In this document: piece after piece, positions 1-64,000 of the stretch
Layout of the letters: every line of letters starts with the position of its first letter
Position numbering within the stretch: position 1 is the first letter of the stretch
The notes under the pieces: generated by a model
What the model saw: the letters and a program-made list of their open reading frames with translations, nothing else
What the model was told of the DNA's origin: nothing
The model's database searches: none
Assembly: GCA_963752255.1 (NCBI GenBank)
Contig: CAVVXT010000014.1
Coordinates: 32,803-96,802 of the forward strand
Source: Nitrososphaeria archaeon
Lineage (GTDB): Archaea > Thermoproteota > Nitrososphaeria > JACIWG01
DNA length: 64,000 bases
Direction: 5' to 3'
Translations under genes and position numbers: made by a program

Positions 1-1605
1 AACATAAAGCACGTAGAGGTTATCACAGAAAACAGCCCGGAAGTGAAGAAATACTTTCTTGGATCTGAAATGGAGATCATTAAAATAAAACCCACGCCAG
101 CACTATTAAAGATCAGACAAGACTTATTGACAACAATTCAAAGAATTAGGGAGAATCTGGATAAAAAAGGCATTTTAGGGAATGTTGAAACATCGTCACT
201 TAAAAAATTAATTGAAATTGGAAAAAAAGATCTCGGAATTGAGGAAAGAAGTCAGATAACATCTCTGATAAGATTGTATCATTGTCTAGATATAGCAGAA
301 TCTCATGGAATAGAACCTTTTATTATCTTCTGTGAAAAGATATTTTTGAAAAGAGGAAAAAGCGCGGCGAATTTAAGGGATGACCTGAACTTTAAAGCAG
401 CTTATGAAACAGCAAAAAGTATGTTGATTGTAAGAGAAGAACATCCTAAAGTCTTAGAATTAAAGAAAATTCTAAAAAACAAGAATGAAGGAGATAGAGT
501 AATTATCTTTTCTAATTATAAAGACACTATTAAAATGCTTTATGAAAAGGCCTTGTTATGGGGACTTAGTGCAGATTATTTAATAGGAAAAAGAGGAGAA
601 TTCAGTCAAAGCCAAAAAAAGCAGTTAGAAACTTTAAACAAAATGAACAAGGGTGAAAAAAATATACTCTTCGCAACTAGAGTGGGGGAAGAAGGCCTTG
701 ACATAATAGAATGTAATTTAGTGATATTCTATGACAGTATATCTGATGCTGTTAGATTTATTCAAAGAAAAGGTAGAACAGGGAGAAAGAAAAAAGGTAG
801 GGTCCTTGTTCTAGTCATGGAAGGTACGAAGGAAGAAGTATTATTCTGGATAGGCAAAAAAAGAATTGAGAAAGGAATGGAAATTATAAAAAAAAGTGAA
901 GTAGCGCAGAATACAGTTCCTTTGGAACGATTTATCAATGGGAAAAATCAAGGAGTAAAAGTAATAGTTGATACACGTGAGAACATAGTCATTAAGACTA
1001 TGTTGAATAATAATCCTAATATTGACGTTGAAGAACAAATGTTGGATGTAGGGGATTTTGTTCTTTCTGAAGATGTCTGTGTAGAAAGGAAAACGTTAAA
1101 GGACTTTGCGTCTTCAATAATTGATGGCAGGTTATTTCCTCAACTAATTCAATTAAAACAAAAATATAGTAAACCTATTCTAATATTAGAAAAAGGTCCA
1201 CAATCAGATAGAATTAGCCAGAATGCATTTTTTGGAGCTTTAGCGAGCGTTATTACAGACTTTAACATAGCTCTAATTATAACCGAGTCTACAGAAGAGA
1301 GTGCAGCTCTAATGTATGTAATAGCAAAAAGGGAGCAAGTAGAGAAAAAAAAGGGTATTAAAATTCGTGAAGGTGAAAAACCTATTAGCATAAAGGAAAT
1401 CCAAAGGTACATTTTGGCTGGAATGCCAGGTGTAAGTAACATCTTAGCAACCCGTTTACTTGAAAGGTTTGGAACTTTACAAAATGTGTTTAATGCATCA
1501 GAAAATGAGTTATTTGATGTAAAAGGTATAGGAGACGTTATGGCAAAAAGAATAAAAGAAATAACTATAGCTGATTTTAATAAAAATCAAAATAAATGCA
1601 ATTAA
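1..1605 (+). CDS. hef: Hef-like helicase/ERCC4 (XPF) nuclease, C-terminal part; 5' end lies outside the window
   Basis: The frame is open from nt 1. It has helicase motif VI QRKGRTGR, then an ERCC4-type nuclease region (VIVDTRE...GDFVLSED) and C-terminal tandem HhH (GMPGVSNILATRLLERFG...DVKGIGDVMAKRI). Confidence 0.6.
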   Translation, partial: NIKHVEVITENSPEVKKYFLGSEMEIIKIKPTPALLKIRQDLLTTIQRIRENLDKKGILGNVETSSLKKLIEIGKKDLGIEERSQITSLIRLYHCLDIAESHGIEPFIIFCEKIFLKRGKSAANLRDDLNFKAAYETAKSMLIVREEHPKVLELKKILKNKNEGDRVIIFSNYKDTIKMLYEKALLWGLSADYLIGKRGEFSQSQKKQLETLNKMNKGEKNILFATRVGEEGLDIIECNLVIFYDSISDAVRFIQRKGRTGRKKKGRVLVLVMEGTKEEVLFWIGKKRIEKGMEIIKKSEVAQNTVPLERFINGKNQGVKVIVDTRENIVIKTMLNNNPNIDVEEQMLDVGDFVLSEDVCVERKTLKDFASSIIDGRLFPQLIQLKQKYSKPILILEKGPQSDRISQNAFFGALASVITDFNIALIITESTEESAALMYVIAKREQVEKKKGIKIREGEKPISIKEIQRYILAGMPGVSNILATRLLERFGTLQNVFNASENELFDVKGIGDVMAKRIKEITIADFNKNQNKCN

Positions 1606-1611
1606 TAAATT

Positions 1612-1947
1612 ATGGTACATAACAGAAAGCTTTATGGTTATATTAAAACAAGAGAGATAAGGGAGGGATGTAAATTGTTAACTACAAATAAAGAGAATCA
1701 AGAAAGAGTAACTAAAACATTATCTGTACTACAAGGAATATCGGAAACAGTTACAGTTCCAAGAAATATACGTAAAACAATAAAAGAAATAATGACAGAT
1801 TTACAGAAAGGAGCAGGTAAACTAGGTGTAAGAGCGGCAAACGCAGTAGCAACATTAACTGAAATAAGTGAAGACCCCAATTTGCCAATTTTTGCAAGAG
1901 TAAAAATTTATGATGCAATCAGTTGTTTGGAAAATATCCGTGATTAA
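1612..1947 (+). CDS. Small conserved archaeal protein of the UPF0147 family
   Basis: The 111-aa ORF resembles UPF0147 proteins (TKTLSVLQGISETVTVPRNIRKTIKEI...). This is a family-level recollection only. Confidence 0.4.
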   Translation: MVHNRKLYGYIKTREIREGCKLLTTNKENQERVTKTLSVLQGISETVTVPRNIRKTIKEIMTDLQKGAGKLGVRAANAVATLTEISEDPNLPIFARVKIYDAISCLENIRD

Positions 1948-2108
1948 TAATAAAATGGTAAATATAATAAATTCTTCGGGATTATTATTATATGCGTAGG
2001 TTCCTCAGTATTTAAATAATTAATTCAGATAATTAATTAATTTCTAGCGCAGCAAACTAGAAAAACGTTCTTTATTTTCAGATAAGCATAACGACCTTCA
2101 AAGAAAAT

Positions 2109-2195
2109 GGTGCGGGGGGTGGGATTTGAACCCACGAACCCCTGCGAGACGAGGTTCTGAGCCTCGCGCCTTTGACCTATCTTGGCAACCCCCGC
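2109..2195 (-). tRNA. tRNA-Leu (CAG), type II with a long variable arm; CCA is encoded
   Basis: The minus-strand sequence folds with acceptor gcggggg/ccccccgc, anticodon loop cuCAGaa, a long variable arm and T-arm gtgggttcaaatcccac. Confidence 0.8.
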
Positions 2196-2249
2196 TCGTT
2201 AATAGACTTCTATCCTTTTTTATATGAACTTTTCATAAAAAAAAGAAAA

Positions 2250-2348
2250 CGCCGGGGAAGGGACTTGAACCCTTGAAACGGTAGAGCCGTTACCGGCTAT
2301 CTTGTTGGATCTCGAGGCCGGCCCTTTCGACCACTCAGGCACCCCGGC
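2250..2348 (-). tRNA. tRNA-Ser (CGA) with a 12-nt intron in the anticodon loop
   Basis: The 99-nt minus-strand gene has acceptor gccgggg/ccccggc, a 3-bp D-stem, anticodon stem ccggc/gccgg interrupted by atccaacaagat after position 37, variable-arm hairpin aacgg/ccgtt and T-arm aagggttcaagtccctt. Confidence 0.65.
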
Positions 2349-2389
2349 TTAAATGATACTTTAAGAACATGATTTAAAAAGTTTAATAT

Positions 2390-3073
2390 TTATAATTCGT
2401 AATCGAACAATTTATTGAATTCTTCTTCGGCGGATTTGATCCTTACCTGTCTTTTAGTGAATATATCTAAAGCAGTTAGTATGTCGTTAGGCTCTTCACC
2501 CTCCTTCATTTCATCTTGATAAATAGTTTTGGCCTTACGCAGTATGTCACCATTCAACTTAGAGTCAATATAGTCGGCAAGGTGAACGATCATGGCTTCT
2601 AAGGTTTCTGGCCTTACAGGCCCTGAATCTCCATGATGAGCTGCCACAGCGTGCACGACTTTAAATGGAAACTTATTCTGAGTCAACTTTATAACAATCA
2701 TAACGAGATGATCCATATAATTTCCCAAAGGTGAATTTGAAGTAGGATCATTGTTATCATATGTGTAAGGCTTGAAAAGATCGTGAAGTAGACATGCGGC
2801 GATAACGGTGTCTTTATCAGTTTTATACCCGTAGATCTCATCAAGCTGTTGAGATATTGATAATCCTATTTTAGTTGTCGATAAAGTATGATCAATGAGC
2901 CCACCTGTATATGAATGATGAACTTTCTTAGCAGCAGGTGATAATCTGAAAGATTCCTTAAAAAGTGTTGAATTCAAAAGGCCAATCGTTTTTTGTTGTA
3001 ATACAGGGTCTTTTATTATATTAGCAAAAACTTTTATTTCATCGATTTTTAAATCAATATTATTAGCCATCAC
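2390..3073 (-). CDS. HD-domain metal-dependent phosphohydrolase
   Basis: It carries HD-superfamily motifs (LLHDLFKP, AAHHGDSGP). Confidence 0.55.
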   Translation of the reverse strand: MMANNIDLKIDEIKVFANIIKDPVLQQKTIGLLNSTLFKESFRLSPAAKKVHHSYTGGLIDHTLSTTKIGLSISQQLDEIYGYKTDKDTVIAACLLHDLFKPYTYDNNDPTSNSPLGNYMDHLVMIVIKLTQNKFPFKVVHAVAAHHGDSGPVRPETLEAMIVHLADYIDSKLNGDILRKAKTIYQDEMKEGEEPNDILTALDIFTKRQVRIKSAEEEFNKLFDYEL

Positions 3074-3166
3074 AATTGCACGACAATCTAGTAGTTGTTT
3101 AATATTTATATCATTTATTTATAATTTATAAAATACGTTTTATAATACTTATAGTGGCATAAAAGT

Positions 3167-4651
3167 TTGTCCCTTGATCAAATAGAAAGTATTGTCTATG
3201 AGTTAACGAAAAAAGGCTTTCAGCTTGATCCAGGGGCTTATAATAAAATATCAGAATTTCTAAATTTAAATAACGATATTGATTTAAAGAAATCTCTGCT
3301 AGAAATTGTAGAAGAAAAGAAAAAGGTTGACCAAACTAATATCTTCATAAACGAAAGTGACATTGTTTCTCTTTTTCCAAAAAAAGAAGAATTAATTAAT
3401 GAAAATCTAGTATATGATGAAATCCAAGCAGAAATTAAATTAGTCAGGGATCCTGGAAACGACATTGAAATGTTAGAAGGAATAGATGGTTTTAAGAATT
3501 ATTTTCTAGATCGATATAATAAACTAATGAAAATTGTAAATAGCCGTGCTTTCCAAAAAACTATTACAAAAATAGATCAAGTCAATAATAATACTAAAAA
3601 TGTAAGAATTGCAGGTCTTGTTAAAGAAAAAAAAGTTTCAAAAGAAAAAACATTATTAGAAATAGAAGATGACACAGGCGTATTAAGAATTATAGCTAAA
3701 TCAGAACCTCATACACAGGCTGCAATTGAAGCTTTGCTAGATCAAATGTTAATTGTTGACATAGCTACATTTAATGGAGGAGTAGCCTTTGCATCCAGAA
3801 TAGAGTTTCCAGAAATACCAGATAGAATATTTCATAGTAGTTCTTCTGAGATTTACGCATTACTCCTATCTGACTTGCATATAGGAAGTAAAACATTTCA
3901 AAAGGAAGCTTTTGAACATCTTATTCACTGGCTAAAGGGATACCATGGCGAACGTGAAATAGTGAAGAAGATTAAGTATATTATAATTGCTGGTGATATT
4001 GTCGATGGAGTTGGTGTCTATCCTCATCAAGATGACGATCTAGAAATAACTAATATTAATGAACAGTACTTTCTTGCAGCACAATACATAGAACAACTAC
4101 CAAAAAATATGCAAATAATAATAATTCCAGGAAATCATGATGCAATTCGACAAGCGTTACCCCAACCATCGATACCAAAGAAATATAGTCAGGAACTTTA
4201 TAGACTACAAAATGTTAAAATATACGGAAATCCTTTAGAAGTCAAATTAAACGGAGTGAACTTTCTAATTTACCATGGTAGAAGCTTAGATGATGTTTTT
4301 GCTCATTCACCAACGGTAGAATCGGCGAAACCGGAAAACGCAATGAAAACTCTGTTAAGAGCCAGACATCTTGCACCAATATTTGGAGGACGTACAATAA
4401 TAGCACCATCAAAAGAAGACACTCTAGTAATAGAAAATCCTCCTGATGTATTCCATGCTGGCCACGTACATGTTTTTGGATATTCAAAATATAGAAGTAC
4501 TTTAATCGTAAACTCAGGTACATTTCAAGGCCAAACTTCTTATCAAAAGTCTATAGGGATAAATCCTACGCCAGGAATAGCAGCTGTAATAAACTTAAAA
4601 TCGTTAGAAATTTATGAAAAAGACTTCAATAAAATTGCTATTATTCAATAG
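3167..4651 (+). CDS. polB: DNA polymerase II (PolD) small subunit DP1
   Basis: It has calcineurin-like phosphoesterase motifs (LSDLHIG, AGDIVDGVGVYP, PGNHD, GHVH) after an N-terminal OB region. At 494 aa and beside orc1 and oriC it is typical of archaeal DP1. Confidence 0.8.
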   Translation: MSLDQIESIVYELTKKGFQLDPGAYNKISEFLNLNNDIDLKKSLLEIVEEKKKVDQTNIFINESDIVSLFPKKEELINENLVYDEIQAEIKLVRDPGNDIEMLEGIDGFKNYFLDRYNKLMKIVNSRAFQKTITKIDQVNNNTKNVRIAGLVKEKKVSKEKTLLEIEDDTGVLRIIAKSEPHTQAAIEALLDQMLIVDIATFNGGVAFASRIEFPEIPDRIFHSSSSEIYALLLSDLHIGSKTFQKEAFEHLIHWLKGYHGEREIVKKIKYIIIAGDIVDGVGVYPHQDDDLEITNINEQYFLAAQYIEQLPKNMQIIIIPGNHDAIRQALPQPSIPKKYSQELYRLQNVKIYGNPLEVKLNGVNFLIYHGRSLDDVFAHSPTVESAKPENAMKTLLRARHLAPIFGGRTIIAPSKEDTLVIENPPDVFHAGHVHVFGYSKYRSTLIVNSGTFQGQTSYQKSIGINPTPGIAAVINLKSLEIYEKDFNKIAIIQ

Positions 4652-5855
4652 ATTCAATTTTGTTTATGATTTCTAATAGAATAGGATCATTTGATAAAAC
4701 AGATTTTATTGTTGAATAAGGAATAAGAAGTTTAGGCCTCTTGCTTCTTCCTTGCCTTCCCATGCTAGTCGTATAGGCAGATAGAATACCAAGCATAGAT
4801 AATTCGTTTAATAAACCACTTACACGCCTAGGAGTCAATTCTTGGACACCTAAATTATTGCAATATGAGCAGTAGCTAGTGTAAACAGCACCTGTAGATA
4901 AACTGTCTTTAATAGATGCTACACTTAAAACAATAAGTTTACTATGTAAAGGGAGTGACTTTAACGCATCAGATAACCTATCTTGATCTATTTTTAGAAG
5001 GGCTTCTCTAATTTGTTGCTCCTCAACATTTTTTAAACCGCTTCTTTCAGAAATTTCGCCTGCAACTCTTACAAGATCAACAGCACGTCTAGCATCACCG
5101 TGTTCAGAAGCTGCTAAAGCAGAAGCAAGATTAAGTGCTGAATCTGCAAATACATTTGGCATAAAACCTAACTTAACACGTTCAGAAAGTATGACTTTAA
5201 GTTCCTCAGCTGTATAAGGTGGAAATACTAATTCTTCTTCGCTTAGACTACTTAAGACCCTAGGATCAAGGAAGTCCTTAAAAGTTAAATCATTAGAAAT
5301 ACCAAGTATAGATAGGAATCCTCCCGATAATTTTTCATTTGACCTAGTCAATTCATAAAGTAAATCATCGCCATGGCTCTTCACTAAAAAATCTATTTCA
5401 TCCAATGTAATAATGCCTAACAAATTCTCTCTTGAAATTGTTTTAAATATTCTATCAAAAATTTCACTAATAGAAAGACCAGTGTGAGGAACAATAATAC
5501 CAAAATCTCTTGCCACTTCATATAAAATACGATATTCTGTACCGGCCATTCTAGTATTAACATATGAAAATTTGAACTGTATTTCTTTAGATGATGCTGT
5601 TTTTTTTAATCTGGAAAGAACGAAATTAGCGACAGCAGTTTTTCCTGTACCAGTCTTACCATATAAAAAAATATTAGAAGGTCTAACACCATGGAGAACT
5701 GGCGAGATGGCCTCTGCAATAATTTTTATTTGATCATCTCTAAAATAAAGTTTATCAGGAATATAATCAGATCTTAAAGAATTTCTATCTAGAAAAATAT
5801 TCGCGCTTTTTAGAGCTCTAGAAAAAATATCATCGATAGAGGAGTTATTGTACAT
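4641..5855 (-). CDS. cdc6: Orc1/Cdc6 replication initiator
   Basis: It has AAA+ Walker A YGKTGTGKT, Walker B ITLDEID and a C-terminal winged helix, and it lies next to the repeat-containing AT-rich intergenic region. Confidence 0.85.
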   Translation of the reverse strand: MYNNSSIDDIFSRALKSANIFLDRNSLRSDYIPDKLYFRDDQIKIIAEAISPVLHGVRPSNIFLYGKTGTGKTAVANFVLSRLKKTASSKEIQFKFSYVNTRMAGTEYRILYEVARDFGIIVPHTGLSISEIFDRIFKTISRENLLGIITLDEIDFLVKSHGDDLLYELTRSNEKLSGGFLSILGISNDLTFKDFLDPRVLSSLSEEELVFPPYTAEELKVILSERVKLGFMPNVFADSALNLASALAASEHGDARRAVDLVRVAGEISERSGLKNVEEQQIREALLKIDQDRLSDALKSLPLHSKLIVLSVASIKDSLSTGAVYTSYCSYCNNLGVQELTPRRVSGLLNELSMLGILSAYTTSMGRQGRSKRPKLLIPYSTIKSVLSNDPILLEIINKIESIE

Positions 5856-6360
5856 ATACTATCATTTCCATTGAACAACTATTTATCATTTTTAACCACC
5901 CCTACATTTCCCCTGTAAATAATAAAATAAAATTATGTTAAGTAATTTGATTATGTAAATAATAATCCGATTTAAATTACAATTTAAAAAATAAATTATA
6001 TATTGTCATATACTATAAACAAGATAGTTAAATTTCTTAAACATGTGATTATCACATCATTTCCTTTAAGATTCTACTGGAAGAAATGGGGTAGCTATAT
6101 TTTGTTAAAACTTAAAATTAATATAATTAAGCTAACCCCTTTATTTCCATTGGAGCCTATTTTTGGCTAATTAACAGTTAACAAACAATAAGCAAGACCC
6201 CTTTGTTTCCACTGGAGATAAATAAGAAATAAAAATATTAAAACTAATTATGCTGCTAACAAGATCTTTAGAATAAACCTTGTAAATTTTCTTAAATTAA
6301 AAGGTTAACAAGTTAACAGTTTATCCATTTATCTTCAAAGATATTAATAGCTAATTAAGC
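5856..6360. promoter_or_regulatory. Probable replication origin (oriC), with ORB-like repeats and an AT-rich unwinding stretch
   Basis: Three related elements carry a TTCCAGTGGAAAC-like core: ctaccccatttcttccagtag (reverse orientation, about 6073-6093), aacccctttatttccattggagcc (about 6134-6157) and gacccctttgtttccactggagat (about 6196-6219). A fourth, weaker one is accacccctacatttcccctg (about 5895-5915). They flank a stretch of over 80% AT at 5921-6060, beside orc1/cdc6. Confidence 0.6.
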
Positions 6361-6762
6361 ATGCATGCTAATTCTAAAAGGATAAAAATAGAATTTCAAG
6401 ACTCTAGTGGAAAGAAAATAAAGATAGAGTTCAATGGTAATACCACTGGTCAAGAGATACAAAGAATTTATGATTTTTTATGTGATTCCCCTGTACTGCC
6501 AAATGACTTAGGTCTTAATGTTGAAGAAAGGGATACAAAATTTCAAAAGTTTTCAGATATAATAATAAAACATTTCCCTATTGGAGAGTTTACTTCTTCA
6601 GATGCTCTACTCATTACACAAGAAGTATTAGGAGAACAAATAAAACATGCATTAATTTCAACATATCTTATGAGATTAGTTGATAGAAGCCAGTTAAATA
6701 GGAAATGGAGTTCAGCAGGATGGGTATATTCTTTAATTAAAAAATCTATTATTCAACAATAA
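6361..6762 (+). CDS. hypothetical protein
   Basis: The 133-aa ORF has a possible helix-turn-helix-like C-terminal half. No family was recognised. Confidence 0.3.
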   Translation: MHANSKRIKIEFQDSSGKKIKIEFNGNTTGQEIQRIYDFLCDSPVLPNDLGLNVEERDTKFQKFSDIIIKHFPIGEFTSSDALLITQEVLGEQIKHALISTYLMRLVDRSQLNRKWSSAGWVYSLIKKSIIQQ

Positions 6763-7300
6763 TTCTTTTACCTTGATCTGTTATAAAATAAACAAAATAT
6801 TTTCCTTTATTTTCCCTTCCCAAGTATTTTTTCTCAAATAAAATTTTTAATAATCTTGCAGTATGTTCTCTTGACTTCTTGATTGAGTCTTGTACTTCTT
6901 TAGAAGTCTTCGGGCTATCTGATATAAACTTTAGAATAAGAAGTTCTATAGGTCCTATATTTTTGTTTAATATATTAACAGACTTATCAATGTATGAGGA
7001 TAATATTTTCATTGATGTTCCTTTTTGACTTAATTCGAAGGCTTTTCTTTGGTTGTTTTTTTCAGAAAATTTTTGGTCTAAAACATCTATTTTAACCATC
7101 AACTCTGCAATTTTTCGATTCTGATTTTCTTCTCTATTATTAAATTCGTTTATTATAACTTTGACAATTCCATAATCCTGTTCAACTTTGTTCTTTTCTG
7201 TTCGTGACTTACTTAAATTATAAAATAGATACACTGAGATAACAATAAGTAATGTTGCAATAGTGACGACTATGATGTCATAACTGGACATGCAACACAT
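6749..7300 (-). CDS. hypothetical membrane-anchored protein with a C-terminal winged-helix-like domain
   Basis: It has one N-terminal TM helix (IIVVTIATLLIVISVYLFY), a coiled-coil middle and a C-terminal MarR/TrmB-like segment (SKEVQDSIKKSREHTARLLKILFEKKYL). Confidence 0.3.
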   Translation of the reverse strand: MCCMSSYDIIVVTIATLLIVISVYLFYNLSKSRTEKNKVEQDYGIVKVIINEFNNREENQNRKIAELMVKIDVLDQKFSEKNNQRKAFELSQKGTSMKILSSYIDKSVNILNKNIGPIELLILKFISDSPKTSKEVQDSIKKSREHTARLLKILFEKKYLGRENKGKYFVYFITDQGKRIIVE

Positions 7301-7347
7301 AATATCACAAAAAAAGAATTTAAACTTTTTTTAAAAAATATATTAAA

Positions 7348-7740
7348 CTAAATTAGTAAAATATGCTTTATTAAATCTTCTAAAGCAGAAACAATCTGTA
7401 GAGACTGATCATCATTTAACTTTTTATCTTTTGCATTCTCTAATATGGCAACAGTTTTTTCTAAAGATAGAAAGCAATCAGAACTTAACAAACCTAAATA
7501 TTTAGCAATAATTAATGAATATAAAGCACGTTTTAAATTTTTTCGCCCACGATCTCTAGTTATAACAAAAGAAGATTTAGACAAATCTTCTTTATTAGCC
7601 CTTAGCATTTTATCAAATATTTTTTCTTCGGCGTTACCTGATCGTTGAATTAGAAGATAATCAAGCTGTTTGAAAGTAAAATTACTCCTATTAATTATTT
7701 CCTTTAACAATAAATCTTGTTGAATTCTTTCTTTTAACAT
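7348..7740 (-). CDS. hypothetical protein
   Basis: The 130-aa ORF has no recognised motifs. Confidence 0.25.
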   Translation of the reverse strand: MLKERIQQDLLLKEIINRSNFTFKQLDYLLIQRSGNAEEKIFDKMLRANKEDLSKSSFVITRDRGRKNLKRALYSLIIAKYLGLLSSDCFLSLEKTVAILENAKDKKLNDDQSLQIVSALEDLIKHILLI

Positions 7741-7967
7741 TATCCCCGTTTTACGATAACGTAAAACAATTTAAAGTTTTTCTTAATAATAAAACCTGTT
7801 TAAATATATTTATTATAGTATTTTAATATAAGATTATTTTTAATAAATAGCCATAATAATTAAAATTATTATAATATTTAGTCTATTTAAAATAATTATT
7901 TTTTTATACACTTCATGTATAAGAAAACAGTTAATAACATTTATTGACGTACTAACTGTCGATAATA

Positions 7968-8207
7968 ATGGGACGTAAAAGAAGAAAAGTTATTAAAGTT
8001 TTTAAAAAAACTTTACCCAAGATCCTCGCATGCCCTGTTTGTGGTAATATTTCTCTCGTTGTCGATAGAATTTCTGAAGATAGTGTAAAAATTAAATGTG
8101 GTACTTGTAAGTTATCATACGAATATCCTGCATCTAAAAACAAGGAAAACATCGATATTTATAATGAATTCGTTGATAAAATTAATCGTAACGAAATAGT
8201 TCTTTAA
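7968..8207 (+). CDS. Elf1-like transcription elongation factor (C4 zinc ribbon)
   Basis: It has a basic N-terminus MGRKRRK followed by CPVCG...CGTC, the archaeal Elf1/DUF701 layout. Confidence 0.5.
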   Translation: MGRKRRKVIKVFKKTLPKILACPVCGNISLVVDRISEDSVKIKCGTCKLSYEYPASKNKENIDIYNEFVDKINRNEIVL

Positions 8208-8222
8208 CAGAGAAGAAATCCA

Positions 8223-11200
8223 ATGTCACTAATGCAACAATATTTTTCTTTACTGAAGGAAAGAATTTCTTTGACTCAAAATTACGAATTTTATTATCAA
8301 AAAATGACAGAAGATATTGAAAAAGCTATTTCAATCGCTGAACTAGCAAGGAAAAAAGGTCAGGATCCTTCTTTAATTATTGAAAATAAATTAGTTTTTG
8401 ATCTCTCTTCAAGAGTTGAAGAGTTAATTGGATTGAGAGGGTTATCTGATCGATTAAGGGAATTACTTAAATTTTATAAAAAAGAAGCAGCGGCTCTAGC
8501 TATAGCTGTCGAAGTTGCTTCTGGTCGATTTGGTTCACTAACCCAGGAACAAGCGCTGGATAAAGGTATAAGGACAGGATTAGCGGTAATAACTGACGGT
8601 GTCACTGTTGCACCGTTGCAAGGGATATCAAGAATCACAATAAAAAAGAATAAAGATGGTTCTAGCTATGCAAGTATATACTTTGCGGGCCCTATTAGAT
8701 CTGCTGGTGGCACAGATACAGCCTTTACTTTAGTTATAGCCAATGAAGTTAGAAAGATGTTAGGTATTGAAATTTATCACGTAAATGATTATGATGATGA
8801 AATAGGACGATTTATTGAAGAACTGAGAACCTACGAAAGGGAAGTTGGCAATTTCCAATATAAGGTTTCAGATGAAGATCTAAGAACTGCTCTAATATAT
8901 ATTCCAGTCGAAGTTAATGGTGTTGAAACAGATCAAGTAGAACTTATGATGCATAGAAATATGCGAAGAATAGAAGCAAATAAAGTTCGTGGAGGTGCTT
9001 TAAGGGTTATAAATGATGGTCTTATCGGTCGTGCAAGAAAGCTCGAAAAACTTGTTAAGGAGCTTTCTATTTCAGATTGGGATTGGCTTTCCCACTTAAA
9101 AGGTGGTCAACAGGAATCAAGTACATTAACACATTTTGGGGACGTAATTGCTGGAAGGCCTATTTTATCATACCCTGGATCAATTGGAGGTTTTAGGCTA
9201 AGGTATGGTAGATGTTTTAACACAGGTTTATCTACTGTCGGCATAAATCCCGTAACCGCCGTGATTCTTGACTATGCAATGGTCACAGGCACTCAAATTA
9301 AATTAGATAGACCTGGAAAAAGTGCAACAATCGCTTTAGTTGATACAATTGAAGGGCCAATTGTTAAATTACAAGATGAATCAGTAATTAAAGTTGAAGA
9401 CATTAAAACAGCTGAAGAGTTAAAGAATAATATCTCTTCAATTCTTTTCCTTGGAGATATTTTAATATCTTTTGGCGACTTTGTTGAGAATAATGCAACG
9501 CTTGTTCAATCAGCCTATGTTGAGGAGTATTGGGCTCAAGATGTGATAGATGCATGCAACAGTTTATATGGAAATATCACGATTGCATCACAGAATCTAA
9601 ACATGCCTTTGGAGTCATTAACTAAATGGATTGAGCAACCCAATCAATTTTTTCCTAACTTTGATACTGCTTTTGAACTTTCCGAGAAACTAAACGTACC
9701 TTTGCATCCGAGATACCTTTTTTTTTGGGATTTGCTAAGCATTACAAACTTTCTTTTTTTAAGGAATACATTATTGGGATCAACAATTAAGGACAAAGAG
9801 CTTATTGTCAATAATAATCCACAAATTAAGGATCTTCTCGAAACGTTATGTGTACCTCATAGAAAAGATAATTCCCTACTAATAATTCCAGAAGAAGTTA
9901 CAAAGGTTCTAACTAAGTGTTTAACTCTTGAAAAAGAGGCAATACTACCCGGTGAGTATAAAACGACGCTAGAACTGGTATCTGCATGTTGTGGGATTAC
10001 TATTAAAAATAAATGCTCCGCATATATTGGAGTACGTCTCGGCCGGCCTGAAAAAGCAGAAGAACGTAAAATGAAACCACCTGTACACTTATTGTTTCCT
10101 GTAGGTTCCTTTGGTGGATCTTCTAGAGATCTTATCAAAGCTTCTTCTGCGACAATTAATGTTCCTCTAGTGAACAGGTTTTGTATAAGTTGTTCGTCTT
10201 TCCAATTATTTTCTAAATGCAAGAATTGTGGCTCTCCAACACAGATATCTTATATTTGTCCATTATGTAATTCAACATTAAAAAAAGATGAAATTTGTCC
10301 GCGATGTAAAATTCTTCCTTCACCATATTCGCAGAGGATAATTAATCTTAAGGATGAACTTGATTCTGCAGTTCAAAAATTTGATTACAAATTGGTTCCG
10401 CCATTGAAAGGTGTTAAAGGTTTGATGAATGAAAACAAACAACCTGAGCCTATAGAAAAAGGTATTTTAAGACAAAAACATGGGCTTCAAATATATCGAG
10501 ATGGTACGGTACGTTTTGATGCGACAAATATGCCAATTACTTCTTTTTTACCAAATTTGATCTCAACTAATTTTGATATGCTGATTAAGATGGGTTATTC
10601 TAAGGAGGACCTAAATTCTGGGAACCCCGTGTCTATTTTCGTTCAAGATGTTGTCTTGCCAAGGAATGCTACAACATATCTTCTTAAAACATCAAAATTC
10701 ATTGATGAATTGCTTGAAAAATTTTATAGCCTACCGACTTTTTATAATGCAAAAAAGGAAGAAGATTTAATTGGTCATCTGATTGTTGGTATCGCTCCAC
10801 ATACATCCGTTGCGGTTATAGGACGTATAATTGGCTTTTCTAATTCCCAAGTTTGTTTAGCCCACCCCTTCTGGCATTCGGCAAAGAGACGAGATTGTGA
10901 TGGCGATGCTGATTCCGTTGCTCTCCTTTTAGATATCTTAATTAATTTTTCTTTATCGTACGTCCCATCTCAGATAGGTGGTTTAATGGATACCCCCTTA
11001 CTTCTACAGCCTTATATCATACCATCAGAAGTTGAGGATCAATCTCTTTCTATTGACTCTTCACCAAGATATCCAAGAGATTTTTACGAAAAAACATTAA
11101 AGGGTATATCGGCAAAAGATATTTCCTCAATTACCTTAGTAAAGAATAACATAAGCCAAAAAGAAGAATATATCAAAATAAATTATAACTACAACACAAG

Positions 11201-11642
11201 TATTATGTTCTTAAGTAAGGATAGAAATTCCCTTGCAACAGCACCCTCATTTGTTGAAAAAATTGAGAGACAATTTCATTACGAGCTGATAATCAAAGCT
11301 GTTAATATAAATGATGCTATTGTTTCTATTCTAAGCACGCATTTGTTGCCTGATATAATGGGGAACCTTAAAGCTTTTGGTTCACAAAAAGTTAGATGCA
11401 AGAAGTGTGGAGAAAAATACAGAAGAGTTCCCTTAAAGGGTGTCTGCTTAAAATGTGGAGGAGATCTACAACTCTCTGTGACAAAGAGGAGTGTTGGAAA
11501 GTTCCTAGAGTTAGCTGACAGTCTTGCAGCACATGAAGGTGTTCCAACTTACGTTAGAACAAGAGTAGAATTAGCAAAGGAAGACTTTGAAAGTCTATTT
11601 GGTAAGGAAAAGAAACAAGTTCAATTGACGAACTTCACCTGA
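8223..11642 (+). CDS. polC: DNA polymerase II (PolD) large catalytic subunit DP2
   Basis: It is 1139 aa with multiple Cys clusters (CKNCGSP...CPLC, CKKCGEKYRR...CLKCGG) and matches the DP2 architecture. It lies next to DP1, orc1 and oriC. Confidence 0.8.
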   Translation: MSLMQQYFSLLKERISLTQNYEFYYQKMTEDIEKAISIAELARKKGQDPSLIIENKLVFDLSSRVEELIGLRGLSDRLRELLKFYKKEAAALAIAVEVASGRFGSLTQEQALDKGIRTGLAVITDGVTVAPLQGISRITIKKNKDGSSYASIYFAGPIRSAGGTDTAFTLVIANEVRKMLGIEIYHVNDYDDEIGRFIEELRTYEREVGNFQYKVSDEDLRTALIYIPVEVNGVETDQVELMMHRNMRRIEANKVRGGALRVINDGLIGRARKLEKLVKELSISDWDWLSHLKGGQQESSTLTHFGDVIAGRPILSYPGSIGGFRLRYGRCFNTGLSTVGINPVTAVILDYAMVTGTQIKLDRPGKSATIALVDTIEGPIVKLQDESVIKVEDIKTAEELKNNISSILFLGDILISFGDFVENNATLVQSAYVEEYWAQDVIDACNSLYGNITIASQNLNMPLESLTKWIEQPNQFFPNFDTAFELSEKLNVPLHPRYLFFWDLLSITNFLFLRNTLLGSTIKDKELIVNNNPQIKDLLETLCVPHRKDNSLLIIPEEVTKVLTKCLTLEKEAILPGEYKTTLELVSACCGITIKNKCSAYIGVRLGRPEKAEERKMKPPVHLLFPVGSFGGSSRDLIKASSATINVPLVNRFCISCSSFQLFSKCKNCGSPTQISYICPLCNSTLKKDEICPRCKILPSPYSQRIINLKDELDSAVQKFDYKLVPPLKGVKGLMNENKQPEPIEKGILRQKHGLQIYRDGTVRFDATNMPITSFLPNLISTNFDMLIKMGYSKEDLNSGNPVSIFVQDVVLPRNATTYLLKTSKFIDELLEKFYSLPTFYNAKKEEDLIGHLIVGIAPHTSVAVIGRIIGFSNSQVCLAHPFWHSAKRRDCDGDADSVALLLDILINFSLSYVPSQIGGLMDTPLLLQPYIIPSEVEDQSLSIDSSPRYPRDFYEKTLKGISAKDISSITLVKNNISQKEEYIKINYNYNTSIMFLSKDRNSLATAPSFVEKIERQFHYELIIKAVNINDAIVSILSTHLLPDIMGNLKAFGSQKVRCKKCGEKYRRVPLKGVCLKCGGDLQLSVTKRSVGKFLELADSLAAHEGVPTYVRTRVELAKEDFESLFGKEKKQVQLTNFT

Positions 11643-12951
11643 TTCTTATATACTCATGCGCTCTTCTGGTTGCTTCAAAGCAGAAGTGGACCTGTTGAAA
11701 GTCTTTTCTGAAATCTTTTACCTTTTCTCTGACTTCTCCTATATTTTTATTTTTAACTATTATATCTGCAATAAAACCTGCGACAACACTCATATCTGAT
11801 TCCCTCATACCTAATCTAGTAAGTTCTGATACTCCAAATCTTAATCCACCCGGATTAGTAAAGTGTCTTCCTTCTTTAATATCCCATGGTAATAGATTCC
11901 TATTACAGATTATATTTGCTTGCTCTAATATTCTTTCGAGATCTCCTCCTAGACCAAACTTTGTCACTTCAACCAATACTATATGCGAATCAGTGAATCC
12001 TCTTTTCTCTCCAACCACCTTTAGTCCTTGACTATAAAGTGAAGTTGCTAACGACTTTGCGTTCTTAATGATCTGTTCAGCATACTTTTCTCCAAACTCA
12101 AGAACTTCTGCAAATGATATTGCTTTGGCAGCAACAGAATGTAAATGGTGATTACTTACATTGCCAGGGAAAACAGCCTTTTTTATCTTCTCTGAAAAGG
12201 TATCAAATGATAAAATCATTCCTCCCTGAGGTCCAAACAGTGTTTTATGGGTGCTACATGTAATTGCATCAGCACCTTCTCTTAAAGGATCTTGAAATTT
12301 TTTACCGGCTATTAATCCAATAACGTGAGCTGCATCATAACAAACGAAAGTTCCTTTTTCTTTAAAAGTTGATGCTAACTCTTTAAGTGGTTGTGGAAAA
12401 AGTAGTACAGAACCGCCAAACATAGCTAACTTTATTTTTATTCCAGTCCTTTCAAATTCATTGATTTTATTTATCGTTTTATCCACATCAATATTCATTT
12501 CTTCATAATCAAAAGGGAAATATTCAGTCCTAAGCCCATGTACAGCTCCCGCCGTGCCTCCTAGCTCAATTTTTCCTGTACTTATGTGACCACCAGATGG
12601 AATGGATAAGGACATCATATAATCTCCAGGAGAAGTAAAAGCTGTGTAAATTGCGAGATTAGCGCACACACCAGAAATTGGTCTTACATCGACAAATTGA
12701 CATTGAAATATTTTCTTGGCTTCTTCTATTGCAAGAAGCTCGATTTGATCGATATAAATGCAGCCAGCGTATACTCTTTCACCTGGCCATCCTTCTGCAT
12801 ATCTATTTCCTAGATCACTTAATAACGCTTCTCTGACTGCTGGACTCGGAACGTTTTCGCTTGCAATTAAAGGTAAACTTTCTGAGAACCAGTCATGATG
12901 AGCTTTCAATAATTTAAAAACATTATCATAAGCTTCTCTGTTATTACTCAT
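11635..12951 (-). CDS. glyA: serine hydroxymethyltransferase
   Basis: It has the PLP-lysine motif STHKTLFGPQGG and a typical SHMT N-terminus (ASENVPSPAVREALLSDLGNRYAEGWPGERVYAG). Confidence 0.85.
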   Translation of the reverse strand: MSNNREAYDNVFKLLKAHHDWFSESLPLIASENVPSPAVREALLSDLGNRYAEGWPGERVYAGCIYIDQIELLAIEEAKKIFQCQFVDVRPISGVCANLAIYTAFTSPGDYMMSLSIPSGGHISTGKIELGGTAGAVHGLRTEYFPFDYEEMNIDVDKTINKINEFERTGIKIKLAMFGGSVLLFPQPLKELASTFKEKGTFVCYDAAHVIGLIAGKKFQDPLREGADAITCSTHKTLFGPQGGMILSFDTFSEKIKKAVFPGNVSNHHLHSVAAKAISFAEVLEFGEKYAEQIIKNAKSLATSLYSQGLKVVGEKRGFTDSHIVLVEVTKFGLGGDLERILEQANIICNRNLLPWDIKEGRHFTNPGGLRFGVSELTRLGMRESDMSVVAGFIADIIVKNKNIGEVREKVKDFRKDFQQVHFCFEATRRAHEYIRIR

Positions 12952-13034
12952 ACAAGTAAATACAATTTATCCTTATTTTAAATGTTTTCTAAGTTAAAAA
13001 TGTTTAAATTATGAACTCTAACCTCTAGATAGGT

Positions 13035-13211
13035 ATGAGTTCTAAGAAGAAGAAACAGCCTGGAGGGCCAATGCCTGCATCGAGCGCTGGGTTACTACGA
13101 TTTTTTGAAGATGAAACTCCTGGGATTAAGATTAGGCCTGAATTCGTTATGGCATTTGCTATATCTTTGATTGTAGCTTCTATTTTATTACTTGTATTTG
13201 TGCCACCATAA
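13035..13211 (+). CDS. secG: preprotein translocase subunit Sec61-beta (SecG), 58 aa; absent from the ORF track
   Basis: The translation is MSSKKKKQPGGPMPASSAGLLRFFEDETPGIKIRPEFVMAFAISLIVASILLLVFVPP. It has the conserved GL(I/L)R(F/Y)F motif and a single C-terminal TM helix, typical of archaeal Sec61-beta. Confidence 0.6.
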   Translation: MSSKKKKQPGGPMPASSAGLLRFFEDETPGIKIRPEFVMAFAISLIVASILLLVFVPP

Positions 13212-13226
13212 TCAGTGGTGCGCTGA

Positions 13227-14033
13227 ATGAATGACGACAGAACAGCGCATATTGCTAATTTATACAAGAAACTTTTTCGTCTTCCTTCAACTAAAATTGC
13301 ACTTTTATTTTCATTATTGGTTACTCTTCTTATATCATTGCCGTTTATTTTAATTCTCAAAAATTTAATAGATTATTCTATTTTAACTTCTTTCATATTG
13401 TTTTCAATAATAACTATAGCTTTTATTGATACATGGTTAACGTCTTTCTCCCCAATATCATCCTTCAGAAGGATTATATTTGCAATATTCTTTGAGCTTT
13501 TTCCTCTAATTTTGCTGTCGGTGTGTAGTTTTTTTTTAATTATCTCAGAAGTACTTACTAGGTCTCTTTTTTTAGGAATTTTTTTATTGTTAACAGGCTA
13601 TGTTTTATCTATAAGATTTTTTTTGATGTATGTAATATTCTATAAAGATTTTTTTAAAACTATATTTCCAACTATTCTTCTTCCAGTCGCAATATACTCT
13701 TCAGTTTTTGTTTTTCAGCCTATCAAATTTCCGATTATCGTTCTTTCGTTACTCTTCAGCTCAATTTTCTTAGGTGCAACGGTTCTGTTTCTAAGATATA
13801 TAGATCGGGTTGGGACAAAAATGCTCAAAGTTAATTCATTCCAAATACTTACTTCCTATTTACAGTCTTGGATAAGTTCCATTCCAAATGAACTTGAAGA
13901 AATACTTGAAAAATATAGTGAACCTTCAATAATAAAAACATACCAGATAAATTTAAACCAAAATGGTCGCAAACTCTGCTCTAGTAATTCCAGGAATTCA
14001 TCCAGGTCCTTTCTCTCCAATTGGAAGCTATAA
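13227..14033 (+). CDS. polytopic membrane protein (possible N-terminal part of a DUF2070-like protein)
   Basis: It has 6-7 predicted TM helices, and its 3' end overlaps the next ORF by about 70 nt in another frame. Confidence 0.4.
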   Translation: MNDDRTAHIANLYKKLFRLPSTKIALLFSLLVTLLISLPFILILKNLIDYSILTSFILFSIITIAFIDTWLTSFSPISSFRRIIFAIFFELFPLILLSVCSFFLIISEVLTRSLFLGIFLLLTGYVLSIRFFLMYVIFYKDFFKTIFPTILLPVAIYSSVFVFQPIKFPIIVLSLLFSSIFLGATVLFLRYIDRVGTKMLKVNSFQILTSYLQSWISSIPNELEEILEKYSEPSIIKTYQINLNQNGRKLCSSNSRNSSRSFLSNWKL

Positions 14034-15000
14034 TTTACCTTCAGATATCATCTCCTTTTTTAAAGAAAAATCAATTCCTTCTATGGTTTTCCACACTCCT
14101 TCTTCACATGCCATAAATCTACCTTCAAGAAAAGAAGTCGAGAACTACCTAAATTCTATTGACATAAAAAAAGATGATACATTTACGGAAGGCAACATCT
14201 GTTCTAAGCCTTTGAGGGTGAGCAAGAACAAAGCAACAGTAACAGGTCTAATGTTCAATAATACGGCTTTAGTGTTTTTATCTTTAGCTCCGTATGGTGC
14301 GGAAGACTTTCCTTCTGAAATTATAAACTATACTAAACAATTTATTGACAAGAATATCTTAGATGAAATAATTCTTATAGACGCACATAATGCTTTAGGA
14401 GATGCAATTTTTGATGATGACTTAAATGATATTAAGAATTGTTTAAGCGATTTGATCCAGGAATTAAAAGTAGAATCCAAGAGTAGGTTCAGTTTTAACT
14501 TTGTTAGTTTGGATCACTTAGAATATAAAGAAATTGGGCCAGGAGGAGCAGGCTGTTTGTGTCTTACAATAAATAATGATAATTATTTGCTATATTCAAT
14601 AGATTCCAACAATTCTATACCATCACTCAAAACTAACCTAGAACAAGCTCTCTACAGAAGGGGTCTATTTCTATTAGAAATTTGTACAACTGATTCGCAT
14701 TTTCTGTCGGGTAAAACTAAAACAAAGAAAGGCTACTATGCGTTAGGAGAACTGTCTTCAGAAAAGGAAATAATCAAGAAATTGGTAGATCCAACTATTT
14801 ATATTTACATAAGAGATAATCAAAAAAATGCCAATTTTAAGATAGAGTGCCATACTTCAAATGTTAGAACTATAGGGCAAGCACAAATCAATTTATACTC
14901 AAAATTCACGAATAAAATGTTATCTCTTTCATTAAAGGGCGCAATCTTACTTGTCCTTTTATCTATTCTATTGCTTACCATCTTTATTGAGATCTTGTAA
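13963..15000 (+). CDS. conserved archaeal protein with a soluble domain and a C-terminal TM helix (possible C-terminal part of the same DUF2070-like protein)
   Basis: The 345-aa ORF starts inside the previous ORF and ends with the TM helix AILLVLLSILLLTIFIEIL. The joint size of about 600 aa fits archaeal DUF2070. Confidence 0.35.
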   Translation: MVANSALVIPGIHPGPFSPIGSYNLPSDIISFFKEKSIPSMVFHTPSSHAINLPSRKEVENYLNSIDIKKDDTFTEGNICSKPLRVSKNKATVTGLMFNNTALVFLSLAPYGAEDFPSEIINYTKQFIDKNILDEIILIDAHNALGDAIFDDDLNDIKNCLSDLIQELKVESKSRFSFNFVSLDHLEYKEIGPGGAGCLCLTINNDNYLLYSIDSNNSIPSLKTNLEQALYRRGLFLLEICTTDSHFLSGKTKTKKGYYALGELSSEKEIIKKLVDPTIYIYIRDNQKNANFKIECHTSNVRTIGQAQINLYSKFTNKMLSLSLKGAILLVLLSILLLTIFIEIL

Positions 15001-15084
15001 CTTTGTCCATTGTTATTGCGATGAAGGCAATACTCTTTCAAATATTTTAAAATAGTATTTTTAATTAATAGATGTGTTAGAAGA

Positions 15085-16545
15085 ATGCGAGATTTAGAGT
15101 CTATAATAGAAGAAATTTTACATAAAAGGCCAGAAATCTCCAGGGAAAATGTTCTTCTACTAATTCATGAAAAAAAGGATAATATTGGAAGCGGATATTT
15201 AACCGATACTGGGGCGGCATATCTAATAGCTGCTGATCTAGGGTTAACTTTGGATTTTGAACTTCCATCCGGATTAGAAATTAAAGATCTATATGTTGGA
15301 GCTAATTCAGTAAATTTAAGTTGTAGGGTTTGTTCTGTTTCAGAACTAAAGAACTATAAAAAACGTGACAGTACAGAAGGCAGTCTCGTATCTTTAACAG
15401 TTTTTGACAAGACGGGTTTTATAAGGTGTAATCTGTGGGACTCTAAAGCTGAGGAAATACAAAACATGAACCTTAAACCTGAAGATGGAATTTTGATTGG
15501 AAAAGCCTATGTTCGATCTGACTTTAACAATTCTCCCTCTTTGCATGTTGGACAAAGAAGTACAATAGTTAAGATTGAAAATAAGGATCTGTTATCAAAA
15601 CTTCCCACACTGAAGGATATCGCTATTTCTCTTGATGATTTTGTTGCACAGCAAGGTCTTTTCTGTTTAAAGGCAATAGTGAACTCCCTACCTATAACTT
15701 ATTCTTTCTCTAGAAAGGATGGTTCACAGGGTAACATTGAATCTTTTTTTATACGAGGTTTGAGGAAGGATATTAAACATCGTATTGTATTATGGTTGTC
15801 TTTGAACTCTTCAAAAAATATCCCTCCTGTTGGATCGCTAGTAGTAATTTGCCCTTTAAAGATGAAACCCCAAATGACAGGAGATATCGAATTTCATGGT
15901 GACGAAAAAACAATAATTATCCATCTTACAGAAGAATTTTTGTCATATACTCCAAAAGAGATAATTGAATCATCACTCCGATTATTATCGATTGGTGTAC
16001 CCCAAAAAACTAAGAAAGGCTCTGATTCAGTAAACGCTCTAGTATTAACTGAAGATGAAAGGATGCTTTCTTTGATTGGGTTAAATGACTTAGTGCCTTT
16101 TCTACTTTCAATGAAGATAGGTGACGTTATTGAGGGCTCGTTTACCTTTATAGATAAAGATAAACTGCTTTGTACAGATGTTAATAAAATAAGCAAGAAA
16201 AACAAAGCCATTCCCTTTGACATTTCGAACCAATATCAAAAAATATCAGATATAAAAGCAACCATTAATGAGAATAAAAAGTTTTTCTTAAAAGCTGTTG
16301 CAATATCCCAGGCAACTCAAAGAGAGGTTACCACAAGGAATGGAGAAAAAATAATTCTCTCAGAACTCCTAATAGGAGACGAAACAGATGAAATCAATTT
16401 AATAGCTTGGAGAAGTCTATCAAAACTAATAGATAAAATAGCCCCTGGGGAGCGACTGATTATTAATGGCGTAATGCTTAAGGCAAAACCAACTTTCACA
16501 CTGGAAGTCAAATCCTTTTCCTCAATCATAAAGATTTCTGAATAG
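15085..16545 (+). CDS. RPA-like single-stranded DNA-binding protein with several OB folds
   Basis: It has repeated OB-fold-like segments (VNLSCRVCSVSELKNY...LTVFDKTGFIRCNLWD, and again KKFFLKAVAISQATQREVTTRNGEKIILSELLIGDETDEINLIAWR). Confidence 0.4.
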   Translation: MRDLESIIEEILHKRPEISRENVLLLIHEKKDNIGSGYLTDTGAAYLIAADLGLTLDFELPSGLEIKDLYVGANSVNLSCRVCSVSELKNYKKRDSTEGSLVSLTVFDKTGFIRCNLWDSKAEEIQNMNLKPEDGILIGKAYVRSDFNNSPSLHVGQRSTIVKIENKDLLSKLPTLKDIAISLDDFVAQQGLFCLKAIVNSLPITYSFSRKDGSQGNIESFFIRGLRKDIKHRIVLWLSLNSSKNIPPVGSLVVICPLKMKPQMTGDIEFHGDEKTIIIHLTEEFLSYTPKEIIESSLRLLSIGVPQKTKKGSDSVNALVLTEDERMLSLIGLNDLVPFLLSMKIGDVIEGSFTFIDKDKLLCTDVNKISKKNKAIPFDISNQYQKISDIKATINENKKFFLKAVAISQATQREVTTRNGEKIILSELLIGDETDEINLIAWRSLSKLIDKIAPGERLIINGVMLKAKPTFTLEVKSFSSIIKISE

Positions 16546-16547
16546 GA

Positions 16548-16973
16548 TTAATTGTCCCAAAAAGGTCTAGTTCTTATGAAAACCTTTTCAGCTCGGTATA
16601 TTTCCCTTAGTAATTCTTCTTCGCTTGCCTTTTTGTCAAGTATTCTAACCGCATTTGATGGACCAACTCCGTATCCTGAAAGAACGTAGACAGCTTTCTT
16701 ACCATAATTTTGAATTAGCGAGGAAGTCTTCCATAACTTTTTGTATTCATCAAATTCCTCCTTTGAAAGCTTTTTGTTCTGAAGTTTTTTCTTTATTATA
16801 TCTCTCGCGGTTTCATTCCAACTCGAGACCATTGTCATCAATCTAGATCGACATCTCTGACAATAAATTGGCTCAGTTACTTCCTTTGTTAAAATTGTCT
16901 TCTCAAATTTTCCACAGGAGAGACATAAAAATTTATGTTTTCTATTTTCAAGTCTTTCCTTTATTGTATTCAA
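16548..16973 (-). CDS. Zn-ribbon protein immediately downstream of the Lhr-like helicase; TTG start
   Basis: It has a C4 motif CLSCG...CQRC and starts 9 nt after the helicase stop in a different frame. Confidence 0.35.
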   Translation of the reverse strand: MNTIKERLENRKHKFLCLSCGKFEKTILTKEVTEPIYCQRCRSRLMTMVSSWNETARDIIKKKLQNKKLSKEEFDEYKKLWKTSSLIQNYGKKAVYVLSGYGVGPSNAVRILDKKASEEELLREIYRAEKVFIRTRPFWDN

Positions 16974-16984
16974 AATAGTTATAC

Positions 16985-19279
16985 TTACATCGTACGCTGT
17001 TGTTGCACTTTAGATTTGTACCTGAATCCAATCTTGGCTAATGGGGAGAAATCTTTACTGTTTTTTATTAAAACATCAATTTTTCCTTCTCTAATATCGT
17101 TTAGAATTTTATTTGCGTTATCAATATCAAACTTATCTGTAAAAATTTCATTTAAAACCTCTAAATATAGTGGTGTACCAAAATATCTCTTTAAAATAAG
17201 AGAACTAAAGCGGCCATCATATGCTACACCTTTTGGAATGATACCAAATCGTTTACCTATATGCCATCCTCTGGTTTTCATTAAGCTAGAATCTCTAACA
17301 GCAACTTCCAAAATTTCTCTGAGATTAAATTGCCCAGTTAATGTTTCCTTGATAATTTCTGGGGTTAAAATCTCACCTCCACTTATTATAATCCTATAAG
17401 GGTCGTATGTATATTCAATAACATAACCAAGCTTCGAAGTCAGAACCGTTGAAAGCAACGTTCCAAGAGTATTGTTTATTTTCGTCCCACAGCATGAGTG
17501 AATGACATAGGTACTGTCATCAATTTTTTTTTCAATAACTAGATGTTTATCATCTGGAATCATTCCTATCTGATCTTTTGTTTCCTCAAAAATCTTTTTA
17601 GCCTCTTGACAAATATTTTCACGCTTGTAATCTCTTCTAATCTTACCTACAAGTACAGCTGTTTTCTGATCGACTGGAATAAGTTCGCCCATCCAATAAG
17701 GAATTTCACTTTCTGGAATATTTTTTGGTTCAACTTTAACTATTTGTTTAACGTCGTCTATTGATAGAACATTCCAAGCAGTACCTCTTAAAACAAAAGG
17801 TCTTTCTTGCTCTAATGCTTCTCTGACAAAAAGTTGATCCACATTCCCTACTCTCATATTGTTTACAACATTAATAACAGAATACTGTAAATTTTCAGGG
17901 ATCATTGAGACATTACCGAAGTAATAAGTGAAACATTTACTCCCTCTATAAACAGTATCACCATCAAAGTGAACTGCTTTTATTTCCGATAAAATTTTTA
18001 TAATTTCAATAATGTTCTCAGAATTAAGCTCTGTATAAAATATAGTTTCCTTGGCCATTCCAATTATCTCTTCAGACTTTATTGCCTTGTATACTAAGGC
18101 TAGACCTACTATTTGATGTGCTAAAACGTCCAGAGCACAATAATGTAATACAGGTTCTTCAAGTTCTCCCTTTTCTATTAACTTGCATATTGCAGCCGTC
18201 TCGATATGATCGTCGATGGAATTATTTAAAATAAGTCCTTTAGCAATTCCTCCAACTTTATGCTCACTTCTTCCTACACGTTGCAAAAGCTTGACTGCTT
18301 GTCTTGGTGAGTCGATTTGTATAACAAGAGAAACAGCACCGATATCGATCCCCATTTCAAGAGACGATGTTGTGACTACAACCTTTGCTATTCCCTCTCT
18401 TAGCTCCTTCTCCGCTTGTTCTCTACTTTCTTTAGATAGAGAGCCATGATGAACCTCGATCAGTATCTCAGGATTTTTTGCCTTAATTAACGCTGCTAAA
18501 TATTCTGCCGTTTGCCTAGTATTTGTGAAGATTATAGTTGATCTATTACCCTTGATTTGCTCAAATATATTTTCTATTGCAACTTTTGCAATATTGGTTA
18601 ATTCACCATCGACGAACTTATTTTCAAATAAATATTGACGAGATATTTTATCGATTACAACAGCTCCCTTTCTTTTAACACCAAAGAGAAACTTCTTTGC
18701 TTTGTCTGGAGAACCAATAGTAGCAGATAGACCGATCCGGACAAATCTCGGACTAATTTTTTCCAATCTTTCCAGTGAAAATGCAAGATGCACTCCCCTT
18801 TTGCTGTTTATAAGTTCATGAACTTCATCAACGATGACCCATTCAATATTCTCTAATTTTTTAATAAATTTAGGTAATGCTAGGAGAATGCTCAATGTTT
18901 CTGGAGTAGATATTAGGAGGTCAGGTGGTTCTTCTTGTATCATTCTTCGTCTAGATGCTGATGTGTCTCCATGTCTAACGTCAACGTTTAGGCCGAAATA
19001 ATCTGCATAGCTCTTGATTCTACGAAATAGGTCTCTGTTGAGAGCTCTCAAAGGTGTGATGTACAAAATTCTGGGGTTTTTATGCTCTTTATCTTTTGAG
19101 ATAAGGTAAAATATAGGTAAAATAGCTGCCTCAGTTTTTCCAGTGCCTGTGGGAGAAATAATTAACGTATTAACCTTGTTCAGTATGATTGGAAAAGTTT
19201 TTTTCTGAATTTTAGTTAGATCTTTAAAGCCAAGTCTACTTACATGTACGATCAGCTCATCCAGTCTGGTTTCTTTCAT
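16985..19279 (-). CDS. lhr: Lhr-type DExH-box ATP-dependent helicase
   Basis: It has Walker A SPTGTGKT, DEVHE, helicase motif VI and an Lhr-like N-terminus (KIQKKTFPIILNKVNTLIISPTGTGKTEAAILPI). Confidence 0.7.
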   Translation of the reverse strand: MKETRLDELIVHVSRLGFKDLTKIQKKTFPIILNKVNTLIISPTGTGKTEAAILPIFYLISKDKEHKNPRILYITPLRALNRDLFRRIKSYADYFGLNVDVRHGDTSASRRRMIQEEPPDLLISTPETLSILLALPKFIKKLENIEWVIVDEVHELINSKRGVHLAFSLERLEKISPRFVRIGLSATIGSPDKAKKFLFGVKRKGAVVIDKISRQYLFENKFVDGELTNIAKVAIENIFEQIKGNRSTIIFTNTRQTAEYLAALIKAKNPEILIEVHHGSLSKESREQAEKELREGIAKVVVTTSSLEMGIDIGAVSLVIQIDSPRQAVKLLQRVGRSEHKVGGIAKGLILNNSIDDHIETAAICKLIEKGELEEPVLHYCALDVLAHQIVGLALVYKAIKSEEIIGMAKETIFYTELNSENIIEIIKILSEIKAVHFDGDTVYRGSKCFTYYFGNVSMIPENLQYSVINVVNNMRVGNVDQLFVREALEQERPFVLRGTAWNVLSIDDVKQIVKVEPKNIPESEIPYWMGELIPVDQKTAVLVGKIRRDYKRENICQEAKKIFEETKDQIGMIPDDKHLVIEKKIDDSTYVIHSCCGTKINNTLGTLLSTVLTSKLGYVIEYTYDPYRIIISGGEILTPEIIKETLTGQFNLREILEVAVRDSSLMKTRGWHIGKRFGIIPKGVAYDGRFSSLILKRYFGTPLYLEVLNEIFTDKFDIDNANKILNDIREGKIDVLIKNSKDFSPLAKIGFRYKSKVQQQRTM

Positions 19280-19467
19280 ATAGATCTAATGTTTTCGTTT
19301 GAAATTCGAATATTCGTAGAATAATACCATTATTAATCCTAAAGCAAATAGGCCAGACATTATAAGTATCCAAAAATTAAAGAAAGTAGTAACGTCCATA
19401 GCAGAACTCTTCCCGCTTTCTATTATATATTTTTATCTAATTTTGCATACGATTTAAAAAGATTTAG

Positions 19468-19539
19468 AGCTCCGAGCGGGTTTTGAACCCGCGGCCTATA
19501 GCTTACAAGGCTATCGCTCTACCACTGAGCTACCGGAGC
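19468..19539 (-). tRNA. tRNA-Thr (TGT)
   Basis: The minus-strand cloverleaf has acceptor gctccgg/ctcggagc, D-loop agctcagtggtagagc, anticodon loop cuUGUaa and T-arm gcgggttcaaaacccgc. Confidence 0.75.
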
Positions 19540-19572
19540 TCGTCAAAACTTAATAAAGTAGGTTTAAAACTT

Positions 19573-19884
19573 TTACTTTATATCCATGAAGAGTATCTTC
19601 ATAAAAGACTCGAGTTCATCATCACGATAATAGAAAGTCGAATATTCATCTCTTTTTTTTGCGATTAAAAATGCATACAGATGATAGCAGAACTGCCTCT
19701 TCTTCTTAAGTATGTTAAAATAGAAATCTTTGCAAGAACAAAAAGGGGGTTTCTCATTTACTAAATTGTCTCCCTCCTCTCCAATTACGGTCCAAATTTC
19801 TGATTGACTAGGTAAGAACACATGTTTTCTGATAGCTTTACGTTCTAAGGTTAATTGTACTTTGTTCCTAGTCGTTCTTTTCAT
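19573..19884 (-). CDS. SWIM-type zinc-finger protein
   Basis: It carries a CxC...CxH signature (FCSCKDF...CYHLYAF). Confidence 0.35.
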   Translation of the reverse strand: MKRTTRNKVQLTLERKAIRKHVFLPSQSEIWTVIGEEGDNLVNEKPPFCSCKDFYFNILKKKRQFCYHLYAFLIAKKRDEYSTFYYRDDELESFMKILFMDIK

Positions 19885-19928
19885 ATCTAGACGTTAACTT
19901 ATTTAAAGAGTCTTATTTATCAATATCT

Positions 19929-20672
19929 GTGGGTGGCCGAAGAATTGACATACTTTACGATAAAGCTGCTTTAGTTTTTAATTCTCCAAATAAAAACTTC
20001 TTTTGCATTACTGACTTACATTTGGGTTATACGCCTTCATCATCAATTCCATTACATAATAAGAGATTGGCTGAAGAACTTGCTGAAAAAATAGTTGAAT
20101 TATCAAAAAAAGCCAAAGCAGAAAACTTAATTCTCTTAGGCGATGTTAAACACACTATTGTTCGTGTTTCATATTCTGATCGATCATTACTTGATTCATT
20201 CTTCGCAACCTTAAGGCTGTTCTTTAAAGAAATATACCTTATATTAGGAAATCACGATGGATCAATATCTAAAGCTCTTCCAACTTATGTTAAGCCTATA
20301 AAAAAAGGCATATTGTTAAATAACGTATATTTTATGCACGGCCATGCTCTTCCAGGGCAAGATGTTCTAAAATCAAACTTGATCGTGATGGGGCATCTCC
20401 ATCCATTGTTCTACAAGGAGCATTCACCGTTAAATGGACAACGAGTATGGATTCTCATGAAATTATCATTGAAAAAAGTGTTTCCTTGGAAAGATAAGAT
20501 ATATCGGCTGATAGTTATGCCTCCATTTAACTATGAAATTTCTTTCCCTATGGGTCACATATACACTCCAAATCTCAATAGCAGAATATCTCCTTTGTTG
20601 AACAGATGCAAAGAAGATGTGCTTGAAACTAAGATAATATCCCTTGATGGAACTATTCTGTCACAAGTTTGA
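19929..20672 (+). CDS. calcineurin-like metallophosphoesterase (MPE-type nuclease candidate)
   Basis: It has the motifs ITDLHLG, LGDVKH, GNHD and GHLHP. Confidence 0.6.
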   Translation: MGGRRIDILYDKAALVFNSPNKNFFCITDLHLGYTPSSSIPLHNKRLAEELAEKIVELSKKAKAENLILLGDVKHTIVRVSYSDRSLLDSFFATLRLFFKEIYLILGNHDGSISKALPTYVKPIKKGILLNNVYFMHGHALPGQDVLKSNLIVMGHLHPLFYKEHSPLNGQRVWILMKLSLKKVFPWKDKIYRLIVMPPFNYEISFPMGHIYTPNLNSRISPLLNRCKEDVLETKIISLDGTILSQV

Positions 20673-20768
20673 TCATTTAAGAATAAATTAAACTTATCCA
20701 AGTTTCGCCCCAAATGCCTTTCCGCTTGTAATAAGTTGTGGTCATGCAAACTATCTAACAGTTTAGTA

Positions 20769-20844
20769 TGGGGTCGGTGGGATTTGAACCCACGATTTCA
20801 CGGGCCCGAGCCGTGTAGCCTGAACCATGCTAGCTGACGACCCC
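20769..20844 (-). tRNA. tRNA-Pro (CGG)
   Basis: The minus-strand fold has acceptor ggggtcg/cgacccc, anticodon stem cacgg/ccgtg with loop cuCGGgc, and T-arm gtgggttcaaatcccac. Confidence 0.6.
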
Positions 20845-20913
20845 CCCTTAACATCGATATCAAAAGGATAACCATATATACCCTTATCAAGTCTAAAAAA
20901 AATCGCCGAGGGC

Positions 20914-21016
20914 GCCGAGATACCATTTCGCTCGAGAGCTCAGCTTGGTCAGAGCGTTGGACTCATAATCCAGAGGCCGCGGGTTCGAAACATTCGCGAG
21001 AAGCCCGCTCTCGGCA
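20914..21016 (+). tRNA. tRNA-Met/Ile2-type (CAT) interrupted by two short non-canonical introns (one near positions 8/9, one beside the T-loop)
   Basis: Acceptor gccgaga at 20914-20920 pairs with tctcggc at 21009-21015. Removing 15 nt (accatttcgctcgag) and 13 nt (cattcgcgagaag) leaves a 75-nt cloverleaf with D-stem gctc/gagc, anticodon stem ttgga/tccag with loop cuCATaa, and T-arm gcgggttcgaaacccgc. Confidence 0.45.
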
Positions 21017-21047
21017 TTAACATTATCTAATTTTATAGAAAATAAAA

Positions 21048-21121
21048 AGCCCTAGGCGGGGATTGAACCCGCGGCCTCCGCCTTACCAAGGCGGCGCTCA
21101 ACCAGGCTGAGCTACCAGGGC
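21048..21121 (-). tRNA. tRNA-Thr (GGT)
   Basis: The minus-strand sequence gccctggtagctcagcctggttgagcgccgccttGGTaaggcggaggccgcgggttcaatccccgcctagggct folds as a cloverleaf with anticodon GGT. Confidence 0.75.
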
Positions 21122-21261
21122 ACGAATACCCTTATCTTTTTTGTATTTATTATTTAAAGTAGTTGTTCTCAAGTTTTTTTTAATTTTTTTGTGCTTGTAA
21201 CTGGTAAACCAAATATTTTTATATGAAATAACTGTCGGGTCTTTCGTAACATTGAGCTAAA

Positions 21262-22206
21262 ATGTCAGAAAATAAAGAGTCACGAAAAACCTTTGAACCT
21301 AAGGATGAATTTGAAATGCTTGAGTATTGGAAGAAATTGGATGTTTATCATTCTTTTAGTAAGTCATATGACTGGTTTGTCATAGATATTCCTCCACCTT
21401 ACGCAACAGGATCAATGCATGTTGGTGGCTCAGCGCATTACATTCAGATCGATATGATCGCTAGATATTTTAGAATGAATAAGATGAATGTTAACTTTCC
21501 TTGGGGAGTTGACAGGAACGGTTTACCTGTTGAATTAATAGCAGAAAAAAAGTTGAACAAAAGAGCGACAGAAATACCACGCGACATCTTCCTGCAACAA
21601 TGCAAAAAAATTCTTGATGAAACAGAGCATAGAATAGTAGATACACTCTTACGTGTTGGCTTAAGTTGTGATTTCGATCGAGGTTATAAAACGGATTCTC
21701 CAGAATTTCGTGCCTTCACGCAATCGACTTTTATCAAGGTTTGGGATAAGGGATTAGTTTATGAGGAAGAGCGACCTGTTAACTGGTGCCCAAGTTGTAG
21801 AACCACTATCGCTGATGCGGAATTGGATAAAGAAGAAAGAACTTCATCACTGTTCCACATAAGATTCGATCTTAAAAATGACAGAGATAAGGTTGATCAA
21901 ATCGTTGTAGCGACAACGCGACCTGAGCTGATTGGAGCTTGTCAAGCAATAATATATAATCCTTCAGATTCTAGGTACTCATACCTAGATAGCAGATCTG
22001 CCATAGTACCAGTTTATGGTCACAAGGTTCCAATTATTTCTCATCCATATGCAAAACCCGAATTTGGGAGTGGCATAATTATGATTTGCTCTTATGGAGA
22101 TCAATCAGATATCCGCCTCTTTAAGGAATTGAAGCTTAAGCCAAGAGTGTTACTTAACGAGGATGCACGGATAAAGGAAAATGCAGGACCGCTAGGCAGG
22201 GCTTAA
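21262..22206 (+). CDS. class Ia aminoacyl-tRNA synthetase (ValRS/IleRS-like), N-terminal fragment with catalytic core start and CP1 editing domain
   Basis: It has PPPYATGSMHVGGSAHY in the HIGH position (HVGG, degenerate), WCPSCRTTIADAEL, and the editing motif ATTRPELIGACQAIIYNP. It ends at TAA one nucleotide before the next ORF. Confidence 0.55.
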   Translation: MSENKESRKTFEPKDEFEMLEYWKKLDVYHSFSKSYDWFVIDIPPPYATGSMHVGGSAHYIQIDMIARYFRMNKMNVNFPWGVDRNGLPVELIAEKKLNKRATEIPRDIFLQQCKKILDETEHRIVDTLLRVGLSCDFDRGYKTDSPEFRAFTQSTFIKVWDKGLVYEEERPVNWCPSCRTTIADAELDKEERTSSLFHIRFDLKNDRDKVDQIVVATTRPELIGACQAIIYNPSDSRYSYLDSRSAIVPVYGHKVPIISHPYAKPEFGSGIIMICSYGDQSDIRLFKELKLKPRVLLNEDARIKENAGPLGRA

Positions 22207-22207
22207 A

Positions 22208-23683
22208 GTGAATGATGCGAGAAAAAAGATACTATCCATACTAGAAGGAGAAGGTAGACTAATCAAGAAAGAATCTACTGTACAAACAGTACCTGTCTGC
22301 TGGCGTTGTTCAACTCCTGTAGAATATATTAACGTGAAAGAATACTATCTTAAGCAAATTGATTTTCTTCAAGATATACTCAAATTTTCAAGGGAACAGA
22401 TAAGTTTCTTTCCTCCCGAATCAGTTAACATACTGATAGACTGGATTAGTTCGATATCTTCTGATTGGCCGATCTCCCGGAGACGCTTCTACGGTACAGA
22501 ATTGCCTGTATGGTACTGTAAAAAATGTGGCACACCAAATCTTCCACCACCTGGACCATATTATCAGCCTTGGAGAGAAAATTTTCCATTAAAGTCATGC
22601 AAAAAATGTGGTGGTAAAGAATTCGTTGGAGAAGATCGTACCTTTGACACATGGGTCGATTCGAGTATTTCAGCTTTGTATATATTAGAAATGGCAAAGA
22701 AACTTGGCTATGCAGAACTGTCAGTCCCAGTAAGCATTCGTCCTCAAGGAATTGACATAGTTAGAACTTGGCTTTTTTATTCATTACTACGTATTTATCA
22801 GCTAACTGATAAACCCGCCTTTAAATGGGTTCGTATTTCTGGAATGGGTCTCGACGAACATGGGCATGCTATGCATCGACACCTTGGCAATGTTGTATAC
22901 CCTGAATCAATGGTAAACAGATACGGCGCAGATTCCTTCAGGTTATGGACTGCCAGCGAATCCAAATTGGGTTCTAATTATCTATTTTCAGAAAGTAGAG
23001 TTGCTGGTGCAAGAAAATTCATTACAAAATTATGGAATGTTTATAGATTTATCTCACAATTTGAGCCTCTTAAAGAAGGTGAGTACGAACTCGAGCCGAT
23101 TGACATCGCAATTTTAGAAAAGCTTGACGAATTAGTCTTAGAGTGTAAAAATTCCTTTAAACAGCTAGATCCATTTGGAGCTGCAAAGTCTATTAGATAC
23201 TTTGTCTGGGATATATTTGCTGACCACTACATAGAAGCCGTTAAATCACGTGTGTACAACAGGAGTAATGATTTTTCATCTTATTCATCAAAAGGAGCCG
23301 TCTATACTTTATACTTTGTTTTAGACAATGTCTCCAAACTACTCGCCCCGATTTCACCATTTGTTACAGAAGGCATCTATCAGGCTATTCCGCATCATAA
23401 GAAGAGCATACACATAGAAGATTATCCTTCTCCTAGGGGATTAGAAAAGAAATACTCACCTGTCTTTGACATGTTTATGCAGTTGAACTCTATGATTTGG
23501 AATTACAAGAAAGGAAAATCTCTATCTTTGACATCCGCCGTTTCTGGGTTATGTATTCCATCAGAGCTTAAGGTCTTTGAAAAAGAGATCACTTCTATGC
23601 ACAAAATCGGTGTTATCACATACGATACTGCATCAGTAAAAGATTTCGAAAAACTTTCTGAGAATTATTTCATAAAACTATAG
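22208..23683 (+). CDS. the same synthetase, C-terminal fragment (catalytic core end plus anticodon-binding domain), in the +1 frame
   Basis: It has CWRCSTPVEY, and GMGLDEHGHAMHRHLGNVVYPESMVNRYGADSFRLW aligns with the KMSKS region, so KMSKS is replaced by AMHRH. Confidence 0.55.
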   Translation: MNDARKKILSILEGEGRLIKKESTVQTVPVCWRCSTPVEYINVKEYYLKQIDFLQDILKFSREQISFFPPESVNILIDWISSISSDWPISRRRFYGTELPVWYCKKCGTPNLPPPGPYYQPWRENFPLKSCKKCGGKEFVGEDRTFDTWVDSSISALYILEMAKKLGYAELSVPVSIRPQGIDIVRTWLFYSLLRIYQLTDKPAFKWVRISGMGLDEHGHAMHRHLGNVVYPESMVNRYGADSFRLWTASESKLGSNYLFSESRVAGARKFITKLWNVYRFISQFEPLKEGEYELEPIDIAILEKLDELVLECKNSFKQLDPFGAAKSIRYFVWDIFADHYIEAVKSRVYNRSNDFSSYSSKGAVYTLYFVLDNVSKLLAPISPFVTEGIYQAIPHHKKSIHIEDYPSPRGLEKKYSPVFDMFMQLNSMIWNYKKGKSLSLTSAVSGLCIPSELKVFEKEITSMHKIGVITYDTASVKDFEKLSENYFIKL

Positions 23684-23687
23684 TTCG

Positions 23688-24950
23688 CTAATGGTCCCTT
23701 ATTCTGTACCTTAAGAGAACGCCTATTCCCCCGAAGTTCTTTAACATCGCTCCAGACTCAGTCTTTGATGAAATAACCTCAACTTTCGCACCTATAGGGT
23801 CTGCTTTTTCTGCTATATAGTCTATATAGTCTTCTTCTTCCGTATCATAGTCTGTCTTTTGACATTTACTGCAAGGACTAGAAAGTACTTCCTGTTTTCT
23901 CTTAACATACTCTTCACGTGACAGATACTCTATTATTTCGTTGCCGCATGACTTACACTTTACCTTTAGCCTTATCAAGTTCAAATCATCAACTACTACG
24001 ACTGTTTCAGCGTTCCCTTGTTTAAGACTTTTTTCTACCGGTTCAATACCATAAGCTGCGAGACCATCCTCTCTTGAGGCTTCGCGGAGAAAGTTCTGAA
24101 CTAGCTTTATCTCCTCAACCAATCTAAGATTTTCTAAGGTTTCTCCGGATTTCATTACTGTCTCCCGAATTCCCTCTTCACCAGAATACGAAGTGTCTAT
24201 AATGGCAGCTACCTTTTCCTTCAGTTGGTAGTGTAAGTAATCTCCTTTCAGGAAATCCTCTTTGGTGGGTCCTGGACCGCTGACTATTAATTTGCTTATC
24301 TTGCTTTCTTCCATAAATGTCTTTACAGTATGCCTTGCAATACGATGGAAGAACTCATTAACCTCAGCTTCTCTTAGTCGTTCGAATCTTCTTGCAGACT
24401 GGCCACCAGCTCTATGTTTCCCAGAGATTCCTGAAGTTAAGACGTCAACAACTTCAACCCTATCACCCGATAGAAGTCCTAAGCCAGCTTCCGTCGTATC
24501 TATTGTAAGTACGCCAATGATTGTCTCTTCTTTCAGCATATCCTGTAGAATTTCAACATGGAAGTGGTCGTCGCAGCGGTAAAGATAGTTTTGTACAGGC
24601 TTTATCGGTACAACTTCATACATAAAAATTGTCTCGCTCCCTAATCCGTTTGTTGGTAACGCACCACAAAATATAACTAACCCATTTTCTGGAACTTGTT
24701 TGTAAAGCTTTAATCTCTGCATGGTTTTTACCAGAGCATCCTGTACATGAGTTCGAGTCGTATCTGATTTTATGTTCGATGCTGTTCCCCACTCATCTCT
24801 TAATGAATTGAGTACTTCATGAATAGGTTTTCCTGGAGGAATATATAATGAAACAAGTTCTGTTCCCCGACCACTTTTTTTTGATAGCTCTGATACTAAT
24901 CGCTTCAGACGATATATCTCTACTGAACTTCTATTTTGTGGGTTGCTCAT
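23688..24950 (-). CDS. prf1: peptide chain release factor aRF1
   Basis: It has the NIKS motif (TASNIKS), the GGQ motif (HRAGGQSARRFERLR) and an aRF1 N-terminus (GRGTELVSLYIPPGKPI). Confidence 0.8.
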   Translation of the reverse strand: MSNPQNRSSVEIYRLKRLVSELSKKSGRGTELVSLYIPPGKPIHEVLNSLRDEWGTASNIKSDTTRTHVQDALVKTMQRLKLYKQVPENGLVIFCGALPTNGLGSETIFMYEVVPIKPVQNYLYRCDDHFHVEILQDMLKEETIIGVLTIDTTEAGLGLLSGDRVEVVDVLTSGISGKHRAGGQSARRFERLREAEVNEFFHRIARHTVKTFMEESKISKLIVSGPGPTKEDFLKGDYLHYQLKEKVAAIIDTSYSGEEGIRETVMKSGETLENLRLVEEIKLVQNFLREASREDGLAAYGIEPVEKSLKQGNAETVVVVDDLNLIRLKVKCKSCGNEIIEYLSREEYVKRKQEVLSSPCSKCQKTDYDTEEEDYIDYIAEKADPIGAKVEVISSKTESGAMLKNFGGIGVLLRYRIRDH

Positions 24951-25005
24951 TCCCTCTCACGTCATATTTTTATTTTGCTTGATGTATACTTAGTGCGAGA
25001 TACCC

Positions 25006-25698
25006 TTGCATCGTATAGTAATTAAATTGAGTGGTTCGGTCTTCAAGACTCCTATAAACGTTGGGCTAATAAAAGACCTATGTGAAGCGTTTACTTTTAT
25101 TATCAAAGAAGGCGTACAACCGGTAATCGTCACTGGAGGCGGTGAGCTAGCTCGAACCTATATTAATGTGATGAGAGCTTTAAAATCAGATGAAACGACC
25201 TTAGATGAGATTGGTATCGCCTCATCGAGGTTGAATGCAAGAATTATCATTACATGTCTGGGAAATATATCATATCCCATTATACCATCTGACATGGATG
25301 AGGTATCAATTGCACTTGACTCTAAAAAAGCTGTAGTTCTAGGTGGGCTTTACCCCGGTCATTCAACAAATGCTACAGCGGCTTTAGTGGCAGAAAAATC
25401 CAATGCTGACCTTTTCGTTAACGCAACAGATGTCGATGGCGTGTATTCAAGTGACCCACGAATTAATAAGAAGGCAAAGAAATTCACTAAAATTGACACC
25501 AAAACACTTTTTAAATTGATAGGAAAATCTCCTATGAATGCAGGTGCTTATGACCTTATGGACCCACTATCCATTAAAATAATTGAACGTTCAAAAGTAA
25601 AGACAAGGATTATTCTTTGTACTCCTAAGAATATCATGGCCACCTTTAAGGGCACTCCTATAGGTACAGAAGTTTTAGTGGATGGGACAATTTCCTGA
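25006..25698 (+). CDS. pyrH: uridylate (UMP) kinase
   Basis: It has VIKLSGSVF, VIVTGGGELAR, GGLYPGHSTNATAALVAE and TDVDGVYSSDP. Confidence 0.75.
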   Translation: MHRIVIKLSGSVFKTPINVGLIKDLCEAFTFIIKEGVQPVIVTGGGELARTYINVMRALKSDETTLDEIGIASSRLNARIIITCLGNISYPIIPSDMDEVSIALDSKKAVVLGGLYPGHSTNATAALVAEKSNADLFVNATDVDGVYSSDPRINKKAKKFTKIDTKTLFKLIGKSPMNAGAYDLMDPLSIKIIERSKVKTRIILCTPKNIMATFKGTPIGTEVLVDGTIS

Positions 25699-26325
25699 GA
25701 AATCTAAAATGTTTTACCAATAGCTAAAAGACATTAATCTTATTCTGCAAGTAAAAGCTGTTATTTGTGCACAACTTCTCTAATTATTTTGATAGGGAAT
25801 GATAATTTTTAAGATAGTGGTTGTAAATTTATGGTAAAATCAAGTTTACAAGTGTTTTCTGTTCTCCAAATTATAACAGAGCACCTAAATATTCAGAATT
25901 AAATTCGATACCAAGTAGAGGTAAGTGTGTAGTCAAAAAATAAGTGCAAATGAAAAATATATCGCACAAATATCTAAGAAAAACTCCAGAAAAATAGCAT
26001 AGGATGATTTATATATTATTCTGAATAAAATTGATTTCTAATATTCGTCTTCTGTGAATCAATAGCGGATCGAAGACAGATAGAATTTCTGTCTGCTCTT
26101 TACCGATTGATGCGTTATTACATCAAAAAACTTATGACTTCATAGTCACATACTTTTCCCGATAATTTTTGACCTATAATAAAAAGTACCCAAAAGCTAT
26201 CCAAACCTTCCATGCAACACCTTTTACTATTTAATGTTTGTTTGAGCAGTGTGATGTCAAGGCACTCTTCTTCTGATCACTATTAGTTAGCAAGTAATAA
26301 TCGATATTCACATCCACGAGAGCAG

Positions 26326-26410
26326 TGCGGGGGGTGGGATTCGAACCCACGAACGCCTTCGCGAACAGATCTTGAGTCTGTCCCCTTTGACCTAACTCGG
26401 GGACCCCCGC
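26326..26410 (-). tRNA. tRNA-Leu (CAA), type II
   Basis: The minus-strand fold has acceptor gcggggg, anticodon stem acaga/tctgt with loop cuCAAga, a long variable arm and T-arm gtgggttcgaatcccac. CCA is not encoded. Confidence 0.75.
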
Positions 26411-26469
26411 ACCTAAAATTTATCCTGCTCAATTTATAAAATTATAATCGAATAACTATTGTATATCTT

Positions 26470-26500
26470 ATTTTTTTTGATATAGCAATACTTTTATATC
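26470..26500 (+). promoter_or_regulatory. candidate TATA/BRE promoter of the rRNA operon
   Basis: The sequence ttttttttgatatagcaatacttttatat lies about 180 nt upstream of the 16S 5' end. The call is by position and composition only. Confidence 0.3.
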
Positions 26501-26677
26501 CCTCCTTAGCGGTTTAATGTTTGCGCACTAGGCGGCGCTTTGTTAGAGCTTAGGGACGTAGTCCCTTATGGTGATGAATAACTGGCCTCCAGTTGCGCGA
26601 ACAAAGATGGAGATTCGAATGTAGAATTCGGATCTAACGTTGGTCATGCTACTCGTCAATTAATCAATTTGTATCCG

Positions 26678-28181
<1,504 letters not shown>

Positions 28182-28318
28182 TTGAACGTTGGTTAACTGA
28201 CGAGTAGCATGATTAACGCCTTAGATGCAATTCGTGATCTAGACGATCATGGATGAAGGACATAGAGGGCTATATTCCCTCAATGATTGTCGTGCATAGT
28301 TGCGACAGCCAGAATAGT

Positions 28319-31414
<3,096 letters not shown>

Positions 31415-31511
31415 ACTGTTCTGGCCGCAAAATCTATGCACGATAAAAAATGTCCTAGGCTTATTTATGTATTGTATAATTATAATATTCTTTTAGAAGT
31501 AATTCTATAAA

Positions 31512-31542
31512 ATAGTAGACGTATTAATGTATTGTCTACTAT
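31512..31542. terminator. hairpin between the 23S 3' end and the convergent FKBP gene
   Basis: The stem atagtagac/gtctactat is 9 bp with a 12-nt loop and is followed by T-rich sequence. Confidence 0.3.
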
Positions 31543-31568
31543 TTATCCCAATAAATTTTTGGGTTCTA

Positions 31569-32333
31569 CTAACTTTGGGTCTCTTGCTTGATTTCTTCCT
31601 TTTTCTCTTCTTTTTCAGTTTGAGGTTCTGGTTCTTTTTCTTTTTCTGTCTTGGGTTTCTCATAGTTTTCTTGGAATATAACCTTATTTATGGCTGGTAG
31701 AAACTTAAAGATGTCGTTTGAAAGTGCCCTTTTCACAATTTGTAATCCTTCTTCAAGGTATATATCCTCTGGTAGTTCAAAGGTTATTGTGCTTTCTTGA
31801 ATAAGAAACTTGAGTTTCTCTTTGTCTATGGGTATTCGTCTGGAAAGTAGCGCTTTAACTTTCTCCTCATCTCCCTTCAGTTCTTCGAGAACCTCAACTT
31901 CGTATATGATAGTTTTACCTGCTAGTTTATGATTAAAATCAACATGAACCCTTCCAGATCCTATAAGCTTAACATAACATATCTTGTTGTCCAATTCTAT
32001 TTCATCTCCAACCTTTAGTTGACCTGCTTTCTCTCCAAATCTTCTAAGAGGTAAAATTCTTACCTTCGATGGATCCCAAGTTCCAAAAGCCTTTTCAGGG
32101 GGTATTTCCATCGTCGCCTTTTCACCAACAGACATTTCTTTTAATTTGCTGTCTAATCCCTCCAGTACCCATCCCTCTCCAATTGCGACCAGTCTGCTGG
32201 TATACTTCCTAGTCGGATCGTAAACATTATGCTCTTTTGCTTTCTCTTCCAAGGTCGTTTCAATAAGTTCATTTGTTTCTTTGACTTTGGATGTGAGATT
32301 CAAGTAAATTAGACTATCTTTTTCAAACGTCAT
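31569..32333 (-). CDS. FKBP-type peptidyl-prolyl cis-trans isomerase (long archaeal type) with an acidic/lysine-rich tail
   Basis: It has the FKBP signature VDFNHKLAGKTI and GDEIELD. Confidence 0.7.
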   Translation of the reverse strand: MTFEKDSLIYLNLTSKVKETNELIETTLEEKAKEHNVYDPTRKYTSRLVAIGEGWVLEGLDSKLKEMSVGEKATMEIPPEKAFGTWDPSKVRILPLRRFGEKAGQLKVGDEIELDNKICYVKLIGSGRVHVDFNHKLAGKTIIYEVEVLEELKGDEEKVKALLSRRIPIDKEKLKFLIQESTITFELPEDIYLEEGLQIVKRALSNDIFKFLPAINKVIFQENYEKPKTEKEKEPEPQTEKEEKKEEIKQETQS

Positions 32334-32389
32334 ATAGCCAATCCCCTGTCCATCAAGTTAATAAGATTTATACATTTTATTTTTTTTGT

Positions 32390-32908
32390 TTACCTATTTA
32401 TTTTTCTTATTCTCTCTTCGCCGCCAATTTTCTTAACAAGTTTCGACACCGTTTTGGGTACAAGATCTTCCCACGGTTGTCCGATTAAAATTTTATTTCT
32501 AATCTCAGTAGCTGCTAGATTTTCTCTTTCTTGCAATGGCACCTCTATTGTTGTAACTCCTTCCTCTGCGAAGAGCCTTAATGTAAGCTCGTCATTCGAG
32601 AATACGGCATCAAATTTAGGGATTAACATCTTTACCATTTTTGTCCACAAATAATGGGAAGTCGTGTCAGGTATCGGAATAATCATCCACGTTCTAGGGT
32701 CAATCTTCATTTCATCTAACGTTGCCTTTATCATAACTATCCTTTCAGCAGCCGTGAAAGGATTTCTTTCTTCATGGCTTTTATCGGAACTGCCTATACC
32801 TATGTACAGAAATTCGCTTTTATTCAAAGCATATTCGATAGCAAATACGTGCCCATTATGTAACGGCTGAAATCTTCCGATAAACAAACCATGCTGGTAC
32901 TTCTTCAT
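32390..32908 (-). CDS. nadM: nicotinamide-nucleotide adenylyltransferase
   Basis: It has GLFIGRFQPLHNGH ((H/T)xGH nucleotidyltransferase) and is 172 aa, typical of archaeal NMNAT. Confidence 0.75.
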   Translation of the reverse strand: MKKYQHGLFIGRFQPLHNGHVFAIEYALNKSEFLYIGIGSSDKSHEERNPFTAAERIVMIKATLDEMKIDPRTWMIIPIPDTTSHYLWTKMVKMLIPKFDAVFSNDELTLRLFAEEGVTTIEVPLQERENLAATEIRNKILIGQPWEDLVPKTVSKLVKKIGGEERIRKINR

Positions 32909-32990
32909 CTATTCTATTTCCTTATGGGACTGATTAAAGTCTTTTGAGCTTAAAGGTTTAATTCAATCGGCTAGTATCAAAAAAAGGCAT

Positions 32991-34031
32991 ATGCCCATAA
33001 TAAAAATTGATGGCTCGATAGGAGAAGGTGGAGGACAGATACTCAGAACATCGATATCTTTGTCTATGGCAACAAATACCGCTGTAAATATTTATAATAT
33101 CCGAAGTAAGCGGCCAAATCCTGGAATTCAGCCACAACACTATATGGCATTAAAGGCTGCTGCCGCTATTTCTGATGCTGAAATTACAGGTTTAAAACTT
33201 TCTTCTGAATCGATCTTTTTTGAACCACAGAAAGTTTCCAATAAAATATCAAGCATCGACATTGGTACGGCTGGAAGTATTCCTCTTGTTATGCAGACTT
33301 TAATTCCCTCTCTCGTAACATCAAGGTTACAATATCCGATTGAACTTGTTGGTGGAACAGATGTTAAATGGAGTCCCACAGTAGATTACATTAGATATAT
33401 CTTTTCTCCTTTCTTGAAAATTATTGGGATAAAGTTGTATATGGAAATTAGGAGACGTGGATATTACCCTAGAGGCGGAGGTCGAGTCGTTTTTGAAGTG
33501 GAGAATGTCTCATTTCCCAAAGCCCTAAAATTTAATAAAATCAGTAAGGAAGTAGTTGTAAGAAGTGTTTGCTCAAATCTGCCTAAGAACGTTGCTGAAC
33601 GACAAGCTTCAGCAGCATTAAGCGTACTGCAGAAGTCGGATCTTCATTTAAACACCAAGACATTTGTAGCAGATGAAACAGCTCTTTCGCCAGGAACATC
33701 TGTTTTAGTTTATTCAACGGGAGAATTCGGTCCTTTTATCGGCTCTGACTCGATTGGTGAAAAGGGTAAACCTGCTGAAAAAGTCGGTGAAGAGGCAGCA
33801 CTTTCGTTTTTAAACGAATTTTCATCCTCCCCAGACGTAGACATGTACTTAAGCGATATGGTCATTCCTTATCTTTTCCTTTCCCCTTATGCTTCCAAGG
33901 TCAAGATATCAAGGATCACTCGTCACCTAGAAACAAATCTGGTTGTTTCATCACTCTTCATTAGAAGGGAATACTCTCTTATAAAACAAAAGGACGGTAG
34001 CGTAGTGTTGGACATTTTGTCAAATACATGA
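32991..34031 (+). CDS. rtcA: RNA 3'-terminal phosphate cyclase
   Basis: It has the N-terminal motif IDGSIGEGGGQILRTSISLS and is 346 aa. Confidence 0.75.
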   Translation: MPIIKIDGSIGEGGGQILRTSISLSMATNTAVNIYNIRSKRPNPGIQPQHYMALKAAAAISDAEITGLKLSSESIFFEPQKVSNKISSIDIGTAGSIPLVMQTLIPSLVTSRLQYPIELVGGTDVKWSPTVDYIRYIFSPFLKIIGIKLYMEIRRRGYYPRGGGRVVFEVENVSFPKALKFNKISKEVVVRSVCSNLPKNVAERQASAALSVLQKSDLHLNTKTFVADETALSPGTSVLVYSTGEFGPFIGSDSIGEKGKPAEKVGEEAALSFLNEFSSSPDVDMYLSDMVIPYLFLSPYASKVKISRITRHLETNLVVSSLFIRREYSLIKQKDGSVVLDILSNT

Positions 34032-34066
34032 GTTACTATAGAAACATCTAAATTAACCTATTAATA

Positions 34067-34681
34067 GTGGATTGGTTAGGAAAGGTGAATAGATTGTATA
34101 TTCCGGGTGCAACAGCTGTAGGAATAGTGTTCAAAGACGGCGTGATCTTGGGTGCTGACAAACGATTTGCTTATGGCAACTTCATAATGAGCAGAAACTC
34201 TAAAAAAGTGTTTATGATTAATAGTAATGTCGGTGCTGCATGTGCAGGAATGATCTCCGATATGCAGACCCTGATTAAACGTGTTGAAGCTGAAGCAAAG
34301 ATAAGAGAACTTGAAATTAGAAGACCTGTTCCTCCAAACTCTGTAGCAAAATTTATGTCTGCGATAATGTTCAATGAGAGACTTTATCCGCTTCTTACTC
34401 AGGTAATAGTGGGTGGTGTTGATGGTGTTCCATCAGTTTATGTTCTTGACCCATTGGGTTCAATTATACCTGATGAATACGCCGCCGTAGGTTCTGGTAC
34501 GGAAATCGCAATCGGTGTTATAGAAAGTGAGTATAAGAAAGATATGGATGAAGAGTCAGCGGTAAAACTTACGGTTAAATCTTTGAAATCAGCTATGCTA
34601 AGAGATGCTGCAAGCGGGGATGGAATAGACCTGCTGATAATTAAGTCGAACGAAACTAGACAAGAAGAAATTAAGTTATAA
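34067..34681 (+). CDS. psmB: proteasome beta subunit (copy 1)
   Basis: It has a propeptide and then the catalytic Thr (G/ATAVGIVFKDGVILGADKR), in an Ntn-hydrolase fold. Confidence 0.8.
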   Translation: MDWLGKVNRLYIPGATAVGIVFKDGVILGADKRFAYGNFIMSRNSKKVFMINSNVGAACAGMISDMQTLIKRVEAEAKIRELEIRRPVPPNSVAKFMSAIMFNERLYPLLTQVIVGGVDGVPSVYVLDPLGSIIPDEYAAVGSGTEIAIGVIESEYKKDMDEESAVKLTVKSLKSAMLRDAASGDGIDLLIIKSNETRQEEIKL

Positions 34682-34700
34682 TCTCCTCGTCCTTGTTATA

Positions 34701-35681
34701 ATGATGAATATGGGTTCTTATCCTACACAACTATCTCAAACTCTAAAGAAACAACATTATCATTTAGCAGGTTCTCACTCTGCCGTAAAAAAATGTAGTT
34801 GGCTCCATAAAAGCCTAGTCTCTAACAGAGTTTGTTACAAAGAAAAATTTTTTGGGATAAGCTCCCATCGCTGTCTGCAGATGTCTCCCTCCATTTTCCA
34901 CTGCAATCTAAGATGTCTACATTGTTGGCGTGTTATGCCAGAAGATATAGGTCTATTGTGGGATGAGCTTTCGCCTCCTAAGAAAGGTTGGGACGAGCCT
35001 GAAAAAATCTATGAAGAATCTATTTTAGCTCAGAGGAGGATACTTTCCGGCTATAAATCGCTTGTTCTAAAGGGGAAGGTGCCTGCAAAAAAATATCAAG
35101 AAGCGCTGAACCCCTCCCAGGTGGCGATATCGCTTTCTGGCGAACCAACAATCTATCCTAGGTTGAGCGAGTTGATACGAATCTACAAGAAAAATGGTTT
35201 TACAGTCTTTTTAGTAACAAATGGAACTTTACCTAATTCTTTATGTAATCTATCTTCTTTGCCTACTCAAATCTATATTTCATTAACTGCTTATGACCGT
35301 GACTCATTCACTAAACTTAACCGCCCTATGCTAGCGTCTTTATGGGATTCTGTGTTCAAGTCACTTGAACTAATTAGCTCATTAGAATGTCCCGTGGTTT
35401 TACGAATAACTTCAATAAAAGGGTTGAATATGGAGACGCCTAAAGCTTTCGCTGAGATAATCAACAGGTATGAGCCCCTGTATGTGGAGACTAAAGGTTA
35501 CATGAATGTTGGGTACTCAATTTATCGGTTGCAGAAGGATAACATGCCATCGCACGAGGATGTAAGATCATTTGCTACCATTTTATCTTCGTTGACAGGT
35601 TATAAGATAGTTGGAGAGTCGAAGGATAGTCGTGTCGTACTGCTTTCCAAGAAATTGTCGTCGCCGCAAAGGTTTAACTGA
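34701..35681 (+). CDS. taw1: tRNA 4-demethylwyosine synthase (Taw1/TYW1, radical SAM)
   Basis: It has the radical-SAM cluster CNLRCLHCWR and the Taw1-type upstream Cys (SSHRCLQMSP). Confidence 0.65.
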   Translation: MMNMGSYPTQLSQTLKKQHYHLAGSHSAVKKCSWLHKSLVSNRVCYKEKFFGISSHRCLQMSPSIFHCNLRCLHCWRVMPEDIGLLWDELSPPKKGWDEPEKIYEESILAQRRILSGYKSLVLKGKVPAKKYQEALNPSQVAISLSGEPTIYPRLSELIRIYKKNGFTVFLVTNGTLPNSLCNLSSLPTQIYISLTAYDRDSFTKLNRPMLASLWDSVFKSLELISSLECPVVLRITSIKGLNMETPKAFAEIINRYEPLYVETKGYMNVGYSIYRLQKDNMPSHEDVRSFATILSSLTGYKIVGESKDSRVVLLSKKLSSPQRFN

Positions 35682-35712
35682 TTGTTCCATTTAGAGCAAA
35701 TAGTGATAGCCT

Positions 35713-36297
35713 TTGGAGTCTATAGAGAATGATATAGATTATGGGGAGCTATTAAAAAAGCTCGAGTCCTTGGACTCAGAAAGAGAGTTCATATATAAAG
35801 AAAGCAGATCGGTACTCGTCTCCTTTCCAAAAGTCTTCACCTTTCTGCATGAAGGTAGGATAGATGAAGCCAAACAAATACTTGAAGAGCTTAAAAGAAA
35901 ATTATACGAATTAAGATCAAAGGTTGATGTAAGGTGGCTAAAATATCTTCTTCCTGCACAGATCGAGTATGTTGAGGCAACCGTTTTCCTAACAGTTTTA
36001 GTGGAATCACGTATTCCTTCCCAAAAGGAACTCGACTCTGAAATAGAAGCTTACTTACTAGGCTTACTTGACTGTGTAGGCGAACTAAGGCGTTCTGTTT
36101 ACGACAAGGTGAATGAACAAAATTATGATAAAGCGGTTTTTTTCTTCGATTCAATGAAGACTATCTTTGAGAATGTCTCCTCATTTTCCTACTTCGATAA
36201 CGTTGTCCCATCTCTAAGGCGTAAGATTGATTTGGCTAGAAGGTTGATCGAAGAAACCTATATAGATATAACAAAAATGAAGACTTTGAAGATCTGA
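35713..36297 (+). CDS. translin-family protein
   Basis: It is helical and has a C-terminal YLLGLLDCVGELRR motif resembling the translin/TRAX E..Y..G..D..GEL.R signature. Confidence 0.4.
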   Translation: MESIENDIDYGELLKKLESLDSEREFIYKESRSVLVSFPKVFTFLHEGRIDEAKQILEELKRKLYELRSKVDVRWLKYLLPAQIEYVEATVFLTVLVESRIPSQKELDSEIEAYLLGLLDCVGELRRSVYDKVNEQNYDKAVFFFDSMKTIFENVSSFSYFDNVVPSLRRKIDLARRLIEETYIDITKMKTLKI

Positions 36298-36299
36298 TT

Positions 36300-36956
36300 G
36301 TGTCTTTGTACCTAATTTCGTATGGTAAGATAAAGGAAATAGATAAACTTCATGATATAATTTCGAAAATACGATTTCCTAAATTTGCTGACCAAAAAGC
36401 TTACAGGTATATTTGTGCATGCGATGTAGCATATCATGAAACAAAAGAAAGGCGATCAGCGATAGCTGCTGCGATATTATATGATTGCATCTCTAGGAGA
36501 ATAGTTGAAAAGGAGACAATTATTTCACAGAATCCCCTTCCTTATGTTCCAGGTTACTTTTTTGCTAGAGAACTTCCACCTATAGTTTCAGTGTTAAAGA
36601 AAGTGCATTCAAGAGCTGATCTTATTTTAGTTGAGGGTCATGGCCGTCTGCATCCCAGAAGAAGCGGTTTAGCCGTTTACGTAGGTGTTTTTTTTGATAA
36701 GCCAACTTTAGGTGTAGCGAAGACTCTTTACGTTGGACAAGTTTCGAATATTAAACAGAATGTTTCAGAAGTAGTCTACGAAAACAAGGTTCTTGGACAG
36801 ATGATCTTTGCTCCCAATCTCAATAGAAGATATTATGTTAGCGTAGGGTATAAAATGAAGCTCGAGAAGGCAGTAGAAATAGTTACTAATCTTTTAGCGC
36901 AAGGAACAGACTTGATCCAAGAAGCTCATTTGCTATCAAAAACACTTAATTCTTAA
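36300..36956 (+). CDS. nfi: endonuclease V
   Basis: It has DVAYHE, PYVPGYFFARELPP, LVEGHGRLHPRRSGLA and PTLGVAK. Confidence 0.7.
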   Translation: MSLYLISYGKIKEIDKLHDIISKIRFPKFADQKAYRYICACDVAYHETKERRSAIAAAILYDCISRRIVEKETIISQNPLPYVPGYFFARELPPIVSVLKKVHSRADLILVEGHGRLHPRRSGLAVYVGVFFDKPTLGVAKTLYVGQVSNIKQNVSEVVYENKVLGQMIFAPNLNRRYYVSVGYKMKLEKAVEIVTNLLAQGTDLIQEAHLLSKTLNS

Positions 36957-36983
36957 ATCTTCAAATACCATCTGGGTAAAATT

Positions 36984-37703
36984 ATGTCGTTGTCATTTAG
37001 GGACATAAAATCATCATTGCTTCCCACGCTCCTAGAATTACTATGCATAGGTGCTAAGAATAATTCTATCGAAATATCTTCGATAGAATTAAGTAAACGT
37101 TTAGGAAAATCGCAACAAGCTGTCTCAACTCACATTTTAGAGTTAGAAAAACTTGGTCTCATCGAAGTTACCCATAAAAAAAGAAGATCCTGTATTAAGC
37201 TTACAGTAAATGGAAACTCTGTTTTGCTGAGCCTTTACTCCACTCTGAGAGAAATCTTTGAAGAAGTTCCAAATGTCATAGAATTCAACGGAGAAGTCTT
37301 CTCTGGAATGGGTGAAGGTTCGTACTATGTTACGATTAAGGGTTACAGTAGTCAATTTATCGAGAAACTTGGATTCAACCCCTACCCTGGTACACTGAAT
37401 ATTCGTCTAACATCAACTTTGGAAAGACGGCAAAAGAAGGAACTCGAATATTACACTGGTATACCATTGGAAGGTTTCCAAGATGGATACAGAACGTACG
37501 GTGGTGCAAAATGTTTTCCAGCAATTTTGAACGACAGCGTAGAGGGTGCAATAGTTATGACAAGAAGGACCCTCTATGACGAATCCGTCCTAGAATTCAT
37601 TGCTCCAATGAATCTTAGAGAACGATTAAAGCTCAAAGATGGTGACAGAGTCCGCCTTAAGGTATATTTCTCGGAAAAAAGTATACGTTCTATGTCTCAT
37701 TGA
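36984..37703 (+). CDS. ribK: CTP-dependent riboflavin kinase with an N-terminal winged-helix domain
   Basis: It has the archaeal RibK motifs PYPGTLNIRL and YTGIPLEGF, and an N-terminal HTH (KRLGKSQQAVSTHILELEKLGLI). Confidence 0.65.
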   Translation: MSLSFRDIKSSLLPTLLELLCIGAKNNSIEISSIELSKRLGKSQQAVSTHILELEKLGLIEVTHKKRRSCIKLTVNGNSVLLSLYSTLREIFEEVPNVIEFNGEVFSGMGEGSYYVTIKGYSSQFIEKLGFNPYPGTLNIRLTSTLERRQKKELEYYTGIPLEGFQDGYRTYGGAKCFPAILNDSVEGAIVMTRRTLYDESVLEFIAPMNLRERLKLKDGDRVRLKVYFSEKSIRSMSH

Positions 37704-38052
37704 CTAAGTTATCGTCTTTGAGGAGGGACGAACTTTTTATTCCTCCTATACTTTTAGTGAATCGAATAACTTTAATTTTCTTCCCTTTGGATTTGGCGAA
37801 TTCTTTGATCTCATTCTCGTTGTGTATTTGATCATATCCTAATGCGACGATATCGGGGTTGATTTTAATGAGGGTATTATATATGTTACCTTTTTCCCCG
37901 ATCATCGCGAAATCCACTATTCTTAACGAACTGACCAGTTCGAGTCTTTTTTCTTCGTTATTATACGTCTTCTTTCCTCTATTTTTTTCCGCTGTCTTGT
38001 CTGTTGCTACTATAACCACTAAGATGTCTCCTAAACTTTTTGCCATTCCCAA
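37690..38052 (-). CDS. ribL: FAD synthetase (RibL-like cytidylyltransferase); the coding frame extends upstream to about 38322 with no ATG/GTG/TTG
   Basis: The 120-aa ATG-initiated ORF matches the RibL C-terminal two-thirds. The essential (T/H)xGH motif CGGTFDIIHPGH lies in frame 8-19 codons upstream of that ATG, and the frame stays open to the TGA of the upstream gene. Confidence 0.55.
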   Translation of the reverse strand: MGMAKSLGDILVVIVATDKTAEKNRGKKTYNNEEKRLELVSSLRIVDFAMIGEKGNIYNTLIKINPDIVALGYDQIHNENEIKEFAKSKGKKIKVIRFTKSIGGIKSSSLLKDDNLVNET

Positions 38053-38325
38053 AGTTAACAGGTGTCCGGGATGTATTATGTCAAAGGTGCCACCACATAG
38101 AACAACTTTGACAGATTTTCTCCCACTTTCTGTGACTGTAACCTGTTTAGCGGTTGTTTTAATTTTACCTTTTTTGATAAGTTGTTCTGCGACCTTCCTG
38201 TTTTCTTCTAGGAAGGGTGAAAAAGATTCTATAATTTTTTTATAGAAAATTTTGGGGTTTTTCAGTTTTTCTACAAGAATCTTTTTTATGAATTCCTTTT
38301 CTATTTTGGGGTTTAACGTAAATTT

Positions 38326-39378
38326 TCACCATTTTAGGTCAAGAATTTTCTGGAATCTTAAAGAGTCTAAAAGTCCTTCAGCATAGCCAACGCTTAGCAT
38401 AGCAAGATGTTCCTCTCCTGAATTTAAAAATCTGATCGAGTCATCTAAGTAGCATTCAACATTTTCAAAAAGCTCGTCAAGATCCTGACTTTTTCCATGT
38501 GATATCTTATCTTTAGCCTCTCTCAGTGTGTCCCTTGTATTGTTAACGTACTTATTTACTAAGTATTCCACCCTTTTTTTTATGTTCTTGGTATTATCTT
38601 TAACCTTGTTCTTCCCTGTATCATAAAGAACCTGTATGGTTTCTTCTTCAGTGAAATGTAACTTTGATGGGATTACGATAGAGTAAGGTGGATATCCAAA
38701 ATCGATTCCTTCTAATTCTGATACCATTCCTGCATAAAATTTCTGGTCATCTCTTTCAATCCTACACGCCACAATCAAGAATGTGTCCTCCGAGAATGCG
38801 CCAAGCTTGTAAACATTTTCGGCATTTTCTAATGTTTTGAATGCAGACGTAGGTGAAACACCCTCCCCACTTTCTGTGTCAAATTCTAGCAAGAAGATAC
38901 TATGTGTTCCTTTTATCAAGTTATCATATAACGTAAAGTATACGGAAGTCGCAGGCGTACCGCTTTCCCTTATGATAGTCGTGACCCGCCCAAATTTATA
39001 TGGATGGAGGCCACAGCAGCTAGTTAAAAGTGAAACTATAGAAGTGTTATGAACAACTGTGCATAGAACACCACTTTTCTTTGATTCAACAACGAAATTC
39101 ATGTGCGTTGTCGCTAGGAGTGGGTCCCCAAGGACCGCTAGGCTGATATTCATTATTTTGGCTCTGTTCAAAATACTATCTATTTTATCCTCGAGGTCAG
39201 CTCTCTTGAGAACAGTAACTTCTTTACCAATCTGCAAACTTAAAGCCTTGACAAAGTTGACGGGAATCGGTGTAGTGTATCCATCAAGATATATGAAATC
39301 GCTTTTTTTAAGGACATCCATTCCACGCAAATTTATTGAATTAATTCCGTTGACTCCAAGTCCAACAAGCGCGAACAT
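38326..39378 (-). CDS. dphB: diphthine synthase (Dph5) with a C-terminal extension of about 85 aa
   Basis: It has LGDPLLATTH, YKFG and GYPPYSIVIPSKLH. The core is about 265 aa and is followed by a hydrophilic helical tail that ends at TGA. Confidence 0.7.
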   Translation of the reverse strand: MFALVGLGVNGINSINLRGMDVLKKSDFIYLDGYTTPIPVNFVKALSLQIGKEVTVLKRADLEDKIDSILNRAKIMNISLAVLGDPLLATTHMNFVVESKKSGVLCTVVHNTSIVSLLTSCCGLHPYKFGRVTTIIRESGTPATSVYFTLYDNLIKGTHSIFLLEFDTESGEGVSPTSAFKTLENAENVYKLGAFSEDTFLIVACRIERDDQKFYAGMVSELEGIDFGYPPYSIVIPSKLHFTEEETIQVLYDTGKNKVKDNTKNIKKRVEYLVNKYVNNTRDTLREAKDKISHGKSQDLDELFENVECYLDDSIRFLNSGEEHLAMLSVGYAEGLLDSLRFQKILDLKW

Positions 39379-39490
39379 GTCATTAACCCCTTTATCGTCG
39401 TCGACACTTCTTTTAATCTTTATAAAAAAGTTGGCTCAGAGTAAAAAGTTAAAAATGTCCAAAAGGCACCAAAAATGGTTTAGATGGATT

Positions 39491-39564
39491 GGGCCTGTGG
39501 CTCAGCCAGGCAGAGCGGCTGGCTCTTAACCAGTAAGTCGTGGGTTCAACTCCCACCAGGCCCG
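39491..39564 (+). tRNA. tRNA-Lys (CTT)
   Basis: The sequence gggcctgtggctcagccaggcagagcggctggctCTTaaccagtaagtcgtgggttcaactcccaccaggcccg folds as a canonical cloverleaf. Confidence 0.8.
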
Positions 39565-39565
39565 C

Positions 39566-40048
39566 TTGCTTTACTGGAACTATTTTTATATTGAGTCAAG
39601 AGTAATCCTTTACGTGTTAGTCGCTAGAGATGTTGTGGTCTTCTACGGGCATGAATTGATAAAAGGGACGCATAGGTCTACCTTTGAAATAACTACAGAG
39701 GATTTCCTTGGACCTAAAGGAGATTGTATTATTGGAATCAACGCTTCTAAATCGTGTTACGACTTAGATCCCTTACTCAAGAAGATGTTGAAAAACGATG
39801 ACGCTAAATTCACATTAACTTTAATGATTAAAGAACTTTTCTTCAAGATTTCTGCACATGGCTCTAAACAGTTGACCTTATCGGACAATAAAAGTATGGT
39901 CATTAGAACCAGTAATTTTATCTGCCCACGCACCCTTGCCATAAGAGCATCATCATCGGCCTACGATATTCCAAGATCCATGATTAATGAGTTGAAAAGA
40001 AGGGATAGGAGTGGGGTTATGATTTTGGAAGCTATGATACCCCGTTAA
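39566..40048 (+). CDS. conserved archaeal protein, DUF371-like
   Basis: The segment GHELIKGTHRSTFEITTEDFLGPKGDCIIGINA resembles the DUF371 core (H..I.ATH.TT.EIT.....T.RGDCIIG). Confidence 0.35.
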   Translation: MLYWNYFYIESRVILYVLVARDVVVFYGHELIKGTHRSTFEITTEDFLGPKGDCIIGINASKSCYDLDPLLKKMLKNDDAKFTLTLMIKELFFKISAHGSKQLTLSDNKSMVIRTSNFICPRTLAIRASSSAYDIPRSMINELKRRDRSGVMILEAMIPR

Positions 40049-40742
40049 TTGGGTATCCGTCCTCTCCTATTAGGGGAACAAAGACACATTCAGTCTTTTT
40101 TTCTATCTTTAGTCCACCATCTACCAACTTTCTTCCTTTGATCAGTGTTTGAAATAATACTCCACCAATCGGTGCTAGGATGACTCCTCCGACTTTTAGT
40201 TGTTTAACAAGAGCTTTTGGAAATCTTGGTGAAGCCGCTGTAATCGTTATCTTATCGTAGAGTTCTCCCTCGTCTTTAGGTGGGTATCCTAAACTACCAT
40301 CTCCTCTCGTAACCTGAACATAGTCTGAGTAGCCGGCCTTATCGATGTTACTTTTAGCGAAGCTGACAAGACTAGGAATTCTTTCTACGGTAATCACTTT
40401 ACCTGTTAAATCTTTTTTTCCATCACTTACAATATATGCCATCAAGGTTGCGTTATAACCACTTCCGGTCCCAATTTCAAGTACGCTTTTCCCTTTCATT
40501 AGATCGAGTTCCTCTAACATAATAGCGATCATGTGCGGTGCAGATATGGTTTGACCGGTATTGCCTAAAGGTAATGGTACATCAAAGTAGGCCTTATCAA
40601 TCATGTTTGGCCAGACAAAAGCTTCTCTGGGCACATTTAGAAAGGCGGATTCAACTTCCTTACTTTTAATAATATTATCATCTCTTAATCCTTTAACCAG
40701 TATCTTTCTCTGTTCCTCAAGAGTTCTGATCATTGCAACCAC
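40032..40742 (-). CDS. pcm: protein-L-isoaspartate O-methyltransferase
   Basis: It has the SAM motif VLEIGTGSGYNA and is about 220-240 aa. Confidence 0.8.
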   Translation of the reverse strand: MVAMIRTLEEQRKILVKGLRDDNIIKSKEVESAFLNVPREAFVWPNMIDKAYFDVPLPLGNTGQTISAPHMIAIMLEELDLMKGKSVLEIGTGSGYNATLMAYIVSDGKKDLTGKVITVERIPSLVSFAKSNIDKAGYSDYVQVTRGDGSLGYPPKDEGELYDKITITAASPRFPKALVKQLKVGGVILAPIGGVLFQTLIKGRKLVDGGLKIEKKTECVFVPLIGEDGYPINGVS

Positions 40743-41764
40743 TGATCTAAAGAGAAGTCCTTCTCTTTCTTTTCAGCTCCAGTCTCCTTTAATTTTTTTA
40801 TCGTATTCAAGATACGTTCTTCAGAAAATTCGTGCACATCGCATAAAAAGCTTAGTAATCCTTCTTCGTCTAAGCTCTTAAAAGATATATCAAAGTCTTC
40901 TAGAACCTTCGGTTTCAAGAATATCTCTCGGATAGTATTATAATCGATTGTCTTCAAGTTTTTTTCTATATCCGGTATCTTCTCTAAGCTTCCATATTGC
41001 TTAATAGCCTTTAGAGCTTTCACAGGTCCATAGCCTCTGAATCCATCCGGATCAAAGTCGGTTCCGACAAGAATTCCTATATCAACCAACTGCTCCCGAG
41101 TTATGTTTAGACTGCTTAAAACCCCGTCCAACAATATCTCTTCCGGCTCTATTTCTTGATATATGTTTTTACCCGGCAACTTTCTTTTTCCTGAAATAGT
41201 TACGTTTCGGCATAATCTCTTTCCTCCAAAAAGAAGGGCATCATAATCTTGCGAGACTGCGGCGTAGGCCTTGCCTATAGTTGAAAAATATGAAGCAGTT
41301 GCTTCTCCTTCTGACGGTGCTTGAGCCCAAGGAATCCCTATAAGGTCTAGAAGTTTTTTTGCGTCATTGACCATTACGTCTGTCAGATAAGATGTCATTT
41401 TTGCATATTTTTTAGCCGTCTCAATCTCGCCTCTTTCTAATGCTACTGTGTACTTGATCTTCGCTTCTTCTTTCACCACTCTTCTTCTACTGATTTCTAA
41501 GCTCTTCATCTGGGGTGGTGCACCATCAAAAATGTAGACAGGTTTTATTCCTAAAGTTAACAAGTTCATAGTACGGTAAAATAATCCGCTTAGATGACTT
41601 GTCACATTTCCCTTAGAGTCTCTTAAAGGCTCCCCAGTTCTGCCTCTGATTATGGATAAAAATTGATATAACGCATTGTATGCGTCAATTGCTAATATTT
41701 TTTCTCCTAATTCGTTTAGCGATATCTTCTTAGGGCTAATAATATCCTTTATATCAACTCCCAT
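40730..41764 (-). CDS. fen: flap endonuclease 1
   Basis: It has N and I nuclease domains (MGVDIKDII..., IDAYNALYQFL, GEPLRDSKGNVTSHL, VYIFDGAPP, EGEA) and a C-terminal PIP-like tail. Confidence 0.85.
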   Translation of the reverse strand: MGVDIKDIISPKKISLNELGEKILAIDAYNALYQFLSIIRGRTGEPLRDSKGNVTSHLSGLFYRTMNLLTLGIKPVYIFDGAPPQMKSLEISRRRVVKEEAKIKYTVALERGEIETAKKYAKMTSYLTDVMVNDAKKLLDLIGIPWAQAPSEGEATASYFSTIGKAYAAVSQDYDALLFGGKRLCRNVTISGKRKLPGKNIYQEIEPEEILLDGVLSSLNITREQLVDIGILVGTDFDPDGFRGYGPVKALKAIKQYGSLEKIPDIEKNLKTIDYNTIREIFLKPKVLEDFDISFKSLDEEGLLSFLCDVHEFSEERILNTIKKLKETGAEKKEKDFSLDQWLQ

Positions 41765-41995
41765 TTACCTTTCTTCCTTTTCGCGCAAATTTACTTTCTC
41801 TATTCTCTTTTTATCTTTTCCTATCCATTTTGTTATAATTAATCCGTTTATTTCAAGGTCAAGTAATACATCATTTATTTCTCTTAACGAGAACTCCAAA
41901 TTCTCTTTCTTCAGACTATCTACTAGATCCTTATCCGTTAAAGCCCCTTTAGCGTTTAATTTATTAATGATTATATGCTTAAGATTTGTCTTCAA
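41765..41995 (-). CDS. small hypothetical protein, possibly winged-helix
   Basis: The 76-aa ORF is stacked directly upstream of fen1. Confidence 0.25.
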   Translation of the reverse strand: MKTNLKHIIINKLNAKGALTDKDLVDSLKKENLEFSLREINDVLLDLEINGLIITKWIGKDKKRIEKVNLREKEER

Positions 41996-42181
41996 TCTGC
42001 TCCACTTATATCAAAGTAATTCTCTTTTTATCTTTTTGCAGCCAGAATTAATTTGAATTAATTTGTTTGATTAAATGCTTCCTAATTATCAAATTCTTAT
42101 TTTGTTTTCTAATATTGGGTTCCTAGGAATAGGGAACATTTATATTAAAACTGTCCTTTCCAGAAAAACAGGTAAGAGGAA

Positions 42182-42466
42182 ATGGAAACTGTTAAAGTCC
42201 AAGGGAAAAATTTAAAACATAAAGTTCTGATGTATACTCTAAGCTCATGCGCATGGTGCAAGAGAACGAAGAAGTTTCTGTCCGATAATGGTGTAGCGTA
42301 CGAATATATCGACATTGATTTATGTGAAGAAGAAGATCGCGAAAAGATAAGGAAAGATATCCGTGATAGAGGTGGAGCTGTAGCATTTCCAACCATGATC
42401 GTGGACGACAAAATTTTGATAACCGGCTTTGTTGCCGACAAAATAAAGGAGGCCTTAGAGATTTGA
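42182..42466 (+). CDS. glutaredoxin-like thiol-disulfide protein
   Basis: It has the CxxC active site YTLSSCAWCKRTKKFL and thioredoxin-fold length. Confidence 0.6.
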   Translation: METVKVQGKNLKHKVLMYTLSSCAWCKRTKKFLSDNGVAYEYIDIDLCEEEDREKIRKDIRDRGGAVAFPTMIVDDKILITGFVADKIKEALEI

Positions 42467-43011
42467 TAACTCTAGAAAAAGTGCAACGGAGGGCAGAAAG
42501 TGATGCTAAGACACGTGGCTATTTCTTAAATCCCAACAACAGTTTTTTAAAAGATCTTCTTGAAGGGCTCAGACAAAATGAAGAACGCTACGGTTATCCC
42601 TCTTGTCCATGCAGACTGGCTACAGGAAAGTTTGACTTGGATAGGGACATAATATGTCCCTGTGATTACAGAGACCCGGATGTGGAAGAATATGGATGCT
42701 GCTATTGTGCGCTTTTTGTAAGTAAAGATGTTTATGAGGGGAGGAAGGAGGCGTCTTCTATTCCAGAGCGAAGACCAATAGATAAGCAGATTTCTAAGCC
42801 CGGAGAAGATTTAAAAAACGCAAATCAAAGCCAACCATTTCCGCCTATTAATACCCTTACAGAGACGCAGAAGGGGAAAAAGAAGGTGTGGTATTGCAGA
42901 CAGTGCGGATACATATGCTTTAGGGAAGAGCCTCCTTACATTTGCCCAGTATGTAAGGCAAAGAGGGAGATGTTTGCTGAATTGAATATAACTACAGGTG
43001 TATACGGTTAG
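42463..43011 (+). CDS. ferredoxin:thioredoxin-reductase-like catalytic domain fused to a C-terminal rubredoxin-like domain
   Basis: It has the FTR catalytic Cys pattern CPCR...ICPC...CCYCALF, then WYCRQCGY...CPVCKA, and it overlaps the glutaredoxin stop by 4 nt. Confidence 0.6.
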   Translation: MITLEKVQRRAESDAKTRGYFLNPNNSFLKDLLEGLRQNEERYGYPSCPCRLATGKFDLDRDIICPCDYRDPDVEEYGCCYCALFVSKDVYEGRKEASSIPERRPIDKQISKPGEDLKNANQSQPFPPINTLTETQKGKKKVWYCRQCGYICFREEPPYICPVCKAKREMFAELNITTGVYG

Positions 43012-43106
43012 CTGATTACCTTAATCTTTAACTTATTGAAAAAATAACTGTCCTTCTTTCGACCAAAGATTAATATTCTTACTTTGATTGACTCTTAATT
43101 GGGAAA

Positions 43107-43469
43107 ATGCTACAAAAGGAGTACAAACAGGCGATTGTCGTGAGAAGCGATTTAAAGATGCAAAAAGGAAAGATTGCGGCCCAAGTTGCTCACGCCTCTT
43201 TGACGAGTGCAGAAGAGACCAAGAAGGATAAACCTGAGCTATTCAGAAAATGGTGGGAGAGCGGACAGAAGAAGGTTGTTTTAAAAGTCGATAGTTTAGA
43301 TAAGATATTTGGAATAACACAAATAGCTGAAAGGAATGATATCATTTATTCTATCATTGAGGACAAAGGATTGACGCAAATCCCTCCTGGAACTGTAACC
43401 TGCGTTGGGATCGGGCCCGATGAAGAAAAGAAGGTAGAGAAGATAACAGGGAATTTAAAACTACTTTAA
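43107..43469 (+). CDS. pth2: peptidyl-tRNA hydrolase, archaeal Pth2 type
   Basis: It is 120 aa with KQAIVVRSDLKMQKGKIAAQVAHAS and CVGIGPD. Confidence 0.75.
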   Translation: MLQKEYKQAIVVRSDLKMQKGKIAAQVAHASLTSAEETKKDKPELFRKWWESGQKKVVLKVDSLDKIFGITQIAERNDIIYSIIEDKGLTQIPPGTVTCVGIGPDEEKKVEKITGNLKLL

Positions 43470-43502
43470 TTCTTATTAAACAGTCTGTAAAAGCATTACG
43501 TA

Positions 43503-44666
43503 ATGTCTATGGATTGTGACGTTATTGTTGCAGGTGGTAGTTTCTCAGGACTATATTCTGCTAAGGAGCTGTCAAAAAAGGGGTTTACTGTTAAGGTTTT
43601 TGAAGAACACAACGAAATAGGCCATCCGAACAGATGCAGTGGGGTAGTGTCAATGAATTCATTGAAGGAGTTGGGCATCTTACCAACAGAAAGGTATATC
43701 CAAAATCGTTTCTCCAAGATCATGTTTCATTCATCGAGCAATGGTAAAATCCTACTAAGCTTCCGTTCCCCAGATATTTTGGTATTGAATCGTTATGAGA
43801 TGGATAACTTCCTTGCTGAGGAAGCTGCTAAAAATGGCGCTGAGCTTTTCATTTCTTCTAAAATAACAAACGTTTACCAAGACATCTCATTAGTAAAGGT
43901 CAAGTTAGTAGATGAAAATATGTTTTCTTCTAAATACTTGGTTGACGCAAGGGGCATAGCCTCATATGAGAATAAGGAAGGAATCTATAATGGTATTCAG
44001 TCTTACGCCCTCTACAAGAATTTCGAGCCAGACTGCATGCATGTATTCTTTGACACAAGTATCGCCCCAGGCTTCTTTGCGTGGCTGATTCCAATTGACA
44101 ATTACGTGGCAAAAGTTGGTTTAGGAACAAGATTACAGCCAATAGAATCATTTGATCGCTTTCTGAGCAAAATAAACGTAAGAACTCTGTTTAGTCGCAA
44201 TATTGCCCCAATAATTGTAGGTGGTCCAATTGAACATTTTGTTAGTGGTCGCATACTTTATGTTGGAGATTCTGCTGGTCAAACGAAACCGACTACTGGT
44301 GGCGGAATCTATTTTGGTGGAGTGGCGTCTTCATTAGCTTCTGAGGCTTTCGGAAATACGTTACAAAATCAGGATAGTTCCCTTGTCAAAGACTATGAAA
44401 AGAAATGGTTCTCTAAATTCAAGAGGGAAATCGAATATATGAAGCTTGCCCGAATATACTTTGAGAAAATGGAAAACCATGACATGGAAAAACTTTTTAC
44501 AACGGTTAAAAGGTCATATTCCGATCAAATTAACTTCGAAATGGACTACGATTTTCATGTGTCCTCTCTGATTAAGAGTCTTGGCGTTAAATCCTTCCTT
44601 TCTATTGCCATAAACATATTTGGTGCTTCAGTAAAGAATTCCTTGAAGAAAGTCGCTAATCTATAA
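43503..44666 (+). CDS. FAD-dependent geranylgeranyl reductase family protein
   Basis: It has an N-terminal dinucleotide-binding motif DVIVAGGSFSGLYSAKEL...KVFEE and a GDSAG motif, at about 390 aa. Confidence 0.65.
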   Translation: MSMDCDVIVAGGSFSGLYSAKELSKKGFTVKVFEEHNEIGHPNRCSGVVSMNSLKELGILPTERYIQNRFSKIMFHSSSNGKILLSFRSPDILVLNRYEMDNFLAEEAAKNGAELFISSKITNVYQDISLVKVKLVDENMFSSKYLVDARGIASYENKEGIYNGIQSYALYKNFEPDCMHVFFDTSIAPGFFAWLIPIDNYVAKVGLGTRLQPIESFDRFLSKINVRTLFSRNIAPIIVGGPIEHFVSGRILYVGDSAGQTKPTTGGGIYFGGVASSLASEAFGNTLQNQDSSLVKDYEKKWFSKFKREIEYMKLARIYFEKMENHDMEKLFTTVKRSYSDQINFEMDYDFHVSSLIKSLGVKSFLSIAINIFGASVKNSLKKVANL

Positions 44667-44713
44667 CGTTTTAAAAGGTAAACTTTATTTATTATAAGAA
44701 GCGACTGCGTGGT

Positions 44714-44890
44714 GTGTCCTCCGTAAAATACCCTAAGTGTACTTCCTGTAATAGGCCTATAGCCTTTGGAGAAAATGTTGTAAAGTTTAATTGTCCAAAC
44801 TGCGGTATAGTTCAAATATGGCGCTGTGAAAAATGTAGGGCATTTGCACGATCTTATAAATGCGTAAACTGCGGCTTTGAAGGTCCATAG
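44714..44890 (+). CDS. Zn-ribbon RNA-binding protein (COG2888-type) upstream of EF-1beta; GTG start, absent from the ORF track
   Basis: The translation is (M)SSVKYPKCTSCNRPIAFGENVVKFNCPNCGIVQIWRCEKCRAFARSYKCVNCGFEGP. It has four CxxC pairs, and the position before ef1b is conserved in archaea. Confidence 0.5.
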   Translation: MSSVKYPKCTSCNRPIAFGENVVKFNCPNCGIVQIWRCEKCRAFARSYKCVNCGFEGP

Positions 44891-44901
44891 GTGTTTTTTT
44901 A

Positions 44902-45165
44902 ATGGGTAAAATGGTTATCAGGTATAAGATTTTTCCAGATGACATTAGCATAGACCTACAGGGTCTTTACAACGAAATCAAACAAAAACTAGAAGGGAAA
45001 GCTGAAATTGGACAGTTCAAGAGCGAACCTATTGCTTTTGGATTAAATGCTATGATCTTAGACGTTCGAATGGATGACAAAGCAAACGTAGACGTCATTG
45101 AATCGGTAATAAAAGGAATAAAAAATGTAGGAGAATTAGAAGCTATCGCTTCAACAAAAGTCTAA
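44902..45165 (+). CDS. ef1b: elongation factor 1-beta
   Basis: It is 87 aa with MGKMVIRYKIFPDD...IAFGLNAMILDVRMDD. Confidence 0.75.
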   Translation: MGKMVIRYKIFPDDISIDLQGLYNEIKQKLEGKAEIGQFKSEPIAFGLNAMILDVRMDDKANVDVIESVIKGIKNVGELEAIASTKV

Positions 45166-45590
45166 TTTTTGCTTTCTTTTAATATAACTTCGTACCAGAT
45201 GCTCTTTCCATTCTTATAAACATAATACGCATTCAGAGCCTCCATATTTGGATACTTCTCTTTAGCCCTGTTGATCGCTGTTTTCCTATAATTTACCTTA
45301 GTTTTTATTTTGAGAACACCAAGATGCTTTGGTCTTCTACCCGATGTGGGCCTCTTTATTCTCTTTCCACTTCTGCTCAACTTTGTTCTAACAATTATAT
45401 AACCCTGCTTTGCTTTGTACCCTAAAGACCTGGCCCTATCCAATCGAGTTGGTCTTTCTATTCTAACTATTGAATGTTCTCTCCTCCACTTTTCGGCTCT
45501 AACTTTAATTACTGATCTGTTATCCTTGTACACCTTTCTCCAGGTCTGTCTTATTTGTTTGTACATAGCCAACTCACCGCTGTTAAACAA
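45162..45590 (-). CDS. rpl15e: ribosomal protein L15e
   Basis: It has MYKQIRQTWRK...RPTRLDRARSLGYKAKQGYIIVR. The true start is probably the internal MYKQ near 45566. Confidence 0.8.
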   Translation of the reverse strand: MFNSGELAMYKQIRQTWRKVYKDNRSVIKVRAEKWRREHSIVRIERPTRLDRARSLGYKAKQGYIIVRTKLSRSGKRIKRPTSGRRPKHLGVLKIKTKVNYRKTAINRAKEKYPNMEALNAYYVYKNGKSIWYEVILKESKN

Positions 45591-45635
45591 ACATATTAAA
45601 TTTTACCTTTTTAAGAGCAGAAGGTGGTAAGTTAG

Positions 45636-46607
45636 ATGCTTGAAATAGATAAGTTTGCACTAACAAAATTGATAGAAGAGAAGAAGCCTAAACGGATTCT
45701 GGTGAGTTGTCCATCCGGCGTCATAGTTAGATGTATAGACTTTGTCTCCTCATTGGCTTCGAAGTACAATTTTGAGGTCATATTCTCAGGGGAACCGTGT
45801 TATGGCATATGTGATTTAACTGAGAACGACATTTCGATTCTGGGCGTGGATCTGTCAATTCATATAGGTCATACGTCATCATCGAGTAAAATTGGTCGCT
45901 CTACATACCTGATTGAAGCCCAAGATGATATAGACGTAGTTCCTGTCATAGAAAAAGCTATAACTTCAGGCCTTTTGAACTATCAGAATGTGGGTCTTTG
46001 CACTATTGGCCCACATCTTTCTAAGCTAAATGACGCTAAACTCTATTTAGAATCCAAGAATTTCAACGTTTCTATTGGAGAAGAAAGCCCGCCTTTAAAG
46101 AGTGGACAAATTTATGGATGCGTCTTCACTACATGTTCAAAAATTCTATCTAAGGTAGATGCTTTCGTCTTTATAGGTTCAAGTCGATTTCATGCGATCG
46201 GTCTTTACAATTGTTTGCAAAAACCGGTTATAATGCTTGATCCTTATATGATGGAAGTTGTCCCGATAGAAAAGGAAGCTTTGGTTGTAAAAAAGCGTTT
46301 GATCTTTAATTTCTACAAAGCAGTTGAAGCAAAAAATATCGGGATAATAATCGGTTTAAAAGAAGGCCAATTGAAAAAGAGAGAAGCCTTACTTCTGAAC
46401 AGAGAATTAAGCAAGATCGGAAAGAACGTCTTCATGATAGTCATGAGGGAGATTACGAATGATAAGCTAAATGAATTTCAGAATGTTGAAGCTTTCATAG
46501 AGACTGCTTGTCCACGAATTGGAGATGATCACTTCGATAAACCGGTGATTTCATTAGAATACGGTCATAAACTCATAGAATACTTTAGAACAAGTTCTAA
46601 GATATAA
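45636..46607 (+). CDS. dph2: 2-(3-amino-3-carboxypropyl)histidine synthase (Dph2)
   Basis: It has RILVSCPSG, FSGEPCYGICDL and ILGVDLSIHIGHT, and ACPRIGDDHFDKPVISLEY near the C-terminus. Confidence 0.7.
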   Translation: MLEIDKFALTKLIEEKKPKRILVSCPSGVIVRCIDFVSSLASKYNFEVIFSGEPCYGICDLTENDISILGVDLSIHIGHTSSSSKIGRSTYLIEAQDDIDVVPVIEKAITSGLLNYQNVGLCTIGPHLSKLNDAKLYLESKNFNVSIGEESPPLKSGQIYGCVFTTCSKILSKVDAFVFIGSSRFHAIGLYNCLQKPVIMLDPYMMEVVPIEKEALVVKKRLIFNFYKAVEAKNIGIIIGLKEGQLKKREALLLNRELSKIGKNVFMIVMREITNDKLNEFQNVEAFIETACPRIGDDHFDKPVISLEYGHKLIEYFRTSSKI

Positions 46608-46649
46608 ACGATAGAATTATATGCACTCAGTTAGGAGCCTAAGTAGGAT

Positions 46650-47234
46650 ATGAATATACTTAAGAAGAAAACCTTCTACATTCCAGGAGACATGGTTGGC
46701 GTGATAGAAGAGTTCACCCCATCTTCTAACGTCTACCAAGAGAACTATAACATAAGGTCAAAGGTATTGGGAGAAATAAAGGTTGACCAAAAGACGAGAG
46801 CTGTTTCAGTTATTCCAAAGGCTCCACTTAAGGGCATCCCCAAAGTTGGAGATGAGGTTGTGGGAGTCGTAGAACAGTCACAGAGTGGGCTTGTCATGAT
46901 AAGAATAAAGGAAATCAATGGAAAGTCGGTGCAATCTAATTTTATGGGATTAATCATACTCCGTGAGCAACAGTCCGATAGGGAAAGAAGAATAGTGATA
47001 AAGTCTAGTGATATTGTTCGCGCAAAGGTCGTCAGCTTGTTGAATAACGTAATACATCTTTCTATTGATGGAGAACCTTATGGAGTCCTTCAAACAGTAT
47101 GTAGTTTTTGTGGTGGCCAAGTTCAACAGATCGGGCGTAGAATCTTATGCACCCAATGCAAGATAGTAGATGAAAGAAAGTTGGCAGTAGATTTCGGAAG
47201 GTTTAAAAATGTAGAAACAAAGGGGCAGAATTAG
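46650..47234 (+). CDS. csl4: exosome RNA-binding subunit Csl4
   Basis: It has an N-terminal domain, an S1 domain (VGDEVVGVVEQSQSGLVMIRI) and a C-terminal zinc ribbon CSFCGG...CTQCK. Confidence 0.7.
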   Translation: MNILKKKTFYIPGDMVGVIEEFTPSSNVYQENYNIRSKVLGEIKVDQKTRAVSVIPKAPLKGIPKVGDEVVGVVEQSQSGLVMIRIKEINGKSVQSNFMGLIILREQQSDRERRIVIKSSDIVRAKVVSLLNNVIHLSIDGEPYGVLQTVCSFCGGQVQQIGRRILCTQCKIVDERKLAVDFGRFKNVETKGQN

Positions 47235-47236
47235 AA

Positions 47237-47521
47237 ATGCCATCTAGTCATACTGAATCTGCAAAGGAATTGGATCTCGGAACGATAGATGTAACTATTG
47301 CAGACGCTCTGGTTTCTATGCTATTAAAAAATCCTGAAGTTGTTTTTGCAGGTGTTGTACCTCCGCACCCCCTCTTTGGCAAAGTTTCCATAAAAATTTT
47401 AACCAAGAAGAAATCCCCTGAAGTGTGTCTAATGAATGCTGCAAAAGAAGTTAAAGCTGCAATAAGTGCAGTTTTTGATGAAGTTTCATCCTCATTACAA
47501 AAATCTTCTGGAGTAAGTTAG
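47237..47521 (+). CDS. rpoL: DNA-directed RNA polymerase subunit L (Rpb11 homolog)
   Basis: It has the motif PEVVFAGVVPPHPLFGKVSIKI. Confidence 0.6.
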   Translation: MPSSHTESAKELDLGTIDVTIADALVSMLLKNPEVVFAGVVPPHPLFGKVSIKILTKKKSPEVCLMNAAKEVKAAISAVFDEVSSSLQKSSGVS

Positions 47522-47522
47522 T

Positions 47523-47861
47523 ATGAAATTCTGTGATACATGTGGCTCGCGCTTGAAGATTAAACAGTTTAAAGAGGAAGGGAAGACTGTGCTTCGATAT
47601 TATTGCCCTAAATGCAACAAGGTTTACGATCCTACCAATTTTGGCTCCTCTGAAGTTAAAAAAGGGGAGTCCCATCCAATAAAGATATTGAGTGACGCAG
47701 AATCCAAGCTTGAAACCATGCCGACCATTGAAATCGAATGCCCTAAATGTGGGAACAATAAGTCTTACTGGTGGCTTTTACAGACAAGAAGCGGAGACGA
47801 GCCTCCCACTCAGTTCTATAGGTGTACAAAGTGCAGTCATACTTGGAGAATGTACGCCTAA
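47523..47861 (+). CDS. tfs: transcription factor S / RNA polymerase subunit M
   Basis: It has an N-terminal Zn ribbon CDTCGS...CPKC and a C-terminal TFIIS-type ribbon CPKCGNNKSYWWLLQTRSGDEPPTQFYRCTKCSHTWR. Confidence 0.75.
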   Translation: MKFCDTCGSRLKIKQFKEEGKTVLRYYCPKCNKVYDPTNFGSSEVKKGESHPIKILSDAESKLETMPTIEIECPKCGNNKSYWWLLQTRSGDEPPTQFYRCTKCSHTWRMYA

Positions 47862-48904
47862 GCAACACTAGTGCTCTCAATAAGTTGAATAGCATCTTCT
47901 TCTGATAGCTTGACTTTATTCAAGATTGTAAATCGATCTCGCAGTTTAGGTGCCAATAACAGGGCTTCAACTGCCTGTTCTTTGGTGATTCCTAAACTTG
48001 GAAGATATGTTGGCGTGCCTATGTTTTCCAAGGCAGACTTTATTTCCTCCCAGTCCAAATTATGTAACTTTGCCATGAGAATTGTTCCAATCCCACACTT
48101 CTCTCCATGCAAGCCCTTTCCTGGGGCGAGGATGTCTAGCGCGTGACTGAAAAGGTGTTCGGAACCACTACAAGGTCTACTACTGCCCGCTATACCTGCC
48201 GCAACACCAGCACTAATAAGCGCTTCAACAACGTCCCTAGTGCTCGTAACCAAATTAGAACCTATCTTCTTAGAATTCTTTAGAATAACTTCAGCGCTTA
48301 GAAGGGCTAAATTGGCGGCATATTCCCCATAATATTCGTCCGTCTCTTCTTTACTCAATTGCCAGTCCTTGACCGCAGTGACCTTTGCTATCAGATCACC
48401 ACATCCACTTCGAATGTATTTTTGAGGAGCTGAAGAGATTATTTGAATGTCAGCAAGTAATCCCAGAGGTGAGGAAGAAACGATAGAGTAAGGCTTTCCG
48501 CTATCCTTTATCGAAGCAAACGGACTTGCTATACCATCGTGTGCGGCATTTGTCGGCAGACTAATGAAAGGCTTCCTACTTTTATATGAACTCAATTTCG
48601 CGACATCTATACAGGTTCCCCCTCCCATACCAATAACACCGTCTACATTTTCTTTAACTATCTCTTCGATGGTTTCTTTTACATTTGAAAAATCAGCCGT
48701 CTTAATAATATTCCAATAATATTTTATGTCACAAGTTTTTAGGGAGTTCTCAACCCTTCCCCCGTACTGGTTTCTTATGAATTCATCGCTTACAATGAGA
48801 ACCTTCCTTGTGCCACAGAGCTTGGCTATGAATTCTCCAATATTGACTATTATCCTATCTCCAACAAGAATTGCTCTGGGGAACTCCATAAAATGTGAGT
48901 TCAT
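47858..48904 (-). CDS. egsA: glycerol-1-phosphate dehydrogenase [NAD(P)+]
   Basis: It is 348 aa and resembles DHQS/iron-ADH (MGGGTCIDVAK, HDGIASPF), the archaeal G1PDH size and pattern. Confidence 0.6.
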   Translation of the reverse strand: MNSHFMEFPRAILVGDRIIVNIGEFIAKLCGTRKVLIVSDEFIRNQYGGRVENSLKTCDIKYYWNIIKTADFSNVKETIEEIVKENVDGVIGMGGGTCIDVAKLSSYKSRKPFISLPTNAAHDGIASPFASIKDSGKPYSIVSSSPLGLLADIQIISSAPQKYIRSGCGDLIAKVTAVKDWQLSKEETDEYYGEYAANLALLSAEVILKNSKKIGSNLVTSTRDVVEALISAGVAAGIAGSSRPCSGSEHLFSHALDILAPGKGLHGEKCGIGTILMAKLHNLDWEEIKSALENIGTPTYLPSLGITKEQAVEALLLAPKLRDRFTILNKVKLSEEDAIQLIESTSVA

Positions 48905-48991
48905 TAATTATAGGTTTTGGAAACATTTATTTAAACCCTAATTAAATACCTGCGATAAAGCAGAAGCCTCTTAAAGGAGCGATGAATAAAT

Positions 48992-49639
48992 TTGATTACA
49001 AATTCTAATGGCAAAGTCCCTAAGATATATCATGGGACAACAACCGTCGGCTTAGTGTGTGTCGATGGTGTAGTATTCGCTACTGATACTAGGGTTACGG
49101 CAGATGGTTATGTAGCCCACAAGAAAGGGAAGAAACTGTACAAGATCGCAGACAACCTTGCCATGACTATCGCTGGAACGGTTGCTGACGCGCAAAACGT
49201 GATAAACATAATACGTTTCTATGTAAAAAAATATGAGCTTGAACATCAAATGCAGATTCCAATAAAGGCAGCAGCCACTTTGACTTCAAACATTTTTTCT
49301 GCGAATCGTATGTTTCCGCTGATAACTCAAGTAATTATGGGCGGCGTCGACGGTGGTCTACCTTCATTATTTCAGATAGACTTCTTTGGATCTCTAACAG
49401 AAGAGAAGGTTTTCTCAACTGGGAGTGGTTCGCCTATAGCATATTCTATCCTAGAATCGTCATATTCTCCCAGTCTAAGTACAAAAGAAGGGGCGAAGAT
49501 AGCAGCTAAATCGGTTCTCGCTGCCATGAAAAGGGATACTGCTACAGGGGAAAGTCTTGATGTGGGCATAATTGATTCAAATGGTTATCGTGAACTTGAT
49601 TCAGAGGCAAAAAATGAACTGATAAAAGATCTATGGTAG
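48992..49639 (+). CDS. psmB: proteasome beta subunit (copy 2)
   Basis: It has the catalytic-Thr context HGTTTVGLVCVDGVVFATDTR. Confidence 0.8.
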   Translation: MITNSNGKVPKIYHGTTTVGLVCVDGVVFATDTRVTADGYVAHKKGKKLYKIADNLAMTIAGTVADAQNVINIIRFYVKKYELEHQMQIPIKAAATLTSNIFSANRMFPLITQVIMGGVDGGLPSLFQIDFFGSLTEEKVFSTGSGSPIAYSILESSYSPSLSTKEGAKIAAKSVLAAMKRDTATGESLDVGIIDSNGYRELDSEAKNELIKDLW

Positions 49640-51564
49640 ACAGTAACTTGCAACATAAAAACAACTCTGACAAAGCCTCTGGCACAGTCTTTCTGCAGAG
49701 CATTCCTCCCCAAGCAGAGGTCACGAATATAGAATATGAAGGTCCAAGATTTGCCATTTACACAAAGAATCCGAAGTTCTTCGTAGAGAATAACTTCGTA
49801 ATATCTGATATTGTCTCGAATCTTAAAAAGAGAGTTGTTATTAGAGCTGATAAATCAATAAGAAAAACAGAGGAGCAGACAAAAGAAATCATCTCTAAAA
49901 GGCTTCCTTCGGATCTTGTTATAGAACGTTTTATTTTCGATAAGGTACTGGGAGAAGTTTTTGTCGAACTGAAAGATCTGTACAAAATTTATTCTAAGAT
50001 AGCGGAACTTAACCAGAACATCTTTTCTGAGACAGGATGGAGGCCTAAGTTCAGAAAGACTTCTTCGTTGAGATCTGAAGGTTTAGAACAGGTCTATCAT
50101 GTACTACAAACCGACTCGAATGATAGAGAGCGTATACTAAAAGATGTCGGAGAATATATTTTTAGGCAAAAGCTTACTGAGAAAATAGAAGTGCTCGCCT
50201 CATTCCTGGGCGGGTCCCAACAGGTCGGACGTTCATGCGTACAGGTAAGAACTAACGAGAGCAACATTCTGATAGATTGTGGTATAAACCCTGGTGCAAA
50301 TGACCCTTTGGATATGTACCCAAGACTGGACATGTATTCGAAGAATCTAGATGATCTTGATGCTGTAATAATAAGTCACGCTCACCTTGATCATTGTGGT
50401 TTTCTTCCTGCGCTTTTCAAATATGGATATGATGGGCCAGTTTATTGTTCTGAACCAACCCTCAACCTTATGGCTCTGTTATTGACCGACTTCATAAAAA
50501 TTTCTTCTTCTGAAAATGCGATATCTTTATTTGATATGAGAGATTTGAGGGAAACAATTCAGCATTGCATACCCTTACCTTATGGTTCTGTCACTGATAT
50601 TTCTCCTGACACCAAACTGATACTTAACAACGCGGGCCACATATTGGGCTCAGCATCAGTTCACTTACATTTTGGAGAAGGCGTATATAATCTCGTCTAC
50701 ACAGGCGATTTCAAGTTCGAAAAGACCCAGTTACTAGATGCTGCTCAATACGGTTTTCCACGCGTAGAGACCGTTATTATAGAAAGCACTTACGGCTCTA
50801 AAGAGGACATTATGCCCTCTAGACTGGATGTAGAACGGTACTTTGTAAATTCGATAAACAGTTCTCTTTCTAAGGGGGGTAAGGTGTTGATTCCTGTTCC
50901 AGCTGTAGGGCGCGCACAGGAAATCATGTTAGTCTTAGACTCTTATTTGAAGTCAAAGGAAATGATCGAGTGTCCTGTGTTTATTGAAGGTATGATCACT
51001 GATGCGACAGCCATTCATATCGCATTTCCAGACTATCTTGCTTCTGAACTAAGGTCTTCTATTGTTGAGAGAGGAATTAACCCGTTCGAATCTGAGTACT
51101 TTACTGTGATAAATAAACCTGATGAGAGAGAAGAGGCGTTGCAACAAGGTCCGGCAATCATAATGGCTACATCCGGTATGCTTGAAGGAGGTCCGGCAAT
51201 AAGATACTTAGAAGAGATTTCCGGAGATGAACGAAACAAGGTGCTTTTTGTATCCTATCAAATTAATGGCACACTCGGCCGCCGTGTTCTGGATGGAGCT
51301 AAACAGATAAGTATAATTGACGACGATGGTAAAATAAAGATAATGGATTTAAGGTGCGAAATAGACAAGGTTGTAGGATTCAGCGGCCACAGTGACTACA
51401 ATCAGATTATGAAGTTTATTGCGAAACTTAGACCAAAACTCAGGAATGTCGTGGTTAATCATGGTGAGAAGGCAAAGACTCTTAGTATAAGCAATAACAT
51501 AAGTAGACTTTTCCGTTTGCCAGCCACAGCGCCTGCTAGCCTGGAAACGCTTAGGTTTGTCTAA
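49633..51564 (+). CDS. aCPSF1 (FttA)-type KH-domain beta-CASP metallo-beta-lactamase ribonuclease
   Basis: It has two N-terminal KH-like regions, the MBL motif ISHAHLDHCG and beta-CASP motifs, at 643 aa. Confidence 0.8.
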   Translation: MVDSNLQHKNNSDKASGTVFLQSIPPQAEVTNIEYEGPRFAIYTKNPKFFVENNFVISDIVSNLKKRVVIRADKSIRKTEEQTKEIISKRLPSDLVIERFIFDKVLGEVFVELKDLYKIYSKIAELNQNIFSETGWRPKFRKTSSLRSEGLEQVYHVLQTDSNDRERILKDVGEYIFRQKLTEKIEVLASFLGGSQQVGRSCVQVRTNESNILIDCGINPGANDPLDMYPRLDMYSKNLDDLDAVIISHAHLDHCGFLPALFKYGYDGPVYCSEPTLNLMALLLTDFIKISSSENAISLFDMRDLRETIQHCIPLPYGSVTDISPDTKLILNNAGHILGSASVHLHFGEGVYNLVYTGDFKFEKTQLLDAAQYGFPRVETVIIESTYGSKEDIMPSRLDVERYFVNSINSSLSKGGKVLIPVPAVGRAQEIMLVLDSYLKSKEMIECPVFIEGMITDATAIHIAFPDYLASELRSSIVERGINPFESEYFTVINKPDEREEALQQGPAIIMATSGMLEGGPAIRYLEEISGDERNKVLFVSYQINGTLGRRVLDGAKQISIIDDDGKIKIMDLRCEIDKVVGFSGHSDYNQIMKFIAKLRPKLRNVVVNHGEKAKTLSISNNISRLFRLPATAPASLETLRFV

Positions 51565-51848
51565 CCTCTCCATATGCCGACGGTGGGCGGTGTAATTATT
51601 ATCCTGTCTTCTCCGAGTCTAGCAATATCGCCACCATTTGCTGTCGCGATTTCGTAAAGTCTGCTTACGGCCTCCCTGAGTTCTTCAATATTTTTTTGAG
51701 CTAGTGGGGTTATCCTTAGTATGACTATCGTATTGTTTTCTATATCTTCCTTTACTTTTTCGACTTCGGTCGCCGACCTGAGCGCATATGCCTTTAGCAG
51801 CATCCGTACACTTTGACGCTTCTCATTATTGATTAACTCGCTTGCCAA
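51561..51848 (-). CDS. SepF/DUF552-like protein
   Basis: It is 95 aa, and IVILRITPLAQKNIEELREAVSRLYEIATANGGDIARLGEDRIIITPPTV matches the SepF core pattern. Confidence 0.4.
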   Translation of the reverse strand: MASELINNEKRQSVRMLLKAYALRSATEVEKVKEDIENNTIVILRITPLAQKNIEELREAVSRLYEIATANGGDIARLGEDRIIITPPTVGIWRG

Positions 51849-51979
51849 GGTCTAACGCCCTATTGTAGAACTTTTACATCCTTGTTTTTAAACGTTAGCA
51901 TAAGTTAATCATTTTGATAAAAAATTTTAATATAAAAATTGCTATAAAACTCTTATTAGCGTATGTGAAGTCCTAGTCG

Positions 51980-52507
51980 ATGGAAGAACTTTCTAAGAAC
52001 GTTCTGATAGTCTTTTGTGGCCCATCAGGCGCTGGTAAGACTACGGTTGCAAGAATGGTCTCAGAAGACCTGGCGAGGAGCACTCCAACAATTCATGTAC
52101 AAACTGATTTGATAAGGAAGATGTTCGTTAAACCATCGTATAACAGGAGTGAAAGCCACTTTGTGTACTCTCTACTATACGAAATCACAAGAAAGCTCTT
52201 GCCGCAAAACTATAACGTTATATTGGATGGCACTTTCCTTAATAATAGTTATAGGCTAAGGGCCATCCAGATTGCAAGATACTTCAGAAAGCGTTATCTG
52301 ATAGTTGGATTAAAAGCGAATCTGGCTACCTTGATAGAAAGGAACAAGAGTCGCTCATCCGAGGAACATGTGCCTGACAGAACGGTTACCGGCTTCTGGA
52401 TCAGATTTCAATATCCTATGAACGGTATTATGATAGATACCGACCTGCATTCACCTGAAGAATGTGCTGGGATTATTCTTCAAAGGCTTTCCTATTTGCA
52501 AAGGTAG
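51980..52507 (+). CDS. P-loop nucleotide/nucleoside kinase family protein
   Basis: It has Walker A FCGPSGAGKTT at the N-terminus and is 175 aa. Confidence 0.4.
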   Translation: MEELSKNVLIVFCGPSGAGKTTVARMVSEDLARSTPTIHVQTDLIRKMFVKPSYNRSESHFVYSLLYEITRKLLPQNYNVILDGTFLNNSYRLRAIQIARYFRKRYLIVGLKANLATLIERNKSRSSEEHVPDRTVTGFWIRFQYPMNGIMIDTDLHSPEECAGIILQRLSYLQR

Positions 52508-52508
52508 C

Positions 52509-53000
52509 TCAGGACAGTTTTATATCCTTCATGATGTCCCAATATTTGTCTCCAACATAGTGAAGGTTGTCTAGTACTACTCCCTTTACTGTCTTTTCAG
52601 CCTCACTTTTTTCCACAAGTGCTCGTGCTATAGAGATATACTTACCATGAATCGCATCCTTTACGCATACGACATCGCCTTCAGAAAATTCTCCTTCAAA
52701 GGCGACTATTCCAGGTCTCATGATTTTCGCACCTTTACATATATAAGGTATTGCGCCTTTATCCACTTTTATGTAAGGAAGTTTTCCAAGAAAACCTTCT
52801 TCGCAAACAAGCGAGGGGAAGATCTCTTCCTTTTCTTTTATCAGGACAATTTTGTCAAGTAATAAAACCTGCGCGTCTTTTTCTATTTCTATTACCCTAT
52901 TACCTTTTTCCTTTACATCTGGGAGGTCAACCTTCAGCTGTTTTTTGATTTCTTCTAGCACGTTTTTTGTATCCGTCTTGGAAAGGTAGAATTCGCGCAC
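52509..53000 (-). CDS. PUA-domain RNA-binding protein (Nip7-like)
   Basis: It is 163 aa with a C-terminal PUA-like segment (KIMRPGIVAFEGEFSEGDVVCVKD). Confidence 0.4.
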   Translation of the reverse strand: MREFYLSKTDTKNVLEEIKKQLKVDLPDVKEKGNRVIEIEKDAQVLLLDKIVLIKEKEEIFPSLVCEEGFLGKLPYIKVDKGAIPYICKGAKIMRPGIVAFEGEFSEGDVVCVKDAIHGKYISIARALVEKSEAEKTVKGVVLDNLHYVGDKYWDIMKDIKLS

Positions 53001-53094
53001 ACCATTTTTCTCCTACATATTATTTCTTAAACTTTATCAAAAAGGTAAGGTAAATAAAGAGGTGTTTTAGAGTTGGTATCAGTAGGCGACTCAT

Positions 53095-53322
53095 TTGTCA
53101 CTCGATTTAGCTGTAAAGATGTTGGAAACAAGCTTAGGTAAGATTGTACTCGTTAAGCTAAAGGGTGGACGTGCGATCCGAGGCATTTTGAAAGGTTATG
53201 ATCAGCATATGAACTTTTTGCTTGAACAGTCAGAGGAAATCATGGACGATGGTAAAGCCTCCTCGCTTGGTACTATTGTTGTACGCGGTGACAACGTTAT
53301 ACTCATATCACCTTCTCCATAG
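53095..53322 (+). CDS. Sm-like archaeal protein (LSm)
   Basis: It has the Sm1/Sm2 pattern ([26 protein letters not shown] ... [12 protein letters not shown]). Confidence 0.7.
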
Positions 53323-53331
53323 GTGACATAA

Positions 53332-53478
53332 ATGAAAGGTACTACTTCTAGTGGGCCAAAGGGAAAGAGGCCAAGAACTCATATGATATGTCGAAGATGC
53401 GGTAAGCCTTCTTTTCATGTGAGTAAGAAAAGATGCTCATTCTGTGGTTTTGGTGCGACAAAGAAGCTTAGGAAGTAG
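53332..53478 (+). CDS. rpl37e: ribosomal protein L37e (48 aa); absent from the ORF track
   Basis: The translation is MKGTTSSGPKGKRPRTHMICRRCGKPSFHVSKKRCSFCGFGATKKLRK. It has a C4 zinc ribbon, and LSm-L37e adjacency is conserved in archaea. Confidence 0.7.
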   Translation: MKGTTSSGPKGKRPRTHMICRRCGKPSFHVSKKRCSFCGFGATKKLRK

Positions 53479-53544
53479 TTCTCTTGCACCAATATGTTTA
53501 ATACCAATATGTTTAATTATAGGCTGAGAAAGGATTATTAAAAG

Positions 53545-54195
53545 ATGTCCCTCAACGATATCCTGATTGGCGTTGCCTTCGGCCTTTCTTCAGGTGCTAT
53601 CTTAGGTTTTTTTGTCTCAAAGTATTTGATTAAGCCTCCGACTAAGGTTACTCCTCCAAAACAGCTTGAAGTTAAGCCGTCAACCATTCCTCCTGAAGAA
53701 GCGAAGAATGCAAGACAGGAATTGAAGACCTTGCTTTTAGAGAAGGACTTGTTAGGCAATGCCATAACCCGGGTTTTTGAGTTAGAAGCCCAAGGACAGG
53801 TTTCTAAGGAAGAACGCGATATTCTTGTTAAAAGATACAAGGATCGACTCCAAGAAGTTGACGGCAAACTAGACGATATCGAGCTCATAATCGAAGTAGG
53901 TGAGCTGGAACATCTTAGAAATGAATTAGTCACTTTGATCACAAGAAAGCTAGACGATGTTGACAAGAAACTTGAAAAAGCATTGGTCCGCTTGGACGCT
54001 CTGAAAATCAGAAGTCCTCCTCCAGTTGCACAAAGTAAGGGTCAGCAAGCGAAGGAAGCTGCGGTTCCAAAGGTTGAGAAGAGACCACAACGAATACTCG
54101 AATCATCAGTTGACAAAGAACTCAAGCAGTACAGGGAAGAAATAATGGAGGCACTTGATAAGCTAGAGCAAATAGATTTAGAAGAGGGACAGTAG
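53545..54195 (+). CDS. membrane-anchored coiled-coil protein
   Basis: It has an N-terminal TM helix, a Pro-rich linker, and then long heptad-like charged helices. Confidence 0.3.
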   Translation: MSLNDILIGVAFGLSSGAILGFFVSKYLIKPPTKVTPPKQLEVKPSTIPPEEAKNARQELKTLLLEKDLLGNAITRVFELEAQGQVSKEERDILVKRYKDRLQEVDGKLDDIELIIEVGELEHLRNELVTLITRKLDDVDKKLEKALVRLDALKIRSPPPVAQSKGQQAKEAAVPKVEKRPQRILESSVDKELKQYREEIMEALDKLEQIDLEEGQ

Positions 54196-54196
54196 C

Positions 54197-54868
54197 TTGG
54201 ATTCCCCAATTAAAAAGATTGCCGAGGACCTGGTTGATAAGATAAACAAGATTAGATACATAGGTATGGGAAGTGGCCGTACTATGTCCGATTTTGTCGA
54301 TGCCCTAGCCAGCTTTAAGATAAAAAATGAACAAAAATTTGTCCCTACTTCTTACCAGATCGCTCTTAAACTAAGGGAAAAGAATTTCGAAGTCGAAATG
54401 TTCCCTCACATTAAAAAAATTGAATTATACATCGATGGTGTGGACCAGATCGAAGAGAAGAGTCATTTTGCAATAAAAGGCGGTGGTGGAGCACTTCAAA
54501 AGGAGAAGATATTGATGAATAACTCTGAGGAGACAGTTTTTATCCTTCAGGAAAAAAAGGTAGCAGAGAGATTGGGAACGGGATGTCCGGTTCCAGTTGA
54601 AGTGTCGCCTTTCGCTTCATCTTTCGTAACAAATTATATGAAGGAATTAGGTGCAAGTTCAGAACTGAGGAAAGATCAGAGAGGCTTTCCCATATTCACT
54701 GAAGGTGGTAACATGATTATAGATGTCTCCTTTAATGGGATATCTGATGTCATCGATTTGGAACATAAGATAAAAGCCCAACCAGGAGTAATTGAAGTTG
54801 GTCTCTTCACTAAAAAGCCATCCTATATCTACATACTAAAGGAATCATCCTTTGAAAAAAGAAGCTGA
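54197..54868 (+). CDS. rpiA: ribose-5-phosphate isomerase A
   Basis: It has IGMGSGRT, IDGVDQIEE and IKGGGGALQKEKI. Confidence 0.7.
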   Translation: MDSPIKKIAEDLVDKINKIRYIGMGSGRTMSDFVDALASFKIKNEQKFVPTSYQIALKLREKNFEVEMFPHIKKIELYIDGVDQIEEKSHFAIKGGGGALQKEKILMNNSEETVFILQEKKVAERLGTGCPVPVEVSPFASSFVTNYMKELGASSELRKDQRGFPIFTEGGNMIIDVSFNGISDVIDLEHKIKAQPGVIEVGLFTKKPSYIYILKESSFEKRS

Positions 54869-54989
54869 CAATACGACTTTCTATCTGTTGTAACGTATCG
54901 AGTCAGATTTTATCTTAAGACGAGTCTACATCAGCTGAGTCAACTTCACATTGAACGTTTGAAAGAGGATATGGGAAGGATTTCAACGA

Positions 54990-56174
54990 TTAGAGTTTTT
55001 TAGAGAACTCTTGACCTAATTCAAAGCACCTTTTAATCTCTTCTTTGTTAGGCGCCCAATTAACTTTCAGTGGTGGAGCAACAACTTCTATTCCTGCCTT
55101 TCCGAGTCTTTCTTCTATTATCTTAGTCGCCTGTCCTCCCCATCCATAGGATCCAAAGGTTGCTGCGACCTTCTTGAGGGGCCTGAGCCCTTCCACTTCT
55201 TCAAGGAATGGGGCCAACGTTGGTAATATACCGTTATTGATCGTCGATGATCCAATAATTATTCCCTTTGATTCGAGAAGCTCCATGAGGATGTCGCTTC
55301 TGTCAGAATATGGAAGCCGGAATAGAGAGGTTACCACGCCTTCATGCTCTAAACCTTCGACTATGGCTTTAGCCATCTTCTCCGTGCTACCCCACATTGT
55401 ATCATATACAACAATTACCTTCTTGTTCGATTCTCCGTTCGCCCATCTAAGATATGCCTCAATTATCTTCATTGGGTTGCTGCGCCAGATAATGCCGTGG
55501 CTTGGAGCTATCATCTTAATCTTTAACCCTATCCTTTGTACTTCTTCGATCTTTCTCTTTACCAGTTGGCTAAGGGGCCATAGTATGTTAGCGTAATATT
55601 TGGCAGCTTCTTCCATCAGTATTCTTTCGTCAACTTCGTCATCAAAACGTTTTGAAGTCGCTAGATGTTGGCCAAAGGCATCATTCGGAAGCAATAATTC
55701 GTCCTTCTCAATATATGTGAACATGCTATCTGGCCAGTGAAGCATTGGGGCTTCAAGAAACGTTAGTGTCCGTTTTCCAAGGTTTAACTGATCGCCCGTC
55801 TTTACAACTTGGAAGTTCCAGTTGCCAAAATAGTGTTTTTCTAAGCCCGCCTTACATTTCGCTGTTCCTATAACCTTGGCATTTGGAGCTAACTTTAGCA
55901 CTTCGCCTATGGCTCCGGAGTGGTCCGTTTCAACATGGTTTGCTATAATGTAGTCTATCTTGGAAGGTTCAATGACATCCTTTATCCTTTCTATCATTTC
56001 CTCCGAGAATGGCCCATAAACGCTATCGACTAATACAACCTTTTCATCGACTATTAAGTAGGCGTTGTAGGTAGTTCCCCTATGGGTTGAATAAGTAAAA
56101 CCATGGAAGTTTCTAACGTTCCAGTCTACAACACCAACCCAGAAGATGTTCTCTAAAATTTCTATTGCTGACAT
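54990..56174 (-). CDS. flavodiiron protein (FprA family: metallo-beta-lactamase-like domain plus flavodoxin domain)
   Basis: It has the di-iron ligand motif HVETDHSGA and a C-terminal flavodoxin-like domain, at 394 aa. Confidence 0.75.
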   Translation of the reverse strand: MSAIEILENIFWVGVVDWNVRNFHGFTYSTHRGTTYNAYLIVDEKVVLVDSVYGPFSEEMIERIKDVIEPSKIDYIIANHVETDHSGAIGEVLKLAPNAKVIGTAKCKAGLEKHYFGNWNFQVVKTGDQLNLGKRTLTFLEAPMLHWPDSMFTYIEKDELLLPNDAFGQHLATSKRFDDEVDERILMEEAAKYYANILWPLSQLVKRKIEEVQRIGLKIKMIAPSHGIIWRSNPMKIIEAYLRWANGESNKKVIVVYDTMWGSTEKMAKAIVEGLEHEGVVTSLFRLPYSDRSDILMELLESKGIIIGSSTINNGILPTLAPFLEEVEGLRPLKKVAATFGSYGWGGQATKIIEERLGKAGIEVVAPPLKVNWAPNKEEIKRCFELGQEFSKKL

Positions 56175-56841
56175 ATTCAGGTCATTTTACTCCGCTTGGA
56201 CTTAAACTAACGGTAAAATTTATCTTTTTATGAAGCAAGATGTGAATCAGTTTAGATAAATGTTTCTCGGTTTATGCTAAGTTAAAAAATTGATAAAAGA
56301 CCATTTAAAGGAAATCTCCATCGTTTATCGGATGATATCATTGTCCAGTCTATCTGTTTCTGTTCGAATCTAATACTTGAACGTAGGATTTATACTGAAT
56401 GGGTTCAAATCTTTTTTTGAGAAAAATTTTTTTACTATGTAAATTGAAGCCGTCTATGAAATTTATCTCATTCCCATTGTTAAGATAATCAACTTATCCT
56501 AATATCGCTGTAATTATAAGTTACTCGGCAAATTTTTTCCTTTCTCAGCTTTTAAATTCGAGCCATATTAATTTTCTGAGTATTATGCATTTTTTTGAAA
56601 TACTTTGATAAATAAACAAAATAATAATATATTCAAAAAGACTTATGTAGAATTAATTTCTAAAAGAATTTATAAAACTTGTAAAGTTTGTTTTAAAAAT
56701 GTTATCATGTTTCTGAGTGTTTATGACATAGTAAAAGAGAAAATGGGAAAAGTAACAGGAGACATATTTTTGAGGAAAAGACGGAAACCTCACAAATAGA
56801 TAATGCATATGTATGAAATAATCTATAAACAATTGCGGCTG

Positions 56842-58035
56842 TCAACTGCTCTCTTTAAGGACGTTAACTATATTCTCGACAAGTATGTCGGCTTTCTTTT
56901 TATCTTCTTCAGATATTTTACCTTTCACCAGCAGTTGTGGTTCTAAAACCTTCATGCCTATTTCTAAAAGCCTGCTTTTTAGAGTATCGGTAATATTACT
57001 ACCCCAGCTATAGTTGGTGAAAATCGCAAAGGTCTTAGGTCGAACATGCTTTATCGTCATGTATTCAATAATATTCGATACAAGCGGGAATATTTGACCT
57101 TCATAGGTTGGTGATCCTATCATAACCACCTTCGAATCTAATATATCTGTTAAAATATAGCTTGGATGAACTATACCCAAATCATGTAAGATAACATCTA
57201 TCCCTTTTTCTCTCAGTTTTGATCTAAAGTACTCTGCACATTCTTTTGTATGTTCATACATACTCCCATAAATAATCAGAACTTTGTTTTCATCTTTACC
57301 TGAACTCCATTGAAGATATTTAGATATAGGATAGTTCGGATTATTCCTGTAAATAGGGCCATGTGTTGTGCAGAGAATTTTTATCGGAAGATCTTGAATC
57401 TTTTCACCTGCTTTGATGATGAACAGTGAATAATGGGAAAATATATCTGCAAAATATCTCTTCATTTCAATCTCATAAGATGAAACATTTTTTTGATCGT
57501 CAAATAAATTTCCGTTCATTGTGCTAAAGGTTCCAAAGGCATCGCCTGAAAATAAAACTTGATCCTCTACATCATAAGTAAAGATTGTTTCAGGCCAATG
57601 AAGCCAGGGTGCAGTAATAATTTTTAATGTGCGGTCACCAAGTGATATTATTTCACCATCTTTGACCACTAGACTATTGAAGTCTTTATGGTAGTATGCC
57701 TTTGCTATATTAATCGCCATCTGTGATCCAATAACTTTTGCTTTAGGTGCGTACTTTAGAATTTCCCCAAGAGATCCGCTGTGATCTGGTTCCAAGTGAT
57801 TTAGAACTATATAGTCGATCTTTGAAGGTTCAACGACTTCCTTAACATTTTCTAAGAACTCTTTTGAATAGAACTTGTCCACAGTATCTATCAGCACAGT
57901 CTTCTCTGAACCTTTGATAATGTACGAATTGTAAGTTATACCCTGAGGTATAGGCCACAATCCTTCAAATAAGATGTTTCTATAATCATTAATTCCTACC
58001 CAGAATAAATTATCAAGGATTTTAACCGAAACCAA
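56842..58035 (-). CDS. flavodiiron protein, second paralog
   Basis: It has NHLEPDHSGS and the same architecture, at 397 aa. Confidence 0.75.
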   Translation of the reverse strand: MVSVKILDNLFWVGINDYRNILFEGLWPIPQGITYNSYIIKGSEKTVLIDTVDKFYSKEFLENVKEVVEPSKIDYIVLNHLEPDHSGSLGEILKYAPKAKVIGSQMAINIAKAYYHKDFNSLVVKDGEIISLGDRTLKIITAPWLHWPETIFTYDVEDQVLFSGDAFGTFSTMNGNLFDDQKNVSSYEIEMKRYFADIFSHYSLFIIKAGEKIQDLPIKILCTTHGPIYRNNPNYPISKYLQWSSGKDENKVLIIYGSMYEHTKECAEYFRSKLREKGIDVILHDLGIVHPSYILTDILDSKVVMIGSPTYEGQIFPLVSNIIEYMTIKHVRPKTFAIFTNYSWGSNITDTLKSRLLEIGMKVLEPQLLVKGKISEEDKKKADILVENIVNVLKESS

Positions 58036-58147
58036 TTAGAATTCGCCCATATCAATTTCTATATTTGATGATATAAAATTTTTTTATTTTCTCTCAGGTC
58101 CAGGGGCTGTTATCATGATCATCTTAGCAACTTTAATCTAAAATGAA

Positions 58148-58222
58148 GTGGACCGGGTGGGACTCGAACCCACGACCTCTCCCATGCCAAGGGAGCATAA
58201 CTACCAACCTGTACTACCGGCC
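58148..58222 (-). tRNA. tRNA-Ala (GGC)
   Basis: The minus-strand fold has acceptor gggccgg/ccggtcc with a G3:U70 pair, anticodon stem ctccc/gggag with loop uuGGCau, and T-arm gtgggttcgagtcccac. Confidence 0.75.
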
Positions 58223-58397
58223 CATAGCGCTTTATAACTCATAGGCGGTCTAAAATACTTAATAGATTTTACTATTTTTAATCATTTACCACGCCAAATT
58301 TAAACATGAATGAATCTAAAATATTATTCAGTCTATTAACCCTTTCATATGATAGAGTGCCAAACGGAGCCAGAAAGTTGAAGACAATCATCGGGAG

Positions 58398-58742
58398 ATG
58401 TATCGTCAATTAGACGATTTGATTGCTAACTATGATTCAATAAGATCAAAAACCATAGACTTTGAGAAACGTTCTGAGTTCGGTCTACAGCTCTACAGGG
58501 CATTGAACCGATTTATTTCATTCTATCTTACGCGCATCAATGAAGAAGAGAAGGATGTGCAGCCTACGTTTTGGAGGTTCTGCATGAACAAGGATTTGGC
58601 AGACGCTTTGCATACAATTATAACAAGTCAAAAGCCTGAAGAGCTCAAGTATAACTTTGCGATGATGGTTCCAGTCATGAATTTGAATGATCAGATTGTT
58701 AATAGATCTATTGCCTTTGCAACTTTAATTAATAGAGCTTAA
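58398..58742 (+). CDS. hypothetical protein
   Basis: The 114-aa ORF lies between tRNA genes and has no recognised motif. Confidence 0.25.
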   Translation: MYRQLDDLIANYDSIRSKTIDFEKRSEFGLQLYRALNRFISFYLTRINEEEKDVQPTFWRFCMNKDLADALHTIITSQKPEELKYNFAMMVPVMNLNDQIVNRSIAFATLINRA

Positions 58743-58864
58743 CTATTTCAATACTCACGTGACAGAATAACAGATGTAAAAAATTTTGCAGAAAAATATT
58801 TAAAGTGAGTCATAGGCCAACAATGTTGTCTAAAGCGAGGAAAAATAAGAAACTGAAGACAAAT

Positions 58865-58939
58865 GCGACCGTAGTCTAGTCTGGTCTAGGACGGGAGCCT
58901 GCCACGCTTCTGACCCGGGTTCAAATCCCGGCGGTCGCA
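58865..58939 (+). tRNA. tRNA-Gly (GCC)
   Basis: The sequence gcgaccgtagtctagtctggtctaggacgggagcctGCCacgcttctgacccgggttcaaatcccggcggtcgca folds as a cloverleaf. Confidence 0.8.
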
Positions 58940-59061
58940 TCCTAAACAATAGGCAAAAATTAGTATCCTCAACCCATAGTAAAAATTCTAAGAAACTTCA
59001 CGTTTGCGGCTTAATCGACGATTTAAAATTATATATACCATCCTTAAGTGGCAATAACATA

Positions 59062-59676
59062 ATGCCTTACGGATTCAACTTTGATCTAAACAGCATTCCA
59101 AAGGCTTTCTTCAAGGAATTGGTGCTCGTCGCTTACAGGGGCAATGTTCATGCAAAGCTTGGCACACGGGCTAAAACGCTGGTCAAAAAATTCAAGATAA
59201 ACGAACTTACCGGCGTAGATTTCGGAGATGCGATAACACTTGTTGAAGACCTTATAACGGTTTACGCCAAGAACTTTGAATATCAGCCTTCATTCCAGTC
59301 CACCAACAGGAGGGCCGTCTTTTTGCCCCATTGTTCAAGGAAGTACATGGATGGAAGATGTAAGGCTTCCTTTGATCCAGCAATACCAGCCTACATGTGT
59401 AACTCCTGTTCGGAGGACTGCCTTGTAAATCAGGCTACAAAGATTGCGAGAAGTAAAATGTACGATGTATTCGTTGTTCCGGGTGGATCATGCATACCAA
59501 AAATACTGAAGGAAAGAGGGTATGACGGTATGATAGGAGTGGCGTGCAGCCAAGAACTGAAAATGTCCACATCCCCCTTAGATGCGTTGAAGGTTTCTGG
59601 GCAGGGGATACCTTTAACGAAGAACGGCTGTGCAAACACCAAATTTGAGCTTGACACATTAAGGGCAGTACTATAA
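59062..59676 (+). CDS. Cys-rich conserved protein, DUF116-like
   Basis: It has LPHCSRKYMDGRCKA...YMCNSCSEDC and is 204 aa, which matches the DUF116 pattern from memory. Confidence 0.35.
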   Translation: MPYGFNFDLNSIPKAFFKELVLVAYRGNVHAKLGTRAKTLVKKFKINELTGVDFGDAITLVEDLITVYAKNFEYQPSFQSTNRRAVFLPHCSRKYMDGRCKASFDPAIPAYMCNSCSEDCLVNQATKIARSKMYDVFVVPGGSCIPKILKERGYDGMIGVACSQELKMSTSPLDALKVSGQGIPLTKNGCANTKFELDTLRAVL

Positions 59677-59779
59677 AGGAATTTAAAATCAGCGGTCATG
59701 TTTTAGTTCTACTTCTAAGAGCCATTCAAGGCCATAAAAGTTATAATATCTTGTTAAGGAACATGACTTGGCTAGAGCT

Positions 59780-59853
59780 GCCGAGGTAGCTCAGCCTGGG
59801 AGAGCACTCGGCTGAAGACCGAGCCGTCGCCGGTTCAAACCCGGCCCTCGGCA
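59780..59853 (+). tRNA. tRNA-Phe (GAA)
   Basis: The sequence gccgaggtagctcagcctgggagagcactcggctGAAgaccgagccgtcgccggttcaaacccggccctcggca folds as a cloverleaf. Confidence 0.8.
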
Positions 59854-60226
59854 CTTATTTTTGGGCTCAATTAACTTTCCTAAAAGCCATTAAGTGCATA
59901 GTAATATTATAAACATAAGTTTATGCTCTTAGGTTCACAGCCTTCCGGTGGTTTTGCATCGAACTTTGAGCGTGCTATGAGTGATTCTCGTGAGTTCTAA
60001 ATCAAATAGAGAATACCTTTTCTCTTGCAGATTCCGTAGTTTATTTCGTTCAGGAAAAAAATTGGAAGTAATCATGTTCGTGTTCCTCTTATTTTATCGT
60101 AGATTCTAGAAAAGTTAATTTAAAGTACCTATCCATTGCTAGAGTGGCTTAAAGGCATACGGTAGTTTGACGGGCAAACCGACCTACAAGGGATGAAGAT
60201 AACATTGCCGTATGCCGAGAAAACGT

Positions 60227-60301
60227 GGGCCGATAGTACAGTTCGGTAGCTACGCTCGCCTCGCACGCGAGAGATCGCGGGTTCAAATCCCGCTCGGTCC
60301 A
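60227..60301 (+). tRNA. tRNA-Ala (CGC)
   Basis: It has acceptor gggccga/tcggtcc with G3:U70, anticodon stem ctcgc/gcgag with loop cuCGCac, and T-arm gcgggttcaaatcccgc. Confidence 0.7.
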
Positions 60302-60392
60302 CTTCGTTTTAGATTAAGGTTTAGGAATAGAAGGAAGACAATAAAATCATTTAACTAGGTGGGATTCTTATTTTAGTGATGGAAGAGGAAAG

Positions 60393-61652
60393 ATGCCGAA
60401 GGACTCTCTTGAAACTAAGAAGAAAATATTGAAGGAAGTGATCAAGCAGCTACAAGGCGGGGCATCGCCGCAGGAAGTCAAAGAAAAGTTCAAACAGGCT
60501 TTGGACGGCGTGAACCCTGAGGATATAGCAAAGATCGAACAGGAGCTTGTCAAAGAGGGAATTCCGAGGGAACAGCTCCCAAGCCTTTGTGATGTTCATA
60601 TGGCCGTTTTTGCCGAACAGCTGGAAAAAAATAAACTTCAAGTCCCTCCAGGCCATCCGATTAGCATCCTGATGGAAGAACACAAAATTTTGTTGGAACG
60701 GCTAAAAAGGTTGGAAGGCTTGGTGGGCGAAACCGAGCAGGCATGTGAAAGATGTGACATGGTCAATGTTGGTGAAGCGTTAAAGGAGCTGCAGGACATA
60801 GCAAAGGATTTTCGGGACTCAGACAAACACTTTTTGAGAGAGGAAAACGTGCTTTTCCCTCTGCTGGAAAAGCATGGGATCACGGAGCCGCCTGCAATAA
60901 TGTGGATGGAACACGTGAAAATAAGAGAGAAGGAGAAACAGTTCTTCAATTTTCTCGAAAAATGGAGCACACTCTACTACAAATATACGGTGGAGACCAT
61001 GGACTTCCAGTACTTCAAAAAGCAAATAGGCGAAGTAGCCACCCCCCTCTGCGAAATCGTCCCAAGCCACTTTTTCAAAGAGAATAATGTGCTCTTTCCA
61101 ACGGCGGTAAAAATGGTTACAGAGAAAGAATGGGAAGAAGCTAGAAGGGAGTTTGATGACATCGGTTACTGCTGTTTCACTCCGCAGCAGTTAATAGGAA
61201 AGCCCTACATTGAAGGAGGTAAAGTTACACCCGCGCTCGAGGGCATTCTGCGATTTGAAAACGGTAGCCTATCAGAGAAGGAGATAGGAGCCATCTTGGA
61301 CTCTCTTCCAATAGACCTCACATTCATTGATAAAAACGACACGGTAAGATACTTCAACAAGGCAGAGAAGAGGATCTTCCTGCGAACTAAGGCCGTTATC
61401 GGGAGAAAAGTACAGTTATGCCATCCTCAGAAAAGTGTTCACATAGTGAACCGGATCCTAGAATCTTTTAAGACTGGCAAGAAGGACGTGGCTGAATTTT
61501 GGATACAAATGAACAATCGACTAGTTCATATCAGGTACTTCACTATAAGGGAAAAGAATGGGAAATACTTGGGGACCTTAGAAGTGACGCAGGATTTGAC
61601 GGACATTAAAAAGATAGAGGGACAAAAAAAGCTTCTGGACTGGGAAGACTAG
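60393..61652 (+). CDS. DUF438 / hemerythrin-like / PAS-like protein (COG2461-type)
   Basis: It has an N-terminal DUF438-like segment (KKKILKEVIKQLQGGASPQEVKEKFKQALDGVNPEDIAKIEQELVKEGIP...LCDVHMAVF) followed by a His/Glu-rich helical domain and a C-terminal PAS-like region. Confidence 0.45.
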   Translation: MPKDSLETKKKILKEVIKQLQGGASPQEVKEKFKQALDGVNPEDIAKIEQELVKEGIPREQLPSLCDVHMAVFAEQLEKNKLQVPPGHPISILMEEHKILLERLKRLEGLVGETEQACERCDMVNVGEALKELQDIAKDFRDSDKHFLREENVLFPLLEKHGITEPPAIMWMEHVKIREKEKQFFNFLEKWSTLYYKYTVETMDFQYFKKQIGEVATPLCEIVPSHFFKENNVLFPTAVKMVTEKEWEEARREFDDIGYCCFTPQQLIGKPYIEGGKVTPALEGILRFENGSLSEKEIGAILDSLPIDLTFIDKNDTVRYFNKAEKRIFLRTKAVIGRKVQLCHPQKSVHIVNRILESFKTGKKDVAEFWIQMNNRLVHIRYFTIREKNGKYLGTLEVTQDLTDIKKIEGQKKLLDWED

Positions 61653-61669
61653 TTGGAGTTTTAAAATCG

Positions 61670-61894
61670 TTAAGTTTCGGTGACGGTTATCACGCTAACT
61701 GGACAGGCGCCCTCTGCACCTCGAGCGTCCGTTATTTTATCGTCGTCAAAATTGCCTGTGGACTTTCCATTGCTTGTTCCCCCGACTACCTTTGACTTTC
61801 CATCGGCATCACCTTCATAGTGGGTGGGGTCAATCGTATAGCATGTCGCGCAGGCTATACATCCCTCCCTATCAATTTCAATCCTATACTTCAA
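61670..61894 (-). CDS. small [Fe-S] ferredoxin
   Basis: It has CIACATC plus a distal CP, i.e. the single-cluster ferredoxin layout, at 74 aa. Confidence 0.45.
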   Translation of the reverse strand: MKYRIEIDREGCIACATCYTIDPTHYEGDADGKSKVVGGTSNGKSTGNFDDDKITDARGAEGACPVSVITVTET

Positions 61895-62127
61895 CTACAT
61901 CATTTTTTCCTCTTTAGTTTAATATTTAAATGTTACAAAAAAGATTTAGGTGGAACATCAGTTTGGTCTCAGGTTCCATCAGTGTACTTGATAATAAAAA
62001 GTGCAGATAAATATATTCTGATATTAAAAGATTAAACCTGCATTTTTCCCTCTGATGTAAAGGCCTGCTTGACCTTTTTAATCAATAATATTTATTTGTG
62101 TATGTTCTGGGTGGTTTATGACGAAGA

Positions 62128-63345
62128 TTGAAGGCCAGTAATAAGCAGAAGACTAGGTCGCCAAACAGAACGTTGGCAATTGTAACGGTGTCACATATGA
62201 TGCAGCATATTTTCTTGGGAACGTCCGTCTTATACCCACTAATAATTACTGAACTGAAACTTAATTACGCCCAATTCGGGCTTGTTGTAGCCTTGGCTTC
62301 ATTTGTCGGCGGCCTTTTTCAGCTGGTTCCAAGTATTATCAGTAGAAGGGTAGCTAGACATGTCATTCTTGGAGTTGGAAACATTATCTTGTCTGTTGGA
62401 ACCTTCCTAACAGGGATCTCGCATGGTATTTTGGATTTCCTAGGTGCTAGGACGTTATCGAATATTGGAACCGCACCGACACATCCCATGGGAACGGCTA
62501 TTATTTCTGGCAAGTTTGAAGACGAAAAAATTGGTTGGGCGATAGGCATTCACTACGGGCTAGCTTACATCGGTAACATCATAGGACCACTACTTATGAC
62601 CTTTCTGGCTGTTGCATTTAACTGGAGGGTCTCATTATATGTCTTCGCTGTCCCCTCCTTGGTTGTAGGCATAACAATGATCTGGTACCTGGGTGAAGGC
62701 AAAAAGATGATGTACGGCAGGGAAAGTAACACTACTTCCTTAAAGTCCGATGTTGTCGGGATTTTGAAAACGAGAGGGGTCTTATCGCTACTCTTAGCGC
62801 AGGTTCTTCTCGCAGGAGCGATAGACATAAACCTCCTAACAACTTACACCCCAATATTTCTCACTAGCGTTCTAAAATTAAATACCGTTGGAAGTGGCAT
62901 CTTTTATACGATTGAACTTTCAGGAGGAATATTTGGGCCCCTTGCCCTCGGAAGGATTGGAGCTAAGCGTGGATACATTAAGACCGCTATATTTTCTACG
63001 ACCGCTGGTGTCATAAGTGTTGTACTTCTCTCCTTTTACTCCTCAGCTAATTTGTTTTTAGCAGTCCATCTCTTCTTACTGGGCTTCTTCTGTTTCGCCT
63101 TCACCACCCTTGCCCAATCTCATCTGATTCGGATAACAGCAAAATCTTCAAGAGATTTGGCTGTAGGCATCTATTTTACCGGCCTCTTTTCAGCTTATTC
63201 CTTATGGGTGGCCGTCGTGGGCTACATAATTAATATCTATTCTTTTCTGCCTGCCTTTATTCTTATGGGAGCTCTTGGTGCAACAGGAATAATCATTTTA
63301 GTCACTCAGGTCAAAGACACAGGTCCTAAGTTGAATGTGAAATAA
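62128..63345 (+). CDS. major facilitator superfamily transporter
   Basis: It has about 12 predicted TM helices with an MFS-like loop between TM2 and TM3. Confidence 0.6.
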   Translation: MKASNKQKTRSPNRTLAIVTVSHMMQHIFLGTSVLYPLIITELKLNYAQFGLVVALASFVGGLFQLVPSIISRRVARHVILGVGNIILSVGTFLTGISHGILDFLGARTLSNIGTAPTHPMGTAIISGKFEDEKIGWAIGIHYGLAYIGNIIGPLLMTFLAVAFNWRVSLYVFAVPSLVVGITMIWYLGEGKKMMYGRESNTTSLKSDVVGILKTRGVLSLLLAQVLLAGAIDINLLTTYTPIFLTSVLKLNTVGSGIFYTIELSGGIFGPLALGRIGAKRGYIKTAIFSTTAGVISVVLLSFYSSANLFLAVHLFLLGFFCFAFTTLAQSHLIRITAKSSRDLAVGIYFTGLFSAYSLWVAVVGYIINIYSFLPAFILMGALGATGIIILVTQVKDTGPKLNVK

Positions 63346-63785
63346 TGCTTTCAATATATTTTCTAGCTATGAACTTGTAATGCTTTGAAAAATATTATGT
63401 AGGACTCGAAATTTTAAGAGTTAGGGACACAAAAAATTGAGTTCGCCCTCAAAGCTTTTCTGACCTAAACATCCGTTCGCTGTGCTCGCCTATTTTCTTA
63501 ATTTTTTTTCATACTCGTCGAATTGTAATGGCTTGAGCCCACTTATGACTTACAGTAATCTTCCTAAGATGTTTGGCAGTAAAAGCATGGCCTTTTTCCT
63601 TGACACCCCAGCTGTAGAGTATTTTGAAACATTCATTCCAACTTCTGCACGTTGATTTACGGACAATTGCCAGTTTACCATAGTGTGTTGACAGGATAGG
63701 GGAGAACATAATTCAGCCGGTAAAACCCAAAACTAGATAAAGCAGATTAGACTACTTTACTCTTGTAAAAAAAAGAGGTGTGATT

Positions 63786-64000
63786 ATGAACCAGGAAGAA
63801 ATAAAAATTAGTGGACCCAAAAGGGAAGAAATTGTTACACTCGGCGGAGGCTGCTTCTGGTGCATGGAGGCAGTTTTCAACGAAATAAAGGGCGTGGTAA
63901 AGGTGGAATCAGGTTATTCTGGTGGAAATCTGGAGTCCCCATCTTACGAGCAGGTATCGTCTGGTACTACGGGGCACGCAGAAGTTGTACAGATTACGTT
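63786..64000 (+). CDS. msrA: peptide methionine sulfoxide reductase MsrA; 3' end lies outside the window
   Basis: It has [17 protein letters not shown] and TGHAEVVQI. Confidence 0.7.

What the first reader, a model, noticed from the sequence alone, without database searches (positions are those of the whole stretch)
20914..21016. tRNA-Met(CAT)-type gene apparently interrupted by two non-canonical introns
The acceptor halves gccgaga and tctcggc lie 103 nt apart. Removing 15 nt after position 8 and 13 nt beside the T-loop gives a clean 75-nt cloverleaf with anticodon CAT. Introns at non-canonical positions, and several per tRNA, are known in Thermoproteales and some other archaea, but each case is worth confirming, and the exact splice junctions here are inferred by eye.
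Basis: seen in the sequence. Interest (0 to 1): 0.5.

Follow-up and report, generated by a model that had tools for sequence, protein, structure and literature searches.

The report
Thaumarchaeal tRNA(CAU) gene with two introns
This is a real, conserved archaeal tRNA gene (anticodon CAU) interrupted by two short protein-spliced introns at unusual positions, which is a routine feature of its phylum, with one small unexplained extra: a conserved copy of the tRNA's first bases sitting just upstream.

Summary
Window 20914-21016 (+) encodes a 75-nt elongator-type tRNA(CAU) split into three exons by a 15-nt insert (20922-20936, position 8/9) and a 13-nt insert (20990-21002). ARAGORN and Rfam (at gathering score) miss the gene. 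After in-silico splicing, ARAGORN calls a clean cloverleaf. The organism is a deep-branching Nitrososphaeria (Thaumarchaeota) archaeon. Twenty-five further loci (13 distinct sequences including the window) keep both inserts at the same sites. Exons are near-invariant, all BHB pairs are intact, and the insert loops drift. Two-intron tRNAs are routine in this phylum (39 of 498 genes in the tRNAscan-SE 2.0 survey), and 59/60 is a known processing site. It is therefore a new member of a known kind. Met versus Ile2 identity is unresolved; it is not an initiator. The 9-nt leader (20905-20913) is a conserved copy of the acceptor 5' strand. It may help expose the first BHB, or be a tolerated tandem duplication, or less likely be the true exon 1.

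The parts
20866..20888 (.). Quasi-palindromic promoter-like box GGATAACCATATATACCCTTATC (TATA-like core 20874-20881), lying between the divergent tRNA-Pro(cgg) and tRNA(CAU) genes
   Evidence: The core AACCATATATACC is conserved in all orthologous loci except L014, which has one substitution (AACCCTATATACC). It sits exactly 35 nt upstream of the leader's first G in both clades. The spacing matches the boxes of other tRNAs in the window. Promoter function is inferred, not shown.
20905..20913 (+). 5' leader GCCGAGGGC: a near-tandem copy of the acceptor 5' strand. Together with G20914 it is complementary over 10 bp to the 3' end CGCTCTCGGC. The probable transcription start is its first G.
   Evidence: Present in all 13 distinct orthologues (9 nt GCCGAGRGC, or 11 nt GCCGRGAGCGT). 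It varies only A<->G at two sites opposite U66 and U68. It gives the longest leader/3'-strand helix among 39 tRNAs tested. It lowers the computed cost of forming BHB-1 in 13 of 13 sequences. Any function is inferred.
20914..20921 (+). Exon 1: tRNA positions 1-8 (GCCGAGAU)
   Evidence: Invariant in all 13 distinct sequences. It supplies U8, as in 38 of 38 other tRNAs of the lineage.
20922..20936 (+). Intron 1 (15 nt, ACCATTTCGCTCGAG) at position 8/9. BHB-1 has a central helix C3-G6/CUCG, bulges AUA and AGA, an outer helix G1C2/G10C11, and a single C-G pair closing the loop (relaxed hBH type).
   Evidence: Geometry. The helix and bulge nucleotides are fixed while the 5-6 loop nucleotides differ between orthologues. 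Registers 8/9 and 9/10 give the same mature sequence; the BHB rule selects 8/9.
20937..20989 (+). Exon 2: tRNA positions 9-59 (D arm, anticodon arm with CAT at 20964-20966, variable loop, T-stem 5' strand and T-loop to A59)
   Evidence: Rfam tRNA local match to model positions 9-63, 27.6 bits. Near-invariant in the orthologues.
20990..21002 (+). Intron 2 (13 nt, ACATTCGCGAGAA) at position 59/60. BHB-2 has a central helix U54-G57/CGAG, bulges AAA and AAG, and the 5-bp T-stem as outer helix.
   Evidence: Geometry. In the orthologues CGAG<->CGAA keeps the pair with U54 (G.U<->A-U), and the loop nucleotides and length vary.
21003..21016 (+). Exon 3: tRNA positions 60-73 (G60, T-stem 3' strand, acceptor 3' strand, discriminator A73). 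No CCA is encoded.
   Evidence: Invariant in all orthologues. It completes the cloverleaf.

Best explanation
A functional elongator-type tRNA(CAU) gene of a Nitrososphaeria archaeon. It is probably transcribed from a conserved TATA-type promoter starting at about G20905, as a roughly 112-nt precursor (9-nt leader plus 103 nt). The precursor carries two short introns, at 8/9 and 59/60. Each intron is presented in a bulge-helix-bulge motif that the archaeal splicing endonuclease cuts after the second nucleotide of each 3-nt bulge; Thaumarchaeota have the broad-specificity (alpha-beta)2 type. The three exons are then joined, by RtcB-type ligase in archaea, the leader is removed by RNase P, and CCA is added. 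The product is a 75-nt tRNA reading AUG (Met), or AUA if C34 is agmatinylated (Ile2). Shown here: gene anatomy, BHB geometry, conservation and phylogenetic distribution. Inferred: transcription start, enzymes, order of processing steps, and isotype.
For: In-silico splicing gives a canonical cloverleaf called by ARAGORN. An independent Rfam hit covers the middle exon and starts at the intron-1 junction. Both inserts meet strict BHB geometry at the cloverleaf-defined junctions. The same geometry rule recovers 37/38 for the window's ordinary intron-bearing tRNA-Ser. Twenty-five further loci (13 distinct sequences including the window), from Nitrososphaeria MAGs and from metagenome contigs, keep both inserts, the promoter box and the exons. 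The loci reached through aRF1 homologues span about 76-90% aRF1 identity to the window. All 286 pair cells of the BHB and anticodon helices are standard pairs, against 20-48% in slid controls, and variation is concentrated in the insert loops. Literature: Thaumarchaeota have (alpha-beta)2 EndA and many non-canonical and double introns (PMC4090602; PMC8450103). Position 59/60 is a known BHB junction (PMC3218864).
Against: There are no expression or splicing data. There is no double-sided covariation in any BHB helix; only two one-sided, pairing-compatible changes were seen. The flanking helix h' is a single C-G pair in both motifs, and h of BHB-1 is only 2 bp. In thermodynamic models BHB-1 is not the favoured fold in the window's clade (P <= 0.04). 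BHB geometry alone has a joint chance level of about 1%. EndA, RtcB and RNase P were not found in the window, by a crude motif scan and Rfam. Promoter spacing fits the upstream GCCGAG copy as the 5' end about as well as it fits a 9-nt leader.
Confidence: 0.85

Rival explanations
1. Model B: the upstream copy (20905-20912, GCCGAGGG) is the true exon 1 of a leaderless transcript. A 24-nt intron (20913-20936), containing the inner GCCGAGAU copy, is removed, giving a tRNA with G7.U66 and G8.
For: The BHB geometry is the same (x=20912, y=20937, H 4/4, h 2). The promoter box lies at -31/-29 from the outer copy, like the -29 to -32 seen for several other tRNAs of the window. The box-to-outer-copy distance is fixed at 35 nt in both clades, while the outer-to-inner offset is 9 or 11 nt. 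The outer copy varies only R<->R opposite U66 and U68, as a real acceptor strand could.
Against: It would give G8, whereas 38 of 38 other tRNAs in the lineage have U8 and U8 is near-universal. The inner copy GCCGAGAUAC is invariant in 13 of 13 sequences although it would be intron loop, while true loop nucleotides next to it drift. The outer copy is more variable than any exon stem. tRNA-Ser of L013 shows that such a duplicated 5' copy can exist as a plain leader on a gene with no intron to remove it.
Confidence: 0.08
2. A decaying or non-functional tRNA relic whose inserts are not spliced.
For: No expression data. Standard tools do not call it. The window shows at least one frameshifted gene nearby (ValRS).
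Against: Exons, BHB nucleotides and promoter are conserved across the clade while flanks and insert loops diverge. Against the 96.4%-identical L009, the 112-nt precursor has a single difference, in the leader. This is the signature of purifying selection on a spliced product.
Confidence: 0.04
3. An intron-free 72-nt tRNA lying between the two inserts, as Rfam parses it in the sister clade.
For: Rfam RF00005 full-length hits of 35-40 bits in L006, L010, L016, L030 and L013.
Against: That parse has A8, three non-standard T-stem pairs plus a 3-nt deletion, and an acceptor stem made from insert 1 and insert 2 sequence. It does not exist in the window's clade, where only the local 9-63 hit appears. 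The two-intron model gives 21 of 21 stem pairs in all 13 sequences.
Confidence: 0.01

Closest known systems
Multi-intron tRNA genes of Thaumarchaeota and Crenarchaeota (non-canonical BHB introns; SPLITS and tRNAscan-SE 2.0 catalogues)
   Same: Short inserts (13-15 nt) at non-anticodon positions. Each sits in a 3-nt bulge / 4-bp helix / 3-nt bulge motif of the relaxed hBH type, with two per gene. The host phylum has (alpha-beta)2 EndA. In 11 thaumarchaeal genomes, 39 of 498 tRNA genes have two introns and there are 107 non-canonical introns (PMC8450103 main text and Table S7; PMC4090602).
   Different: I could not confirm from the held literature that 8/9 is a catalogued position. The lineage (uncultured deep Nitrososphaeria from peat, hot springs and sediments) is not among the surveyed genomes. 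The conserved leader copy of the acceptor strand is not described in the papers I read.
Permuted tRNAs of Thermofilum pendens (iMet, Tyr) and Cyanidioschyzon merolae, joined at 59/60
   Same: The same T-loop position (59/60) is used as a BHB processing junction (PMC3218864).
   Different: Here the exons are colinear, so this is an ordinary cis intron. There is no permutation and no circular intermediate is required.
Split (trans-spliced) tRNAs of Nanoarchaeum equitans and Crenarchaeota
   Same: Extra sequence outside the mature tRNA base-pairs with tRNA-derived sequence during processing (PMC4090602, PMC4033280).
   Different: There, leader and trailer of two transcripts pair with each other to build the BHB itself. 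Here the leader is on the same transcript, is not part of either BHB, and would pair with the acceptor 3' strand.

Membership tests
tRNA (cloverleaf, class I) | 7-bp acceptor, 4-bp D, 5-bp anticodon and 5-bp T stems, with conserved U8, A14, G18G19, U33, G53, U54U55C56, A58 and C61 after removal of the inserts | tested here: met
   ARAGORN calls the 75-nt spliced sequence as tRNA(cat) with all stems paired. Rfam matches model positions 9-63 on the unspliced DNA.
Archaeal BHB (splicing-endonuclease) intron | Two 3-nt bulges on opposite strands separated by a 4-bp helix, with both splice sites after the second bulge nucleotide | tested here: met
   Intron 1: CGAG/CUCG with bulges AUA and AGA. Intron 2: UUCG/CGAG with bulges AAA and AAG. 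The rule was validated on the window's tRNA-Ser 37/38 intron. The cut-site rule itself rests on the established A-I pair and BHB geometry, recalled from knowledge.
Archaeal BHB (splicing-endonuclease) intron | Flanking helices h and h' (full hBHBh' motif) | tested here: inconclusive
   h is 2 bp (intron 1) and 5 bp (intron 2, the T-stem). h' is a single C-G pair in both, or 2 bp in the sister clade's intron 2. This is the relaxed hBH form, which only broad-specificity endonucleases accept.
Archaeal BHB (splicing-endonuclease) intron | Cleavage by EndA and ligation by RtcB in vivo or in vitro | not testable with these tools
   No RNA data. No EndA or RtcB motif in the window by a crude scan. 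The (alpha-beta)2 enzyme type for the phylum is taken from PMC4090602.
Archaeal BHB (splicing-endonuclease) intron | Conservation pattern: motif nucleotides constrained, loop free to vary | tested here: met
   286 of 286 pair cells are standard pairs. Variable columns cluster in the two loops. No double-sided covariation was seen.
Archaeal initiator tRNA | A1-U72 and three consecutive G-C pairs (29-31/39-41) in the anticodon stem | tested here: not met
   G1-C72. The anticodon stem is U27.G43, U28-A42, G29-C41, G30-C40, A31-U39. The feature list is from established knowledge.
Elongator tRNA-Met versus tRNA-Ile2 (agmatidine) | Isotype-specific identity elements (isotype covariance models; TiaS and IleRS determinants) | not testable with these tools
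   No tRNA-Ile(GAU) and no second CAU gene in any fetched locus for comparison. Isotype models are not available here.
Permuted or split tRNA | 3' part encoded upstream of the 5' part, or on another locus | tested here: not met
   The three exons are colinear within 103 nt.

The most novel reading that the evidence does not exclude
The conserved 5' leader is a built-in decoy for the acceptor stem. BHB-1 must be built from acceptor nucleotides 1-6, so the mature acceptor helix and BHB-1 are mutually exclusive. A leader that copies the acceptor 5' strand could hold the 3' strand and keep exon 1 free to pair with intron 1 until the endonuclease has cut, after which RNase P removes the decoy. Leader-assisted presentation of a splice motif within a single pre-tRNA is not described in the papers I read.
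Probability: 0.2. Interest if true: 0.55.

Novelty: new member of a known kind. Interest (0 to 1): 0.3.

Why it matters
The practical value is for annotation. This CAU tRNA is invisible to ARAGORN and to Rfam at gathering score, so genomes of this Nitrososphaeria clade would appear to lack a Met or Ile2 tRNA unless a BHB-aware tool is used. It also extends the record of double non-canonical introns to uncultured, non-surveyed Thaumarchaeota. It shows the two introns have been stable across a clade reaching down to about 76% aRF1 identity to the window. If the leader-decoy idea were correct, it would address how the endonuclease gains access to introns whose BHB competes with the acceptor stem. 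At present that is only a hypothesis with mixed computational support.

Tried and rejected
1. ARAGORN with intron options on the unspliced locus found nothing; it only models anticodon-loop introns.
3. An exact-sequence lookup of the window's aRF1 found no record, so homologues were used instead.
4. Synteny-based search in Nitrososphaerales (L031) found no tRNA at the locus, so the age of the introns beyond the clade could not be determined.
5. Raw pair probabilities for the leader-decoy idea were mixed. BHB-1 forms at P 0.5-0.96 with the leader in the 11-nt-leader clade, but only 0.01-0.04 in the window's clade, and the leader helix invades the T-stem and suppresses BHB-2. Enforced-structure costs are more favourable: the BHB-1 cost falls by about 5-9 kcal/mol in 13 of 13 sequences.
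6. A search for more 5'-proximal-intron tRNAs in clade loci, to test whether leader mimicry is general, found none.
7. The control for leader copies at other tRNAs found no exact copy of 5 nt or more in 38 genes. It did find an independent 8-nt near-tandem duplication at tRNA-Ser of L013, which favours a neutral duplication origin.
8. Rfam's intron-free 72-nt parse in the sister clade was rejected.
9. Met versus Ile2 could not be decided, because no comparator tRNAs were in the fetched loci.
10. Motif scans for EndA and RtcB in the window found nothing.
11. Marck & Grosjean 2003 and Sugahara 2007 are not held in the library, so the catalogue status of position 8/9 is unverified.

Full report
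**What is at the locus**

Window 20914-21016 (+) reads GCCGAGAT | ACCATTTCGCTCGAG | AGCTCAGCTTGGTCAGAGCGTTGGACTCATAATCCAGAGGCCGCGGGTTCGAA | ACATTCGCGAGAA | GCCCGCTCTCGGCA.

The window is archaeal, with a 16S-23S operon at 26678-31414. ARAGORN finds ten tRNAs in the window and Rfam eleven, but neither calls this locus. ARAGORN with its intron options also fails.

A permissive Rfam scan matches the tRNA model to the middle piece only: 20937-20997, model positions 9-63, 27.6 bits against a 29-bit cutoff. The match begins exactly at the proposed 3' end of the first insert.

Removing the two inserts gives a 75-nt sequence that ARAGORN calls tRNA(cat). All four stems are paired and the usual invariant residues are present.

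**Splice junctions**

I scored every junction pair for strict bulge-helix-bulge (BHB) geometry. The requirements were a 4-bp central helix, a 3-nt bulge on each strand, and a cut after the second bulge nucleotide. This rule follows from the established anticodon-intron pair geometry, recalled from knowledge.

- Insert 1 fits at 20921|20922 and 20936|20937. The central helix is C3-G6 with CUCG, the bulges are AUA and AGA, and the outer helix is G1C2/G10C11.
- Insert 2 fits at 20989|20990 and 21002|21003. The central helix is U54-G57 with CGAG, the bulges are AAA and AAG, and the outer helix is the T-stem.

The introns therefore lie at 8/9 and 59/60.

The inner helices (h') are single C-G pairs, which makes these relaxed hBH motifs.

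As an internal control, the same rule recovers the canonical 37/38 junction of the window's intron-bearing tRNA-Ser at 2250-2348 (-). That intron has one mismatch in the central helix and a 6-bp outer helix.

Geometry alone is not overwhelming. Shuffled inserts reach a 4/4 central helix in one of five registers in 7% and 15% of trials, about 1% jointly.

**Organism and relatives**

- The neighbouring aRF1 places the organism among deep Nitrososphaeria. Named MAG hits have 75-81% identity, and Nitrososphaerales only about 60%.
- Syntenic loci fetched through aRF1 homologues, a species-representative genome scan and a metagenome scan gave 25 further loci with the orthologous gene. Including the window, these make 13 distinct sequences.
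- One locus, L009, is a SPRUCE-peat MAG that is 96.4% identical to the window.
- All of them keep both inserts at the same sites.
- Exon 1 and exon 3 are invariant, and exon 2 changes at five columns.
- Within the inserts, the nucleotides forming helices and bulges are fixed, except for purine swaps in a bulge and in the pair with U54 (G.U<->A-U). The 5-6 loop nucleotides differ between lineages.
- On the alignment, all 286 pair cells of the BHB and anticodon helices are standard pairs, against 20-48% in slid controls. There is no double-sided covariation. The support is therefore a conservation pattern, not covariation.
- Unrelated tRNA(CAU) genes sharing the anticodon arm either have no intron or, in one group (L012, L019, L026), have a different D-arm insert.
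- In Nitrososphaerales the synteny is lost, so the age of the introns beyond this clade is unknown.

**An apparent refutation, examined**

In the sister clade, Rfam reports a full-length 72-nt tRNA lying between the inserts, at 35-40 bits. The alignment shows why this parse is not credible:

- It has A8 rather than U8.
- Its T-stem has three non-standard pairs and a 3-nt deletion.
- Its acceptor stem is built from the 3' end of insert 1 and part of insert 2.
- It is absent from the window's clade.

I reject it.

**Mechanism**

By analogy with the documented system, the precursor is cut at both BHBs by the splicing endonuclease. Thaumarchaeota have the (alpha-beta)2 type, which accepts relaxed motifs at non-canonical positions (PMC4090602; PMC3241643). 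The exons are then ligated, the leader is removed and CCA is added; no CCA is encoded. None of these steps could be tested here, and the enzymes are not encoded in the window.

**Isotype**

G1-C72 and an anticodon stem with only two G-C pairs exclude an initiator. Elongator Met and Ile2 cannot be separated with the available data.

**The leader**

Immediately upstream, 20905-20913 (GCCGAGGGC) repeats the acceptor 5' strand. Together with G1 it is complementary over 10 bp to the 3' end.

- It is present in all orthologues, as a 9-nt or an 11-nt version.
- It varies only A<->G at two sites opposite U66 and U68.
- It starts exactly 35 nt after the conserved promoter-like box in both versions.
- No other tRNA in the lineage has an exact copy of 5 nt or more, and its leader/3'-strand helix is the longest of 39 tested.

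BHB-1 uses acceptor nucleotides 1-6, so it competes with the acceptor stem. Without the leader, the acceptor stem forms (P=0.98) and BHB-1 does not. With the leader, the computed cost of BHB-1 falls from 7.7-14.0 to 2.7-5.8 kcal/mol in all 13 sequences. That suggests a decoy role.

The support is mixed:

- BHB-1 is still not favoured in the window's clade.
- The leader helix invades the T-stem and penalises BHB-2.
- tRNA-Ser of L013 carries an independent 8-nt near-tandem copy of its own 5' end although it has no 5'-proximal intron. This points to a recurrent, tolerated duplication.

**Alternative for exon 1 (model B)**

The upstream copy could be the true exon 1, with a 24-nt intron. This has the same BHB geometry and fits the promoter spacing. 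It would give G8, whereas 38 of 38 lineage tRNAs have U8. It would also leave the invariant inner copy unexplained.

**Comparison with what is known, and verdict**

Double non-canonical introns are routine in Thaumarchaeota. The tRNAscan-SE 2.0 survey reports 107 non-canonical introns, and 39 of 498 genes with two introns, and the program carries a phylum-specific BHB model (PMC8450103). Position 59/60 is the junction of permuted tRNAs in Thermofilum pendens and C. merolae (PMC3218864).

The finding is correct and is a new member of a known kind. Its practical value is for annotation. The conserved leader copy is the only unusual element and remains a hypothesis.

Noticed in passing
window 21262-23683 (break near 22193-22208): The valyl-tRNA synthetase gene is split into 314-aa and 491-aa ORFs by a single-base insertion (CTAGG versus CT-GG in the 96.4%-identical L009). 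Relatives encode one 804-806-aa protein. This is either an assembly error or a recent pseudogene.
   Followed up: partly
window 20769-20913: tRNA-Pro(cgg) (-) and the tRNA(CAU) gene (+) are divergent and only 69 nt apart. Between them lies one quasi-palindromic box, GGATAACCATATATACCCTTATC, conserved in all relatives. It may be a single TATA element with inverted flanking elements that serves both directions.
   Followed up: partly
L013, directly upstream of tRNA-Ser(cga) at 194-292 (-): An 8-nt insertion, gccgaggt, is a 7/8 near-tandem copy of the tRNA's own first 8 nt (GCCGGGGT). It is absent from the orthologues in L010, L011, L016 and the window. It is a second, independent duplication of a tRNA 5' end in this lineage.
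   Followed up: partly
window 2250-2348 (-): A class II tRNA-Ser(cga) with a 12-nt intron at 37/38, whose BHB central helix has a C.A mismatch. Default ARAGORN misses it; Rfam finds it at 47 bits.
   Followed up: yes
L012 7173-7268, L019 1155-1250, L026 127-222: An unrelated archaeal tRNA(CAU) with the same anticodon arm carries an insert of about 18 nt in the D arm (ggttaga|acctttgggctagacta|agcgct). It has no intron at 8/9 or 59/60.
   Followed up: partly
window 19929-21262 versus L001-L005 and L032: Relatives carry about 5.5 kb of extra genes (an amino-acid permease and three or four others) between the tRNA cluster and the phosphoesterase-like gene. The window lacks them.
   Followed up: no
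window 16985-19279 (-): The Lhr-type helicase ORF is 764 aa here, against about 910 aa called in relatives. A 141-aa ORF (16548-16973) lies just downstream on the same strand, so this may be a second frame disruption.
   Followed up: no
window 19540-19550 and orthologues: The tRNA-Thr(tgt) leader GUUUUGA can form 7 pairs (3 of them G.U) with its own acceptor 3' strand, and is partly conserved in relatives. It is probably chance, but it was the runner-up in the leader-complementarity control.
   Followed up: partly

Follow-up and report, generated by a model that had tools for sequence, protein, structure and literature searches.

An ACG codon at the ancestral start position of a RibL-like gene behind a diphthine synthase gene in a Nitrososphaeria archaeon

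RibL orthologues are reported from all Archaea as FAD synthetase (PMC5397151). The paper that describes RbkR contains no description of a RibL form with a winged helix (PMC5397151). A review of archaeal translation initiation gives AUG, GUG and UUG as the only start codons (PMC7531240). Non-canonical starts are hardly documented in Archaea. In E. coli, initiation at ACG is detectable and places Met at the N-terminus, and the non-canonical start codons together span 0.01-3% of AUG; ACG initiation in bacteria is put at ~0.01-1% of AUG (bioRxiv 10.1101/063800). Termination-reinitiation has been measured in Haloferax over distances of +1 to +34 nt, where it drops by ~60% at 13 nt and is lost at ~22 nt (PMC10666635).

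The locus described here lies in a stretch of 64,000 nt of Nitrososphaeria DNA, called the window below. On its minus strand, the ORF of a diphthine synthase (Dph5) runs in frame through its TGA stop into a RibL-like ORF that lacks a canonical start ahead of its catalytic motif. The initial annotation offered three explanations for this arrangement: readthrough or recoding of the TGA to give a Dph5-RibL fusion, a RibL that starts at a non-canonical codon, and a sense codon misread as TGA in sequencing. The second of these is the best surviving explanation.

The two genes and their shared reading frame

The upstream gene occupies 39378..38326 on the minus strand and encodes 350 aa, ending in TGG TGA with the TGA at 38328-38326. 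Its residues 1-253 form a Dph5 core that passes the equivalog threshold of TIGR00522 dph5 (169.1 bits, cut-off 114.3), and residues 1-162 match TP_methylase (PF00590, 46 bits). A C-terminal DUF357 domain follows at residues 276-345 (about 38344-38553; PF04010, 44.1 bits versus a gathering threshold of 29.4). The Dph5-DUF357 architecture, at 346-356 aa, is common to about 120 Nitrososphaeria homologues. Only unrelated DUF357x families came up in the literature on DUF357.

Past the TGA, the same frame stays open for 211 further codons, up to a TAG at 37692-37690. The window sequence contains no in-frame ATG, GTG or TTG between the TGA and the catalytic motif GGTFDIIHPGH (38094-38062). The first canonical in-frame starts, a TTG at 38052-38050 and then an ATG at 38046-38044, both lie downstream of that motif. 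Sequence, ORF list and translation agree with the initial annotation on the continuous frame and on the place of the first ATG after the motif, to which the TTG is to be added. Among the window ORFs of at least 100 aa, the 91-codon start-less run ahead of the first canonical start is the longest. The second-longest such run in the window, of 71 codons, is accounted for by an overlapping tRNA gene.

At the 38% GC of this DNA, 80 stop-free codons have a chance probability of ~4e-3, and the earlier estimate of about once in 10^3 is correct to within an order of magnitude. Chance does not explain the open stretch, which over its full length is homologous to proteins of 205-214 aa (E down to 1e-118). 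The initial annotation took this stretch to be a translated linker between two fused proteins. That the stretch is coding sequence is upheld; the role of fusion linker is not, and the stretch corresponds instead to a conserved winged-helix domain in a stand-alone protein of ~209 aa that is found throughout Nitrososphaeria.

The winged-helix domain (38110..38319, minus strand, ~70 aa) forms the N-terminus of the RibL-like protein and is kept in the 205-214 aa homologues. It was recognised only through structure prediction because Pfam, run on the N-terminal domain alone, gave no meaningful match. AlphaFold models of the domain have a pLDDT of 88-90 and an H-H-H-E-E topology, and Foldseek matches it to the winged helices of MntR, DtxR and MarR/MepR at TM 0.7-0.76. 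The catalytic nucleotidyltransferase domain (37690..38109, minus strand) ends at the TAG stop and matches CTP_transf_like (PF01467, 65 bits). Its GGTFDIIHPGH motif and the K197-S198-S199 of a KSSS motif near the C-terminus are invariant in the RibL-like alignment and correspond to the (T/H)xGH and ISST/KSSS-type motifs by which an archaeal RibL is recognised. The closest solved structure is 3glv from Thermoplasma volcanium (41% identity, TM 0.90). Among the NCBIfam models, the generic TIGR00125 alone scores above its cut-off, without a RibL equivalog match, and some public records call the homologues "FAD synthase". As judged from these domains and motifs, the product of the second gene is a putative RibL-like FMN adenylyltransferase domain behind a winged helix.

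The gene has a flavin-related neighbour. A convergent plus-strand gene (36984..37703) encodes a bifunctional protein of the RbkR type, in which a CTP-dependent riboflavin kinase is combined with a winged-helix regulator domain; the last 14 nt of this neighbour are shared with the 3' end of the RibL-like gene. No RibL paralogue occurs among the ORFs of the window, which covers 64 kb of genome. Public gene calls for the ACG locus give a truncated product of 118 aa that starts from the ATG (P0260) and lacks the catalytic HxGH motif.

The junction in related loci

Where the window encodes T, homologues of the post-TGA ORF have their initial M. Among the matches listed from the GTDB representative genomes, the window's own genome does not appear, and the best locus there is 50% identical. 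The closest relative, L085, which is the single locus returned by a metagenome pattern scan, shares 96.96% nucleotide identity with the window over 4173 nt with zero gaps. Its junction reads TGA AAA TTT ATG TTA and that of the window TGA AAA TTT ACG TTA, a difference of a single base, T-to-C, in the start codon. The junction in L001-L004 is TGA AAA TTT ATG GTA. At the site equivalent to the window's ACG (38317..38319, minus strand), an ATG stands 6 nt after the stop in seven related loci (L001-L004 and L085-L087). The cluster at >=90% identity has eight other members, all of them 209 aa long with M1, and in the relatives two genes are called, one with a product of 350 aa and the other with one of 209 aa. 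A Shine-Dalgarno-like GGTGA (38326..38330, minus strand) shares bases with the last two codons of Dph5, Trp and stop, and is separated by 6 nt from the start position of the RibL-like gene. The motif is also kept in relatives, and the 3' end of the 16S rRNA in the window, GGATCACCTCCTTT, has an anti-Shine-Dalgarno complementary to it.

The TGA at 38326..38328 is a genuine stop, with TGA or TAA at the same place in relatives. TGA ends 13 of the 54 crude genes in the window and coding density there is normal, which rejects a TGA that is reassigned or generally leaky. The proposal of a sense codon misread as TGA is refuted by the same 13 genes, by the TGG TGA kept in close relatives and by the TAA of one relative. 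The in-frame arrangement of the two ORFs is limited to the closest clade. Relatives at <=75% identity are out of frame: one gap is 5 nt, another 8 nt (in the gene call, a 7-nt overlap), and a third, again of 5 nt, follows a TAA stop; the frame offset is 2 in L088, L090/91 and L092/93. A search of 5.8 billion proteins with a 562-aa concatenated query found no fused Dph5-RibL protein, and only Dph5-DUF357 proteins matched, at coverage <=62%. The initial annotation had reasoned that a fusion would be contradicted if orthologues had unrelated upstream sequence and, at an equivalent position, a canonical RibL start. Such a start is what the orthologous loci have; their upstream sequence is related.

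In 46 of 92 related loci, the sole starts available to the RibL-like gene are TTG or GTG. L018, which comes from another MAG, has CTC at the aligned start where its relatives have TTG, suggesting that start loss is recurrent in the RibL-like gene. The ACG allele itself is also found in the Logan assembly L094 (run ERR10755942), which has 1 mismatch in 5603 nt relative to the window.

The RibL-like ORF remains intact over 209 codons, without stops or indels. Its dN/dS on the window branch is ~0.33, compared with 0.22-0.31 on the other branches and 0.26 for Dph5, where the window branch amounts to 9 codon changes and dN/dS is weak at detecting recent inactivation. Besides M1T, the amino acid changes specific to the window are S25F, N27K, E108K and K169N, and each new residue occurs in other homologues. 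Decay into a pseudogene is rejected on the absence of stops and indels and on a dN/dS like that of the neighbours, the latter being a weak test on so short a branch.

Explanations for the missing start codon

On this comparative evidence, the locus almost certainly consists of two separate, tightly packed genes, the second with a point-mutated start. In relatives, the ATG of the second gene stands 6 nt past the TGA and is served by GGTGA; because that motif overlaps the Dph5 stop, translation of the second gene is probably coupled to that of Dph5. The co-directional pair with its 6 nt gap is the layout expected of coupled genes, and the ACG aligned with the orthologous ATG, with GGTGA 6 nt upstream, is that expected of a near-cognate start. 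A strain-specific T-to-C transition has turned this ATG into ACG, and the protein may still be made at a reduced level. The Shine-Dalgarno contact might hold ribosomes on which initiator tRNA pairs with ACG as a near-cognate codon; alternatively, the pairing might take place on ribosomes fresh from termination 6 nt upstream. Little RibL may be enough, since about half of the related genes offer only the weaker TTG or GTG starts. ACG-level initiation may, on the other hand, be too little for an essential enzyme. Taken by itself, continued expression of the RibL-like protein from ACG is evenly balanced. Taken as a whole, the account that joins separate genes, a point-mutated start and continued expression from ACG is the best explanation and a fairly probable one.

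The same T-to-C change might instead be real and have silenced the RibL-like gene, which would make this a young loss-of-function or strongly hypomorphic allele. The canonical starts would then yield a useless fragment of 118-120 aa without the HxGH motif, and FAD would come from another enzyme or gene copy, or else the allele would be mildly deleterious and transient. Silencing is favoured by the lack of a canonical start ahead of the catalytic motif and by public calls that give a 118-aa product only; it also agrees with the weakness of ACG as a start in bacteria and with L018, which likewise has no canonical start at the aligned position. We nevertheless consider it unlikely: loss of a FAD synthetase reported from all Archaea should be lethal unless compensated, the 64 kb of the window hold no paralogue, and the 209-codon ORF is intact with a dN/dS of ~0.3. 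ACG is moreover the consensus in two assemblies. Alternatively, a sequencing or consensus error might have put the C at 38318 where the true genome has ATG. The M1 of all eight other cluster members at >=90% identity and the single-base difference from the closest relative at the junction would suit such an error, as would any sharing of reads between the two assemblies, but the separately built Logan assembly has the same base and is not a copy, since one other position differs from the window. The gapless alignment with L085 over 4173 nt argues for high consensus quality, and real substitutions, at 3% divergence, are far commoner here than consensus errors, which makes an error at this base very unlikely.

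UGA is generally the leakiest stop codon. Were ribosomes to pass the Dph5 TGA, at a basal rate or in a programmed way, they would yield a 562-aa Dph5-DUF357-winged-helix-RibL fusion as this strain's route to active RibL. The ORFs share a frame, just two sense codons separate the ancestral start from the TGA, and the closest clade has the same in-frame arrangement. If the active FAD synthetase domain came mainly from such leaky readthrough, as a polyprotein, the locus would show a natural gene fusion as it arises. There is little room for this reading, however, and its probability is slight. The frame relation is gone at <=75% identity, where one relative has TAA; the orthologues are separate, with ATG two codons past the stop, and this ATG is retained in all close relatives. 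No fused homologue came up among 5.8 billion proteins, and the window uses TGA as an ordinary stop. The initial annotation had suggested looking for a SECIS-like hairpin downstream: no SECIS or other Rfam element lies near the junction at a permissive threshold, and the single local hairpin (z = -3.9, starting ~40 nt past the stop) is absent from the consensus fold of eight relatives. A start at the out-of-frame ATG (38330-38332) that overlaps the Dph5 end, followed by a +1 slip on CCC_C into the RibL frame, would also bypass the ACG. The window does contain this ATG and a run of CCCC (ATG GTG AAA ATT TAC GTT AAA CCC C), and in L090/L091 the corresponding ATG shares the RibL frame and was chosen as the start by the gene caller. 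Such a slip, read off the sequence, is nonetheless exceedingly improbable, as relatives with a normal ATG have the same out-of-frame ATG, the CCCC is not conserved (TTCC in L004, TCCA in L086) and no stimulatory element is evident.

With separate genes and a mutated start as the preferred reading, the locus matters mainly for annotation: public calls give a 118-aa fragment, and the real gene is the 209-codon ORF with its mutated ancestral start. No new recoding mechanism or gene fusion is revealed. If the enzyme is still made, the locus would be a natural archaeal example of near-cognate (ACG) initiation or of a gene rescued through translational coupling. In a milder form of the polyprotein idea, ACG might be a working start codon in Nitrososphaeria.

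Comparison with known systems

The protein described here shares with archaeal RibL (prototype Methanocaldococcus jannaschii MJ1179; 3glv) the cytidylyltransferase-like Rossmann fold and the GGxFDxxHxGH and KSSS motifs, and its gene adjoins a riboflavin kinase gene. Unlike archaeal RibL, it adds a winged helix of ~70 aa at the N-terminus and, in this strain, has ACG at the start. Near-cognate initiation has been followed with reporters in E. coli (bioRxiv 10.1101/063800), and the window resembles those cases in having ACG at the orthologous start with a Shine-Dalgarno motif at 6-nt spacing. In contrast to the reporter starts, the candidate ACG start here is a single-strain substitution of ATG and not a conserved feature.

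Archaeal termination-reinitiation (Huber et al., PMC6728339, PMC10666635) offers a second parallel in the unidirectional gene pair, the 6 nt gap and the Shine-Dalgarno motif inside the upstream gene end. In archaeal pairs that are coupled, an overlap of 4 nt or 1 nt is typical, whereas we infer coupling here across a gap of 6 nt. The sole likeness to programmed readthrough or selenocysteine recoding is the in-frame ORF past the UGA; unlike those systems, the locus has no conserved frame, conserved structure, SECIS match or orthologue with a sense codon at the stop. RbkR matches the convergent neighbour at 36984-37703 in its architecture (PMC5397151), and in the RibL-like protein, as in RbkR, a winged helix and a flavin-cofactor enzyme are combined.

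The dph5-ribL junction

The Dph5-DUF357 ORF (39378-38326, minus strand) spans 350 codons and, read on that strand, ends in TGG TGA. Residues 1-253 are identified as Dph5 by TIGR00522 (169 bits, cut-off 114), and a C-terminal DUF357 domain occupies residues 276-345. Past the TGA, the frame is stop-free for 211 codons until a TAG at 37692-37690 and encodes a cytidylyltransferase-like domain (PF01467, 65 bits). Minus-strand reading confirmed the initial annotation's claim that this frame stays open without a canonical start ahead of the GGTFDIIHPGH motif (38094-38062): no in-frame ATG, GTG or TTG lies between the TGA and the motif, and the earliest such codons, TTG at 38052 and ATG at 38046, are both downstream of it. 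The convergent 3' ends of the RibL-like gene and the neighbouring RbkR gene share 14 nt (37690-37703), an overlap called in all close relatives.

Contigs with the closest homologues share the window's gene order (DUF371, Dph5-DUF357, RibL-like, convergent RbkR, endonuclease V, translin), and Dph5-DUF357 and the RibL-like protein are called as separate genes in all of them. Orthologue alignment, suggested earlier as a means of telling fused from separate genes, came out for separate genes, with ATG two codons past the TGA in close relatives. The junction reads TGA AAA TTT ATG GTA AAC in L001-L003 (loci with 96-97% DNA identity to the window), TGA AAG TTT ATG GTA AAT in L004 (88%) and TGA AAA CTT ATG GTA AGT in L086/L087 (80% RibL protein identity). 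The closest relative, L085, recovered by scanning JGI metagenomes for a DNA pattern, is 96.96% identical over 4173 nt without gaps and reads TGA AAA TTT ATG TTA AAC; the window reads TGA AAA TTT ACG TTA AAC. By these alignments, the start-less state is one T-to-C transition at the second base (38318) of a conserved ATG. That the window holds two separate genes, the second with a point-mutated start, is almost certain.

A winged-helix N-terminus

The stop-free stretch after the TGA had been read as a translated linker between Dph5 and RibL. Homology and fold uphold its translation; it is the N-terminal domain of a separate second gene and not a linker. A search with the 211 post-TGA residues against 5.8 billion proteins returned 1345 homologues. 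Almost all of the best 120 are stand-alone proteins of 190-238 aa, and the named ones are from Nitrososphaeria. The closest homologues cover 96-100% of the query, linker included, and all aligned homologues start with Met where the window has Thr, two codons past the TGA. In AlphaFold models, residues 4-62 form an H-H-H-E-E winged-helix fold (pLDDT about 90) that goes unrecognised by Pfam. In structural superposition it matches the DNA-binding domains of MntR, DtxR, IdeR and MarR/MepR (TM 0.70-0.76, rmsd 1.7-2.5 Å). The remainder matches the RibL-like 3glv from Thermoplasma volcanium (41% identity, TM 0.90). Since homologues, fold model and the 3glv match agree, the stretch is coding as the N-terminus of the second gene. 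This winged-helix N-terminus (38110-38319, minus) is common to RibL-like proteins of Nitrososphaeria.

Tests of readthrough and decay, and possible initiation at ACG

Readthrough or recoding of the TGA to yield a Dph5-RibL fusion, as the initial annotation proposed, is not borne out by frame, homologues, genetic code or RNA signals. The 6-nt in-frame gap is limited to the closest clade; the genes are out of frame in L088 (75% protein identity; 5-nt gap), in L090/91 (8 nt to the aligned ATG, or, going by the gene call, a 7-nt overlap) and in L092/93 (5-nt gap, with TAA as the stop). No fused homologues were found, and a 562-aa concatenated query matched only Dph5-DUF357 proteins of 331-387 aa, at a maximum query coverage of 62%. 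Of the window's 54 crude genes, 13 have TGA as their stop. The search for a SECIS-like hairpin gave no Rfam match near the junction at E ≤ 1; a local A/T-rich hairpin starting about 40 nt downstream of the Dph5 stop (38200-38290, minus; MFE -21.2 kcal/mol, z = -3.9 against shuffles) lies within the winged-helix coding region but not in the consensus fold computed for eight relatives. The proposal that the TGA is an error for a sense codon fails as well, as a TGA or TAA stop is present in the relatives' junctions. Basal UGA readthrough is a very improbable supply route for RibL, and a +1 slip from an overlapping out-of-frame ATG (38330-38332) is more remote still.

A consensus or read error could account for the C at 38318, and the eight other cluster members (at least 90% identity) are 209-aa proteins that keep M1. 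However, ACG TTA is also carried by L094, a contig in the Logan assembly of run ERR10755942, where the window's truncated 118-aa gene call (P0260) recurs. L094 matches the window at 5602 positions out of 5603, and the sole mismatch, at 39023, rules out that it merely duplicates the same record, although the two assemblies possibly share reads. An error is thus unlikely. A loss-of-function allele deserves more weight but is still doubtful. No RibL paralogue lies within the 64-kb window. The 209-codon ORF has no stops and no indels, and its branch shows four synonymous and five non-synonymous changes, including M1T (dN/dS about 0.33), against six and six synonymous and five and seven non-synonymous changes on two sister branches (0.22-0.31); the window's Dph5 branch has seven of each (0.26). 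In the alignment, the new residues of S25F, N27K, E108K and K169N occur in other homologues. These substitution patterns argue against long-standing decay, and against that alone because the counts are small.

GGTGA (the Dph5 Trp and stop codons) is complementary to the 3' end of the window's 16S rRNA (GGATCACCTCCTTT), lies 6 nt upstream of the RibL start position and is kept in relatives. This motif and the 6-nt distance suggest that RibL would normally be translated from a dph5-ribL transcript by Shine-Dalgarno-guided initiation or reinitiation. Termination-reinitiation in Haloferax is about 60% lower at 13 nt and gone at about 22 nt (PMC10666635); the 6-nt intergenic distance falls inside the distances measured there. 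In the window strain, the same positioned ribosomes might initiate at the near-cognate ACG (38319-38317, minus) with low efficiency. Experiments in E. coli have shown that ACG can start translation with an N-terminal Met, with non-canonical codons reaching 0.01-3% of AUG (bioRxiv 10.1101/063800). We found no archaeal measurement of ACG initiation in the literature, and a review of archaeal initiation names only AUG, GUG and UUG as starts (PMC7531240). That the enzyme is still supplied by starts at the ACG is about as likely as not.

Weak starts recur elsewhere. TTG or GTG is the sole available RibL-like start in 46 of 92 related loci (mostly TTG; L005-L084), making a low requirement for the enzyme plausible. 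In several Nitrosopumilaceae loci, the TTG directly follows an in-frame TAG. An uncultured Nitrosopumilaceae MAG (L018:2860-3130, CAZDTF010000099.1) offers another, independent case of a RibL-like gene lacking a canonical start at the aligned position: it reads TAG CTC GAT GCA, and six relatives have TAG TTG GAT GC there. The canonical product of this gene would be without the winged helix because no canonical start comes in frame until a TTG at codon 65, immediately before the catalytic domain. In an uncultured Cenarchaeum sp. (L077:1714-3450, OY282369.1), the RibL frame stays stop-free over the 454 codons upstream, across the Dph5 gene in a different frame, perhaps by chance; DUF357 gave no match at this locus.

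Other features of the window and known systems

The window's second-longest start-less open run (58849-59676, plus; 71 codons upstream of ORF 59062-59676) coincides with tRNA-Gly (58864-58942) and is therefore probably trivial. A 99-nt Rfam tRNA match (2250-2348, minus; 47 bits), absent from the ARAGORN list and adjoining tRNA-Leu (2108-2195), is probably an intron-containing archaeal tRNA. The 16S-23S rRNA operon (26678-31414, plus) has a spacer of about 139 nt with no tRNA inside, and no 5S rRNA match was reported within the 64-kb window.

The start substitution makes an ordinary gene pair mimic a fusion and causes gene callers to report a shortened product that lacks the catalytic motif. 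Its importance would grow a little if use of the ACG as a start, or rescue by readthrough, proved true. Most of the 92 Nitrososphaeria loci that were examined (L004-L093; about 120 protein homologues) have the RibL-like gene directly after Dph5-DUF357, a conserved adjacency that hints at an apparently undescribed functional link. Both proteins are members of known families, and the Dph5-DUF357 fusion, the winged-helix-RibL architecture and the adjacency beside RbkR are conserved across Nitrososphaeria. RbkR has been described (PMC5397151) and, like the RibL-like protein, combines a winged helix with a flavin enzyme. Families, architectures and adjacency are thus not specific to the window; the single-base start-codon substitution alone is, which makes the case a minor natural variation of known type.

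Follow-up and report, generated by a model that had tools for sequence, protein, structure and literature searches.

The class A flavodiiron proteins, such as the FprA protein of Moorella thermoacetica and the F420H2 oxidase of methanogens, combine a metallo-beta-lactamase-like domain with a flavodoxin domain, and the canonical di-iron ligands of flavodiiron proteins take the form H-x-E-x-D-H, H, D and H. The RIC proteins, typified by YtfE, contain a four-helix-bundle di-iron domain with four His and two Glu ligands; they are proteins of NO and oxidative stress, which fits a partnership with flavodiiron proteins. A further hemerythrin-like bundle of helices, leading into a PAS_10 domain that bears a conserved LCHP motif, is seen in the Pyrococcus furiosus protein PF0695 (PDB 3CAX) and in the C-terminal domain of SMU_1151c (PDB 2QKP), which are structural-genomics proteins without an assigned function. 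At the level of gene order, prokaryotes are known to undergo inversions between inverted copies of rRNA genes, tRNA genes or IS elements.

Elements resembling all of these are found together in a 9-kb region at positions 54990-64000 of the window, by which we mean the whole 64,000-nt stretch of DNA that was analyzed. We regard this region as probably native to the chromosome of a Bathyarchaeia lineage from peat soil, with O2/NO-defence genes placed in a lineage-specific order around a rearranging tRNA cluster, and with no imported island. Each of its genes is an unremarkable representative of a known family, and the region does not constitute a new kind of system, but it bears on the O2 tolerance of strictly anaerobic peat Bathyarchaeia. 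The open reading frame list, Pfam, ARAGORN and Rfam recovered every gene named in an initial annotation of this DNA, along with its four tRNAs, and the features are as follows:

54990-56174, minus strand: FDP1, class A flavodiiron protein of the FprA type (Pfam ODP/Lactamase_B, Flavodoxin_1)
56175-56633, no strand: AT-rich intergenic DNA upstream of FDP1 (92.6% identity to locus L005)
56634-58134, no strand: variable segment of 1501 nt (blastn of the window against L005)
56842-58035, minus strand: FDP2, coding sequence (Pfam ODP/Lactamase_B, Flavodoxin_1)
56850-58083, minus strand: FDP2 cassette, promoter-like TATA stretch plus FDP2 coding sequence (match to locus L071)
58129-58224, minus strand: inverted repeat I1, left arm, tRNA-Ala(GGC) plus 19-nt trailer
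58148-58223, minus strand: tRNA-Ala(GGC) (ARAGORN and Rfam)
58312-58742, plus strand: hemerythrin-like gene remnant, 5'-truncated and frameshifted (phmmer, tblastn, PF01814 in homologues)
58864-58942, plus strand: tRNA-Gly(GCC) (ARAGORN and Rfam)
59062-59676, plus strand: DUF116 Cys-rich protein (PF01976)
59780-59854, plus strand: tRNA-Phe(GAA) (ARAGORN and Rfam)
60226-60321, plus strand: inverted repeat I1, right arm, tRNA-Ala(CGC) plus 19-nt trailer
60227-60302, plus strand: tRNA-Ala(CGC) (ARAGORN and Rfam)
60393-61652, plus strand: DUF438, Hemerythrin and PAS_10 protein of the PF0695/3CAX family (Pfam)
61670-61894, minus strand: single-cluster ferredoxin (Fer4_15, Fer4_13)
62128-63345, plus strand: MFS transporter (MFS_1)
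63786-64000, plus strand: MsrA, 5' part, the gene running past the window end (PMSR, PF01625)

The two flavodiiron proteins were detected with e-values of 1.1e-20 (FDP1) and 1.7e-10 (FDP2) for Flavodoxin_1, and have lengths of 394 and 397 residues with no domain after the C-terminal flavodoxin. The full set of di-iron motifs is present in both, at positions 80-85, 146, 165 and 225/226, and is intact in FDP1 as H80xE82xD84H85, H146, D165 and H226. Thus, the domain arrangement and di-iron set are those of the class A proteins, from which the FDP2 clade departs in its atypical FMN loop (YGSMYEHT versus YDTMWGST). In both, the di-iron site is predicted to convert O2 into water and/or NO into N2O, with electrons arriving via FMN. 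The clade of FDP1 shows high conservation throughout the Bathyarchaeia, with FDP1 itself being 73-80% identical to many proteins from this group, and FDP2 is 92% identical to P0122, while its relatives at 85% and 65% have a URO-D gene as their neighbor. FDP1 and FDP2 share 37% identity and fall in different clades; they are old paralogues and did not arise by tandem duplication.

The protein encoded at 60393-61652 passed the Pfam gathering cut-offs for all three domains assigned to it in the initial annotation, in the order DUF438 (e = 8.7e-24; 83.7 bits against a cut-off of 25), Hemerythrin (e = 1.4e-17; 64.8 against 25.3) and PAS_10 (e = 1.7e-29; 103 against 22.1), and the same architecture is seen in more than 4600 homologues among the matches listed. 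A profile of this family matched YtfE (e = 3.5e-5; structures 7BHC and 5FNN) with all six ligands aligned: H97, H146, E150, H174, H226 and E230 correspond respectively to H84, H129, E133, H160, H204 and E208, the di-iron ligands of YtfE (PMC9268430). These candidate ligands are invariant in sets of 31 and of 120 homologues. However, the similarity to YtfE is weak, as the above e-value indicates, and the protein has an N-terminal DUF438 domain in place of ScdA_N, no DfCCgG motif and an extra C-terminal PAS_10 domain. Residues 1-86 matched DUF438 only, with no ScdA_N or related family at Pfam e-values up to 10, and membership in the RIC family, for which ScdA_N with the DfCCgG motif is expected, was accordingly rejected. 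Closer matches are 3CAX (e = 2.4e-62) and 2QKP (e = 1.7e-21), which share the bundle followed by PAS_10, though 3CAX lacks the N-terminal DUF438 and, in a pairwise comparison, matches neither H97 nor H226 with a His. The AF2 model of the protein (pLDDT 73.5) has an N-terminal DUF438 domain of four helices (pLDDT 63-75), with a conserved LCDVH motif in helix 4; a Foldseek search with the whole model drew in solely hemerythrin-PAS and generic PAS matches, with none for the N-terminal domain.

These comparisons suggest that the protein probably has a YtfE-type di-iron centre and works with flavodiiron proteins in O2/NO defence, with iron-centre repair or iron handling, or a function as a ligand-binding regulator, being candidate roles. 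The previously proposed role as an O2/NO sensor is a possible one, and its PAS fold weakly resembles heme O2-sensor PAS domains in Foldseek comparisons; but Pfam revealed no DNA-binding or signalling output domain in the protein, and its di-iron domain is nearest to that of the repair protein YtfE. A full-text literature search recovered no paper connecting DUF438 with hemerythrin and none of use on PF0694 or PF0695. The ligand match furnishes a testable hypothesis for the PF0695/DUF438 family, namely di-iron chemistry in O2/NO defence.

Contextual information from other lineages points in the same direction. A flavodiiron gene lies immediately upstream of the gene for the DUF438-hemerythrin-PAS protein in 14 of 25 other loci, as a compact two-gene operon with gaps that are mostly 11 nt or less, and, as judged from gene neighborhoods, this is the sole evolutionarily recurring association in the region. 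It ties flavodiiron proteins to the uncharacterised PF0695/DUF438 family, and to this extent supports the functional coherence that had been read into the entire gene set; however, DUF116, the MFS transporter and MsrA do not travel along. In the window lineage the DUF438 gene is operonic with no flavodiiron gene, and FDP1 and FDP2 are 33-42% identical to the flavodiiron proteins of the DUF438-linked operons, so the functional link is borrowed from other lineages. In those lineages a separate HTH protein is encoded divergently upstream of the operon, and it is absent from the window. We tentatively raise the possibility, which we hold to be less probable than not, that the DUF438-hemerythrin-PAS_10 protein is a dedicated and as yet undescribed partner of flavodiiron proteins in Bathyarchaeia, a YtfE-like di-iron protein with a ligand-binding PAS domain fused to it, which repairs or loads their di-iron site or gates them by O2/NO, and that the unit was split and rebuilt at the segment flanked by the tRNA-Ala genes. 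If this were true, the operon of most other lineages would be the functional unit, and FDP2 and the DUF438 gene would each have come to lie just downstream of one tRNA-Ala copy after the rebuild.

The gene order of the region is shared solely with loci L005 and L078 of a peat lineage represented by a metagenome-assembled genome (MAG) from SPRUCE, at 89-98% amino acid identity, and is not kept across distant relatives. The region is collinear with this relative on both sides and FDP1 occupies the same position in it (98% identity), but single genes differ: missing from this site in the SPRUCE lineage are FDP2, the ferredoxin and the greater part of the hemerythrin-like remnant. Four indels or replacements separate the 9-kb region from L005, as against zero in the 8.9 kb upstream. 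The frame at 58398-58742 is not the orphan ORF it was taken for, since in phmmer searches it matches residues ~85-184 of hemerythrin-domain proteins of ~225 residues; in tblastn searches residues 58-78 and 74-183 of a hemerythrin-like homologue fall in different frames. Just the last ~37 codons of the remnant are left in L005, and the gene has decayed differently in the two lineages. Approximately the last 16 codons of the ferredoxin are left in L005 beside a 319-nt gap bounded by CTGCA microhomology, a pattern indicating that the gene was lost from the SPRUCE lineage via deletion between short repeats. In the window lineage this ferredoxin may serve as an electron supplier.

The variable segment of 1501 nt is replaced in L005 by 291 unrelated nt, and 13 nt separate its right edge from the 3' end of tRNA-Ala(GGC). 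Within it, the FDP2 cassette, a 1.23-kb unit from TATA box to stop codon, is 95% identical without gaps to positions 9953-11186 of L071, which is on contig 1 of the SPRUCE MAG to which L005 also belongs; an FDP2 orthologue is thus present there at a different locus. These observations favor the relocation of a single-gene cassette, in either direction, as the source of the different FDP2 locations in the window and its closest relative, and a second copy of FDP2 might be present at the alternative locus in the window genome. A second copy of the flanks of the variable segment (56634-56849 and 58084-58134) occurs neither elsewhere in the window nor in the 125 loci compared, and the same holds for the other indel pieces, except in both cases for L077, a 6.4-kb Logan contig with a 100%-identical copy of the window arrangement. 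This contig was the sole identical match recovered with FDP2, and an exact-protein look-up with the DUF438 protein returned none. The AT-rich spacer between the flavodiiron genes, described earlier as 670 nt, spans 667 nt (56175-56841; 27% GC) and is composite, with 56175-56633 being DNA upstream of FDP1 and 56634-56841 part of the variable segment. A functional element in the spacer was considered and rejected: the conserved 459 nt (92.6%) are no better kept than other intergenic DNA, and there is no Rfam match in 56175-56633.

All four tRNA genes are complete, each has a different anticodon and none is an att-type fragment. Their high density, noted at the outset, is amply confirmed: four in 2.2 kb is far above a background of 24 tRNAs in 1.42 Mb of related archaeal loci, where no 2.2-kb stretch holds more than one (Poisson P of four or more ~8e-8, with the background loci having been chosen around particular genes and ARAGORN overlooking some intron-bearing archaeal tRNAs). 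An Rfam scan of 56.1-60.4 kb at a permissive threshold found nothing beyond these four. The two tRNA-Ala genes form the inverted repeat I1, whose 96-nt arms are 81% complementary and 2001 nt apart, enclosing the hemerythrin-like remnant, tRNA-Gly, DUF116 and tRNA-Phe. In an ~80%-identical relative, L106, the enclosed segment has the opposite orientation, with the order DUF116 (minus), tRNA-Gly (minus), the leader and tRNA of Ala(GGC) (plus), a trailer of the Ala(CGC) type, and DUF438 (plus). This is the order predicted if crossover took place within the 3' portions of the tRNAs and hence points to an inversion between the tRNA-Ala genes, in either direction, with the alternative orientation being documented by a single short contig (1.2 kb) at a site common to no outgroup. 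The earlier proposal of rearrangement at tRNA loci is borne out by this inversion and by the FDP2 cassette that abuts the 3' end of tRNA-Ala(GGC). The arrangement recalls the other prokaryotic inversions in that a pair of similar repeats (81%) flanks a segment of either orientation, but differs from them in the very small size of the segment (2 kb) and in the repeats being two different isoacceptor tRNAs. Under the native-chromosome reading, the four ordinary tRNA genes, densely clustered, would act as a site prone to recombination, and O2/NO-defence genes, several in number and independent of one another, would surround it in a lineage-specific order. The region would then offer a clean small-scale example of tRNA paralogues driving micro-rearrangement in an uncultured archaeal lineage, by inversion between two isoacceptor genes, by deletions and by the movement of a cassette with a single gene.

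The proximity to tRNA genes, which are classical integration sites, the edge of the variable FDP2 segment 13 nt from one of them, and the differing gene content of close relatives could also be explained by a mobile or integrative element that carried O2/NO stress genes into these sites. The composition offers some support for this, given that no gene in the window exceeds DUF438 in GC3 (z = 2.4) and that codon usage departs furthest from the norm in the MFS gene (z = -2.7), but these two alone stand out, the region's GC3 (0.32-0.54) has to be viewed against a window that is itself heterogeneous (mean 0.337, sd 0.083) and no clear signature emerges, and an old transfer of single genes is possible. 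However, every ORF of at least 50 residues in 54990-64000 is either a listed gene or overlaps one of these or a tRNA, and no integrase, transposase or recombinase match was found among the scanned genes. Repeat searches of the window returned only T-arm similarity among tRNAs and the inverted tRNA-Ala pair, with no att-type or partial-tRNA direct repeat; the tRNAs are whole and the variable flanks unique. Furthermore, the closest homologues of FDP1, FDP2 and DUF438 that carry a source name are from Bathyarchaeia or "Nitrososphaeria archaeon" MAGs, and the block is collinear in L005/L078, with no presence/absence polymorphism of the block as a whole. Acquisition of the region, as the initial annotation had it, is thus not borne out, and we consider it the least probable of the readings. 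Pure chance is also very improbable: anaerobes have many O2-defence genes, a few of which could be found beside a tRNA cluster without any significance for function or mechanism, and every component does have a different context in other genomes, with DUF116 and MFS being unrelated to redox defence. But chance does not account for the flavodiiron-DUF438 adjacency recurring in independent loci, for a tRNA cluster far denser than background, or for rearrangement breakpoints that coincide with tRNA genes.

A somewhat better, though still unlikely, explanation is a co-regulated regulon or 'supra-operon', in which one regulator induces the genes under O2/NO with the hemerythrin-PAS protein as sensor. 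It would draw on the presence of at least five redox-defence functions within 9 kb (two flavodiiron proteins, the hemerythrin-PAS protein, ferredoxin and MsrA) in addition to the hemerythrin-like remnant, on the operon of other lineages and on the weak heme-sensor likeness of the PAS fold. Against this, the genes are spread over both strands, with tRNAs and DUF116 interrupting them, the cluster is unconserved outside one near-identical lineage, which itself lacks the ferredoxin and, at this site, FDP2, and neither an output domain nor the operon-linked HTH protein is at hand. A search of the regions upstream of FDP1, FDP2, DUF438, ferredoxin and MsrA for a shared operator yielded a best 10-mer in 4 of the 5, a count that 2 of 30 shuffles also attained; this motif partly consists of tRNA-Ala trailers, and it was discarded as no better than the shuffled controls. 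The single stress module first suggested is thus not supported; the genes are predicted to be separate transcription units, for which co-regulation is a possibility. The native chromosome with a rearranging tRNA cluster thus stands as our preferred reading.

DUF116 and the MFS transporter appear peripheral to the defence functions. The Cys-rich protein was upheld as a DUF116 member by profile search (PF01976, e = 1.8e-27), and a search of PDB sequences gave insignificant TFIIE zinc-ribbon matches only. In over 60 other loci its gene has housekeeping genes as neighbors, including those for a TFB-like transcription factor, a Zn-ribbon protein and L7Ae-, Nop56- and fibrillarin-like proteins (recognized by sequence without a profile search) as well as thermosome and SSB (Pfam). 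DUF116 loci at 45-75% identity have no flavodiiron gene, DUF438 or tRNA cluster, and on account of its housekeeping neighborhoods we rejected it as a member of a redox module; it is probably a bystander. MFS and MsrA (the latter labelled by nucleotide similarity only in the locus comparisons) adjoin DUF438 in no other locus compared. The MFS transporter, found in L005 at 89%, looks like a bystander, no connection between it and the redox genes having been detected. The 71 available residues of MsrA (PF01625, e = 1.4e-23) include the GCFWC active-site motif, and the protein is predicted to repair oxidised methionine.

The initial annotation described this region as an O2/NO-stress island with four tRNA genes, and every element of its list was found in the window, as follows:

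54990-56174, minus strand, flavodiiron protein FDP1
56842-58035, minus strand, flavodiiron protein FDP2
58148-58223, minus strand, tRNA-Ala(GGC)
58398-58742, plus strand, "orphan" ORF
58864-58942, plus strand, tRNA-Gly(GCC)
59062-59676, plus strand, DUF116 protein
59780-59854, plus strand, tRNA-Phe(GAA)
60227-60302, plus strand, tRNA-Ala(CGC)
60393-61652, plus strand, DUF438-hemerythrin-PAS_10 protein (the DUF438 protein)
61670-61894, minus strand, single-cluster ferredoxin
62128-63345, plus strand, MFS transporter
from 63786, plus strand, MsrA, cut by the end of the window

The window is archaeal DNA with an archaeal 16S-23S rRNA operon at 26678-31414, and the closest named homologs of the region's proteins come from MAGs labelled Bathyarchaeia, Bathyarchaeota or "Nitrososphaeria archaeon". 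The high tRNA density of the region, with its four genes, was confirmed: 24 tRNAs were counted in 1.42 Mb of loci from related archaea, with a maximum of one per 2.2-kb stretch.

A scan of the genome collection with DUF116 as the query yielded 66 loci, among which the gene order was common only to a close relative, the SPRUCE 295 peat MAG (L005), with a matching metagenome contig (L078) and protein identities of 89-98%. In the nucleotide alignment with L005, positions 47735-56633 form one unbroken 8.9-kb upstream block of 96.5% identity, and four indels or replacements were detected, all inside 54990-64000:

56634-58134, 1501 nt against 291 unrelated nt in L005, containing FDP2
58330-58694, 365 nt against 264 nt in L005, containing a hemerythrin-like remnant
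61719-62037, 319 nt absent from L005, containing most of the ferredoxin gene
63454-63664, 211 nt against 67 nt in L005, intergenic, upstream of MsrA

In the next relative (L006; DUF116 75% identical) the neighbors of DUF116 are thermosome, nucleoside hydrolase, LigD_N, SSB and aminotransferase genes, and the FDP1-type gene of that MAG lies on a different contig. At other loci DUF116 is recurrently preceded by genes for a TFB-like and a Zn-ribbon protein, and in Hadarchaeota by Nop56- and fibrillarin-like genes, these neighbors being named from sequence without profile search. The restriction of the order to L005 and L078, taken together with these other contexts, argues that the order is lineage-specific and that DUF116 is a housekeeping-context gene. 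We also observed that nucleotide identity to L005 declines along 47735-64000, from 97-98% in the coding sequences at 47.8-54.9 kb, through 95% in FDP1 and 93.7% in the 58.7-61.7 kb block, to 91.8% in the block holding the MFS gene (62.0-63.5 kb), a trend that might stem from weaker constraint or from recombination with divergent alleles.

The proposal that the region had been rearranged at tRNA loci is borne out by specific events, namely a probable inversion between the tRNA-Ala genes and the apparent relocation of FDP2. The two tRNA-Ala genes, each with a 19-nt trailer, constitute a 96-nt inverted repeat, with arms that are 81% complementary and 2001 nt apart. A 1.2-kb metagenome contig from a more distant relative (L106, Ga0315279; ~80% nucleotide identity) bears DUF116 and tRNA-Gly on the minus strand, followed on the plus strand by the tRNA-Ala(GGC) leader and tRNA, a tRNA-Ala(CGC)-type trailer and the DUF438 gene; this order is the one that would be expected for an inversion between the tRNA-Ala genes by crossing over within their 3' parts. 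Positions 56850-58083 align without gaps, at 95% identity, with contig 1 of the SPRUCE MAG (L071), the match beginning at a TATA-like stretch, 48 nt before the FDP2 start codon, and ending at the stop codon. There, the gene has an S26 peptidase gene on one side and hypothetical genes on the other, and FDP2-clade genes of 85% and 65% identity adjoin a URO-D gene instead. In the window, 13 nt separate the FDP2-bearing variable segment from the 3' end of tRNA-Ala(GGC). FDP2 is likely to have been relocated between the window and SPRUCE lineages; for the direction of this move, as for that of the rearrangements in general, the biochemical functions and any co-regulation, we rely on inference.

About the last 16 codons of the ferredoxin gene are left in L005, and a CTGCA microhomology, present on either side of the missing 319 nt, marks the junction; this indicates a deletion in the SPRUCE lineage and not an insertion in the window. 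The 114-aa "orphan" ORF matches residues ~85-184 of ~225-aa proteins that contain a hemerythrin domain (full-library phmmer). Upstream of it the homology goes on in a different reading frame and ends near the tRNA-Ala(GGC) leader (tblastn), marking the ORF as a pseudogene of a hemerythrin-like gene, 5'-truncated and frameshifted. Only the last ~37 codons of this gene remain in the SPRUCE relative. An intact copy was probably ancestral at the site, with decay differing between the two lineages.

Acquisition of the region, also raised initially, is not supported, as no integrase, att-type repeat or repeated flank was found in 54990-64000 and its composition is not clearly foreign. Nor is a single stress module supported. 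We would rather envisage a native, recombination-prone chromosome around the tRNA cluster, where several independent O2/NO-defence genes may have accumulated or been shuffled. Near homologs of the region's genes, a single mobile-element gene was seen, an IS605 OrfB/TnpB-like gene (L124, 4779-5861) whose distance from the FDP1-type gene of the L006 MAG is 2.4 kb.

The one evolutionarily supported link in the region is that between an FDP and the YtfE-like hemerythrin-PAS protein. We compared metagenome neighborhoods of DUF438 homologs (54-66% identical), and in 14 of the 25 with sufficient upstream sequence the DUF438 gene is immediately preceded by an FDP gene in the same orientation. Most of the intergenic distances fall between -44 and +11 nt, indicating an operon. 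These operonic FDPs share only 33-42% identity with those of the window, where the DUF438 gene and FDP2 lie downstream of tRNA-Ala(CGC) (by 90 nt) and tRNA-Ala(GGC) (by 112 nt), respectively, the two being mirror images across the inverted repeat. In other Bathyarchaeia the operon often has upstream a divergent ~143-aa protein that is Cys-rich at its C-terminus and weakly matches a helix-turn-helix (15 loci), and often downstream an LMWPc/ArsC-like gene (12 loci); many DUF438 loci without an FDP have a P-type ATPase upstream. Examples of these surroundings are L001 8316-8747 (minus), L086 9228-9638 (plus) and L091 5210-7525 (plus). The window contains no homologs of the helix-turn-helix and LMWPc proteins.

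FDP1 and FDP2 both retain the complete di-iron motif set and are only 37% identical. The FDP1 clade is separate from the operonic FDPs and is 73-80% conserved across Bathyarchaeia. At one locus (L125, 7438-12475) an FDP1-type gene (77% identical) occurs with flavodoxin, a Pyr_redox_2 oxidoreductase, VIT1, ferritin/rubrerythrin and Fe/Mn SOD, a compact and convincing oxidative-stress cluster that suggests candidate electron donors for this clade. The ferredoxin at 61670-61894 is a further candidate donor for FDP1 and FDP2. The FMN loop is an unusual YGSMY(E/G)HT in the FDP2 clade (P0121-P0142) and Y(D/V)TMW(G/N)ST in the FDP1 clade and operonic FDPs; flavin binding or partner specificity of the FDP2 clade may differ.

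For the DUF438 protein, matches were obtained to 3CAX (E 2.4e-62), the structure of the uncharacterised PF0695, as well as to 2QKP, and a profile of 31 of its homologs also matched the iron-centre repair protein YtfE/RIC (E 3.5e-5). Alignment confirmed the hemerythrin His/Glu ligands: the invariant H97, H146, E150, H174, H226 and E230 align with H84, H129, E133, H160, H204 and E208, the six di-iron ligands of YtfE (PMC9268430). However, the N-terminal DUF438 domain, with four predicted helices, is not the N-terminal domain of RIC, ScdA_N, in a Pfam profile search. The protein would therefore be RIC-like in its predicted metal site, yet outside the RIC family. An invariant Cys-His-Pro motif, with C343 and H344, occurs in its PAS_10 domain, whose resemblance to generic PAS domains, heme-binding ones among them, is weak. 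No recognisable output domain was seen in the protein.

The whole window holds 11 tRNAs and the rRNA operon, where ~1 tRNA would be expected from related loci. This count includes a 99-nt segment beside tRNA-Leu (2250-2348, minus strand), matched as a tRNA by Rfam and missed by ARAGORN, which is probably an intron-bearing archaeal tRNA. The 16S-23S spacer (28181-28320) is only ~139 nt and lacks a tRNA. GC3 is 0.15-0.30 for genes of the first ~20 kb (1-20700) and 0.31-0.54 for the remainder (21000-64000), the break coinciding with a tRNA-Thr/tRNA-Pro/tRNA-Thr group at 19467-21121; by composition, 1-20700 looks more foreign than 54990-64000.
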